Counted from the whole stretch's first letter, positions 1 through 63,763 are shown. The stretch is 63,763 bases of DNA, filler included, from Reclinomonas americana ATCC 50394 (GCA_048213135.1; 6 parts of 4 records of this genome joined end to end with filler, not necessarily neighbours in it), one strand, 5' to 3'. Numbers and translations are program-made. Notes: generated by a model not told the origin, from the sequence alone.

Positions 1-107
1 TCTCCCTGCCTCTCTCCCTCTCCTCTCTCTTTCCATTCTTCTCGCCTTCCCTCTTCTTCCCTCTCTCCCCCTTCTCCTTATTCTTTGCCCTCCTTCCCCG
101 TCAACAG

Positions 108-3100
108 GAACTCCCTCTGGCGCGCCTCACAAACCGGTCGCGAGCACAACGGCGCGGCGAATCACGGCTCACCACCCGACGACACCTACATGGCCGTGGG
201 TTTGCCCGGTAGACCATCATACGACGGCCGCTTGGCACAGCCGGTGGCCGCCGACTTTACCTCCTCCTACTACTACCCACAGCAACAATACCAGCAGCAG
301 CCGCAACCGGCTCGCGGACCACCGCGCCGCGCCCTGCACGAGGCCTTTGGCAAGGGCGCCTTTGGCGGCAATGGCATTGGTGGTGGCGATCAGTTGCGCC
401 ACGACGAGCGCGGTTTGCGTCAGGCGTGGAGCGAGGACGTGGAGGCGGCGGCCATGGCCGAGCTGGAGCACAGCACGGAGCACCACTTGTTGCATCCGCC
501 GGCACCCACCGCCACCTTTGAATTCGGCTACGACGACACGGCGAGCCCGCGATCTGCGCGGTCCAACCGCAGCCGCAAGAGTCCACGATTGACGCCGCGG
601 TCGACTCCGCGCGGACAGAATGGCAGCAGTGGAGCGAATGGCGCGGGCAAGCCGGCGCCTTTTATTCACGACTTTGATCCGGTGTCGAAGCTGACGCAGA
701 ATTTTGGTTTCGAGTACTGCGTCAGCCAGGCCTCTCCCGACATCCAGGCGCAACTGTCGCCGCACCCATCGCCAGGCACATCGCCGCGTCCGTCGTACCA
801 GGCGGGACCGCCGCCGGCGCCGCCGAGCGAGTGGGGCCTGCTGCAGCAGCAGCCTCCGCACTCCAGCAATGGGTTGTCGCGGTTCGAGCACGGCGATGTG
901 CCCGACAGCGTGCTCTCCATGCCGCACCTGTCGCCGCACGTAACCAATCCGGAGCGCTCGCTGCGATTGCGGTTGCGCGGAGTGCTCTCCGGTCAGGTGC
1001 CGGCAGTGACTCCGCCGTTGCGCAGTCCCGGACCGAGGTGAGTGGGTGATGAGAGGGGGAGGAGGGAGATGAAGGGGGAGGAAGCTGATTTCTGATTTTG
1101 TGCAGCTTGTCCGCCTCGTTGCCGTCGCCGTCGGTGCGCATTCCGTCGCGCTCCGGTATCGGCTCTCGGTCGTCCAAGGCCGGCGACGGTCACATGGTGC
1201 CGGGACCGCCGCCGATGACTGCCGCGTCGTCAAAGCAGTATGGTGGTGGTGGCAAGCTGCGACCGACCCAACAGCGACCCCGACAGCATCCCGATCAGAC
1301 GCCGTGGTTGTCGGAGGGGGATGAGACGCCGGCGGCACTGCATTCGTCGCTGGAGATTGACGAGTATGTGGCCAAGGTATGTGGCGAGAGGGGCACAAGG
1401 GCGGTGGTGCGTGACACTGATTGGTTTTCTTCATAGATGCAACAGGCGCAGCGTTTGCTGCAAGACGAGATGCATCGCGGCGGCACTGGAAATGGTCGCT
1501 CGCCGGCGGATGCCATCAGGGCGGTGCAGCAGGGTGCGTAAGAGGGGAAGGGATAATGGGAAAGGGCGGAAGGGAAGTAGAGAGAAAAAGAGAGAGAATG
1601 AGAGGGAAGGAGGCAAAGAGGGAAAGAGGGGATAGTCGAAGGGACAAACGGAGTAGAGGGTGCGAAGTGGGGAATGAGAGAAGAGGGGAGAAGGGAAAAG
1701 GGGAAAGGAGGGAAGGGGGAATGGGGAAAGGGGGGACAAGGTGAGGGTTAGTGCCCACTTCCTGCATGTGTTTTTTTGTGCGAGAGCAGGTCAGCTAGGG
1801 AAGCGTGGTAGAGTTTCTGCTCTTCTATTGTTTGAAATTATTGTGTGTGCTTTTCAATCGCGAAAGAAGAGAGAGAGAATGTTGACCATGTGTGCTGTTT
1901 GTGATTCGCTCGTTTGGGAGATAGAGAGAGATTCACAATGTGTCGAGCTACACTTGTTTCGTTGGGAGTCAATACGAGAAAGAAATAGAGTTTGTGATAA
2001 GTGGCTGTTTCGGACGCTGCGAGAGTGCGTTCATGTGTCGCTCTGTGCAGTTTCACACTCTGCGAGAGAGCAAGAGAGAAAACAAAGACCGGGTCAGCTA
2101 GTGTCGAAGTGTGCTGCCTTGTGCAGATTTTCGCTCTGCGAGAGAGCAGCAAGAGAGACAGACTTCGCTTGTGTGTGTAGCGCATTGTGCCGCACTGCTG
2201 ATTGACTCTACAAGAGAGTGAGAGAGACAGTATGAGTTCCTGTGCGCGTCAAACTCGTCTGCTGATTGAGAAATGGAGAGCGTGAGCAAGCGAGAGACAT
2301 GAAGAATGTTTGTGCAAAGGATATTGTGGTGAAGGAGAATTTTCTGTTGTGTGATTGTCGAGAGGGACTGAGGGAGTCGTGTCATTGTACACCTCATTCT
2401 TCTTTCCCCTCTCTGCCACTTCTGCATGTCTACGATGTGATCGCTGACTGCCATCGCAGGAATGAGTGAACTCGACCGCGGCGCCCCTCGAAAGACTGGC
2501 AATGGAACCATGCAGGGCCGGTGCGTGGACCTTCCATCTTCTTTGAGTCCATCGCTCCTCCTCATTACCGAACACTGCGCAGAGAGCGACCGGCACCGAC
2601 CGAGTTTGTGCGGCAACGACTGCAAGTGCTGCTCGATGAATTGACGCGATCGGCGGCCGAGCGAATGGGCGAAATGCAGGACATGATGTTGGTGAGTGTG
2701 TGTATCGTTTGCGGCACCCTCTTTCGCGATTCGTGCACTCACTCTTGCCACGGCAGATGAAGGACGAGCAAATGTCTGGCCACTCGAGGTATCCCGATCA
2801 GCTGGCGCCAGCCATGGCCGAGCTGTTCACTCAGAGGGAGTACGAGCGCGTTGGTGAGAGAAAGTAAGGCGATGCAGTTGAGGGAAACAGTGCTCTCACA
2901 TTCTCCGTCTCGCCTCAGCCAAGGAAGACAGCGTGCTGCGCGACGTATTGATGCTGCACTCGAGCCTGACGAAGCTGGACAATGCGGGATTGGTGAGTGT
3001 GCATGAAAGGCAGCGAGATAGTGTGTGAGGGAAGAGAGAGAGAGAGTTAGTGAGGGAGTGAGGGAGTGAGTGAGTGCGAGTGTGAATCTTTGTGTTTGTG

Positions 3101-5269
3101 TGTTTGGTTGTGCCTGTATATGTTATTGTGTGTACATGTGCGTGTGTGTGCGTGTCCATGAAAGGCAGGGACATAATGTGTGTGTGTGTGTGTGTCTGGG
3201 TGCGTGTGTGTTTGTTTGCGTTTATTTTATGCATGCACGCGTCGATTGTTTGTCGTTTGTGTTGGTTTGGTTGCGTGTGTGTGTTTGTGTGTGTAGTTGT
3301 GTGTTTGTGCTTTATATTGGGTGTGTGTAAGAGAGTGAGTTAGTGTGTGAGTGAGTGAGTGAGGTGAGTGAGTAAGTGAGTGAGTGAGTGAGTGATGTGT
3401 GAGTGAGTGTCCATCAAAGACAGAAAAGGTAGTGCGTTCTTGTGAGTGAGTATATGTGTGTGGGCGTGCGTATGTCTTTGTGTCTGTTTTGTGTTTTGCG
3501 TCACCGTGTGAGTCCATATGTCAGTGAGTGTCAATGTTCGTAATAGGAGAACTTTGTTTCCCCTTCTTACATGTGACTGCAGAATCCTGGCGAGTTGAGG
3601 CATCTGGACGGACCCTCGCGATGGACATTGCGTTCGGTGACCACGAGCTCCACAGGTTCATTCTCATCAGATGCTATCCCTTCATCCCTCGATACTCACC
3701 TGTTCATTCAAATCACCAGAGGCCAGCGGGTCACCAGCGGTGAGCGCAGCATTCCTCGAATATGCTCCTTTTCCCCATCCGTGCTCATTCTCTTGCCCTC
3801 ACCTGCAGCAATCGGCGGCTCGCAATCCAGCCCGCTCCTCCGAGGTCCACATGGCGTCGCCGGACACCCCGGGCTCCGATACGAAGACCATGTCGCCGCG
3901 CTCGACGGCGTCGGGTGCTGGAGGGGCTGAGAGATTCAGCGATGAGATGGATTCGGATATGTTTTCGACGGTGCTGCCGGCGTTGATTGATCGGGCGGCG
4001 GACACGTTGAGGCACAGGGGGAGGAGGCAGCAGGCGTTGTTGTGTCTCATGGGTGAGTGTGCGAGGGGAAGGGAGGGAAAGTGGGTGAATGGAAAGGGAA
4101 GGGAGAAGAGGGAGATGAGAGAAAAAGTGCAGTGAGCAAGTGTGCCCAATCCATTATGCGCCTCGAATTCCTGTCTCTCAATCTGTCTCCCTGTCGCCCC
4201 TTGCTTCCTATCCGTTCTTCTTGTCCGCTCTCTCTCTCTCTTTCCCTCTTCTCTCGCTCAGTCGTTCTCGTTCGTGTTGCTCAGCATGTCTGATGCAACT
4301 CTCCTTGTTCTCGCCCGCACTAGGTTCAGTTTCTCTCAACCGACCCTTGGTGCTCACTCCTTTTCCATCTCTCAGCTTGTTCTCACGAGCATCGATCGTA
4401 CGCACACTTGCGCTCAGTACTCACTCGCTGCCAACATCTTTGCACACCCCTTCATTTTGTCTCTCACGGCACCGTCACTCTCCACTCTTTCTCTTGCTTT
4501 TCTCTTCGCTTCTGCCTCCATTTCTGTGTCCCTCTCTTCTGTAGCTCAGCTGTTTTCACATCTCTCAGCCTCTCTTCACCCTGTCTTCGCCCTTTCCCTC
4601 TACATTTGTTCCCTCTCCTCCCTTTTCCTCTCCGCCCTTCCGTCTCCGGCCTATTATTATTCGCCCCTTCCCTCTCCGCCATTTCCCTCTTCGCCCTTTC
4701 CCTCTTCGCCCCTTCTCTCTCCGCCCTTTCCCTCTCCGTCCTTTTCCTCTCTGCCCTGTCCCTCTTCGCCCTTTCACTCTTCACCCTTTCTCTTCCCACC
4801 CTTTCCCTCTTCGCCCCTTCTCTCTCCACCCTTTCCCATCTTCGCCCCTTCTCTCTCCACCCTTTCCCTCTTCGCCCCTTCCCTCTCCACCCCTTCCCTT
4901 TCCGCCCCTTCCCCCTTCGCCCCTTCTCTCTCCGCCCTTTCCCTCTCCGTTCTTTTCCTCTCTGCCCCTGTCCCTCTTCGCCCTTTCACTCTTCACCCTT
5001 TCCCTCCGCCTTTTCCCTCCCCGCCCTTTCCCTCTTCGCCCCTTCCCTCTCCACCCCTTCCCTCTCTGCCCTTCTCTCTCCGCCTTTTCCCTCCCCGCCC
5101 TTTCCCTCTTCGCCCCTTCCCCCTTCGCCCCTTCTCTCTCCGCCCTTTCTCTTCCCACCCTTTCCCTCTTCTTCCCTCCTCTTCCCTCTTCGCTAACCCC
5201 CTTATCCATTTCTCAGAAAATCTGGAGAGCAACCGCAAGACCTTCCAGGAGACCCTCCGTGGCGTGTAA
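108..5269 (+). CDS. Hypothetical Pro/Ser/Gln-rich protein, multi-exon, 5'-partial
   Basis: Phase-consistent GT-AG exons at about 108-1037, 1106-1376, 1437-1533, 2460-2520, 2583-2691, 2757-2853 and 2919-2992, three exons within ~3583-4052, and a last exon 5217-5269 (ENLESNRKTFQETLRGV*). No recognisable domain. Confidence 0.65.
4620..5190. repeat. Intronic pyrimidine-rich minisatellite (~30 bp units like TTCGCCCCTTCTCTCTCCGCCCTTTCCCTC)
   Basis: Many imperfect tandem copies in the last intron of the first gene. Confidence 0.8.
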
Positions 5270-5404
5270 TCCGCGAGAGAGGATGTGTGTATTACTCGTT
5301 TATTCCTCTGTTGCTGTGTTTTTAAATCTCCCGCAAGTGGTTATTGTAATCGAAGCAAATCGTCGTGTTTGTGCTTCTTGATGGATTGATTGATTGCGGG
5401 CAGC

Positions 5405-8400
5405 TCACAACTTGGCGCGCACCGTGAGAAGCCGGCGCAGGATCTTGCCACTGGGACTCTTGGGGATCTCGTTGATGAACTGCGGGGCACAGAGATGTGA
5501 GAAATGGTGAGGGATGGCATGGCTTCTTATGTGACCAGACCTCCATCAGTCGGATTTTCTTGTGCGGCGCCACGCGCTCGGCCACGTACGCAATGAGCTC
5601 CTCGGCGGTGGCCTGCACGAAGAGAGAGAGAGAGAGTCAGAACAAAGGCAGGCCGACAGACACACAGACAGCGAGATAGAGAAAGAGAGAAAGAGAAAGA
5701 ATGAGAGAGAGAGAGACAAGCACGGATAGACAGAGATACACAGAGAAAGAGAGAAGGAGAAGGAGAGAGAGATTGACATACTGTGTGTGTGTCAGAGAGA
5801 GAGGCAGGCACACACAGACACGCGGGCAGACAGGCTGAGAGCGAGACAGACTCAGAGGGAGCGGAAAAGAAAGAGAAACAGACGGACACGAACCACAAGC
5901 AGGCAGACACAGACGCAGTCATTCAGACAGACAACCGAGCAAAGAGAAGAAGAATGAGCGAGGGAGAGAGACATACAAATTGAAAGAGCAAGAAGAACAG
6001 AAACGGTCGGTGTCAAGTGAAACAAACCTTGGCTTGTGGTTTCAGAACGACAAAACCCTTGGGGATCTGCGATGCATGGATGAGGGAGACACCAGCTTGT
6101 TGCACGCACGTAAGCTACACTTCACCTCGCCGGCCTCTGCGTCGGGGAAGGGCACCACGGCGGCATCGGCGACGGCCGGATGGGTGAGCTGCGGGAAGGA
6201 TATGAGAAACACGACGCGGATCCTGAACGACGACACTCACTCACCAAGACACCCTCCAATTGCGCCGGTGGCACCTGCGCAGCCATGAGTGAGATACAAG
6301 TCGTGCAAACTGAGCGATATGCGCATCACCCCCACCAAACCTGGAATGCCTTGAACTGTCGATTGTGCGCATCATGAACACGGTGAGAAATAATGAACAA
6401 CAATGCAGACTCTTGTCATGATGCACTCATTGCTGGTAGCGTGAGAGTGCGAGAGAGGGTTAGAGAGCGCGAGAGAGTGACAGAAAGGAGAGTGAGAGAG
6501 TGAGAAAGGCTGAGACTCTGAGACTGAGAGAGAGAGAGAATAAGAGGAGGAGAAGAGTCACAGTCTCCCTATTCTCTTCTGTCCTCATTCACTGCCTTCC
6601 AGCTTTCGTGCCTCCTTTCCTTCGTTGTCTCCCCTCACGCGCACCTTGATCAACTCCTTCACACGGTCAACGATGAAAAAGTCACCGTCCTTGTCGACAA
6701 TGCACACGTCGCTGTGCACAATAAATAAGCAACTGGCGACACACTTCTCACTCTTTACCAGCCCAACGCACCCCGTGTGCATCCATCCGTCGCGGATGCA
6801 GTGGGCGGTCTCGTGTGGCTTGCCCAAGTAGCCCATCATCACCTGCGGTCCCTTGATGCACAGCTCACCCTGCGACGCACATTGGTGAGTGCACCAGCAA
6901 ACAAATCTGTAAGGCACTCTGCACACACACCTCGCGATTGGCCTCGGTCACCTCCAAACCGGTCTCTGGGTCCACCAGCTTGGCCATGGTGTTGGGAGTG
7001 AGCCTGCAGTTCAGGAGGGTCAGGGGAATGGAAGGAGAGTCAAAGAAGAGTGGCAGAGCGCACCAGCCAATCGATCCGAGCTGTGCGCAGACGAGAAACA
7101 AAGGTGAGATACAGAATGCAGAGAGACACACAGAACCAAATCAGATAGCGCGGCAGAGAGGCGAGGCACTACCCACGCAGAAAGAAACATAACGCGGCAA
7201 GCAATGCTGGTGCAAACCTTGGTAAAGTCATCAGACTCGGGCGAAATATGGCACACGGGCGACAGCTCCGACATGCCGTACCCTGCGTGGAATCATTGTG
7301 AGCGAGCTACTTCGAAAAACAAGTGTAGTGCAACTGACGAACCCTGCTTGACCGAGCAGCCGATCCGACGGCGCACCTCCTCGGCGAGCTCGGTTGACAG
7401 CGGAGCAGCGCCGCTCATGATGGAGCGGACCGACGAGAGGTCGTATTTGCTGACCTGTGCGACGAGTCAGCAAGCATAGCGATATCACTGAAGGAAAAGA
7501 AGACAAACCAGCGGGTGCTTGGCCAGGGCCAGCAGAATCGGCGGCACCAAATTCATGCGAGTGACCTTGTACTTTTGGATCATTTCCAGGAACGGCTGCA
7601 GCTCGAACCTCTGCATCACGATCACCGTGCCTCCCTCGTGGAGCGCCTGTCGTGCTCGAGATGTGAGACATGGAGAGGGGCGCGAAGGGAAGAGGGTGCG
7701 CTGACGACGTACCACGCAGCAAATGACGACCACTGCAGGCGCAAGTGTGATAAAGTGAGTGATGGGGAGAGATGCGAAAGGCACAGCAATAAACGCAACT
7801 GGCGTACTGCGGCGATAGGAAACCGGAGGAGCGAAGGGAAGTGAGCAAAGAGGATTATCCACAGATGTTAAGTACAACGCATTTTCTTTCAACTGAGATA
7901 CACGTGCAGACACACACAATGGCAGCTCTCTCACTCTCTTCCTATCTTTCTCGCTCACTTTGTGTGCTTCACATCGCTTTTTCTCTCTTGAATACTTTGT
8001 TGTAAGGTGCTGATGTGCAACCCTCGCGCACGCGCGCACTCTCTCTCTCTCTCTCTTACTCTCATTCTTTCGCTCTTGGTGTTTGGCTCGACAAAGACTC
8101 GCTCTCACTACGCAACGATGTGGAAGAACGGCAGCACGCCCACCATCACATCCTCCCCACTGCAGACGTCCATAGCGACAATCTGCAAAGAGCAACACGG
8201 CATGAGGGTGAGAGAGAAGGAGCGTCAGAACTCGGCTTGAGAGCAGCAACCTGCTTGACTGTGTGCGCCATGAAAGAAAGTCAGCCACTGCAGCTGTAGA
8301 CAAGGAGCGTACAGAAAACGCAACTGTTGGCGACCAGGTTGCGGTGCGTGAGCATCACGCCCTTTGGCAGGCCGGTGGTTCCTACAGCGCGAATAAGAGA

Positions 8401-9308
8401 CTGTGGACGACGATTGTGCGGGGGGCAAAGCGAACCACTGCTGTAGGGCAGAGCGGCAATGTCTTTCTCGGGGCGGATGATGGCCTGGAAGATGCGGTTG
8501 TTGGGCACCATCAGCTCCTTGACGTGGCGGATGGTGATGCCGTTTTCTGCGTAGAGAGGAGGAAGGAGAGGGAGAATAAGTGGGCAAAGTGGATCTGAAG
8601 AACAAAAAGGTGACCCGAGTGCGACACAGACGGCGAGGGAGAGAGAGAGCGAGTTCGGAATCAACGAGAAGCGCAGTCTGAGCAAAGTCCCATGAGTGAC
8701 CACACACACACGCACCAGTGCGCGAGACATCCTCACGAGGATCCGCAAACAAGTACACGGTGCGGCAGCTCGGCGACAGCTTGCAGGCACCCTACACGTT
8801 GCTCGCAGTCAGCGATCGACCCAGCACATGAGCAGCGGAATGTACGCACAAGGGCCTTGTCGAGAAGCGGGGCGACGGTGAAAATCAGCTTGGCGCCCGA
8901 GTCGGTCAGCTGCTGCCCAATCTCCTCCTCCTGTGCGTGCATCAAGCGATGGTGAGTTGTAAGAAGGGCTAACATGCAAGGGAGAAGCGACGCAACAGTG
9001 TACAGCGGATTCAACGTTGTGTTGCTCATGCCAGCGTGGCAGACACCTGCGAGGGCATGATTAATAACAGAAGCAACGAAAATGGCGAGGATGCAAGTCA
9101 GCGGACCTTGGAAGATCTGCGAAACCACAAGTCAGCCGACCGTTACCAGAAAGAGAAGGCAGGGGGAGACACGAAACAATGGGGAACTCAATCAGGTTGG
9201 GGCACATGATGGCAGCCACGTCGCCCTTGTCGTATCCGGCGACCCTGCCAAGGGGGAGACGAGGGCGCCTTGAGAAGAAGGCAGGAAAGCGTGCAACGAG
9301 AGGGCACC

Positions 9309-9341
<33 letters not shown>

Positions 9342-9595
9342 GGAGACAGAGAGGGAGACAGAGAGGGAGACAGACAGAGAAAGATAAGCAGGGGGAAGAT
9401 CAGGAGAGAAAGGCAGTGCACGAAAGCGAAGAGTCAATAGCGAAATCAAGCGTGCATTCACAGACAGACAGCGAGGCAGAGCGAGAGAGGCAACGGGAAA
9501 AGAGGAAGAGAAAGGCAGTGAAGATCGCAGCGAAAGAACAGAGGCAATGGCGCAATCAAGCATGCATTCAGAGAGAGGGAGACAGAGAGGAGACT

Positions 9596-9627
<32 letters not shown>

Positions 9628-10911
9628 GAAAGACAGGCAGGGAAGATCAGGAGAGAAAGGCAGTGCACGAAAGAGAAGAGTCAATAGCGCAATCAAGCGT
9701 GCATTCACAGACAGACAGCGAGGCAGAGCGAGAGAGGCAACGGGAAAAGAGGAAAAGAAAGGCAGTGAAGATCGCAGCGAAAGAACAGAGGCAATGGCGC
9801 ATCAAGCATGCATTCAGAGAGAGGGAGGGAGGGAGAGAGAGACACATGCAGGAAGCGAAACACGAAAGAACAGAGATACAGCGCGCTGAAACATGCATTC
9901 ACAGACAGACAGAGACAGAGAGAGAGAGAGAGAGAGGGACACAGAGAGGGAGACAGAGAGGGAGATAGAGTGGGAGACAGAGAGGGAGACAGAGGAGGGA
10001 GATAGAGGTGGGAGACANNNNNNNNNNNNNNNNNNNNNNNNNNNNNNNNNNNNNNNNNNNNNNNNNNNNNNNNNNNNNNNNNNNNNNNNNNNNNNNNNNN
10101 NNNNNNNNNNNNNNNNNNNNNNNNNNNNNNNNNNNNNNNNNNNNNNNNNNNNNNNNNNNNNNNNNNNNNNNNNNNNNNNNNNNNNNNNNNNNNNNNNNNN
10201 NNNNNNNNNNNNNNNNNNNNNNNNNNNNNNNNNNNNNNNNNNNNNNNNNNNNNNNNNNNNNNNNNNNNNNNNNNNNNNNNNNNNNNNNNNNNNNNNNNNN
10301 NNNNNNNNNNNNNNNNNNNNNNNNNNNNNNNNNNNNNNNNNNNNNNNNNNNNNNNNNNNNNNNNNNNNNNNNNNNNNNNNNNNNNNNNNNNNNNNNNNNN
10401 NNNNNNNNNNNNNNNNNNNNNNNNNNNNNNNNNNNNNNNNNNNNNNNNNNNNNNNNNNNNNNNNNNNNNNNNNNNNNNNNNNNNNNNNNNNNNNNNNNNN
10501 NNNNNNNNNNNNNNNNNNNNNNNNNNNNNNNNNNNNNNNNNNNNNNNNNNNNNNNNNNNNNNNNNNNNNNNNNNNNNNNNNNNNNNNNNNNNNNNNNNNN
10601 NNNNNNNNNNNNNNNNNNNNNNNNNNNNNNNNNNNNNNNNNNNNNNNNNNNNNNNNNNNNNNNNNNNNNNNNNNNNNNNNNNNNNNNNNNNNNNNNNNNN
10701 NNNNNNNNNNNNNNNNNNNNNNNNNNNNNNNNNNNNNNNNNNNNNNNNNNNNNNNAGAGAAGAGAGAGAGAGAGAAGAGAGAGAGAGAAGAGAGAGAAGA
10801 GAGAAGTGAGTGAGTGATTGCATTCATCGGAGAAATTCGTTGTTGGTGTGTGAGAGTGTGTGTTGTACCATTGGGAATGCTTACGTCGGCGTACTTGGAG
10901 TGGAACACCAT
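5405..10911 (-). CDS. 4-coumarate-CoA ligase-like acyl-CoA synthetase (ANL/AMP-binding family) with C-terminal PTS1 (AKL)
   Basis: Spliced motifs: MVFHSKYADVSIPN (start), KGDVAAIMCPN, ALPYSSG/TTGLPKGVMLTHRNLVAN, FFHIYAM, GYGMSELSP, GELCIKGPQVMMGY, GWMHTGD, IVDRVKELIK-FKAFQ-VPPAQLE, HPAVADAAV, IPKSPSGKILRRLLTVRAKL*. About 20+ exons; at least one probably lies in gap 10018-10755. Confidence 0.93.
9372..9825. repeat. Intronic tandem duplication (~240 bp period, two near-identical copies)
   Basis: GGGAAGATCAGGAGAGAAAGGCAGTGCACGAAAG...CAAGCATGCATTCAGAGAGAGGGA occurs at ~9392-9580 and again at ~9641-9825. Confidence 0.85.
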
Positions 10912-10984
10912 GTTGTGTGTGTGTGCGTTAAGGGAGCAACAAAAAAAAGAACAGAAAGAAGTTTTGAAGCAATCAACTGCAGGA

Positions 10985-11275
10985 CAAACCCTGTTTCTCT
11001 CGTTTTACTTTTCCTATACCTCCTCGTGAGTTGGTTTTGTGTGCTGAGAGTGCCTAAGAGCGTGTAGAGTTAGGCCTGTGCGAATGGCTGTGCAGCGCGG
11101 TGTGGAGAGAGTGACATCGGCTCGACGTCGACGACGCAAACGCCAGTTTCTCTCGCGTGGCTCTCCCTGCACCTCCGCGTGAGTTGGCTTTGTGTGCTGA
11201 GAGCGTCCAAGAGCGTGTAGAGTAAGGCCTGTGAGAATGGCTATGCATCGCGGCGTGCACGTGCCGACGTCGCAG
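10985..11275. repeat. Degenerate tandem duplication (~152 bp period) in a probable bidirectional promoter
   Basis: ACCTCC(T/G)CGTGAGTTGG(T/C)TTTGTGTGCTGAGAG...AAGAGCGTGTAGAGT(T/A)AGGCCTGTG(C/A)GAATGGCT at ~11018 and ~11170. Confidence 0.8.
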
Positions 11276-11480
11276 ATTTTGTTGTCTCTCTTGTGGCGCT
11301 CTCTCTTGGTTCGCAAGTAAAGCGAATGGAACACCAACGCCACGTAGTCACGCACCTTCTTTTCTCAGTCAGCGTGTCCTCCGCTTTACGAGCCACATCG
11401 CATGCGCGGCAACGAAATAAAACTTTGACGTCGACGTCCCGTGAGATTTGGCGCGAAATCCCTCGTGTTTACACAGAGCG

Positions 11481-11607
11481 ATGGGTGAGTGGTCTTGTTC
11501 CATGTGTGTGCGTTTATGTGCGTGTTGTCGTCTGCTCATACTGTTATGGCTGTGCGGTGCGCTCCAGACACTGACGTCGGGTACTCTTTGAGCGGTTTGT
11601 TCTCGAG

Positions 11608-11704
<97 letters not shown>

Positions 11705-12424
11705 TCTCTCTCTCTACTACTACTACTACTACTTACTTCTTCTACTCTACTCTACTACACTACACTAGTACGTAGTAGTACGAGAGAGGAGAGGAGGAGG
11801 AGAGAGGACGAGAGAGAGAGAGTAGAGAGAGAGNNNNNNNNNNNNNNNNNNNNNNNNNNNNNNNNNNNNNNNNNNNNNNNNNNNNNNNNNNNNNNNNNNN
11901 NNNNNNNNNNNNNNNNNNNNNNNNNNNNNNNNNNNNNNNNNNNNNNNNNNNNNNNNNNNNNNNNNNNNNNNNNNNNNNNNNNNNNNNNNNNNNNNNNNNN
12001 NNNNNNNNNNNNNNNNNNNNNNNNNNNNNNNNNNNNNNNNNNNNNNNNNNNNNNNNNNNNNNNNNNNNNNNNNNNNNNNNNNNNNNNNNNNNNNNNNNNN
12101 NNNNNNNNNNNNNNNNNNNNNNNNNNNNNNNNNNNNNNNNNNNNNNNNNNNNNNNNNNNNNNNNNNNNNNNNNNNNNNNNNNNNNNNNNNNNNNNNNNNN
12201 NNNNNNNNNNNNNNNNNNNNNNNNNNNNNNNNNNNNNNNNNNNNNNNNNNNNNNNNNNNNNNNNNNNNNNNNNNNNNNNNNNNNNNNNNNNNNNNNNNNN
12301 NNNNNNNNNNNNNNNNNNNNNNNNNNNNNNNNNNNNNNNNNNNNNNNNNNNNNNNNNNNNNNNNNNNNNNNNNNNNNNNNNNNNNNNNNNNNNNNNNNNN
12401 NNNNNGAGATTAGAGAGCGACGAG

Positions 12425-12459
<35 letters not shown>

Positions 12460-12465
12460 AGAGAC

Positions 12466-12512
<47 letters not shown>

Positions 12513-12782
12513 ACGAGCGACAGAGAGAGTACGAGCGACAGAGAGAGCACGAGCGACAGAGAGAGCACGAGCGACAGAGAGAGCACGAGCGACAGAGAGA
12601 GAGCACGAGCGACAGAGAGAGAGCACGAGCGACAGGGAGAGCAAGAGCGAAAGAGAGAGAGCAAGAGCGAAAGAGAGAGAGAGAGAACACGAGCAACAGT
12701 GAGAGAACACGAGCGACAGAGAGAACACGAGCGACAGGGAAAGCACGAGCGACAGAGAAAACACGGGCGACAGAGGGAGCAC

Positions 12783-12855
<73 letters not shown>

Positions 12856-15800
12856 CGAGGGCGAGGGACTGCTGCGCTGGAGGAGTTCTCAACATTTGTG
12901 TGGATCCTGTTCAGTTCCACATGACGAGTATCACTTTGATGAGTGCATGCCCGAGTTGCCAGAATCAGATCACGCCTTGGCAAGGGACGTTTGTATGCAA
13001 CTCGCAACAAAGTATTCTGCGGCCAAGTGGGGCACCATCCCAGACGGTTACAACACTTTTCCCACACTGATTTTGGTTTCTGTTTAACTCATCATTCTCG
13101 TTGCAGATGTCAAGTCAGATCTAATCAGTTCATCGATTCAGGCCGCGGCGAAAGCCGCTATTGCAAAGGCGAATGCCGCTCTGGCCGCGCGACTTGCGCA
13201 GCTCGAGCAAGAGGCTGCAGCTCGCGCCGCTGTAGGGGACGCTGGCCAGCATTCCCCGGAGCGTACGCGTGATGTTTTCGATGAGTCCGCCGACGACAGT
13301 AGATGTTGCGTGCAAAAAGGGTGCTGAGTGTGACGAGCTCGCGAGACGATGGTTTACCAACTGAGTTTTGTGTCACTGTCTTTGCAGTTATACCGATTGC
13401 CAACAGGTTTGATGCCGTGCTTGACCAGCGGAGTCTGAAGTGGGGACTACGCCTTCTCTTAGACGTGGCTGCCGATCTCGTCAACAAGACGAAAAGTGTT
13501 CTCGACCTACAATGCCGGCAAGCACTCATGCAAGGTACGTGTGACAATAGCAACGCTGTCATAGTGCTCTCGCTTCTTCTGAGTGAGTTCGCGGCAGGGT
13601 TTGTGCGCCTCGCAAACTGGGAAATGAGCAGCATGCTGCAAGTCGGCGAAGACCTGCGCGCCATTGTGTGTGACGATTGCTTGGCGTCAGTCACGCGTGA
13701 CATTCATCAGTCGCTCCGCGAGTTGTTGTCGGGTTCGGTGGATGGCGTGAAGTATTCGACTCTGGAGTCGGTGGATGAGGATGTGGCTCTGTTGGCTGAC
13801 GAAGTGGAAGAGGACGCGGAACCAAAACACAACTTCAAAGTGTACGGCTGTGCACCTTGTATCTCGCAGTCGCTCATCTCTCCTTTGTTTTTCTTACTTT
13901 TGCCGTCTGACAGGCCACTGATTTATGTGAGATATCTCATGGAGAGTTCGGTTCTTGGTGTTGGTGACGATGCAGGTGCCAGCGGCAGCGGTGGTGAATC
14001 GGCTGCGACCCATCGCGTGCTAAATATTGACTCTCAAATCTACAATCCTGAGTGTGCGTGACGGCGGTGAGTTTGTGTGTCTGCACACTGCCACTTAAGT
14101 GGTGTGGTGTCGTGCGCAGTTTTCGCCGGCAGCGAAACTTGCGTCGAGGGCACCGTGTGGACCGGTATGTTTGGATGCATATTGAGGATGCAGTCGGTCG
14201 CGGTGGCTGCACCAGAAGAGACCCCCTTTTCGGTGGTGTACACGCACGGCGCAGTGGTGTCGAAGCAGCCACCTCGTGGTTTGTGCTGCAATTTCACGGT
14301 ATGCATGCACAATCACTCAGTGACTGCGATGTTTTTTTGTTTGTTTGCAGCGCCAGGACGTGGTCGCAGGGCGACCGGCACTGCGAATGCGGGTCCGTCG
14401 ACCGAGCCAGCGGCCACGAATGCGGAGGCCACAGGCGGGACGAGAATGATGGACTTGGGCCTCGTTTTGCGCCAGTACACCAGTGTTCGTGACGAGTACA
14501 ATTCGCTCCCAGTGTTTCTGACAGAGAACAAGTCGGGTATCTCGTTCTGGAATGCGTAAGTACTGTGTGTCTGATCTCTCCCGAGCTCAGCGCTTGGGGT
14601 CTGAAATATGGTACTCATTGTTGTTGTTGTCGTATGTGTATATGTGCGTGATCACAGGGTGACTCCGGCCAACGTACCTCCAGGTGTGGCTGCTGCCTCC
14701 CTCGTTCGTGTCTGCAACAACGTGAGGGCCGGCAATCGCACGAGCGCCGCACTGGACGACTTGAATGTTCTCAGTGAGGCTGGCGTGATTCAGCAGAGGG
14801 CACGGACCTCGCTTGGCTTGCTGCGCCATCCAGACGCCAAGAAGGTTTTCGAGTCGATGTGGGTTTCGTTGCACCAGCTGGCGGCGTATGTGGAGCCAGG
14901 ACGCGAAAAAGAGCTTACGGTGTTCGGCGGTCTCACGGGGCACTCATCGGTGGCCATTTTCGAGTGTCACTTTGTCAGTACCGATGTTGTCGGCTACTCT
15001 GCGCTTGGCGTCTGGCAGTTTGCCAGCTGCGGAGTGACGGCGCGCGAAATGTTGCACAGCGAGTTTCTTGGCTTGCGAGGTGCGTGTGTGTGTGTGTGTG
15101 TGTCATCGTTGGTGAGTTCATCATCTTTATCATCATTATATATTGTGCTTTGTGCAGTGGGCACGGTGGTGTCACTACATGCGGTGCTGCTTGCAATCTT
15201 GAAGACGGCACACCGAACTGCCGCTCTGCTTCACGCAACTGTACGGCAGGAGCGATTCCACCAGGCGATCGTTCGGGCCAACCCATCGCTCAGCTCGTGG
15301 AGCTCAAGCCAGAGTGGCGCCACTCCTCAGCATGACAGCACAATCGTTGGGCCGTCGATGACGGACCAAGGCGCCAAAAACTCCAACGTCGTTACCAAGA
15401 CAACGAGCACACAGCAAGCGCAGGTAGAAGCGCAAGTGCTGAGGACGCTGTACAACGACGCTGCTATTCGCGTCTTCTTGCCGCAGCTGCTGAGAGAGGA
15501 GCCGCAGCGAGGTGTTCTGGTGTTCGAGCAAGTCCCCGACGACGTGCTGTTCAACATCGACGAGGTGGCTATTGCGGTGCGCGACGCGCTCTTGGTACTC
15601 CGCAGCTTGCACGCCCACCACATCGTGCACTGCGACATCAAGCCGGTGCACATTCTTTTCGACCGAAAACGACAAGGTGCGATTCTGATCGACTACAACT
15701 TGTGCGTGATGCTGCGCGAGGACGGCGCCCGCCAGTATGGCAGCAAGCGCGGCACCCGAGGCTTTTTTGTACGTTGCATCGCACGCGTGTCCTCCATTGT

Positions 15801-16434
15801 TGTTATGTTGTTGGGTTTGCTGACCGCCATGTGTACGTTCGCTGCGTTACGGAAGGCGCCTGAGATGTGCGGATGGGACGGCGAGCGTCATCCGTGGGGC
15901 GTGGAAGTCGACATGTGGAGCCTCGGAGTGACGTTGGCCATGATGCTGATGGGCCAAAAGTACCCATGGTACACGGATTCGTTGCACCCGTTTGACGTGC
16001 GGCACGTTCTCGAAGAGGCCACTTGCGAGAAGCGTGACATGTGCACGAAGGAGGGGTCGGCTGCGTGGCACAAGTGGAGCCTGGCCATCGACCTCATGGG
16101 ACTCATGACGGCGCTGGAGCCCGACGACCGCATCAGCGCGGCCGATGCTCTGCAGCACGAGTGGTTCGCCACGTGCCCGCCTGTGTCAGTACCTGTGTCG
16201 GTACCTGAGTCGGTGCCTGTGTCGGCGCCAGCGTCCACCCCCGTTGTCACGCATTCGCAGGCGGTAGCTGCGGCACCGCCGCGTGTGGTGAAAAAGACGA
16301 ATGCCGCGGCCGAAGGCCGGATTCCGTTAGCAACGCTCTCAGCGAGTCAACGCAACCGGCAGCCAGCGGCTGCAGTCAGCAGCAAAGCCGCTGGTAGCAG
16401 TCGCGAACGTCAGCAAGCACCGGCGCCCCTCTGA
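11481..16434 (+). CDS. Putative PD-(D/E)XK nuclease-like + atypical Ser/Thr protein kinase fusion (Crinkler/CR-effector-like architecture)
   Basis: Kinase motifs: VVTK...E, HIVHCDIKPVH, LIDYNL, GTRGFF|APE (87-nt in-frame intron 15769-15855), DMWSLG, RISAADALQHEWF. Upstream exons give MMDLGLVL...PVFLTENKS...HQLAAY...VFGGLTGHSSVAIF. Start is tentative (ATG G|GTGAGT at 11481); first firm exon is 12915-13046. Confidence 0.75.
11611..11703. repeat. (TG)n microsatellite
   Basis: Perfect TG run of about 46 units. Confidence 0.95.
12505..12795. repeat. Intronic 18-bp minisatellite (GAGAGCACGAGCGACAGA)n
   Basis: More than 10 tandem, progressively diverging units flanked by (GA)n. Confidence 0.85.
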
Positions 16435-17037
16435 TGTGCGAGGAGAAGTGCAGATATATACACGAGACTTGTTGCGATCACTGGTAGATGCTCATTATGT
16501 ATGGATCAGTGAAGTTTCTATTATTATTAGAGGAGATCCGGAAAATGGAGATCTGAGAGAAGAAGGAAAAAGGGTGCATGATATCGCGTTGGTATTCACG
16601 AGTACCTTAGTTGATCATCCATGCAAAACATTCGAGGGTGACTGAAAGTATGCCGAGCTGGTGGAGAAGATCCGAACGCACACTAGTACTGGAGCGGTGG
16701 TTACGTACGTGCCGATTGTTTTCACACAAGTTGGATCGTGCGCGCAGACTACCCGGCGTCGTTGAAGAAGTTGGGCATTGAGAACGGCCAGCTGCGCCGA
16801 GTGGTGGACCGATCCTGGGCGGGGACAATGCGATGTTCGCAGCGCTTTCCGCTGTGCAGGTGGCCAAACAACGCAACGTCGACGTCAACCACAAAAAAGA
16901 ACACCTGTTCCACCACGCAAAGCACAGAACATCAAAGAACAAAAGAAGCAGCTCGCACAAGAGAAACACAACGCACAACGCACACAGGAAGACAAACTTG
17001 CATGTCACAGGACACAACTCACAAACTCACTGATTAG

Positions 17038-18301
17038 ATGACCGCAAGCAACGCAGACTATGTTCTGTCTCTCCCCATCACGGATCACTCGTAGAACACA
17101 CTCCTCCTCTTTCTCTCCCGCAATCTCTCACACACACAGTCATTCTCAATCTTTCTCTCGTCCCTCTTCTCCTTCTCCTCCTCCTCTATCTTCTTCCCCC
17201 CACTCACCTCCTCCTTCCCCTTCCCTCAGACGGGCTTCTACTGGTGCAGCGAACCCACCCCGCACACCATTTACATTTTCGACAATGGCGGCACCCTCTC
17301 CTTGAACACCTCCGGGCGCCTCCGCTACACCTCCACTGCATCAGCTGGCGCCGGCTCCTCCAGCGGCATTGCATCAGCTGCTCCCCCTGCATCGTCATCC
17401 TCCTCATCAAATGGAGTGACCACTTTGCGACGAGACTCGGCAGAGGAGGCCGACAAGTTTACGCGTTTGGTCGATGGGAAGAACGCAGGCACACTGTTGT
17501 TTACGCGACTGGGAACGCTTGTGGCCTCCAGTGCGTCGACTGTGAATGGGAGCAGCAGAAGGCGACTGGGAGGCAGGGGCATTGGCGATGATGATGGTTC
17601 TGCTGGCGGAGATGATGATGGGAGGCAGCAGTGGATGAGTGCGCGTAATCGTGTCGATGGGTACACGATCTTTCCGTTGAATACCGATGAGCCCATTGTG
17701 TTTGCCTATAAGATCAGCGGTGAGCGTGAGAGGGGGAAAGAGGGGAAGGAATAGACGGAAAGGGGAGTTCTCTGCTTGTTCTTGTGCTTCGTTGCTCACT
17801 GACTCAGCCCCCAACGCTCGAGGATATTGGTTTACTGTCGCGTGGGAGAGAGCAAGGTTTCGAGAGTCTCCTTGGTTTTTGTGTTTGCGTGCTTCGTTTC
17901 TATCTGTCCTTGCGCAATTTTGTGTCTTTGTGCTCCCTATAATCTCGTCCCCCATTCGTTGCTCTCTACCTCTGTTCCCAAAGCGCGAGGATATTGCTTG
18001 ACAGAGAACAAAGCGTCCGGTAGAGTCTTGTTCTACTTGCTTGTTTTCTGTGACCTGCACCTGCTCGCCCATTTATATCTTTCTCTCCTCTCTCCCCGAG
18101 AGCGAGCTGTTGTTGCTGCGCGACAGAGAATCTCGTTCTCGTCTTTCATTTCTGTGACCTCGTGCTTCGTTTCTTTGCCTCTGTCCCCTAAGCGGAAGGA
18201 TATTGCGTTGCTGCCGCGTCATCGAGAGAGCCTTGTTTTCTGTGCCCTCGTGCTTTTCCGTTTGCTCTCCTATTCGTTTCTCTCTCTTTCGTTTGCCACT
18301 G

Positions 18302-18336
<35 letters not shown>

Positions 18337-19018
18337 CTCGCTGCTTCTGCCTCTGCCTCGTCCCCCAAGTCGCGAGCTTACTTCTGCGTGACGGAGTGTC
18401 TCCCTCGCGTTGCTCTTGTTCTGTATCCTCGTGCTCCTTCTCTTTCACACCCTCTCGCTCTACCTCTGTCCCCCAAATCGCGAGCTTAATGTATCGCGAC
18501 AGAGAGTCTCGCTCTCCATGCTCTGTTTCTGTGTCCTCGTGCCTGTTCTCTTTCACTCTCTTTCGTATCTCTCTGCTGCTCTCCCCGCGAGTATGAATAG
18601 AGATCGCTCTCTTTGTTCTTTTTCTGTGTCCCCGTGCTCATTCTCTGTCTCTCTCCCGTCGAATACGACAGAGACAACGAGACAGACAGACAAAGAAAGA
18701 GAGTCCTCCTTGCCTCTGCGTCACTGTTGTTGCTGATGGCCGTGTGGCGCACAGGCGTTCATGTAGTCACGGAACAGGATCTGGAGATCGAGGACTACTG
18801 CGGAGAGTACTTGTCGCCCACTGGCGTTCGTTGCGTGCAACTCGGCTTGCCTTGTTCCAGAACCTGTGCGTTTCTGACGCGTTGATGGCGTGCAGGTGGC
18901 ACTGTGGTTGCCTCGTCGGACCCGTTCGGCCTCATCTTCGAAACGCACATGGATCACCGCCACGTCACAATCGAGGCGTTCTGGACGAAGCGTGGTGACT
19001 GCTTCCGTGACTCACGAG
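17038..19018 (+). CDS. Hypothetical protein fragment (3' end cut by contig spacer, 5' end uncertain)
   Basis: Phase-consistent exons 17038-17061 (tentative), 17230-17719 (TGFYWCSEPTPHTIYIFDNGG...PIVFAYKIS), 18755-18829 and 18896-19018 (...FGLIFETHMDHRHVTIEAFWTKRGDCFRDSR). Confidence 0.55.
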
Positions 19019-19209
19019 GTGCGTCAATCACGAAGTACCAACATCTTGGTCACTAGTTGACCTGTTCCTTCCCCCTTCTCCTTCCCCCTGTTCCTTCCCC
19101 CTGTTCCTTCCCCCTTCTCCTTCCCCCTTCTCCTTCCCCTTCTCTTCCCCTGTTCCTTCCCCCTGNNNNNNNNNNNNNNNNNNNNNNNNNNNNNNNNNNN
19201 NNNNNNNNN

Positions 19210-19221
19210 TTAATTAATTAA
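19210..19221. other. Artificial contig spacer TTAATTAATTAA (stops in all six frames) inside an N block
   Basis: Identical 12-mer flanked by 44 Ns on each side; recurs five times in the window. Confidence 0.95.
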
Positions 19222-19816
19222 NNNNNNNNNNNNNNNNNNNNNNNNNNNNNNNNNNNNNNNNNNNNAAGGGAAGGGTGAGGGAAGGGGAGGGAGAAGGGGA
19301 AGGAGAAGGGGAAGGGGAAGAGGAAGGCAAAAGAGAGAGAGAGAGAGAGTGAGTGAGTGAGTGAGTGAGTGAGTGAGTGAGTCAGTGAGTGAAGGAGTGA
19401 GTGTGTGAGCGAGTGTGTGAGTGAGTGAGTGAGGGAAAGAGTGAGGGAGTGAGTGAGAGAGAGAGAGAATGCAGTGAGTGAGTGAGTGAGTGCGTGTGCG
19501 AGTGAGTGAGAGGGAGTGCATGAGTGAGTGAGTGAGTGAGAGTGAGAGTGAGTGAGGGAGTGAGTGAGTGAGTGAGTGAGTGAGTGAGTGAGTGAGTGAG
19601 TGAGTGAGTGAGTGAATGAGCGAGTGAGTGAGAGAGAGAGACACTGGAAGCGAGTGAAAGAGAGAGTGAGAGAGAGAGAGTGAGTGAGTGAGTGAGTGAG
19701 TGTGTGTGTGTGTGTGAGTGAGTGAGTGAGTGTGAGTGTGTTATGCGAATATTGATGCATGCATGCATGTGTTGTCTGTTTCGTTTGGTTGTCTCCCTTT
19801 CTGTGTGTTACGCAAC

Positions 19817-19883
19817 TGAATTGAATGAGCAACTCGCGATCGCTCTCCAACGCGGCCACATCGTTGTCGACTGCGTCGCTCAT
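19817..19883 (-). CDS. Probable first exon of an unknown gene divergent from polyubiquitin
   Basis: ATG...MSDAVDNDVAALESDRELLIQF followed by a GTTGCG donor and a TCAC/TC-rich intron-like tract that runs into the spacer. Confidence 0.35.
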
Positions 19884-20201
19884 TGTGTGAGCAAATAAAC
19901 AACGAAACAAATCGTGGGACGCAATGAGGACGCTGGATTGTGAGTGCTTCGTGTGTGGCTGGATGCATTGAGAGGGCGTGCGTGAGGTGCGAGGGTGGTG
20001 TTGTGTTCGAGGAAGAGAGAGAGCTGTGGGAAAAGATCGCGAAGTTCAGTTGAGTTGTCGACGTCGATTCCCGGACGCGCGCGTGTTGGACGCTTGCAAT
20101 TGGTTGACGATCTCCGCATGTGCGACATGCGCGTGCGCAACCGGTACCACAGCTGGAGATCAGAGTGGATACGCGACACTTGCGGCGATCGACGTCGATG
20201 A

Positions 20202-20933
<732 letters not shown>

Positions 20934-22561
20934 NNNNNNNNNNNNNNNNNNNNNNNNNNNNNNNNNNNNNNNNNNNNNNNNNNNNNNNNNNNNNNNNNNN
21001 NNNNNNNNNNNNNNNNNNNNNNNNNNNNNNNNNNNNNNNNNNNNNNNNNNNNNNNNNNNNNNNNNNNNNNNNNNNNNNNNNNNNNNNNNNNNNNNNNNNN
21101 NNNNNNNNNNNNNNNNNNNNNNNNNNNNNNNNNNNNNNNNNNNNNNNNNNNNNNNNNNNNNNNNNNNNNNNNNNNNNNNNNNNNNNNNNNNNNNNNNNNN
21201 NNNNNNNNNNNNNNNNNNNNNNNNNNNNNNNNNNNNNNNNNNNNNNNNNNNNNNNNNNNNNNNNNNNNNNNNNNNNNNNNNNNNNNNNNNNNNNNNNNNN
21301 NNNNNNNNNNNNNNNNNNNNNNNNNNNNNNNNNNNNNNNNNNNNNNNNNNNNNNNNNNNNNNNNNNNNNNNNNNNNNNNNNNNNNNNNNNNNNNNNNNNN
21401 NNNNNNNNNNNNNNNNNNNNNNNNNNNNNNNNNNNNNNNNNNNNNNNNNNNNNNNNNNNNNNNNNNNNNNNNNNNNNNNNNNNNNNNNNNNNNNNNNNNN
21501 NNNNNNNNNNNNNNNNNNNNNNNNNNNNNNNNNNNNNNNNNNNNNNNNNNNNNNNNNNNNNNNNNNNNNNNNNNNNNNNNNNNNNNNNNNNNNNNNNNNN
21601 NNNNNNNNNNNNNNNNNNNNNNNNNNNNNNNNNNNNNNNNNNNNNNNNNNNNNNNNNNNNNNNNNNNNNNNNNNNNNNNNNNNNNNNNNNNNNNNNNNNN
21701 NNNNNNNNCACAGCAACGACAGCGAATCTTGCAGGCAGTGTGTGTGTGTGTCTCTCTCTCATAGTGTGTGTGCGTGTGTGTGTGTGTGTTGCTCACCAGC
21801 TGCAAGATTCGGATAAAAGCCGCGCGCGCATGCATTCCGACTGGTGCTCTCCGCGGACGCAGTGAGCGCAAGTTGAAGGCGACGCAGTGCGGTGCGGCAT
21901 CTTGACTAAAGGATCTCTGCAAGAGACAGAAAGGTGAAGTGTGAGAAGGGAGAGAGAGAGAGAGAAGAGACAGAGATTCGCTTGTGCAGATTCTCGTTTC
22001 GTACCTCTTGTTTGTTGTTGTTGTTGTTGTTGAAAGCGTAGACTGAGGTCACTGTGCGTGTGAGAGAGGGAAGGGAGAGTGTGTGTCAGAGGATGGGGTG
22101 TTTGGAGTGGTTGAATTGCAAGGAACAACTGCACCTGTGATCACCAACACCACCACCACTCCCATCACCGCTTGTTTGTCTCGGTGCATTTTCTCTCTCT
22201 CACTGCTCTCTCTCTCTCTCTGTGCCTATACCCTCTCTCTCTCTGTCTTTTTCTGTCTGTGTGTGTGTGGAAGTGTGCGCTATCTCTTCATCTTCTCTCG
22301 CACAATCAACACAAAACCAATTGGCCACGCGACAAACGGGACAAACAACGAAAAATTCAACCGACCAATTGCAGGAATGCGGATGAGAAACCGTGCCACC
22401 ACTCTGCACACGCAGAGGGAAAGACTGAGGTGGGGGGTGTGCGTGGTGCATTCGGCACCGTGAATATAGATGAAGAGAGTGATGTGACAATATCAATCAC
22501 ACTGGACCAATTCAAATCTCAACAGCAATGCAAGAACAGGTTCTAATTCAAACAGTATGGA

Positions 22562-22786
22562 GATCATCATCTTGAGAGAGAATCAGGAACTGAGACATCA
22601 TGGAAACAATGCGAGAAAAGGTTGTGGTGAAGATCGCAGTTCTCGACTTGTTCGGAGCTCCGAGAGCGAACACACAGAAGCTGCTGCCTCAAGATTAGTG
22701 TCTGTGACGCCAGCATTAGCCATCTCGACCTTTTCTCGTTTTTTCCGTGATATCTGAGTTTCTGGTGCTCACTCAAGATGGTGATC
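22562..22786. mobile_element. Candidate MITE-like element with ~60-bp imperfect terminal inverted repeats
   Basis: 22562-22621 (GATCATCATCTTGAGAGAGAATCAGGAACTGAGACATCATGGAAAC...) is the imperfect reverse complement of 22729-22786 (...GATATCTGAGTTTCTGGTGCTCACTCAAGATGGTGATC). Related sequence at ~37820-37905. Confidence 0.5.
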
Positions 22787-22949
22787 GATCATGATATCAT
22801 CATGCAGCTGTGTTGCTGTTTGGATCAGTAAAGTTGTTGTTGTTGTTGTTGTTGTTGTTGAGGTTTTGGATACGGTTGAACTTGTTCATGATCATCAAGA
22901 CAGCTGTTGCTTGTTTGTTGGTGATGCCGAACCTGAATGAACGTCAAGT

Positions 22950-24136
22950 ACAAGTGATCAAGTGACCGCATTGACGACGGACTCGATCGACATGGAGAAG
23001 CTCTGTGGCTGCAGCTCGAGGCAAGCACATTTATACGTCCGCTCTCGGAAGTCGGGAACTGCGATCCGCATCGCGTGAACCTGCGAGGCTGAGAGCAGGA
23101 ATAGCAGAAGGAGCGATGCAAGTGATCGTGGCCAAAGTCGTCCTTGCCGACTGACAGCATGCCCGCAGCTGCACTCAGGATGAACATGGAATGTCAGAAG
23201 TCCGATGGCTGCTGCTTTTTTGCGCTCGTCGACAGCAAGCACTCGGCACGTGAGTAACGACCGTTGTCCAACTGTTGCTGCATTCTGCTCACGTCACCTG
23301 GCAGCGTGCAGAAGCACATCACTCCGCTGCAACCGCTGTCTTGATGCACAGCATTCAAGCAGCTTCACCCCGAAAGAGCAGAAGAGTTAGTCCGATTGTT
23401 GTCACCTGCTGTTCGCGTCCGTTGACAGCACTCCTCACACATAGTGAGTGAAGTGCACCACTCCGCAATCATCTCTGCCACTCCCAACTGCCGAACCACA
23501 TCCGGATCCTTCACTCGGAACGACCGGTGGTCATACACACGCACACTCACACACACACACATACAAAAGAGCCTCTGCAACAGACAGAGAGGGGGAAAAG
23601 GGTGTCCCTCTCACAGTTGATCGTTGACGATAAATCTGCAAACAGCGCGTCAGTTTTCAAATGCACGACGCCTGCGTGGCAGTGGGCAGTTGCGTACCGA
23701 TTGCCCTCGGATTGCTTGCCGCAGTAGACGTATCTGTAACCACACGTGAGAGATTGGTGCAATGGAACAACACACCGCACACCACAAGACCTTGTGTATC
23801 CTGCAAAAAATAAACAAACCATGTCAGACACCGACTTCCTTCCCTGCTCTACTCCCACAACATCCACTCACCAAAGTACGCGCCCGGATCCGCACCACCC
23901 TCCTCGCTCCCGTCTTCCGCCCGTCGCGGTGGGGCAATGGATGAGGCTTGTGCGGCGGCGGTGGCGGCGGCGGCGGCAGAGGGACTGGCGGGTGCGCCAG
24001 ATGCCGAGGCAGCGNNNNNNNNNNNNNNNNNNNNNNNNNNNNNNNNNNNNNNNNNNNNTTAATTAATTAANNNNNNNNNNNNNNNNNNNNNNNNNNNNNN
24101 NNNNNNNNNNNNNNCTCTCTCTCTCTCTCACACACA

Positions 24137-24196
<60 letters not shown>

Positions 24197-24487
24197 ACAC
24201 ACACATTCATACACAGTCTCGTTCACTCTCTCACTCATTCACACACACTCAAGCTCTCTTCTCCCTCCCTCACACACACACACACACTCTTCTCTTCCTC
24301 CTCCTCACACATACACGGCACATGTATCAGACAGAGGAAGTGAGAGCCGCGCCATGTCCTCTCTCTCACTCTCTCACTCTCGCTCTCACTCACCGCTCTC
24401 CACCTCCGCCTCCTCCTCTGCTACTGCATGAGCAGGTGCGAGGTCATCGGCGATGGGCGATGCGGCGACGGCTGACGGCGAGGACAT
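22950..24487 (-). CDS. Hypothetical multi-exon protein (spans a contig spacer; 3' end uncertain)
   Basis: Exon 24394-24487 (MSSPSAVAASPIADDLAPAHAVAEEEAEVES|GTGAGT), an Ala-rich segment at ~23880-24014, and short exons reading GYTRSCGVR-YVYCGKQSEGNR-FIVNDQL. Confidence 0.35.
24059..24070. other. Artificial contig spacer TTAATTAATTAA
   Basis: Same N44-12mer-N44 structure. Confidence 0.95.
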
Positions 24488-25977
24488 GGATACGATTTTA
24501 GTTTTGAGCGTTGGATCGGTCGATCGGGAACTGTACTGAAATTGGCTCGGAGAAACGGAGAGTGAGGTGGAAGCTGTTTTGGTGACTGAAATACGAGTAG
24601 CAATGCTCTGACGCCAGCTACGGTTGCAGGAGACGAAGAAAATGCACGAAACGACCTGCCATGGAGCAGCGATTTCGAATCGATATCAATATTAATTGCA
24701 GATGCACGATGCGGTACTCGCCCAACCTACGCGCTCGGAGGAACCGGTGCTGCAACTGCATGGTATCACATTTATTCAGAGGCACGGGCGCTTGAGACAG
24801 TGTGATCGCGAATTGTGGAAATTCGACAGGCGCTGCAATCCTTTCCCAACGCTTTGCGTCAAACGTCCTTCGCGGCTTTCTCGGAACTCGGAGAGAGGAG
24901 GCCAGAACGAGCGAATCGACAACAACAACAACAACAANNNNNNNNNNNNNNNNNNNNNNNNNNNNNNNNNNNNNNNNNNNNNNNNNNNNNNNNNNNNNNN
25001 NNNNNNNNNNNNNNNNNNNNNNNNNNNNNNNNNNNNNNNNNNNNNNNNNNNNNNNNNNNNNNNNNNNNNNNNNNNNNNNNNNNNNNNNNNNNNNNNNNNN
25101 NNNNNNNNNNNNNNNNNNNNNNNNNNNNNNNNNNNNNNNNNNNNNNNNNNNNNNNNNNNNNNNNNNNNNNNNNNNNNNNNNNNNNNNNNNNNNNNNNNNN
25201 NNNNNNNNNNNNNNNNNNNNNNNNNNNNNNNNNNNNNNNNNNNNNNNNNNNNNNNNNNNNNNNNNNNNNNNNNNNNNNNNNNNNNNNNNNNNNNNNNNNN
25301 NNNNNNNNNNNNNNNNNNNNNNNNNNNNNNNNNNNNNNNNNNNNNNNNNNNNNNNNNNNNNNNNNNNNNNNNNNNNNNNNNNNNNNNNNNNNNNNNNNNN
25401 NNNNNNNNNNNNNNNNNNNNNNNNNNNNNNNNNNNNNNNNNNNNNNNNNNNNNNNNNNNNNNNNNNNNNNNNNNNNNNNNNNNNNNNNNNNNNNNNNNNN
25501 NNNNNNNNNNNNNNNNNNNNNNNNNNNNNNNNNNNNNNNNNNNNNNNNNNNNNNNNNNNNNNNNNNNNNNNNNNNNNNNNNNNNNNNNNNNNNNNNNNNN
25601 NNNNNNNNNNNNNNNNNNNNNNNNNNNNNNNNNNNNNNNNNNNNNNNNNNNNNNNNNNNNNNNNNNNNNNNNNNNNNNNNNNNNNNNNNNNNNNNNNNNN
25701 NNNNNNNNNNNNNNNNNNNNNNNNNNNNNNNNNNNNNNNNNNNNNNNNNNNNNNNNNNNNNNNNNNNNNNNNNNNNNNNNNNNNNNNNNNNNNNNNNNNN
25801 NAGCATCTGCCATGTACAATTCATTCACCAACAAACAAGCAACAGCTGTCTTGATGACCAAGTTCAACCGTATCCAAAACATCAACACAGACACCAATCT
25901 TGAGGCAGCAGACTCTCATACATTTCATTCATTTCTTCGAATTACATTCCGTATCCCGCATGGCCACCACGGTATCA

Positions 25978-28408
25978 TCACTCCACTGACCAAACCTCGT
26001 AGTCCTGCACGCGGAAGTTTTGCGACCCCACTAGTGTTGTGTTGTTGCACTGACCACCATCTGTGGCGACATAGTCTCCCGAGCCGAGACGGGAGCACGA
26101 GGCCTCGTTCGTGTCACAGCGATTCGCAATTGAGAGGCATGGAGACTGTCGGCTACCAAAGCACGGTCCACTCTGAGGGTCGCTTTGTGTCGCATACACA
26201 TTCTGCGCGAATGAAACCGAAGAAAGGCCGAACCGGCGAGCTGGTTGACCGATTGCTGACGCAGCAAACAAGAAACTTTGTTTGCTCCCATCGGTGACCC
26301 TGCGTGCAGATCCGTCAGAAGACCAGGGGACCGGCGTGTATCCACCGCACACGCGACCCGTGGTCGTCCGCACCACCGTGAGGGTGGCACTGTACGCGGA
26401 GTGACGTGAGGGCGAAGCGTGCTGTTTCATACCGCGCGTTGAGGAAGTACAAACTCACCCGCGATAATCGCAGCAGCGATGGAAGTCTGCAGCGGCGGAT
26501 CCGTTGACAGACGAGCGATACAGCCTCTTCAGTTGCGGCTTTGCTCCACCCCATGCGGCAGAGAGCCATTGCATCAGTGGCGCGGAGTCTGCGCGTGACA
26601 GGAGGTCACTTCCGACACGACCTCTTCTCGATTGTGGAACCAGCTTTTCCACCCTCACAGGACAGCATCGATACAACATCCACTGGTCGACTCGCTCCTT
26701 CGGAAAGCACTGCGAGTCGAAAACGTCGTCAAAGCACCTGGTGACACGAATGAGCTGCAGAAGAAAGAGAGTGTGCACACAATTCGAAGATTTAGAGCAC
26801 CTGTCAAACGGAAGGCACGATAGACGAATAAATTCTTGCAGTGGTGCAGTGGCCTCCGCCATGCGAGCTCGTTCTTCTGACGTCCATTGCTGTGGCTGCA
26901 CAGTTCTGACTTCAGCGTGGTGGCTGCTCAACGGACATGTACAACTGTTGGTTAGCTATCGCAGACTCGAAGAACGATGCAGACACGTGCACATACCGCG
27001 CATACGCCATCATCACTGCGAAACAGTCTTCCTCTTCGCAGCTGAGGGTCAGTCGGCGGAGTATCAATGTGAAAGCATCGATGCTGAGGCGTGGGACTTG
27101 TGGATTGTCAGGTGCCAAGACGACGACGGCGTCGCGGTCAACCACGCGCAGACAGTCGTCCACAATCTTCAGCTCGTCGTGAGCCATGGCTCCGACCTGC
27201 AAGGAGTAAGTGCGCGGATGGGAAAAAGTTCACAAACACAACAATCCTAATACGCAATAAACGCAACAAGCAGTGGCAGCACATTTTGTGCATCGATGCT
27301 CTTGTTGATAACATCCCGGCAGTAGGCCACCAGTGCCTCGATGCGCAGCTCATCGGCAGCGCGCATCAAATCAAAGGCGTCTTCGACCTTCACCTTGGCG
27401 ATGCCCTGTGTGATAATGAGTAAGTTGTGAGGCTCAGTGAAGCAATTAGCATGTGGCATGGAACCTGGTGGAAGTAGTCGAGGATGATTCGCATCAGGTC
27501 GGGGCGGATGTTTGGCTTCTCCCTGTGACGCGATGAAGAGAGTGAGCGCGCAGGAGGAAGAAATACCAAGGTAGCGTTAGCGCAGCAGGAAACGCAAGAT
27601 AAGAAGCACTATAGCCAGCGGCAACATGCCGAGATGAAAGAGACATCAACAAAGNNNNNNNNNNNNNNNNNNNNNNNNNNNNNNNNNNNNNNNNNNNNNN
27701 NNNNNNNNNNNNNNNNNNNNNNNNNNNNNNNNNNNNNNNNNNNNNNNNNNNNNNNNNNNNNNNNNNNNNNNNNNNNNNNNNNNNNNNNNNNNNNNNNNNN
27801 NNNNNNNNNNNNNNNNNNNNNNNNNNNNNNNNNNNNNNNNNNNNNNNNNNNNNNNNNNNNNNNNNNNNNNNNNNNNNNNNNNNNNNNNNNNNNNNNNNNN
27901 NNNNNNNNNNNNNNNNNNNNNNNNNNNNNNNNNNNNNNNNNNNNNNNNNNNNNNNNNNNNNNNNNNNNNNNNNNNNNNNNNNNNNNNNNNNNNNNNNNNN
28001 NNNNNNNNNNNNNNNNNNNNNNNNNNNNNNNNNNNNNNNNNNNNNNNNNNNNNNNNNNNNNNNNNNNNNNNNNNNNNNNNNNNNNNNNNNNNNNNNNNNN
28101 NNNNNNNNNNNNNNNNNNNNNNNNNNNCGCGCAACTCCACACGCTCCTCGCCCGCGACAATCACAAAGTCGCTCATCGCGGGGTCGGTGGCAATCGCGTG
28201 GGCGATTTGCCGAACCAGCTGCTTTTGGTGATTCAGCTGAGCGATGAGGGGGAAAGAATGAGTGAGTGTGGAGGAAGTGGGGAGTGAGGAGAGATTGGCT
28301 CACCGTGTTCGCCATAAAAGTTTTTCTGCCGTATCTTGACACGACTGTGCGGGATTCGAAATCTGACACGAATTCTGGCGAGGTTATCAAACGGTGTTCC
28401 GGCCACAT
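25978..28408 (-). CDS. BTB/POZ-BACK-TLDc domain protein
   Basis: BTB: DPAMSDFVIVAGEERVELR[gap]...PNIRPDLMRIILDYFH...AFDLMRAADELRIEALVAYC. BACK-like: NVLPLL...LILRRLTLSCEEEDCF. TLDc: LYRSSVNGSAAADFHRCCD, TLTVVRT, GGYTPVPW, SFLF, GPCFG, FRVQDYEVW. Confidence 0.9.
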
Positions 28409-28647
28409 GATCCGTCTGATCCTGTCCGCATAGCAGGGGTACGCGCGATCGGCTCAGTGTGTTCATTTGTCGCCATCGATATCGACGTCTTTCAACTTCG
28501 CAGTGCTCGCCACTGCGCATGCGCATGCAGAACCTTGCCTTCGGGCCGCTTGGACCTCACTAGGTTATGCTCTTGTCGCTATGGTGTTCTCTACTTGGAC
28601 AGTGATGCAGCGGCGCCGGCTGTCAAGTTGTCCTGCACACCCATCAG

Positions 28648-30630
28648 ATGCCCTTCACCGTGCAACCCGTGTGCCGCTGCCTCTCCTGGAACCCCCACTA
28701 CATGTGGTTCTCCGCCGAGATACGCACCTCCGAGCTGGCCGTGCACGCCACTCGCGAACTCTTACACCGCGACGACGACGACAACCACACATCACTGGTG
28801 TTGCTGATGTTGTCCGGCGTGCTGCTGGAGGAGACCATGCGCCTCTCACAATCGCATGAACTCGAAGACGAGTGTCTGTGCGCACTGGAGTGGACCGATC
28901 CCGTGGCGACCAACCATGGGAGAGAGTGTACGTGTGTGCATCAGTGCAGTGTGGCCGCGTTTGTGGATGGGAGTGGTGTCGCGCGAGTGTCGGAGACTGC
29001 GGCGGGACTGCTGGTGCCACCGGAGGCCACGCATCGTGAGTTCCTGGAGTTGGTCGGTGTGCCAGAGACACTGGTGGGGATGACTGTCAATGTGGAGGAG
29101 CGCGTGCTGTTGCTGGTCACAAACGGGGAGCGTGCGTCGAGGCAGCAGGAGGAGCTGTTTGGTCCGTGCGAGCTGGATGTGCAGTGTGGTATGGCGGCTG
29201 CGTGCGTGGACATGTGTCTGGGTGTGGCGGAGCGGCGTGGATGGGCGGTGTCGCTGGGCGCGATTCTTGTGGTGCACTCTGGGCAGTCGTTGGACTTGAC
29301 GGTGGAGGAGGGCGGTGGTGCGCCTGTGGATGTGTCGAAGCTTGCGTCCAGGTGTGTGTGTCGTTGGATTGAAGTCTAGACAGTCACGGCACTCACTCGT
29401 ATCACTTCACTCTCTCACTGCATAAGCTTGCGTCCAGGTGTGTGTGTCTATGTGGTAGAAGGCGCTTGAGCACTCGTGTCGCGTCACTTCACTCTCTCCT
29501 GCATTGCACTCTCAGTGCCTCGTTCACTGCCTTGCGCACCTTGCACCCGCTCGTGAGCGGCAACAGTGACCGAGTACAGCGTGCTGAGTGCTATGACTGA
29601 CTGCAGCTTGGAAGTGCGAATGGAGAGTGCAGTGAGGTGTTCACTCAGCTTGTGGTGTGACCCGCCCCCGAGTCAACGTGCTCAGGACTCTGCACTCAAC
29701 GCACCCTCCACTCTCTCACTGCACTCGGTCACCACTGTCGTCCTTCTCCTCCGCCGCCATCTCCTCCTTTTCCCGCCGCTCGCCCTCGTCTTCTTCTTTT
29801 GCCTCTTTTCCGTTCTCATCTTCTTCATCACTTATATAGCGAGGGTTACTGTCCTCGGACCACCGTGCTCTGGACACTTCGCTTCTCCCTACACACTCAC
29901 TCACTTCACCCGCTCACTGCATCCACATTCTGCATTCACTCCGCACTCACAAGGTGCAGTTTGTTACTGCACTTTACACCGGACTCACCCTACACTTCAT
30001 TTTGCACTCTCTCACTGCAGGCACTCACCGCACCACACTCGCTCACTGCACTTGATCACCACTGCCACTCACTGTCTTTGAGCACCACTCAACTCGCTCT
30101 TGCATTGCGCCCCAGCACTGCACTCTCCTCTACCTCTCCCTCCTCCCTCTCCCTCTCTCTCTCTCCTCTCACCCTCTCCCTCCTTCTCCCCTCCCCCCCT
30201 CTTCCCACCTCTCAGATGGCCCTCTCTGGGACCACTTGACGCCCGCCGCCCTGTCCGCACGGCTGCCGAGGCACACCACCTTCTGCGAGTCGTCCGCCGC
30301 ACTTTTCATGCGCAGCCTCCATGCCGCTCCCACCAGCTGCTGTGCTGGATCACCATGTACCGCGAAGGCGGCGATGGCGACGAGTGGACGCCACGGCACG
30401 TGTTCCTCGTCGCCAATCCGTACGTGGACCGGCTGCGCACGACGGCTGAGTGGGCCGACTGGCAACTACGCCACGATACCAGCGCACTGAGCTCGGTGGT
30501 CGGCGCCATGTACGACTGTGTAGCTGCGGCACATAATCAGAGCGCTCACGTGCCGTATCGCCTGTCGCGCTGTTCGTATCTGGTGTGGCAGGAGATGCTG
30601 ACGGCGAGGGAGACGAGTTGTAGAGGGCGG
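28648..30630 (+). CDS. Hypothetical multi-exon protein, possibly with divergent ubiquitin-like N-terminal domain(s); may extend to ~32000
   Basis: Long open exon 28648-~29351 ending at CAG|GTGTGT; coding-like exons ~29566-29631 and 30216-30629 (ends CG|GTGAGT); coding-like sequence at ~31370-31590. Confidence 0.4.
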
Positions 30631-32227
30631 TGAGTGGGAGGAGAGGGAGGGGGAAGGAGATGGAGTGGGAGATAGAAAGGACAGAGATAGATAGAGAGAG
30701 GGAAAGGAAACAATGAGCGAGGCGCCGAAAGAGATTCCTTCGATTTGAACGCAGACGTGTGCTGGTGGTTCTTCCTCGCGGCTGTTCTATTTCTCAACAT
30801 TGATCCGACAACCCTCAGAAACAGTTGCAGCAATAGCTGCAAAAGAAAACACCCGCGTTTAGTTGGCGATCACTTGAAAATGCTGAGGCATATGGATCAG
30901 TGAGAGGAGAGAAGTGACAGGGAGAAGGCGGAGCGAGAGTGCAAGAGATGCAGGGAAGAGAGAGAGAGAGAGAGGAGGGATAAGGAAGTGAGTGACGGAA
31001 CGACTGAGATGGCTGTTGCGACCGAGGGAGGGAGACGAAAGATTAGAGAGAAAGAGATTAGAAATTTAGAGAGAGAGAGAAAGAAAAGATAGAGAGACTT
31101 GGACGGCGACTGCGACCGAGTGAGAGAGATATCGAGAGGGGACAACACTTGGGCTTCTACCTCTGGAGTGCGTTTTTCTTTCTTTCTCTCTCTCTCTCCC
31201 TCCCTCTCTCTCCCTCTCTCACTCTCTCCGTATCTTTGACTGAGAGAGAGGGGCGAATGAGATGAAAGTAGACTGTGCAACCGAAGGGAGAGATGGGCGT
31301 GGCAGAAGAGCTTCAGTGATGCTCTTGAGAATGTCACTCGTGGCAGCTAACTTAGTTTTCGCCGCACAGCATCATATCGGTGAGCACCCTTCCGTTGCCC
31401 CACAAGCTGAGCAGCGCAAATTTCGCCTGTGGACAGTGTGTGGCAGCATTGAGGCGGGCCAGGCACTGATATCGATCGGAACGGCGCCACCACTCTTTCA
31501 GCGGCCGGCTGACGCCTGGCTGGCAGCCATTCAGCGGCCACAGAGCGATCAGCCGTGCCCCCCGGCAGAATACGACGATGAAGGCGAGGAACGAGATCAT
31601 TCGATCGCGCAAGCACCGCTTCTCCTCTTTTGCTATTTCGCAGTGGAGTGTGGCGACGCAGCTTGACGGACGTGCACCTGCAGCAGGATGAGGACGAGTA
31701 CGCCACAAGCGCAGTTCATGTTGCGTACTATTGTCTCTCTGTGTGCGTGTGTGGTGTCAGATCGCGATATCGTCTCGCAATCAAATGCGCCTCCAACCCC
31801 ATGGCCAGTGCTCCTCCACCTTCTTCTGCGCAGTCTTGCCCGTCCATGGCGCATTCTGCTTCTTGGCACGACATCAACAACGGACGGATGGTACCGTCGC
31901 CCTCTCCCCTCTCTCCCCCTTGACCTCAAATCTATCCACGTGCACCCACAAGGCTTGCGCAGTAGACGATCGAGACATGCAAGACGAGTTTGGAACGACT
32001 GCGAAGACACACGCCGACAATCGGTGGTGAGCAGTCGTCTTTTTCAGTTCGACTTGCTTTCTTTTTTCCTTTTGCCACTCTGTGCCTCGACCTCACCGTT
32101 TCCCCCTTTTGCCTGTGCGCGAACGGTCTACAGACATCACCGCGAGCCACCAGATATCCAGCAGACGTGCTCGCGATATCCATTCCGGCCATATCACACT
32201 GTTTTTTTTGCTTTCGCTGAGAATAGT

Positions 32228-33661
32228 ATGTTTGCCTCCCGCGTTTCTTTCCTTGCCCTTGTGCTCGCCCTCGTCGCGGTCGCCCTCGCCTCCGTGTACG
32301 TTGTCGAGGCGCGCCGTATGAGTCGCGAAGAGATGCGTCAGGCGCTGGCGGAGTTGGATGGTGAGCTCCACATGCAATGTCTTGTCCCCCTTTTCTTTGC
32401 TGATGATTGACGCCACACATTAGAGGCCGGCATGTTCGAGGTCGAGGAGGAGGAGAGCTTTGATGAGGATGAGGATGAGGGTGCGTGTGCTCGATAGTTT
32501 TCTTCTTGTCTTTTTTCTTCCCACTCTTTATTTCTCCTGTGCGCTATAGCACATGCATATATATGCGTGTGCCACATATGCGTGTGCTTTTACTCTCTCT
32601 CTCTCTCTCTGTGCTCTGCGCGCTGTCTACCCGTGTCTGTGCTACATGCGTCATAAGTGACGTATATGTCCACTACTACTAACGTACTACGTACTACTCG
32701 TACGTCNNNNNNNNNNNNNNNNNNNNNNNNNNNNNNNNNNNNNNNNNNNNNNNNNNNNNNNNNNNNNNNNNNNNNNNNNNNNNNNNNNNNNNNNNNNNNN
32801 NNNNNNNNNNNNNNNNNNNNNNNNNNNNNNNNNNNNNNNNNNNNNNNNNNNNNNNNNNNNNNNNNNNNNNNNNNNNNNNNNNNNNNNNNNNNNNNNNNNN
32901 NNNNNNNNNNNNNNNNNNNNNNNNNNNNNNNNNNNNNNNNNNNNNNNNNNNNNNNNNNNNNNNNNNNNNNNNNNNNNNNNNNNNNNNNNNNNNNNNNNNN
33001 NNNNNNNNNNNNNNNNNNNNNNNNNNNNNNNNNNNNNNNNNNNNNNNNNNNNNNNNNNNNNNNNNNNNNNNNNNNNNNNNNNNNNNNNNNNNNNNNNNNN
33101 NNNNNNNNNNNNNNNNNNNNNNNNNNNNNNNNNNNNNNNNNNNNNNNNNNNNNNNNNNNNNNNNNNNNNNNNNNNNNNNNNNNNNNNNNNNNNNNNNNNN
33201 NNNNNNNNNNNNNNNNNNNNNNNNNNNNNNNNNNNNNNNNNNNNNNNNNNNNNNNNNNNNNNNNNNNNNNNNNNNNNNNNNNNNNNNNNNNNNNNNNNNN
33301 NNNNNNNNNNNNNNNNNNNNNNNNNNNNNNNNNNNNNNNNNNNNNNNNNNNNNNNNNNNNNNNNNNNNNNNNNNNNNNNNNNNNNNNNNNNNNNNNNNNN
33401 NNNNNNNNNNNNNNNNNNNNNNNNNNNNNNNNNNNNNNNNNNNNNNNNNNNNNNNNNNNNNNNNNNNNNNNNNNNNNNNNNNNNNNNNNNNNNNNNNNNN
33501 NNNNNNNNNNNNNNNNNNNNNNNNNNNNNNNNNNNNNNNNNNNNNNNNNNNNNNNNNNNNNNNNNACGCCTCCCGCCCAACGTACAAGAATACGACCTAC
33601 CAACGAGCAACGGACGACATGGTGAGTCACGTATATATTATCGTGTGCCACTATAGTCGTG

Positions 33662-33713
<52 letters not shown>

Positions 33714-34384
33714 GCATCATTTTCGCGTGTCAAGTTTTCTCATTTTATCCCTTTTCCAGTCCAACTCTTATCTCTTTCTTTCTTCTCCTTTCTCCCCAGT
33801 TCACTTCCTCGCTTCTTCTTCTCCTCCTCCTCCCTCCCTCCTCTCTCTCTCTCTCCCAGATCTACTCGTCTATCCCTGTTCCTCCATCCCTCCCTCCTGT
33901 TGCCGATCTTTAATCTTTCACTTCCTCCCTTTCCTCTCTCCTTTTCCCTCGAGCTCTCCCCTCCTTTCCGGTCTCTTTCTCACCCATTCCCCCGCGGCCA
34001 GATCTCGTGCAAGTGTGGAACCCCACCTACGAGAGCCCGGTCGAATTCAAGAAGAAGAAGACCGGCGCCGTGCGCTTCGTGTCGCGCTTTGTGACGATTG
34101 CCCCGCGCCAATTCGGCGGCGGCAGCGAGATTGCCTGGTGGAAGAGCGCCGCCAAGCTGAACGAGGCCAAGCAGGGCGACGGCACCGGCATGCTCAACCA
34201 CTACCCGACGGCCAACGCCAAGTACCGCATCATCAATGGCACCACGCTGCGCGTCAAGTTCGCCTCGGGCCAACAGGGCGTTCCCGACTGGACTGGCGTC
34301 ATTGAGACGCGCCAGCAGGATCAGGCCGGCTTTGTGCAGGCATTGACTACGGCCGGCGCCGCTGTCGACAACAACCTCGCGTAA
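32228..34384 (+). CDS. Secreted-family paralog 1: signal peptide + acidic segment + PH-fold-like domain (~190 aa)
   Basis: Exons 32228-32360, 32424-32480 and 34002-34384 total 573 nt in frame: MFASRVSFLALVLALVAVALASVYVVEARRMSREEMRQALAELD-EAGMFEVEEEESFDEDEDE-DLVQVWNPTYESPVEFKKKK...VDNNLA*. The gap in intron 2 could hide further copies. Confidence 0.85.
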
Positions 34385-34421
34385 CGCTCTTACTGTATGT
34401 AAGCGACACTTTTTGTAAAGT

Positions 34422-34446
34422 GCGGATATCCAGGATATTGCTCGCG
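34422..34446 (+). promoter_or_regulatory. Family-specific upstream motif GCGGATATCCAGGATATTGCTCGCG
   Basis: Position-conserved counterparts upstream of all four paralogs (32153-32175, 34422-34446, 36087-36111, 38263-38287), ending 42-53 bp before each ATG. Confidence 0.65.
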
Positions 34447-34487
34447 CGCGTGTTCGTGCGTGTTAGTTTGTTTGCTGAGAGAACAGA

Positions 34488-34969
34488 ATGATCGCTTCTC
34501 GTGTGTCTTACCTTGCCTTTGTGCTCGCTCTTGTGGCGATTGCCATTGCCTCTGTGTATGTCGTCGAAGCTCGTCGCATGAGTCGCGAAGAGATGCGTCA
34601 GGCGCTGGCGGAGCTTGATGGTGTGTCTATCTCTCTCTCTCTCTGTGCTTGTATAGTCCCACCTCTCTCTCTCTCTAACACGTAGGGCGACACAGAGGCC
34701 GGCATGTTTGAGGTCGAGGAGGAGGAGAGCTTTGACGAGGAGGAGGACGAGGAAGGTGCGTGTTCCCTCTGTCTCTCTCTCTCTCNNNNNNNNNNNNNNN
34801 NNNNNNNNNNNNNNNNNNNNNNNNNNNNNNNNNNNNNNNNNNNNNNNNNNNNNNNNNNNNNNNNNNNNNNNNNNNNNNNNNNNNNNNNNNNNNNNNNNNN
34901 NNNNNNNNNNNNNNNNNNNNNNNNNNNNNNTCGTCGTCGTCGTCGTCGTACGTCGTCGTCGTCGTCGTC

Positions 34970-35024
<55 letters not shown>

Positions 35025-35628
35025 TCTCCCTCTCTGTCATCTTGTGGCTCTTCTTCTCGCTGCCCTTCTCTGTCTACTTTCCTCTCTCTCTCTTGTCTCA
35101 CTCTCTCTCTCTCTCTCTTTCTCTTCCCCCTGCACTACCCATTGTTTACTTGCTTCTCATGGTTTCTCTTCCTCAGTTTTGAGCGCTCTTCCCTCTCTCT
35201 AACTCTCTTTCTCTCTCTCTCTCACCCCTCCTTGCTTGTTTGCAGAGTTTGCGCAGGTATGGACCCCAACGTACGAGAGTCCTGTGGAGTTCAAGAAGAA
35301 GAAGACGGGCTCGAGGCGCTTCGTGTCGCGATTCCTGACGATTGCCCCGAAGCGTCCTGGTCCCGGCAACGAGATTGCGTGGTGGAAGAGCGCTGCGAAG
35401 CTGAACGAGGCCAAGCAGGGCGACGGCTCTGGCATGCTCAACCACTACCCGCTGGCCAACGCCAAGTACAAGATTGTCGACACCAAGACGCTGCGCGTCA
35501 AGTTCGCCTCGGGACAGCAGGGCGTCGCCGACTGGACTGGCCTCATTGAGACGCGCCCGGAGGATCAGGCCGGCTTTGTCGCGGCGCTGACCACGGCCGG
35601 CGCGGCTGTTGATAACACACTGGCGTAA
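34488..35628 (+). CDS. Secreted-family paralog 2 (~191 aa)
   Basis: Exons 34488-34620, 34696-34755 and 35246-35628 total 576 nt in frame; same architecture and intron phases as paralog 1. Confidence 0.88.
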
Positions 35629-36158
35629 TCTGCTGTACAGTTGAGAGAGGGAGAGAGCAGTGAAAAATGGCCCTGTTGTTGCTGTAATCGACAAGAGAGA
35701 GAGAGAGAGAGAGAGAGATGGATGTAGGAACGTTGTACGTCTCCACTTCTCAGGGGCCGAAGGAGTGACGCTGGATCGTAAGGTGCTCTTTGACAAGTCA
35801 CCGCACATCTTGCATTTAAGTCACTGCCAGACGGTGCGCATTCTCCTCTCTTTCTCACACACACATATATATATATACACACACACACACCAACACTGAG
35901 CGTGCAAGCACCAGCGCGCGCCGGTCAGCACAGACATGTTTAAATTTCATCGATATCGTGCTTGTACTTTGATTGCAATCAATCGACGATTAGTGCCGGC
36001 ACCATCGCTTTATCAAGCTAGCGTTATATATGCTCAGCACCGTAGAAGAGAGCACCCCTTCGATTACCGACATCTTGGTTGCACAGGCGAATATCGTGGA
36101 TATCGCTCGCGCGTGACGCACCTCTGTCCTCTCTCTCTCTCTGGTGTGCGCGAACAAA

Positions 36159-36483
36159 ATGTCTCCACGAGTGACTTGTGCATTCGGTGTGCTGTTGCTG
36201 TTGTTGTTGGTTTTGGGAGTGGTCGCACACTGTGCAGAGGCTCGACGCATGACGCGCGAAGAGATGCGTCGAGCGCTGGCGGAACTCGATGGTTGTTTGT
36301 TGCTCTTGTGTGTGTTGTCTCTCTCTTGCTCTACTCACTGCGCATGACTCAGAGGCTGGCATGTTTGAGGTTGACGATGAGGANNNNNNNNNNNNNNNNN
36401 NNNNNNNNNNNNNNNNNNNNNNNNNNNTTAATTAATTAANNNNNNNNNNNNNNNNNNNNNNNNNNNNNNNNNNNNNNNNNNNN

Positions 36484-36549
<66 letters not shown>

Positions 36550-37479
36550 GGGCGATATCTCATCGTCCTCTCGTTGTGCCTGTTCTCTATCTTGTCCTTC
36601 TTGTCTTTTGTTCTCCTCGTTCCCCTCCTCCCTCTCCACCACCACCTCCTCTTTCTCCACTTCCTCCTCCTCCGACCTCTCGTCCTTCATCTCCCTCTCT
36701 TCTTCGTTTCCTCGTCCTCCTCATCCACCACCACCACCACCACCACCACCACCACCACCACCACCACCACCACCACCACCACCACCACCACCACCACCAC
36801 CACCACCACCACCGCCGCCGCCGCCGCCACCACCATAGTACCACCACCACCTCTCCCAGGTCCTTCTCGTTCTTCGTCCTCTTTCTCCTCTACCTCCTCT
36901 TGCTCCTACACCTCCACCTCCACCTCATCCGGCCTCTCGTCCTTCTTATCCTCTTCCTCCTCCATGCTCCAATGTGCTTCTTTCCTGCCTTCCCTGGTCC
37001 TCTTTCTCTTCTCCCTCCCCTTCCCCATTCCCCCTCCCCTTCCTCCTTCCCTTTGTCGCCCCTTTCCCCACCCTTTACCCTTTACCCCCACGACAGGCTT
37101 CGCCCAGCTCTGGACTCCGACCTACGAGAGCCCCGTGGAATTCAAAAAGAAGAAGAACGGCATGCGTGAATTCATCTCGCAGTTTTTGACGATTGCCCCG
37201 CGCACCGGCGGCGGCTTTGAGCTGGCCTGGTGGAAGACCGCCGCTGACCTCGCCGAGGCCAAGAAACGCGACGGCTCCGGCATGCTCATCCGCTTCCCCC
37301 TCTCCACCGCCAAGTACAAGATGGTCAACAAGACCACGCTGCGCGTGAGGTTCTCCACGGGTGTGCAGGGCGCGAAGGATTGGGCAGGCATCATCGAGAC
37401 CCGCGAGCAGGATCAGGCCGCGTTCATCATGGCGCTCACCAATGGTGGCGCTCTCCTCGACAACTCCCTTTCTGCGTAG
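36159..37479 (+). CDS. Secreted-family paralog 3 (more divergent)
   Basis: Exon 36159-36291 (MSPRVTCAFGVLLLLLLVLGVVAHCAEARRMTREEMRRALAELD), exon 2 from 36353 (cut by a spacer), exon 37097-37479 (383 nt, the same length as exon 3 of paralogs 1 and 2). Confidence 0.8.
36428..36439. other. Artificial contig spacer TTAATTAATTAA
   Basis: Same N44-12mer-N44 structure. Confidence 0.95.
36725..36835. repeat. (CCA)n/(CCG)n trinucleotide microsatellite, intronic
   Basis: About 29 CCA units followed by CCG units. Confidence 0.9.
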
Positions 37480-38056
37480 TCGACTTGTTCGTGAAGACAG
37501 CGGGCTGTTTGTTTGCTGGCGAGGGAATTGTTGCAGTTGTATCAGTTTCTGGTGCTCTCTTCAGAGTGACCCGAGCCCTTGATCACCATTGAGTTTCGGT
37601 CAGGTAGCTTGCTCTCCGAAGAGAGGAAGCTAACAGGAGCGAACCGAGAAGGAGAGGACCCATGTTCAATCGTCAGGGTGTCCTCGACTCTCCTCTTCTT
37701 CCACACGCAATTGCAAGTGGGTTATCGTCATGCAGGCTGCGTTACTGCTTGGATTCGTACAATCGCTGCTGCTGTTGCACCGCCCATGCTTGTCACGAGC
37801 CGTGGTTTCACTTGCAGGACAGCATTAGACATTTCGACTTTTTTCGAATTCTCATCGTTTCCTTGATGTCTCAGTTTCTGATGCTCACTCAAGATGGTGA
37901 TCATCATGCTGCTTGGATAAGCATTGTCGTTGGTGTTGTTGTATGCGTGTTGGATCGATATCGATTGGTGACCAGTTCCATCGATTGCTGTTGTCACTGA
38001 TACAAGCGCACTGTGTCAAATCACGCTGTGCCGTGCCTCCACAATCTACGCTGCAT

Positions 38057-38250
38057 ACTTGCCTGTCAGCGCATCGTCACATGTAGACAACGGAATACAA
38101 GAAGGAAGTGACGACGTCGACCATGCATATGGCCAATGACAGCTATATATTGCGCATGCGTTGTTGCTGGTACATGTACACTTTGACGAATTGCGCTGTG
38201 CGTCCACCATTACGCACTTGCCTGTCAGCGCATCGTCACATGTAGACAAC
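38057..38250. repeat. Perfect 35-bp direct repeat pair upstream of paralog 4
   Basis: ACTTGCCTGTCAGCGCATCGTCACATGTAGACAAC at 38057-38091 and 38216-38250. Confidence 0.85.
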
Positions 38251-38331
38251 TGTTGTAGTCGCGCGGATATCTCGGATATTGCTCGCGACACTGTCCATTC
38301 TTCTTTCATTCTCTCGTGTGTTTACGAACGA

Positions 38332-38571
38332 ATGTTTTCTCGAGTGACCTTTGCGTTTGCTCTGTTGCTTTTGGTGGCAGTTGTCGCACACTGCACAGAG
38401 GCACGTCGCATGACGCGTGAGGAGATGCGTCAGGCGTTGGCGGAACTTGATGGTGAGTGAGAGAGAGAGTGTGTGTGTGTTTGCTCTCTGTCTCTCTCTC
38501 TCTCTCTCTCACACACACTTGTTCGTGCACAGTGGCTGGTTTGTTTGAGGTGGATGATGAGGATGCAGCAG
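38332..38571 (+). CDS. Secreted-family paralog 4 (exons 1-2 only; exon 3 lost at contig spacer)
   Basis: 38332-38452 MFSRVTFAFALLLLVAVVAHCTEARRMTREEMRQALAELD; 38533-38571 VAGLFEVDDEDAA. Confidence 0.78.
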
Positions 38572-38708
38572 GTAACAAGAGAGAGTGAGAATGGTGTCAC
38601 TGTTGTCTTTGCATGCAAACAGTCACTTCTCTCTCTCTCACACACGCGCACACATTCAAACACACTCCACTGCTCACCCACTGTTCACAGTTGACCCGCA
38701 CTGACTTT

Positions 38709-38752
<44 letters not shown>

Positions 38753-38796
38753 NNNNNNNNNNNNNNNNNNNNNNNNNNNNNNNNNNNNNNNNNNNN

Positions 38797-38808
38797 TTAA
38801 TTAATTAA
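38797..38808. other. Artificial contig spacer TTAATTAATTAA
   Basis: Same N44-12mer-N44 structure. Confidence 0.95.
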
Positions 38809-38957
38809 NNNNNNNNNNNNNNNNNNNNNNNNNNNNNNNNNNNNNNNNNNNNTTGCCTTACGGATTCGGGTGACGCACCATAACTTTTCAGTTTTATCAA
38901 GTTCTTCCATGGACAACGCACAACGGCAAGTGGTCTCTCACATCGTCGACTCCACTT

Positions 38958-39988
38958 TCACTGTGCTGGCTGCTGCCGACTTTTTCCGCGCGAGAGCGCC
39001 TCCGCATTCAGCTGCAGCTGGTCGATCATGCTCATGGCCCTTTCGAGCTGGCTCTCCTGCTTAACGGAAACACTCCGCAGCTCCTCGTAGCGCGCCTCGA
39101 CCGCACTACGCTCCCGCCTACTCGCGTCCAGTTCTTCTCTCAGCTGCGCCTCAGCTGCACTGTGTTCCCGCCGCCTCGCGTCCAGTTCTTCTCTCAGCTG
39201 CGCCTCGACTTGTGCTGCGCGCTCTGTTGACACATGCATCTGTTCCTCCAATTGTTGACGCTCGCAGGTGGCCGTCTCCAGTCCACGCTGCAGCCGCTGT
39301 CGGTCCTCGTGACACGAGGCGAGCTGCGTTCGCACGACCACCATCTCGGCGGCGTTCTCCTCCTGGATTCGCCCGCTCTTCTCCGCTGCCTCCTGCCGCC
39401 ATTGATTTTCGCATCTGGCAACTTGCAGTTCCGACTGTTGTTGACGAAGTTGCGTCTGCAGCTGAAGCCGCTCGTCTTGCAGTCGTTTTGTGGCCTCCAC
39501 TTGAGCTTCAAGCTGCTTCTGTAGACCATCCTGTTCGGCGGCCGCTACCTGCAGCCCTTGCTGCCGCCGCTCGGCGATTCTCATGCAGCTGGTGAGCTCC
39601 TGTTCCAGTCGTCGGACCTGCCGCTGAAGGTCGGCGCGCTCTTGTTCCAACTGCTCATTCGCGGTCCGCTGTTGGTTCACCGTCCGTTGCAAGCTGTCCA
39701 GCTGACCTTGCCTCGCGGCTAGGTGGATTTGGTACCCTGTCGTCGCCTGTTGCTGCGCTTGCGTTGCCGCCTTCAGCTGAGCTTGCAAGTCTCCACACAT
39801 GTGTTCGTGCTTGTCGGCCTCCACCTGTCGGCGGCGATTTGCCGAACTGAGATCGCGTTCACAAACGGCAAGGTTCGCTTTCAACTGCTCGCACTCTCGA
39901 TCCGCGCACCGCACACGTTCCTGCCACTCAGAGCATTGTCGGCAGCGCTGTTGTTGCGGGTCGACGTACGGATCCGCGCGTGACTCGC

Positions 39989-40020
<32 letters not shown>

Positions 40021-40715
40021 CCGTTTTGTTGTTGTGGTTGATGCGGTTGCAGATCTAGAAGCTGTGGTGGTGGTGCTGGTGCGTTCTTCTGCTGCGGTTG
40101 TTGTTGCTGTTGTCGATGCGGTTGCACAGGCTGCGGCTGCGGCTGCTGCGGAAGTGGCGGCGGTCTCGGAACAGACTCCACGACGAGCGCCTCTTGCCGT
40201 TCAACCAGGAGCTTGACGGCGTACATGTGGCAATAATTGGCGGCCAACTGCGCAGCGGTGGCAGTCTTGCCATCTTTCATGCGCTTGACCATGGGGACAA
40301 GGTTCGGGTACCTGGTGGCAAGGCGAGCGGCAATCGCCCAGTGGCCTCGACGTGCGGCGTTATGCAGTGCCGTGTTGCCACCAGCGTCAGTGGCCAGCGC
40401 CATCTCCTGCGAGCAGCGACGGTCGTCTTCGAAAAGCCATTCCACCACTTGCGTGCGCCCATTCCAGGCAGCTGTCATGAGGGGCGTTCTTCGGCGGCTG
40501 TCGGTCAAGGACGCCAGTTGCAGACCGACACCGCTGTCGCTCCACAGAAAGGCGAGTATGTCGAGCTGATTGTATCGTGCGGCGACGAAGAAGACCGACG
40601 CGCCGTCACGATCCATGTTCGCTGGCTGCAGCAACGACTGCGCACCCTGGCGGGCGACAAAGTCGCGCAGCGCTGCCAGTTGGCCGGCGGCGGCCATGTC
40701 GATGGGGCTGCGCAT
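38958..40715 (-). CDS. Ankyrin-repeat protein with poly-Q linker and long C-terminal coiled coil
   Basis: Ankyrin motifs SVFFVAARYNQLDILAFL, RTPLMTAAWNGRTQVVEWL, GNTALHNAARRGHWAIAARL, TAAQLAANYCHMYAVKLL; Q/E/R heptad-rich tail. Start taken at MRSPID (40715); an upstream exon is possible. Confidence 0.85.
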
Positions 40716-41877
40716 GCGGAGCGGGGGGAGAATGTCAGGGTTCAGTTGATATACACAGGACTGATGGTGTTGAGTCGACAGAGAAAAGGAAAAACAAGAG
40801 AGAGAGAGCGAGAGAGAGCAGAAATGAGCCTCGAAGATCAAACTGTGTGAGACAAGTGCGATTGGAGAATGGCGACGTGGATCACACGCAGCGGGCATAC
40901 ACACACACGCGTGCGCGCAAGTACAGCCGACGCACCAGCTCATGTTGAGTTTTTCCGAGCGCGCGAGGTCGAACACAAAAAAACACGGTGTTATTTTGGG
41001 AGTTGTCTGCCGGGTGGTCTTGGAAGGAGGGATGTCGTCGGATTCCAAATTGGTACCCGACACTGCCTATAGTTATTTTTATTTCTTTTTTGCGCAACTG
41101 AGCAACGCATGCGCAGAACCGGAAAAGCCATCACCCATCGAGCATCGCCGACGTCGACCGCTGCGGTCAGCAGCAGGTGGTCTCTCGCAATCCTGCCGCT
41201 GCCCCTTCAAGACTGGTATTTCTGTTGATCGCTTGGATATGGTTGGACTTGATCAGTGTCAAGGGAAGAGACAGATGGGTGACTTCGCGCGATCGTGTCC
41301 TCCTCATGTCCTCTTTGTTTCTCTGCCAGCCTCGTCAGTGAGACGGAGTNNNNNNNNNNNNNNNNNNNNNNNNNNNNNNNNNNNNNNNNNNNNNNNNNNN
41401 NNNNNNNNNNNNNNNNNNNNNNNNNNNNNNNNNNNNNNNNNNNNNNNNNNNNNNNNNNNNNNNNNNNNNNNNNNNNNNNNNNNNNNNNNNNNNNNNNNNN
41501 NNNNNNNNNNNNNNNNNNNNNNNNNNNNNNNNNNNNNNNNNNNNNNNNNNNNNNNNNNNNNNNNNNNNNNNNNNNNNNNNNNNNNNNNNNNNNNNNNNNN
41601 NNNNNNNNNNNNNNNNNNNNNNNNNNNNNNNNNNNNNNNNNNNNNNNNNNNNNNNNNNNNNNNNNNNNNNNNNNNNNNNNNNNNNNNNNNNNNNNNNNNN
41701 NNNNNNNNNNNNNNNNNNNNNNNNNNNNNNNNNNNNNNNNNNNNNNNNNNNNNNNNNNNNNNNNNNNNNNNNNNNNNNNNNNNNNNNNNNNNNNNNNNNN
41801 NNNNNNNNNNNNNNNNNNNNNNNNNNNNNNNNNNNNNNNNNNNNNNNNNNNNNNNNNNNNNNNNNNNNNNNNNNNNC

Positions 41878-44285
41878 TCGGTTTCCGCACTGCTGCTGGC
41901 CCTCGCCTCTGGCGTGCTCACCTATATGCTGCCGCTGCCACCCATCGATCGCGGATTCGGGCCATTTGATGTTGCGCGCTCACCGATCGTCGAAGGTGCT
42001 CTTCTTCTTCAGTGTTGTCTCACTCACCCCGCATCACACAGACCGGCTTCCACGAGGCGACCATCACCGACGCAAACGGCCACTCGCACGTTGTCCGCGT
42101 GTACTACCCGAGCGATTATGAGGACGAGCACCGCGTTCTCCTGGCGCGCTATCCGACACCGTACTTCACGCATGGAGTGCGGACTGCGGTGCGTGACTAC
42201 ACAGCAGCTCAAGGGGCGGTGGTCCATGCCCTCTTCCCTTCAACTTCTCCCTTTCCCCCTTCCCCTTCCCCCTTCTCACCCTCCCCCTTCAACCCCCCTC
42301 AGCGCGCTCTGGCCTCCTTCGCCAAGCTCCCCGCCTTCGTGTTCGAGCACCTGCGACTGCTCGACCTGCCATCCCTTCGCGGCTCTCCCATGGTAGAGTT
42401 TGGTCGCGGCGTGCGACCCGCCCTGCCTGTCGTCCTCTTCTCGCACGGCCTCGGCGGCAATCGCGACATGTGCGTCTCGTCAACCGTCAATCTCCATCAT
42501 CATCATCATCCTCGTCACCCTAATCCTCCTTCTCCTAGTTACGCCTCTGCGGTGCTGAATCTCGCCTCGCACGGCTTCATCGTCATTGTGCTGGAACACA
42601 ATGATGGATCCGCGTCGCTGACCGTTCAGCTGGATGGAACGCACACTCCATACCGGCCACTCACTGCCGAGGAGGCTGCCGATAAGGTTGTGTGCAAAAA
42701 AGACCGAACAACTGTAGATGCTGACGCTGATGGTGCCTCGCACAGACACTGGAAGCCGCCGTACGACGCGGTCAGCTGCTACAGCGCGTGGCCGAGGTGC
42801 AGTCGACCCTGGACTGCGTTCACGAGTGGACCGCAGGGCGGATGGGCCGCGCCAAGGCTGACGTGGCCGACGAAGTGTGGCTGGCCATGTTCACAGGGCG
42901 TCTCAACACGAATCGCGTGGGAGTTGCGTGGCGCACCTGAGTGACTGGAGGGCGCGTATACTGATAGGCATTAGCGCAGATTTTCGGCCACAGCTTTGGC
43001 GCCTCGACGGCGTTCTTGGCGGCCGCCAAGGACGAGCGCATTCATTGCAGTGTGATTATGGTGAGCATGTGCGCTTGGTGAATGTCTGTCTTCTCTGTTC
43101 CTCATTTCGCCTTGTGCAACACAGGATATCTGGTATCTTCCGTTGGTGAGTCTGCCGGCTTGCACCTCTTCGTTCTCCCTCACCCTTCCAACTCACCGTG
43201 ATGTGCAGCTCGACCCCGCCTCGCCTGACACGATGCCAGTTCCGCCAAAGGTTTGCACGACGCTTCCCTCCTCTCTCACTCTGTCACACGCACATAGGTA
43301 CTCACCCGCGCACTCTCACTTGCACATGAATGCACTCTCGCTCGCAAACTGCTTCTCTCCCTCTCTCCCTTCCTTTCCGTCCTTCCCTTCCCATCTCCTC
43401 CTCTCTCTTCCCCCATCTCCGTGTCCTCTCTCTCCTTCCTTTCTCCTCCCGATCTCCTTCTCCATCTCCTCCTTCTCCTTTCTCTCCTCCTCCTCTCCTG
43501 CTCACTCTGTCTTCACCTCTCCCTCCATTCCCTTCCCTTCCTAATCCCACACTCTCCCATCCCTCCCTCCCTCTCCTCCCTCTTCTCCCTCTTCCCCACT
43601 CCCCCTTCCCTTCCTTCCCTCCCTCTCCCCACCCATCCCTCTCCTCCCTGTCTTCTTGCAGACACCGATGCTGCTGATGCAAAGTGAAGCATGGCTCCGA
43701 TGGAAGATCAACCACGAATTCTCCGAGCGAGTTGCACAAATGGCGCCTCGTGCTTCGTTCTTGGTGTGTTGTTGTTGTCCTCCCCAGCGATCATTCAAAC
43801 CTTGCATCTCACTCGCTGCCTGCAGACCATTGCCGAAACCGGCCACCAGGTATCGACATATCTCTCTCTCCCTCCTCTCCTCGTCCGTCGTCCCGCTCAC
43901 TTTTGCTGTGTCACAGAACTTTTCCGATTTCCCACTCTTTGGTAATCTCACCTCTCTCTCTTCTTTCTCGCCTCCCGCCCCGCATCTCACCCTTGCCGAT
44001 CACACCTGTGCAGGCGAAACAATCCAGCGACGCATGCGCCTGGCTGGCAACATTTCCGCGCGGCGTGCGCTGGAAATCGCCAACGACTTTACGTGCAGCT
44101 TCTTCCGCTGGTGCTTGCTCAACGACGCCAGCAACTGCGTGCTGCTACCGAATCCGCCAACCGATCCACAAATCTTGTGGCACTCACACAACCTGCGTGT
44201 CGAGGTGCCTGGCGGTGAGGGAGCGGTGGCGGAAGCAACAGCAGTCGCATCCCCTTCGTCCGAGTCAGAAAATCCTCCACGATAG
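41878..44285 (+). CDS. Platelet-activating factor acetylhydrolase (PAF-AH II / Lp-PLA2)-like alpha/beta hydrolase, 5'-partial
   Basis: VRVYYP, PVVLFSHGLGGNR, LASHGFIVIVLEHNDGSA, QRVAEV, nucleophile IFGHSFG (exon from 42980), DIWYLP, TGHQ-NFSDFP. Start lies in or before gap 41350-41876. Confidence 0.9.
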
Positions 44286-44321
44286 AAACCACTCAATGCA
44301 AAACATGTGTTGTCTTCAATG

Positions 44322-47300
44322 CTATCTCACAGTATTCTCCGGCGACGGTGGCGGCAGTAACGACACGCGCAAATCCTGCAGCTCCATCGTCGACGAGTTC
44401 CGGCTGACCGGAGGTGGAGAGCCGTTCGCCGCCACCGCGTTCTCTTCTTCCGCTTGACCTGCGGCGCCGAGTGCACTCGTAATGTCACCGTTGTCGATCT
44501 CCACGCTCTTGCGGGAGCTCAGTTGCCGGAAGAAGGTGCGAGCGAGCGCAAACATGCGCATCAGCATGGGCACAAGAATGACGACAGAGGTCAGCGACAG
44601 CAGGATCACAATGGTGACCAACTGTGCGGGGCGGAATGAGTATGGGAGAAAAGGATTGCGCATGGAGAGACACAAGAAGCAAACCTGGAATGTGGACGAT
44701 GTCTTGGAGGCCATGATCGTGGCGACTGCCAGCAGGGTCGACAACATCAGAGTCTCCAGTCGGTTCACGAACGCCGTGGAGTACTCAGCGGCCACCAGAT
44801 GCACAACGAGGAAGCACGCCACGGCAGCCCACAATGCGAGAGGCAGCGCATCGACCGAGCTGCGCAACGCCAGAGGGAAGAAGATGGCCAGCAGAATGGC
44901 TCGCCGCAGGATGTGGAAGCCCTGCGGGGAAGGGGAAACACGCATCACGTAAGTCAGACGCAAACGGTGGATGAAGCGGGAAAGGCGCAGAGTCGAGTGG
45001 ACATACTTCAAATGCCATGCATTCCTTGCGGAAGGAAATGTACAGTGGTTCCTGCAAACGAGTCGGATGAGTATGGTTGCAGTCTCTCTCTCTCTCTCTC
45101 ATTCAGCCAACAAACCACTCGTATTCTGAAACCAGTGTTCCCCTGCAGTTTGTGCGAGGCGTGCTTGTGCATCCACCACACCCACACTCCAATCGTGGGG
45201 GGCACCAGCAGCAGCAGAGCCAAGAAAATGCCCATGAGGATGCGGTATTCACGGAAGCCAGGCTGGTAGAGAGAGGGAGGGAACAAAATGAGCACACAGT
45301 GGAGGAAATCGATCATGAGCAAAACACGCACTCTTCTATTTCTCGAAGAAGGCAATGAAATGTCCCATCAACCTCCTTCATCCTTTCCTCCCCTACGCTA
45401 CCTCTCTCTGCTTCTCCACTCTGATGTGAGCGCGTGTCTGTTCCCTCTCCATTCTTCCTTTCCACTCTCCCCGTTCCTTCTCCCTTCCCTCCAACTATCC
45501 TTTCTCTCTCAGGGCGAATATATGTCCGTTCCCTCTCCCTGTTCTTCTACCTCTCCATTCTTCTTTCCACTCTCATAGTTTCCTTTTCCCTTTCCCTTCC
45601 ACTGTCCTTTCTCTCTCCCTCCCTCTCTCTGTGTGAGCACGTATCTGCTGCATGCGTTGATGACTACGGACGCCTAATGGTGTATCGCCGTGCATTGCAT
45701 TTCGTATCTGTGTCCGTCTTTCCCACCTCCCCCGAACCTCTCTTTCTCTCTCTCTCTCTCACTCTCTCCGTCTCCCGTTCCCACTTACAATCCACGTTAT
45801 TTCTCCCCCTTCCCTCTTTCTTTCCCTCTCTTACTCTTGCCTTATTTGTTTCACCTCTCTTTTTCCTTGCTTCCTCTCATCTGTCGTCCCCTGTCTGTCC
45901 TTCGTCTTTCCCCCTTGCCCTCTCTCCCTTGCCCTTTATCGCCCTTCCCCCTTCGCCTCACCGACGGCACCGGCCAACACTGCACCGACGGCACGAGCAT
46001 CACGTACGACGAATCGCCAACCGTCTGACACGCAAACGGCAGAATGGCAGCCTCGAGCAGTCCAGCACTGCGACACTGATGAGCCAACACCCCTCACCCC
46101 TCACCTGCCAACAAACAAGCACACACACTCAACTACACGCCAATGCCCATGACAAGTGACGATCGCACATAGTAGTCGGGATGAGACCACGAGGCAAAGC
46201 GATGGATCGCCTGACTCCACCCCGACGACCGACGCGGCCGGCCGGTAATGAAGCAGCTAATCGTCCAATGGATCAGCCACGTGAGCCACAGGAAGCCAAA
46301 GTACGCCATCGGCAGTAGCACGGTGGAGGCCAGCTCGCCGATGCCAGACTGAGGCCACGGGCACGAAGAGGTGGAGATGCCGGAGAATTTGAAGAGTTGT
46401 GTCAGGGTCAGCAGCTGCGAGAAAGCAACAGGGTGAGAGTGAGGGAACGGAGTTGTGACATTTTGTATTACAAGTCACCTCCACGCGCGGATAGAACTGT
46501 AATGGCAAGTCAGACAGAAGAGGGTGAGACGATAGTTGTGGAGACAGGAGATGGACGCAAAATGACAAACACACGCACCACAAGGCTGGTTGAGGTCCAC
46601 ATGAACAGCAGCATCTTGGTTGGCGCGGCTGGTTTTTCGTTGACAGACGTGAGACATCTCAGTCGTTGCCCTCCTCTCTCTCTCTCCCTCCTTCTACTGT
46701 TCCTCGTCACTCACCGGCCGTTCCCTGCGACAGCACATGCTCGGCAATGGCAAACAACCAGGCCTGAATGATAAGAAGCGCAGTGGAACCCGCATTGTAG
46801 CCGGTGCACGGCAGACATTGGGCATGCCACGACGAGTAACTGACAAGATGGTGCAAAGAGTCAGCCTCGGGTGCACTGTGTTGGGAAAGAGAATGGCAGA
46901 TGCAAACTTTTCTTCGCACACGCCACACAAGACCGAGTCCGACAAGCGATGTGAGGTGGGATCACAGAAAGCTTCAAATGTCGCCAAATCGCGATTGCCA
47001 CAAAAATCGTACGGGCAAATAAACGTCTCCATCACGAACTGTGTGGCGCTGGGAAATGAGCGCTGACCACAATACCATATGCAGTGACGCGCTACTCACC
47101 TGCGAAGACGTGGTATAATAGCTCTCTACGCAACGATGAAAAACATGAGATCAGTCACCCATCGTTCGGCTCATTAGCCTGCTGGTTCCCATTCACCAAG
47201 CTCTTCGTTCCCCACCCGCTCCACTCTTCATTCCAACCTGCTCCACTCTTTGCTTCACACTCGCTCCGCTCTTCGCTCCTCACTCGCTCCCCCTCTCGTT

Positions 47301-50215
47301 CCACTCTCCATTCCAACCCGCCCCGCTCTTCGTCCCCCTCACTCCATTCTTGTTCCCACTCGCTCCGCTCTTCGCTCCCCGCTCGCTCCACTCTTCGTTC
47401 CTCTCACTCCACACTTCGTTCCCCACTCGCTCCGCTCTTCGTCCCCCTCACTCCATTCTTGTTCCCACTCGCTCCACTCTTTGCTTCCCACCCGCTTCAT
47501 CTCTTCGTCCTTCACTCGCTCCACTCTTCGCTCCGCGCTCGCTCCACCCTTTGTTTCCCACTCGCTCCGCTCTTCGTTTCTCACTCGCTCCGCTCCTGTT
47601 GTGCCCCACACGCTCCACTCTTCGTTTCCACCCGCTCTTCTCTGCCTATCACCCTTTCCTTCCCCACAGACGCAACTTGGGAATGTCCAGTACCCAGATT
47701 CGAGTTTGACACTCTCGCCGCCGTCGCAGTGGAGACCGCTGGCGGATGCTGTAATCAAAACGAACGTCAGCGCAAGCTCACATCCATACCAACTGCTCAT
47801 AGCGTCATGCCCATCGCCGCCCCCCCCCTCCCCCCCCCCTCGCTCTCACCCACTCACGCCCACCCACACTCTCTCGTCTCTCTCTCTCTCACGCTCGCAC
47901 GACGTCACTCCCGTCCTCGACGACANNNNNNNNNNNNNNNNNNNNNNNNNNNNNNNNNNNNNNNNNNNNNNNNNNNNNNNNNNNNNNNNNNNNNNNNNNN
48001 NNNNNNNNNNNNNNNNNNNNNNNNNNNNNNNNNNNNNNNNNNNNNNNNNNNNNNNNNNNNNNNNNNNNNNNNNNNNNNNNNNNNNNNNNNNNNNNNNNNN
48101 NNNNNNNNNNNNNNNNNNNNNNNNNNNNNNNNNNNNNNNNNNNNNNNNNNNNNNNNNNNNNNNNNNNNNNNNNNNNNNNNNNNNNNNNNNNNNNNNNNNN
48201 NNNNNNNNNNNNNNNNNNNNNNNNNNNNNNNNNNNNNNNNNNNNNNNNNNNNNNNNNNNNNNNNNNNNNNNNNNNNNNNNNNNNNNNNNNNNNNNNNNNN
48301 NNNNNNNNNNNNNNNNNNNNNNNNNNNNNNNNNNNNNNNNNNNNNNNNNNNNNNNNNNNNNNNNNNNNNNNNNNNNNNNNNNNNNNNNNNNNNNNNNNNN
48401 NNNNNNNNNNNNNNNNNNNNNNNNNNNNNNNNNNNNNNNNNNNNNNNNNNNNNNNNNNNNNNNNNNNNNNNNNNNNNNNNNNNNNNNNNNNNNNNNNNNN
48501 NNNNNNNNNNNNNNNNNNNNNNNNNNNNNNNNNNNNNNNNNNNNNNNNNNNNNNNNNNNNNNNNNNNNNNNNNNNNNNNNNNNNNNNNNNNNNNNNNNNN
48601 NNNNNNNNNNNNNNNNNNNNNNNNNNNNNNNNNNNNNNNNNNNNNNNNNNNNNNNNNNNNNNNNNNNNNNNNNNNNNNNNNNNNNNNNNNNNNNNNNNNN
48701 NNNNNNNNNNNNNNNNNNNNNNNNNNNNNNNNNNNNNNNNNNNNNNNNNNNNNNNNNNNNNNNNNNNNNNNNNNNNNNNNNNNNNNNNNNNNNNNNNNNN
48801 NNNNNGTACGTCGGTAGGACGGACGACGTCGGCGGTACGTACGTCGTACGTACTAAACAAACGTAACCGTACGACGCGACGACGACTCACACTCCACTAC
48901 CAACCTACGCTCACTACGCGTCCACTCGCCCACTCGCCCGCCCCCCCCCCCCCCCCCTCCCCCCGTCGTCTCTCTCTCTCTCCACCCCTTCGCCCCCTCT
49001 CTTCCTGTTTCGCACCGCAAATGCCATCTCCCGCGTCACATCCTGACGAGCAGCGCACGCACGTCTGGTTGGCATATGGATTTCCTGCGTGACACACGCA
49101 GAGATTAGAGAATGTTTACACACAATCCTCGACTTCATCTTTCCTCCCTACCGAAATTGTATGTGCCCACTCCGCAGTCGACACATCCATCCTCGCTGGT
49201 GTAGAACTGACCAGCGGTGCACGTGGCAACGGGGAGAACCTGCACTCATTCAAACAGCAGTGTGAACAAGGATTCAGTGCAGCTGTGCTTCTCTCGACAG
49301 GAACCCACCACATCGACAGCGAATGGCAGCGCAGAGGACACCGAGGTGAGGTTGAGCGCGAGAGCAGCCGGTCCGCGTTCAATGGTGCGGAATGCTGCGC
49401 ACGCATACCTTCGTCATCTCCTCGTGGCAACTGACACAACGATGTGAGCATCAAAGCGCAACTGTACTCCAGCACTCCATTGGTCGACGACAAGACCGGG
49501 GTCGGATTGATGCAATTGGTGCACGAGCCGGTGACAATGTAACCTACACGCAACACACCCTCGTGTCATTACCGAACGGAGCATCGAGAAGCAGCAGCAG
49601 TGGTTGCTATCTGTTTGCGTACCTGTCAGCGTGTTGATGGCAGTACCAAACACGTCGGCGACGGACCACCGCAGTCTGGATCATCGTTCATGTCGGTAAG
49701 AAGCACGGCATGAGAGGTCATCAAGAAAGCAAACGCACATGTTTTCGGCTCCCGGCTGCACAGATGTAGCAGCAGCGGAACTCATCGGCTGCAACGAGAA
49801 CGGCGACGTCGCCATGTCGTAACCCCACATTCCCACATTCTACAACCCCTCCACGGTAAGATTCCACTACTGGTGGCGGTGAGAGCCTTGAAATAAGCAC
49901 GCACCGACACCACCGACGACCCACGAAAGGCAATGGTGAGAGCCGTCGGCAGCTGCATCAGGCTGGTCCCTGTGGCGCTCCAAAACACACCACCACCACC
50001 ACCAACACCCTGATTGCTGATCGCCGTCGAAGAGGCGGTGTTGCCGGACACTGTGGAGCCGACGAGCTGGAGACCGGCTGGTTGTACAATTACATCGGTG
50101 ACCTGGACAAAGATGGCACCGCCGCGCTCTGCCGAGTTGCCGGTGAATGTCGAGTCGTACACGTTGACTGGCGTGCAGCGGTTTGTTGAGCAGTTGCGGC
50201 ATTCCACACGCAGCG

Positions 50216-50258
<43 letters not shown>

Positions 50259-53200
50259 GAACACACACCGGTCGCCGTGGAGATCGTATTGAGTGCGCCG
50301 CCGTCGCCTGCTGTCGCTCGGTTACTCGTCATTTGCAGACTGCTGGCTGTCACCAGGGTGTCGTCAAGGATCTGCAAACAGCCGGCGTTGCTGGCGCCAT
50401 TGTTGTAAAACTGTGAATTCTGCACAATCAAGGTCGCCTCGTTCTCCACTTGAATGCAGCCGGCCTGCACGCGCAAAAATAAGCAACCCAAGAAAGTGGA
50501 TGATGACGAACGGTTGAACACAGACCGCTGCGGCATTGTTCGAGATCATCTGCGACGTGACGAGGGTCACCACGGCAAAGTCCTGCATCACAATGGCGCC
50601 GCCGCTGGAAAATCACGTGAAAGGTGAGATCAATGAGGTGCGCACGGCCTGCTGTTGCGTACAGCACACCCACCTGCCCTGTGCGACATTGTACAGGAAC
50701 TGAACGTTGGTCATGTTCGCCGTCGTTCGACCATCAATGAACATGGCACCGCCGCCAAGTGAGGCATCATTGTCGTAGAAATACGACGACTGAATATATA
50801 GTTCACTCGTGTCGGCCACACGAATGGCCGCGCCCTGCATGCACGCACCATGTCACCCACATGGTTGGCATTGAACACCAAGATAACACAATACCTGCTC
50901 CGCAGAATTCTGCACGAGTCGATTACTGACATAGAAAAGGGTGAGTTCGCAACGCTGCGGAAAGAGGACTTGACGGAACACAACTTGGACATGTACGAGA
51001 TCGAGGAGACCTCGAGCGCAACCTGTCGAAACAAAACAAGAGTCACACTACAGCCCCAAGCCAAGCGACTCGAGTGGTACAGCAAACGCACAAATCCGCC
51101 GTCGAGACTTGCTGTGTTTTGTACCGCGGTGACTTTGGTGGCGTTCAACTGCGCAGCACCTGTGCGCAGGGTAACCGAATTCATTTCAGTCCATCGATAG
51201 AAGTGAAAGATTTCTCCCCACTTACCAGCCATAAAGAACACGCCACCGTGTGCTGTCGTGGCAGTGTTGTTGAAGAACTGCAAAGAGGGCACATGTCAGT
51301 CAGTCACACAACAATCTGTGCACCCACCACATTGTGCGCATCCACTCACCGTTCCCCCATTCACAACCAGGAGGCCAAGCTCCTCAGACACACCGACACC
51401 TCCAAACTGCGACCAACAGCTCGTCACATTGGTGTTGTACAACATCACGACAGACTCCTGGTTCGCGTAAAAGAAGCCACCGAGGCGAGTGGCGTAATTA
51501 TTCTGCGAAGCCACGGCAGGTGAGATAAAAAGCGTTGTGAAATACCAAAGCCGACACAAACCTCTGCCACCGAGTCGTGCACTTCAAGCCGTCCGAACTC
51601 AGAGACATATGCTACACCTCCGATGGCCGCCTGCACATTGTGGAAGAAGGGAAGTGAGCATCGCCGTGGCGCAGCGTGGCTTACAATCACCACGCACCGA
51701 GTTCCTGGTGAAATTACTCTGGCCAACAACAACGCTGCCGAGGTTCGGTACGTCAATCACTGAACCACGCGTGGTGCCGCAGGCCTGGCATGTGTGACTG
51801 TCGAACGAGCACAGAACCACATTCATGTCACCAGGGCACGACAAGGCTCCTGCAAGCATCGTGAGGAATCACACTCAATAAACCGACAACAGCAGAACGA
51901 TGTTACTGCGTACCACCCCTCGGAGCACTGTTCGCGACAAAAGTGCTCTCCAGCAGGTCGCTGCCAATGACTCCATTCCACACAGCACCGCCTACGCAGC
52001 CAGCAAAGTCAGTTGACGGCACTGCTCACGACGTCAGCCTTAATCGCCACTTTACCGGTGAGACCAGCCGAGTTGTAGAGAAACTGGCAGGTGGAGACAA
52101 CAAGACTGCCAGTGTTGCTCCACAAGCCGCCGCCACTGCCGTTCGGTGCGCGATTCCCGATGATCACTGAATTAAATATCTACAGAGCGCAGGCCGTCAT
52201 CAGAAGACGCCAACTTCGCCGACGAAAGCAAGCACAACCACACACGCACATTGCCACCGGCAACAAACAGCAGACCGCCGCCGTTGGCGCTCAAGTCATT
52301 GGCGGTGTTCCAGCGGACCTGTATTGAAGACCGCGAGATTGAGCGCGCATGCACTGATTACATCTCCCCACCCTTTCCCTCGACTACGAAACTGTCGAGG
52401 ACACCAACGTACAGTCCTCTGTGAAGCAGTAGACGCCGCCACCACCGTAGGCTGTGGACGACACCACTGCCAGAGTGGAGGGAGCAAGCGCGTTGCCGGT
52501 CACGTAGCCACCGCCCACGTCGAGATTCAGCATCTACAACGACAACAGTCAGTGCGCTGGCAAGCACGGGAGGGGGACAAAGATCGTCACCTGCCCACGA
52601 CCAGCAAACACAAAGACGTGGCCGCCGCCAACGTACAGCGACTGCGAACCAACATATGTGATGCTGAGTGCCATCGGCGGACAACATGAACACGATACGG
52701 AGGGCGGTACGCACCGGCCAGCCGCTGCCGAGCACGGCCAGTCCGTTGGGAGTCGAGTATGGCCCATTATTCACCACGCTGCCATTCGCTTCGTGTCAGA
52801 ATGTGCACATGCATTGGTTGCTTGCGCGCCTGCCTACCTGTTGTTGTAGAAGCGACAGTTTTGGACGAGGCCATTCGTGAACGTTTGCAAAAACAGTGCT
52901 CCGCTGCGAACACACAGAGAGCGGGTGCGGGTGGGTACGAATTCGTGGATATCTGTGAATGGATGAAGCGACAATGCCGTACCCTCCGACAATACCGCCT
53001 GCCACCAACAATCAGCAAGCAAAAAAACATGACACTGGCTAGTGAGAGAGTACTACACACCAGCGTTGCCATTGGCTGAGGAGGCCAGCGAGTTGTCTAT
53101 CCACGGTACAATCACAGTCAGAGCACAGTCGGCAGTTGCATGAGGTGGACGCAGCCATGCACTCACTTATGCCACCCTGCGCCGAGTTCGTCACGGAGTT

Positions 53201-53829
53201 GTGGATGAAGAATGTCGAATTCAACAGCAGATCTGCGCGACAAAGGCGCCTGTCAGCGTGAGGTCTGCCGAGTGGCGATGATCAAAGAAGGAAGGAACGC
53301 AACTGCTGCTTGCAACAAACATGGCTCCGCCACCTTGCAAAGAGATGTTAGATTCAAATGTGACAGTCTCTCCGCTCCCTCCCCGGCTCACGAGAAAGAC
53401 GAAATTGTAATCTATTTTTCTCTTCCGCTAAGGTCTCTCACTCACTTTCCTGTTACGCACTCCGTGCACTTCCCCCCTTCTCCCCTCTCCCGCGCCTCTA
53501 TCCCTGTGACTGAACCGCAAGGTGGCTCACCTACACGCGTGCCGCCACAACCCATCAAACTGGCTGCTCCGCTATTGTTGCTACCACCCATGGCTATTTG
53601 GTTCACTCGGCAGTTCGTGAACTGGCACCCAGACACAGTGGTCGGTCCAAGAAAGTACGCGCAGCCACCACCAACCTGCACGAAGTCGCGTGATGAGTGA
53701 CGACAAAGGAGTGCACAATATGGGTGCCAATGACGTACATTACTGCCACCGACGCCAGCACCGGTGCTTCCCTGTGAAGTGGGAAATGAAAAGTGAGCGC
53801 GACAATTTCAACAGCAAGACGCATCTCTT

Positions 53830-53860
<31 letters not shown>

Positions 53861-56800
53861 CTCCTACTCATTGTGCTCTTTCCGGTGTGCGCACCAGCGT
53901 ATTGACATTGGAGGAGCCACCAATCATGGAGTTCTGCACAGTGCTGTTTGTGAATGTGGACTGGTAGACCGACACCGAGTAAACTGCGCGGCACCGATGT
54001 GAGGGAAACAAAAAGGAGAGGGCCTCGTCGGAATGGGGAACCACGAAACAGCCAAGAAGTGCGCCACCACCGCCGTTGCTGCCGCCATTTCCGGAACCAC
54101 CAGCACCGGGCGATTGGTTGCCTGCGAAGACGAAGTGAGGAAGTGGAGAAGAGAGGAAAGTGCCTAATGACGCTCGCTTACCGTTATAGATGCCTCCGTT
54201 CATCGAATTGGTCACGGTGCTGAAAGGTCGAAAAGAAGTCAGCGAACTCATTTTCTTCTCGCCACACACGCGCGCACACACACACACGCATACACACACA
54301 CGCATACACACACACGCATACACACACAGAGAGAGAAATAGAGAGACAAGCGAACAAACGAGCGTCACTTGTCTACACCCTTCCACCCTACCTGTTGCTG
54401 ACAAACAAGTTGGTGATGGTGGCATTGTAGACGGCCAACGCACCACCACCTGAATTCGAACCGCCGGAACCTGGACACAATGTACACCAAAGCGGTGAGA
54501 TAGAAGGCTGAAGAATGTCGGCGATCATTCTCACACGCACCGCCAGAGATGCCACCCGTGCTGTTGCTGGCACCGAGTGACATGAAACTGACTTGTGAAT
54601 CGTGAATGGTCACATTTTGCATCACCAACAAGAGGGATGGAGCGGCGCCGAAAGGCAGCTGGAGAATGGCGCCCTGAAGTCACACGCTGTGAGTGTGATT
54701 CCAACGAACTCACTCCAAACATGGGCCGCAAACGAAACTCCGCCACACTGGACTCCGCCCACGCCGATGTTTGCCACGCTGACACTGCCGATAACGTTGG
54801 AGCCGAAGGGCGCACCGTTGCAAACGTATTGCACACGACTCGACACAATGGTCTGCCGAAAGGCAATAGTGAGTCAGTCCGTGGACGATTGCGCCTTCAT
54901 CATCGTGCACACTCACCGTGAAGCGAATGGAAGCATTAAAACCGACATAGATGGTGCCGCCGCCGTTGCCGCTGCCGCCCGACGATGCGGAGCCACCTGC
55001 GAGAGGGCATGAGGGTAAGTGAAGAGATACAGGGAGGACGAGAATGCAGCGGCGCACTATCGACTCACCGAATGGAATAAACGAGTTCGACCCGCCAACA
55101 CCTACACCACAAACACAACGGTCAAGAGTGCGAATCGTGACAAGAGATCACCATTTCCATCGCGCAAACAACATACCAACATTGCTCACGGTGTTATTGT
55201 AGAAAAATGAACCGACAATGGTGGTGTTCAACGTCGGCTGCGACGGCGTGGTGGAACCGAGAATGGCTGCGGGTGAGGGACAGCAGCAGATGAGCGAGAG
55301 GGACAGGACATTGTGCGCACAACTTGGGGATTGGGTCTCACCGCCTCCGCCGCTCGAGGTGCCGCCGTTGCTGACCTGAATCTGGCTCTTTCCGTTGTCG
55401 GTGGAGACGTAGCCACCGAGGCCGGGGCTGCCATTCGATGAAGCAGTGACGATGCTGTTGAGCACGGTGATATTGTAGGCGTTGACGTTGCCGTAGATTG
55501 CGCCGCCTGGGAGAGAAAGGGAGAGGGGGAGGGGGAAAGGGAGAAAGGGGGGAGGGGGAGAGGGGNNNNNNNNNNNNNNNNNNNNNNNNNNNNNNNNNNN
55601 NNNNNNNNNNNNNNNNNNNNNNNNNNNNNNNNNNNNNNNNNNNNNNNNNNNNNNNNNNNNNNNNNNNNNNNNNNNNNNNNNNNNNNNNNNNNNNNNNNNN
55701 NNNNNNNNNNNNNNNNNNNNNNNNNNNNNNNNNNNNNNNNNNNNNNNNNNNNNNNNNNNNNNNNNNNNNNNNNNNNNNNNNNNNNNNNNNNNNNNNNNNN
55801 NNNNNNNNNNNNNNNNNNNNNNNNNNNNNNNNNNNNNNNNNNNNNNNNNNNNNNNNNNNNNNNNNNNNNNNNNNNNNNNNNNNNNNNNNNNNNNNNNNNN
55901 NNNNNNNNNNNNNNNNNNNNNNNNNNNNNNNNNNNNNNNNNNNNNNNNNNNNNNNNNNNNNNNNNNNAAAGGGAGGGGGAAAGTGAGAAAGGGAGAGGAG
56001 AGGGGGAGAGGGGGAAAGGAGAGGGGAGGGGAAGGAGAGGGGAGGGGAAGGAGAGGGGGAGAGGGGAGAAGGAATGGGAGGGAAAAGGGAGATTGGGTGG
56101 AGAAAGGAGAACGGAAGGAGAAAGGAGAACGGAGTGAGAAAGTGGAAGAGTGGCAAAGAGAGAAAGTACGGCAGACAAAGGAGAAATATTAGAAGAAGGG
56201 GGAGGATAAACAGACAGCGAGAGGGGTAATGGGGGAAAGAAACGGAGAGGGGGAGATGGAAAAATGAGGAGGTGTACACAGAAGCAATCATTAAACTCAA
56301 TAACACCATACTTACCACCACATAGTGTGCCGCCAGTGCTGACGACAGCACCACCGTCGCCACCGTCTGCTCCATTGCACACATTGAACACACCTGTTGC
56401 ACACATACACATATGTCCAACATCAGAAATCACGACTCCCTCCATGCCCACGTGGGCGCAATCATCATCAGCACCATTATCGGCAAAGTACGAGTTGGAA
56501 AGGAAGAACTGGATGTCGTTGTAGTCGGTGGCCACAAAGACGGCGCCGCCTGTCCGTCAAGGGAGCATATGAGTAACAACCATCTCCAATGATCCATTGT
56601 GGAAGCTCATCGCACCTCCGGTGCGACCGCCACCGTCGTCGAGATACGCGGCCTGCGAAGACTGACCACCGCCATTGGCGGCATTCTGCGCGACTCCGTC
56701 AACCACAAGCCATCCAACCAACGCCCAAGGACGTGTGATACAACGCACCGTGACAGAATTGTACAAAAACACCGAGCTGGTGATATTGACTGTCCCGTTA

Positions 56801-58061
56801 CCCGCATCCAAAATAGCGCCGCCACCACACCCAGTGCCTGAGGAGTGCCAATGTCAGCTTGTTGCGACGTCACCCTGCATCACATGCAAATGCACCTCCA
56901 CAGCCGCAGTAGCCAGATGATAGTGCCGCCGAACCCTGACATTCACTGGCCAGTCCGCCGTTGCAAACGCCGACAACAAAGTTGCTCTGTGCCCAGTGAT
57001 GTGCAATGCACGATGCAGAGTGAGGTAACACGCAGGTCGCCAGCAACGAGAGAATGCATTCTGACCTCGAAATGCGAGGTACTGATGACCAACAGGTCTC
57101 CGGAGTCACCCATCATGATAGCGCCACCCTGTTTACAACATAAATCGAGAGCATGGTCTGAGGGAAGTTGCAGAGGACGACACAACGTACCCCAGAATTC
57201 GCGTCGCCGAGTGTATTGATGTTTGGCGAGGACGCGTTACCCGAGTTCGTCACACCTACAGCGCCATTCGTGTGCGTACTGTTGCCGGCGTTCGAAGTAT
57301 ACTGCACACTGTTCTGCACAAAACTGCAGTTGCTAATCGTGCTGAGCCCGCTCGCCATCACCGCACCACCTGCGGTAGAGTTCAGGGAGAGGCGCGCGCA
57401 CACTGGACAAGACTAGGCTGTACACAATCGCACCTCCGTTTCGGAGACCACCAGTGCCCAAATTTGGCACGGCTAACGCGCCGTCTGATCCAGAAGGACT
57501 TCCAATACCTTGCGAGTACGCACCGCCATTGCCGACATTGACAACTGCGTACCAACAAAGTGAGACGGCGCACGAGAAGGAGGCTGCAAAAGACGCCTGC
57601 TGCTCACCAGTGTTGTTCTGAAACAAGCTTGCTGACAGCGTGAAGTACGTCGAATAGAAGCTGTTGGCATGTGAGCAGGTGCACGTGCGCAGCAGAAAGA
57701 ATAAGGCGGGCATAACGCACGCTATTGCTCCACCGCCACACGTCACGCCACCGTTGCCGGCCCCAATTGAGCTTGACTACAACGCGCGCCAGCGCACGTC
57801 AGATGGGGAGACAACATGACAGACAGCTCGGGAACTAAAGAACGCGTACCTCCGTGTTGTACAGAATCGGATCAAAACCACTGGGAACATGGGCGGTCAG
57901 CAAGTGTATAACGCGGCCAAACATGGCATATGATGCAGCTCACCCCAGTGCTGAGTTTGTCACTGAGTTCGACACGAACACGCAGTTCGTAATGACTGTG
58001 GTTCCAAAGGTAGCCACAGCACCACCTACACGTCGTAGTTCGGCGACAATTAATGCGCGGG

Positions 58062-58114
<53 letters not shown>

Positions 58115-59800
58115 GCGCATACGCACACACGCGCGCGCGAGAGAGGGAGAGGTTAAAGGAGAGAAGAAAGAGTGAGGAGAATAATTGAGTAACGCACTCG
58201 GTCACTGACACTCTCCCTTACACACACACATACATACGAATACAGTCATACACGCACCGCCGTTGACTTGGCCTCCATCGCTCAGAGAGCCAGAACCTTC
58301 GCAGGACTGCCCTCCGTTGGCCGTTTGTGTCATGGTGTTGTTGGTAAACTGCAACACAAGTGCTGCGTGAGGATCGGGACAAGCAAGCAATGGTAGTTGG
58401 AGTCCACGCACAGTGGAGCTCGTGATATTCAACGCTGACCAAACGAAAACAGCGCCGCCGCCTACAAAGCCATTACGTGAGCGCAGATGCACAAAGCACA
58501 ACAATCAATGATTCAGGGGCGCCTCCACCGTTTGTCTGACCACCATTGCATGCGGTCGCTGAGCCTTGATATGTTGTCGGCATGGTGTAGCCGCCATAGC
58601 CACTCGAGACGAACTGCGTGTGTGAATGAATGAGGAGTGCAACTGACGCCACGGGGAGAAGTGCGTACATACCGTGATGTAGTTGTTGGTGAAGGTGGAC
58701 GCCTGCACGCTTGCAGAGGAGTACACGAATATGGCTCCGCTGGAGGTGGAGAAGGTAAGTGAGAGAGAAGAGAAGGAGAAGGGAAGGGGAGGGGAGGGAA
58801 GGGAAGGGGAGGGAAGGGAATGGAGGGAAGGGAGGGAAGGGGGGAAGGGAAGGGAAGGGAAGGGAAGAGAGAGAGAGAGAGAGAGAGAGAGGAGATGGAG
58901 AGACGAGTGAGAAAAAGAGCGAGAGATGATGGAACAAGTCTATCACGCGTCGTGCATGCCTGTTGCACAATAGCGAGCGATGTAATGTTGACATCGAGGA
59001 CAACCTTCGTCAGCGCACCGAACACTGGGTTGCGTTTCTAACCTCCTGTCACGTTCTGTCCCTCTCTCCTATCGCTTTCTCTCCTCCTTCCTTCTTCCTT
59101 TGCATGTGTAACCACTGAAAACGCGCATGACGCACGACGAATTTGATTCGCACGCCAATTACAACGCATTGCTGGAATCATCACGGTGCTTCCTCTGTAC
59201 GACCATTGCATCTGCTGAGAAGTGCGCAACAAACATGCGTGATGTGCAACACACTTGTCACTCGTGCCAACCACAACCTAAGGTTCCAGTGGACTGTGTG
59301 CACATTGAATCACATGCAAGAGAGTTACGAACACGAGTGCTCCTGCTGAAATTGCTGATCATCTCACCAGGCTCCTCTCTCTTTCTCTTCCGGTGTGTGC
59401 CTCTTTCTCTCCCCCAATTCACTTGTCTTCTCATTCTCAGCTCTCTCTTTCTTGCTCTGCCCGATCACTTCCCCATACTCTTCCCCTTCTCTCTATTCTC
59501 GGACGCACCCTCCACAGTTGCTGCCACCGTTGGCGAGCTCGACGACCCCCATGGTGAGTGCGACGAACGGGTAGTTGCCGTTGCACACGCTGCGCTGTCG
59601 ATCGTGAGTGGAGGCAACTTGAAAAAATGAACCGAACGACAGACACGCAACTTGGAGACGTAGTTTTTCGCAAACGTCGACGACTGTGAGATGAATGCAT
59701 TCTGCAAGCGGCAAAGAGACCATCAAAAACTACGATCACTCCCGATGGGCGATGATACGAATATCCTACCATGATCATGACTGCGCCGCCACCGACGTTC
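44322..59800 (-). CDS. Very large multi-exon membrane protein: pectin-lyase-like/POMP-repeat beta-helix ectodomain, Cys-rich region and multi-pass TM C-terminus; 5'-partial
   Basis: Dozens of GGA(I/V/M/L) and FxxNxA/V motifs (e.g. STFTGNSAERGGAIFV, YFYDNDASLGGGAMFI); Cys-rich CHAGNPYANQTCVRC, CDGGESVKLESGYW, SVLCGVC; TM helices and PLYISFR..FE/HILRRAILL/VNRLETLMLSTLL motifs; stop at 44322. Confidence 0.85.
47205..47640. repeat. Intronic minisatellite (~21-23 bp; CCCACTCGCTCC(A/G)CTCTTCGT)
   Basis: Many imperfect tandem copies. Confidence 0.8.
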
Positions 59801-59844
59801 NNNNNNNNNNNNNNNNNNNNNNNNNNNNNNNNNNNNNNNNNNNN

Positions 59845-59856
59845 TTAATTAATTAA
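59845..59856. other. Artificial contig spacer TTAATTAATTAA
   Basis: Same structure; the 5' ends of both flanking divergent genes are missing here. Confidence 0.95.
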
Positions 59857-59939
59857 NNNNNNNNNNNNNNNNNNNNNNNNNNNNNNNNNNNNNNNNNNNN
59901 TGAGGGGATGATGCGCAATCAATCGTCACTGTCGATTCA

Positions 59940-60630
59940 GCAAGATCGCACCTTCTTGTCATGCTTTCTCTCACTGTGTCAGTTTGCGCATCTCTCTGTC
60001 TCACTTGGAGTGCGTGTGTGTATGTGCGTACGACTGTGCTGTTCTTCGCAAGTCATTCCTTTTTATTTCTTCGACAAGAACATGATCGCACCTTCTTGTC
60101 ATGCTTTCTCTCACTGTGTCAGTTTACTCATCTCTCTCACACTGTGTTTGCGTGCCTACTATTCCCTGCGTTGTCATGTTTCTCTGTGCCTTTCTCATTG
60201 AGCGATCTGTGCATCATGATTGTTTCATGCTTTCTCTCAGGTTGTATATCTCACTGGCGTGCCCTTTTCTGCATGATCGCTCCTTGTCGCGCTCTTTCTC
60301 ACTCGTTTGCGCATCTTCTGTGTGTACGACTGTGCTTTCTCCTCGCGTTGTTCATGTTCCTCTGCCTCCATCTTCTATGACACAGAGCATGATCGCTCCT
60401 TGTCATGCTTCTCTCACTGTGTCAGTGTGCGTCTCTCTCTCACTCTCTCAGTCTCTCACTGTGCGTGTGTGCCGTCTCTCTCTGCAGTTGGTGCACGCAG
60501 AAAGCGTGATCGGTCCTTGTCGTGTTTCTATCTTTGGATCTGTGGCGATTGTGCTTTTTCCTGCGTTGGCATGTTCCTCTCTTTCTCTCTCTGCATGATC
60601 GCTCCTTGTCACGCTCCTCCGTTGTGTGTC
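59940..60630. repeat. Degenerate intronic repeat array (CATGATCGC(A/T)CCTT(C)TTGTCATGCTTTCTCTCACTGTGTCAG core)
   Basis: Core recurs at ~59943, 60081, 60272, 60388 and 60594. Confidence 0.7.
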
Positions 60631-60754
60631 TCTCCTGCTTGATACGTGAGGCGAGAGTGAGCATCTGACTGCGACAATGATCACTTGGTGAAGAAGAAAG
60701 GCCTCCACGAGTTGTCCATCCATTTCCCCCCCTCACTTCCGATTTCCCACACAG

Positions 60755-63606
60755 CCTCATTCGCGAGCGCTTCAACTTCCCGGTGCTGCCCGACCACGTC
60801 GACGAGAGCGCGGTGCTCGGCCGCGAGGCCTCCATCGGACTCTTCCTCGGCGTGTTTGACAGCGAAATCGAAAAGGTCAACAACTTCTTCTCCGACAAGT
60901 GGTCGCTGGCCGAGCAGCGATGGCAAGACCTGAAGGACGACGCGTCGGAGCTGCTGCGGCTGGACACCAGCAGCAAGTCATACCAATCGGCGGCGCGCAA
61001 GCTGGAGATCAACTTTCAAGAGCAGTACCAATTGTTGTATCATTTGCAGGTGAGTGGGACGAGAGAGAGGGCGAAGGGCAAGAAGCATCGGAGTCAGTAG
61101 ATTGTGAGCGTGTGAGTGAGTGGCATGCCGTCTTGATGTTCGGAGAGCAGCAGGTGATCTGTGCGAGTTATCGAGCGAAAGGCAATCAGCGATTCCGTTC
61201 AGAGACAGAGTAAGATTGTGTGAGCGTGTGCTGGTTCGAGAGCCATTGCAGTGCCACCTGCAGGTGATCTGAGGGCAGTTGGGTGGCCAGGTGGATGAGT
61301 GTCAGCCAGCGGTTTTCACAATGAGATCGAGTAAGGTGATTCTGCGACTGCGAGATGTCATCTTGCTATTCAGAGATCAACCTTTAGGGGCAGTACCAGT
61401 AGTTGTATCATTTGCAGGTCAGCTATGAAGCGAGAAGAGATTGGGCGAAAGGCAAGAAGCACCGAAGTTAGTAGATTGCAAGCGTGTGAGTAGTTGGCAT
61501 GTCGTCTTGCGGTTCCGTGAGCAGCAGGTGATTTGTGTGCGGATTAGTGAGCGAAAGGCAATCAAGTACTGCGTGCTGAGAGCGGGCATCTCACTCTTCT
61601 TTCCCTTTCCCTTTCCCTTTCCCTTTCCCTTTCCCTTTCCCTTTCCCTTTCCCTTTCCCTTTCCCTCCCCTCCACAGAACTACTGCATTCTCAACTACAC
61701 CGCCGGCTTCAAGATCCTCAAAAAGATGCGCAAGGCCTCGCGCTTCGAAACCACAGCCGAGCTGGCCCGCCTCAAGTCGGAGCCCTTTTATCGCGGCATT
61801 GACGACGCCGAGCAGATGCGTGAGGAGCTGGAGCAGCTGTACACGACCGCCTTCAAGGGCAACAAGCGCGCCGAGGCCATGAAGGAGCTGCGCACGCCGA
61901 CGGCGGAGCCGCCACAGGAGACCAATGCCTTTCACGCCGGCCTCTTCACCGGCGCCTTTGTCATCCAGCTCGTGGTCATTGTGTACGTGTTTGTCAACGA
62001 CACCTCCCTGCCGCTGCTCAATCGGGTAGATTTCGCGGCCGATTTTGCCATTTTCCGAGGCCTATCACTGTTGGTGGTGGCCGGGTGGATGTGGGCCGCC
62101 AATGTCACCGTGTGGCATCGGTGCAAGATCAACCACGTCTTCATTTTCGACTTTGACGTGCGCTCGCGCATGTCGCGGCAGGACATTCTTCTCGTCGCCG
62201 CCGCGTACTCCTTCTTCTTGTCGATCATGTTCCTGCTCTTCCTCACCACCATCACCAACACCGTGACGATCGCCGGCCTGCCGCACCAGGTGTACACGTA
62301 CGCAGCGCTGACCACCACGGTGGCGGTGCTGTTTGGTCCACTGCCGCTCTTCTTCCACAAGAGTCGGTCGTACATGTTGCGCTCGCTGGCGCGCATTGTG
62401 ATGGCACCGTTCTTTGTCGTCTTGTTCCAGGACCTCTTCCTGGGCGATCAGCTGACCAGCATGTCGCCGCTGTTTATCGATTTGGTGTCGGGCGTGGCGT
62501 CGTGGGCGTCGGGCGAGTCGGCGTTCAGTTCGCGCTTCCGCAAGTACACCGCCGTGACGTTTTACATGCTGCCGAATGTGTTTCGCTGTCTCCAGTGCTT
62601 CCGACGGTACCGCGATTCGGATCATCAGCGGGTGCATTTGTGGTGAGTGAAGGGGGAAGAAAGGGGAGGGGAGGAAGGGAGGACAAGGGAGAGGCTGTCT
62701 TGTCATGTCCTTTCTTGCGAACTCGTGCGCTCCGACATGTGCGCCATCTCTGACTTCGATTCCTTGCCCCTGCTGCGCAGGAACGCCGCCAAGTACTGCT
62801 CCTCCTTCCCGTCCATCATCCTCGCGGCGCTCCACTCGAACAACGTTGCCAAGTTGCGTTTCATGCCCCTTCATGGAATTCCTTGAGCCCCGAGAACACA
62901 CCGTCCCCCCCCCCCCTCCCCGCCTTTATCACCTTGTCCCCTTGCCTCACCACTCACCCTTTTCTGCAGGGAGATCACCTGGCCGGCCTGGCTGGTGTTC
63001 TCCGCACTCTCCGCCGTCTTCAAATTGTACTGGGACTTCATCAAGGACTGGAGCATCCTCAACTTTTCGCAGCGTCGCAACTTTGCGCTGCGCAAAGTGA
63101 TCAAGTACCCGGCGTGGACGTACTACGTGGCCATCCCATTCAACATCATTCTGCGCTTCACGTGGCTCATCCAGATGTTTGTGATGATCGAGAGCGACAT
63201 TTTCCAGCACGGTCTCGAGTTGCTGTTTGCGGTGCTGGAGGTGCTGCGTCGCTTCGTGTGGAACTTTTTCCGCCTGGAGAACGAGCACGTCAACAACTGC
63301 GATCAGTTTCGCGCCGTCAAGCTCACGCCGCTGCCGTACTTTGCGTCGGAGAAGGCGGCGGCGCTGTCGCCGGCCGCCGCCTCCACCGCACGCTACACCA
63401 TGGGCGTTGTCGCGCCGCCGTCGCCACCACCGCCACCGTCGCAAGTGCCGCCATCGCCGGGGGTGAATCTGCTGACGCCGTCGGCGGCCATGCAGTGGCG
63501 GCAGCCGTTTTCCGATTCCACTGCGTCGGCGCAGCTGCGGAGTGCGAGGGAGGTGGCCATGGAGATGGATTTGCCGTTTGTGTCGAGGTTTGCGGAGACG
63601 GAGTGA
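60755..63606 (+). CDS. XPR1: SPX-EXS phosphate exporter (XPR1/SYG1/PHO1 family), 5'-partial
   Basis: Exons 60755-61049, 61678-62642, 62781-62852 and 62970-63606. SPX: DSEIEKVNNFF, LNYTAGFKILKKMRK (lysine cluster). EXS: KINHVFIF, FLGDQLTS, RCLQCFRRYRD, NAAKY, YWDFIKDW, ILRFTW, EVLRRFVWNFFRLENEH. Confidence 0.93.
61601..61665. repeat. (TTCCCT)n hexamer forming the polypyrimidine tract of an XPR1 intron
   Basis: About 11 perfect units just before the acceptor at 61677. Confidence 0.9.
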
Positions 63607-63763
63607 AGGGAAAAGGAGGAGGAGGGAGGAAGACAAACAATCGCGACATGCTCTCTTGTGACACCTGCTCTACTTTTGCGTGCTTCCCGGATCTCGACCG
63701 GCTTCGCCTTGGCGCTGAAATAGACAATGCTCGCGCTTCTGATATCCGTGCCCCTTCATCTGA

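Follow-up and report, generated by a model that had tools for sequence, protein, structure and literature searches.

The PH domain is a textbook cytosolic membrane-recruitment module. Its combination with an N-terminal secretory leader is uncommon but not unprecedented, because two apicomplexan systems have been described (PMC4818878, PMC6291999): PbPH, a candidate malaria transmission-blocking antigen, is a signal-peptide PH protein of the gamete and ookinete surface (PMC4818878), and CryPH and CryPH-p are signal-peptide PH proteins found in crystalloids (PMC6291999). As far as these accounts extend, neither PbPH nor CryPH has a known ligand or mechanism, which is also the situation of the gene family reported here. 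In view of these proteins, the first-pass annotation of this locus was too absolute in describing PH domains as cytosolic.

By analogy of architecture, PbPH and CryPH would be the closest working analogues of a family of four gene copies that we describe in a DNA stretch of 63,763 nucleotides, filler included (the window). Judged from the descriptions at hand, the signal peptide and single PH domain of the apicomplexan proteins have their counterparts here in a leader-like N-terminus and a predicted PH-like fold, and CryPH and CryPH-p, being adjacent paralogues, recall the tandem copies in the window (PMC6291999). The same descriptions also set the two groups apart: PbPH/PvPH and CryPH/CryPH-p have about 286–287 aa and a PH domain recognised by SMART and Phyre2 (PMC4818878, PMC6291999), compared with 190–191 aa and no Pfam PH match here; CryPH and CryPH-p have four cysteines in common (PMC6291999), compared with none in the domain here; and the conserved helix and polyacidic run of the present family go unmentioned in the available accounts of PbPH and CryPH (PMC4818878, PMC6291999). 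The family looks unrelated to PbPH and CryPH, would share with them the plan of a leader ahead of a PH-like domain, and carries a polyacidic partner in addition. If this is true, the secretory pathway would have gained the PH fold on more than one occasion, or an old, fast-evolving lineage would be involved, and the three or four small paralogues would provide a simple system for PH-fold binding on the non-cytosolic side of membranes.

Gene array and exon models

Four head-to-tail copies with a common exon layout occupy 32228-38571 on the + strand, reproducing the arrangement first annotated, including the length of exon 3 (383 nt in copies 1–3). The features are as follows.

about 32151-32181: variant of the upstream motif, copy 1
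32228..32360, + strand: copy 1 exon 1; hydrophobic leader of 28 aa with VEA at its end, then the conserved RRMSREEMRQALAELD helix (predicted)
32424..32480, + strand: copy 1 exon 2; acidic segment; GT-AG borders, phase 1
32707..33565, no strand: assembly gap (run of N) in copy 1 intron 2
34002..34384, + strand: copy 1 exon 3, 383 nt; basic domain (PH-like by prediction) and stop codon
34434..34446, + strand: upstream motif GATATYGCTCGCG, with the copy 2 ATG about 45-60 nt further on
34488..34620, + strand: copy 2 exon 1; leader ends VEA
34696..34755, + strand: copy 2 exon 2; acidic segment
34786..34930, no strand: assembly gap (run of N) in copy 2 intron 2
35246..35628, + strand: copy 2 exon 3, 383 nt; predicted PH-like domain; first sequence of model m8e39bd11af8b
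36099-36111: upstream motif GATATYGCTCGCG, copy 3
36159..36291, + strand: copy 3 exon 1; leader ends AEA
36353..36383, + strand: copy 3 exon 2; runs into the following gap
36384-36483, no strand: assembly gap (run of N) within intron 2, reached by copy 3 exon 2
37097..37479, + strand: copy 3 exon 3, 383 nt; predicted PH-like domain; first sequence of model mf7effc129e97
38275-38287: upstream motif GATATYGCTCGCG, copy 4
38332..38452, + strand: copy 4 exon 1; leader 4 aa shorter, ends TEA
38533..38571, + strand: copy 4 exon 2; shorter acidic segment

All introns have GT-AG borders and both introns are of phase 1, so that copies 1 and 2, whose gene models encode 190 and 191 aa, respectively, keep an open frame through the joins. 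A tblastn search within the window found exactly three exon-3 loci, which match one another pairwise with 61–82% identity (E 1e-52 to 1e-69), and exactly four exon-1 loci, all remaining matches having E > 0.001. The first-pass annotation had exon 3 missing from copy 4; it is indeed not visible there, but its absence does not follow, the assembly gap at 38753-38852 (unknown size) starting 182 nt after exon 2. The conserved motif GATATYGCTCGCG has three matches against 0.08 expected, besides its variant ahead of copy 1, and speaks for real genes together with the common exon layout and phase.

The purifying selection first suggested by the many synonymous differences is borne out by dN/dS values of 0.24, 0.42 and 0.27 for exon 3 in the three copy pairs (dS 0.54–0.94) and of 0.07–0.39 for exon 1 in five computable pairs, the comparison of copies 1 and 4 being saturated. 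Between copies 1 and 2, third codon positions hold 36 of the 69 differences, and among the six frames dN/dS is lowest in that of the model (0.40–1.99 in the others). The chosen exon 3 frame is under purifying selection.

Predicted fold of the basic domain

The C-terminal domain, described at first as rich in Lys and Arg, is basic (net charge +6/+7, pI 9.8), although its Lys and Arg content is modest (15–18 of 126 residues). Two AlphaFold2 runs, each model being built on only three sequences, gave pLDDT values of 77.5 and 78.7 and pTM values of 0.69 and 0.70, with the same order of elements: seven strands, one helix inserted between strands 3 and 4, and a C-terminal helix. The PH pattern aligned by eye, from b1 to b7 and including the C-terminal helix, is borne out in these models element by element, each falling on a strand or helix. 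Foldseek against the PDB placed the RanBD of RanBP3 and the PH domain of Akt1 at the top (E 1.5e-4 to 5e-4, TM 0.55–0.66), followed by RanBP1, the dynamin PH domain, EVH1 and the SHARPIN PH domain. In a second structure search, independent of Foldseek, PH-superfold domains accounted for 50 of 50 among the matches listed, and a language-model atlas, whose scores count as a lead only, pointed to PH clusters at 0.85–0.89. The modeled beta-sandwich of seven antiparallel strands, with a C-terminal alpha-helix closing one of its ends, is that of the PH superfold (PH, RanBD, EVH1 and PTB), which is thus the predicted fold of the basic domain, as had been anticipated. The structure scores tie between RanBD, PH and EVH1, so the subfamily is not assignable.

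The reading of the raw DNA anticipated this predicted fold correctly, in a case to which profile searches are blind. The three exon-3 peptides match no Pfam family at E up to 10, PF00169, the related PH_n families and RanBD included; phmmer against 1.84 billion representative proteins gave only three matches, which are repeat-inflated and due to chance; no sequence relative was found in metagenome, viral and prokaryote contigs; and hmmsearch of the three-sequence profile against PDB sequences gave one chance match, a 14-3-3 protein (E 0.86). The family is a real orphan without detectable sequence relatives in these collections. The only match to a family of the prepro antimicrobial type, that of copy 3 exon 1 to Pfam FSAP_sig_propep (E 0.11, 13 bits against a cut-off of 27), was rejected as being at chance level.

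The domain resembles the classical cytosolic PH domains (Akt1, dynamin, SHARPIN, pleckstrin and GRP1) in its predicted seven-strand sandwich closed by the C-terminal helix and in the basic residues that close strand 1, whereas it differs from them in the low identity in structural alignments (only 5–17%) with no Pfam match, in the helix between strands 3 and 4, and in the secretory-type leader that precedes it. Classical PH domains contain a conserved Trp in the C-terminal helix; in the present family, this helix (residues 103–117) has Trp in no copy and an invariant Phe instead (F110, A1 numbering). PH domains that bind phosphoinositides build their head-group pocket from basic residues of strand 2 and of the terminal part of strand 1. 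Here strand 1 closes with an invariant KKKK, the corresponding residues of strand 2 vary between copies (AVR, SRR and MRE, and further on R, R and Q), and model confidence is lowest in the b1-b2 region (pLDDT 56–60). The basic patch with which RanBDs hold the acidic tail of Ran offers a parallel to the way in which a PH-like domain might hold an acidic peptide, for example its own linker. Unlike the RanBDs of RanBP1, RanBP2, RanBP3 and Nup50, the domain has no sequence match to the RanBD family. A role in nuclear transport, as in RanBDs, was rejected as incompatible with a secretory leader.

Leader, charge separation and possible modes of action

The leader (24–28 aa) ends in VEA, VEA, AEA and TEA in copies 1–4, in agreement with the V/A/T-E-A ending first noted, and shows n-, h- and c-regions in all four copies: one conserved Arg, an uncharged run of 21, 21, 22 and 18 aa in copies 1–4 (maximal Kyte-Doolittle mean 2.9–3.2 over 15 residues), a polar c-region (in copies 3 and 4, HC[AT]EA), and small residues at −3 and −1 (V/A/T and A). 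The hydrophobic core varies freely and has lost 4 aa in copy 4, where it measures only about 15 aa. Judged from these sequence features, the leader is most likely a cleavable signal peptide. Directly after it comes the RRM(S/T)REEMR(Q/R)ALAELD motif, near-invariant in the copies as had been observed, a strongly conserved amphipathic helix by prediction, which matched no Pfam family (best E 0.012, below the cut-off). The acidic segment that follows (36–37 aa, copy 1 sequence as first quoted) deserves the description of very acidic with a net charge of −13/−14, and its polyacidic run is predicted to be disordered; the protein minus the leader has a net charge of −7 and a pI of about 4.9.

With moderate confidence, we favor the view that the locus encodes lineage-restricted, tandemly amplified small proteins of about 190 aa that enter the secretory pathway and whose PH-like domain binds an anionic ligand. 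In the proposed sequence of events, the leader would target the protein to the ER and then be cleaved, and the PH-like domain, either within the lumen of a secretory compartment or extracellularly, would serve as a module that binds an anionic ligand (for example a lipid head group, a glycan bearing phosphate or sulfate, or the acidic tail of a protein), while its own acidic segment may keep it soluble or masked in cis. Against this view stand the missing Pfam PH match, the Phe at the Trp position of classical PH domains, the variable strand 2, the low confidence of the b1-b2 region, the small number of sequences behind each model and the assembly gaps between exons 2 and 3. We consider it unlikely, on present evidence, that the proteins go further and constitute a new class of exported PH-fold effectors, which would bind membranes or polyanions outside the cytosol (in granules, at the cell surface or on a target cell), be held inactive in cis by the polyacidic segment and be released by proteolysis or by a pH or ion change, a zymogen-like switch for a lipid-binding module. 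In their acidic run, copies 1 and 2 contain S-F-D-E, which we take to resemble the S-hydrophobic-x-E/D motif, the pro-peptide cleavage motif of apicomplexan rhoptry proteins.

The alternative that survives best, though we rate it as rather unlikely, is an N-terminally anchored cytosolic PH protein, in which the leader would be an uncleaved signal anchor in the membrane of the ER or another organelle, the C-terminus would be cytosolic with the acidic run as a flexible spacer, and the domain would bind a phosphoinositide or a small GTPase at the membrane. An uncharged run of 21–22 aa could suffice as a membrane anchor, which counts against export, so that three of the four copies would be able to span the bilayer. 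An invariant RR stands directly behind the run, and the 15 aa that follow the run carry a net charge of +1/+2, about equal to that ahead of it (one Arg plus the N-terminus); since the flanking charges are about balanced, the leader may have either orientation and may be an uncleaved anchor. The domain also carries no positive lumenal mark, since cysteine is absent from all three exon-3 copies and an N-x-T sequon (N-G-T or N-K-T) occurs at a common position in only two of three, and the structural matches, among those listed, are cytosolic or nuclear domains without exception. However, the Arg kept ahead of the hydrophobic run in all four copies, the conserved small −3/−1 residues with the polar c-region, the short core of copy 4, and a core evolving freely with an indel, as signal peptides do, would all favor the secretory view.

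Less probable again is the role favored by the first-pass annotation, a factor for killing or defence, made in prepro form and kept in granules or extrusomes, whose cationic domain would attack anionic membranes of prey or bacteria once cleavage had removed the acidic pro-segment. The opposite charges of segment and domain, the tandem amplification with divergence, the orphan status and the invariant KKKK of strand 1 are consistent with it, and the order of signal peptide, acidic pro-segment and cationic C-terminal part is that of prepro antimicrobial peptides (defensins, cathelicidins and frog skin peptides). The analogy with such precursors nevertheless does not hold up well: the C-terminal part is a cysteine-free, 126-aa domain with a predicted globular fold and moderate charge, not a short peptide, and its boundary with the acidic segment, an acidic run followed by L/F-V/A-Q-V-W, contains no dibasic (K/R pair) or other recognisable processing site. 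In addition, the dN/dS values are well below 1, so that an arms race is not indicated.

The modeled exon 2–exon 3 join and possible delivery into other cells

The join of exon 2 to exon 3 is based on phase and repeated order only, because every intron 2 contains an assembly gap, and hidden exons may be present. Exons 1-2 and exon 3 might then not form one coding unit as drawn, with extra exons lying inside the gaps or exon 3 being spliced elsewhere, and the gap that cuts the end of copy 3 exon 2 adds to this concern. We nevertheless regard such an artefact as very unlikely: the order of exons 1, 2 and 3 repeats three times with agreeing phases and an open frame in copies 1 and 2, and exon 3 follows a pyrimidine tract and AG and has no in-frame start ahead of residue 63. 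Moreover, non-coding sequence is conserved in one block only, upstream of exon 1; what can be seen of intron 2 has no common conserved block except low-complexity sequence. Just 104 nt separate the stop codon of copy 1 from the ATG of copy 2.

Least probable of all is a secreted effector delivered into a host or prey cell, where the domain would meet cytosolic phosphoinositides or a GTPase and the RRM..EEM..ELD helix and acidic run would act as a sorting or uptake signal. The succession of a signal-peptide-like leader, a short and strongly conserved motif, acidic residues and a C-terminal module that varies, in a tandem array of paralogues with relatives outside the lineage not found, would suit such a protein. 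There is, however, no pointer to a parasitic or predatory organism, the motif fits no Pfam family, and the C-terminal module itself shows good conservation, 72 of its 128 columns being invariant.

A constrained four-copy gene array

Four copies of one small gene lie head-to-tail at positions 32228–38571 (+), as the first-pass annotation had described. By tblastn inside the window, exactly three exon-3 loci (61–82% identity between pairs, E 1e-52 to 1e-69) and four exon-1 loci were recovered, all remaining matches having E > 0.001. Copies 1 and 2 give spliced open frames of 190 and 191 aa, respectively, each made of an exon 1 of 133 nt, an exon 2 of 57 or 60 nt that encodes an acidic peptide of 19–20 aa, and an exon 3 of 383 nt, with both introns in phase 1. 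In copy 3, exons 1 and 3 are as in copies 1 and 2, including the 383-nt length of exon 3, and exon 2 is broken off by an assembly gap. In copy 4, exons 1 and 2 alone are visible; a gap of unspecified size begins 182 nt past exon 2, and an ankyrin-repeat gene on the opposite strand lies beyond it. The view that copy 4 lacks exon 3 thus holds insofar as none is visible before the gap, but the exon may be just unsequenced rather than absent.

Both of these gaps belong to a set of 100-base placeholders, each composed of 44 N, the linker TTAATTAATTAA, and another 44 N, so that ten of the 20 N runs in the window are accounted for by five such pairs. The linker has stops in all six frames, and the placeholders therefore mark scaffold joins of unspecified size.

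Placeholders in the window (44 N, TTAATTAATTAA, 44 N)
19166–19265
24015–24114
36384–36483, within intron 2 of copy 3
38753–38852, after exon 2 of copy 4
59801–59900

Because an N run (859, 145, and 100 positions in copies 1, 2, and 3, respectively) is present in every intron 2, the joining of exon 2 to exon 3 rests on indirect evidence, namely, that the order is repeated threefold, the phases match, and the frame is open. Exon 3 is without a usable start codon and is preceded by a pyrimidine tract with AG. Additional exons within the intron-2 gaps are possible; a search for hidden exons by blastn among the visible intron-2 pieces returned low-complexity similarity only. Intron 2 (32480–34001, 34756–35245, 36484–37096, and 38572–38752) is long and contains CT, CAC/CCA, and other pyrimidine-rich microsatellites, among them a (CAC)n tract at about 36720–36830, and the assembly breaks at this intron each time probably because of these microsatellites. 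Intron 1 measures just 61–80 nt.

The purifying selection suggested earlier from synonymous differences is borne out by the Nei–Gojobori dN/dS of exon 3, which is 0.24 for copies 1/2, 0.42 for copies 1/3, and 0.27 for copies 2/3, at dS of 0.54–0.94 across the three pairs. Between exon 3 of copies 1 and 2, 36/69 differences fall at third positions, and in a six-frame control of this pair, the ratio is lowest (0.24) in the model frame, which is without stops, and ranges from 0.40 to 1.99 in the other five. For exon 1, dN/dS is 0.07 to 0.39 in five pairs, the pair 1/4 being saturated at synonymous sites; exon 1 of copy 4 is constrained as well (0.15 versus copy 3). Among introns and spacers, the sole conserved non-coding block is the element GATATYGCTCGCG, which is located 45–60 nt before the ATG of three copies.

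Upstream element GATATYGCTCGCG
34434–34446, before copy 2
36099–36111, before copy 3
38275–38287, before copy 4

These three matches compare with 0.08 expected, and 0/100 shuffles reached three. A second GATATC sits a few bases ahead of the element, and a rearranged variant is found in copy 1 at about 32151–32181. The element is probably a core promoter or regulator site of the family. On the basis of the dN/dS values, the frame control, and the common upstream element, the four-copy family is real and under selection, and its members are probably co-regulated.

Predicted fold and sequence relatives

As a prediction, a PH-like superfold of the exon-3 domain is well supported. AlphaFold2 with the three-sequence alignment gave pLDDT 77.5 and pTM 0.69 (five models, 77.5 to 51.5), and a further run, in which the most divergent copy headed the alignment, gave pLDDT 78.7 and pTM 0.70 (five models, 78.7 to 74.6). 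The order of elements is identical in both runs (three strands, a helix, four more strands, and a long helix at the C-terminus), with the region of strand 1–strand 2 being the least confident, and every segment of the PH pattern previously assigned by eye coincides with a predicted element. In the Foldseek comparison with the PDB, PH-like domains top the list, the best being the Ran-binding domain (RanBD) of RanBP3 and the PH domain of Akt1 (E 1.5e-4 to 5e-4); three matches per model are at or below 0.001, and RanBP1, dynamin PH, EVH1, and SHARPIN PH come next. Since the scores tie, no subfamily (PH, RanBD, or EVH1) is assignable. PH clusters in a language-model atlas score 0.85–0.89, which is below the 0.9 line, and hence serve as a lead only.

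At the sequence level, no match to a characterised family was found in Pfam, representative proteins, PDB sequences, or contig scans. Pfam assigned no family to the three exon-3 peptides at E up to 10, and to the exon-1 peptides only sub-cut-off chance matches, including Col_cuticle_N (E 0.012) and FSAP_sig_propep (E 0.11); a profile of the three exon-3 copies had no match among PDB sequences. A phmmer search of 1.84 billion representative proteins found no relative, its three matches at E ≤ 0.001 all being judged chance, as they are internally repetitive proteins aligned over short repeated stretches. Word-indexed homologue searches yielded none at near lengths and, with the three-sequence profile, none at longer lengths, and alignment-based scans of contigs confirmed 0/579 metagenome, 0/33 viral, and 0/19 prokaryote-genome pattern matches. 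The orphan status is partly a matter of sampling because the organism is poorly represented: the window's own proteins are not in the libraries searched either, and the best database matches of an EXS family protein encoded in the window reach just 24–26% identity. A lineage search in the atlas returned broad eukaryote clusters. For positions 35248–35625, the atlas ranks first a eukaryote cluster without a name (192 aa, score 0.89), which equals the present proteins in length and has a known phylum, Haptophyta, for two members; it could be a true relative.

Export, topology, and proposed working

With the leader boundary set after the conserved (V/A/T)-E-A, the leader comprises 28 aa in copies 1, 2, and 3 and 24 aa in copy 4 (copies 3 and 4 from the exon-1 alignment). 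It is followed in copies 1 and 2 by a segment of 36–37 aa with 17–18 acidic residues (net −13/−14, pI 4.05), opening with the nearly invariant RRM(S/T)REEMR(Q/R)ALAELD, and then by the C-terminal domain of 126 aa (net +6/+7, pI 9.8), which contains no cysteine and has 72/128 alignment columns invariant among three copies. Previously called Lys/Arg-rich, this domain is indeed basic, but not strikingly so, with 15–18 Lys+Arg; for the protein minus leader, the computed net charge is −7 and the pI about 4.9.

From these N-termini, export of the family proteins is plausible. The short n-region carries one conserved Arg. The hydrophobic core varies freely, and copy 4 has lost 4 aa of it by deletion; copies 3 and 4 have a polar c-region, and the residues at −3 and −1 are small in 4/4 copies. 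We consider it likely that the proteins enter the ER with the domain lumenal, the leader being cleaved or uncleaved. An uncleaved anchor leaving the domain in the cytosol would suit the long uncharged run in copies 1–3 (21–22 aa), the invariant RR directly after it, by which the charges on either side of the hydrophobic run roughly balance, and a PH-like domain without disulfide signature, in which an N-x-T sequon at one position common to 2/3 copies counts as weak evidence only; this topology is nevertheless unlikely in view of the conserved Arg, the free core, the small −3/−1 residues, and the length of 24–28 aa, all traits of signal peptides. Plastid or mitochondrial targeting was rejected, the post-leader segment being strongly acidic and the N-terminus hydrophobic rather than amphipathic-basic. 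PEXEL/TEXEL motifs need Leu at the third position and lie further from the leader; RRM(S/T)R lacks this Leu and is nearer, so that such a reading was also discarded.

The best-supported reading is that of a secretory-pathway protein, in which the basic PH-like domain would bind an anionic partner on the non-cytosolic side and its own polyacidic segment would act as an in-cis mask or solubiliser. Binding of an acidic peptide by a PH-like domain has a precedent in Ran-binding domains, where a basic patch holds the acidic tail of Ran. Less well supported is the antimicrobial-precursor version. The analogy drawn in the first-pass annotation, with acidic pro-pieces neutralising cationic mature domains, is weakened in that the boundary is without a dibasic site, the C-terminal part is a predicted folded domain, and dN/dS indicates constraint, not diversifying selection; the accompanying account of killing and activation is unsupported.

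[quoted passage not shown] The same paper describes an adjacent paralogue, CryPH-p, four cysteines common to both, and orthologues in Babesia, Theileria, Cryptosporidium, and probably Toxoplasma. Judged by such descriptions, the present family is like CryPH and PbPH (PMC4818878) in the logic of a putative signal-peptide leader plus a single predicted PH-like domain and in the clustering of paralogues. It is unlike them in size, in being without cysteines, and in the blindness of profile searches, and it has a conserved helix and a polyacidic run that set it apart. Besides CryPH/PbPH, no described secreted PH-like effector family was found in the literature searched, RASP2 being the sole other relevant name, and PMC12503489 makes no mention of pleckstrin, PH domain, or PH-like. 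The present family is best filed with the signal-peptide PH proteins, a rare kind, as a sequence orphan.

Neighbouring genes and spacers

Outside gaps, the eukaryotic DNA of the window has a G+C content of about 55%. Its introns are GT-AG, CT and CAC microsatellites are numerous, and no Rfam families and no tRNAs were found in it. None of the neighbouring genes is obviously linked to the tandem family.

Neighbouring genes (Pfam)
7488–8808 (−), AMP-binding enzyme
14605–16431 (+), CAMK-like protein kinase, without lineage signal
20202–20933 (+), 244-aa ORF that ends with a ubiquitin domain and runs into a gap
25981–26454 (−), TLDc
38961–41066 (−), ankyrin repeats
41970–42941 (+), PAF acetylhydrolase
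61429–63603 (+), EXS family protein, two exons

Long antisense open frames run over each exon 3 (33983–34462, 35176–35820, and 37078–37560, all −). They were dismissed as genes and look like a side effect of composition: between copies 1 and 2, the antisense frames give dN/dS of 0.40–1.51, with stops in 2/3 frames. The spacer from the copy 1 stop to the copy 2 ATG (34385–34487) is 103 nt long and holds the putative promoter motif of copy 2, so that this promoter would have to nearly overlap the copy 1 3′ end. The spacer before copy 4 contains two perfect direct-repeat units of 35 nt (38057–38091 and 38216–38250, 159 nt apart). The second unit directly precedes the putative promoter motif of copy 4, and a block resembling this repeat aligns upstream of copy 1 as well.
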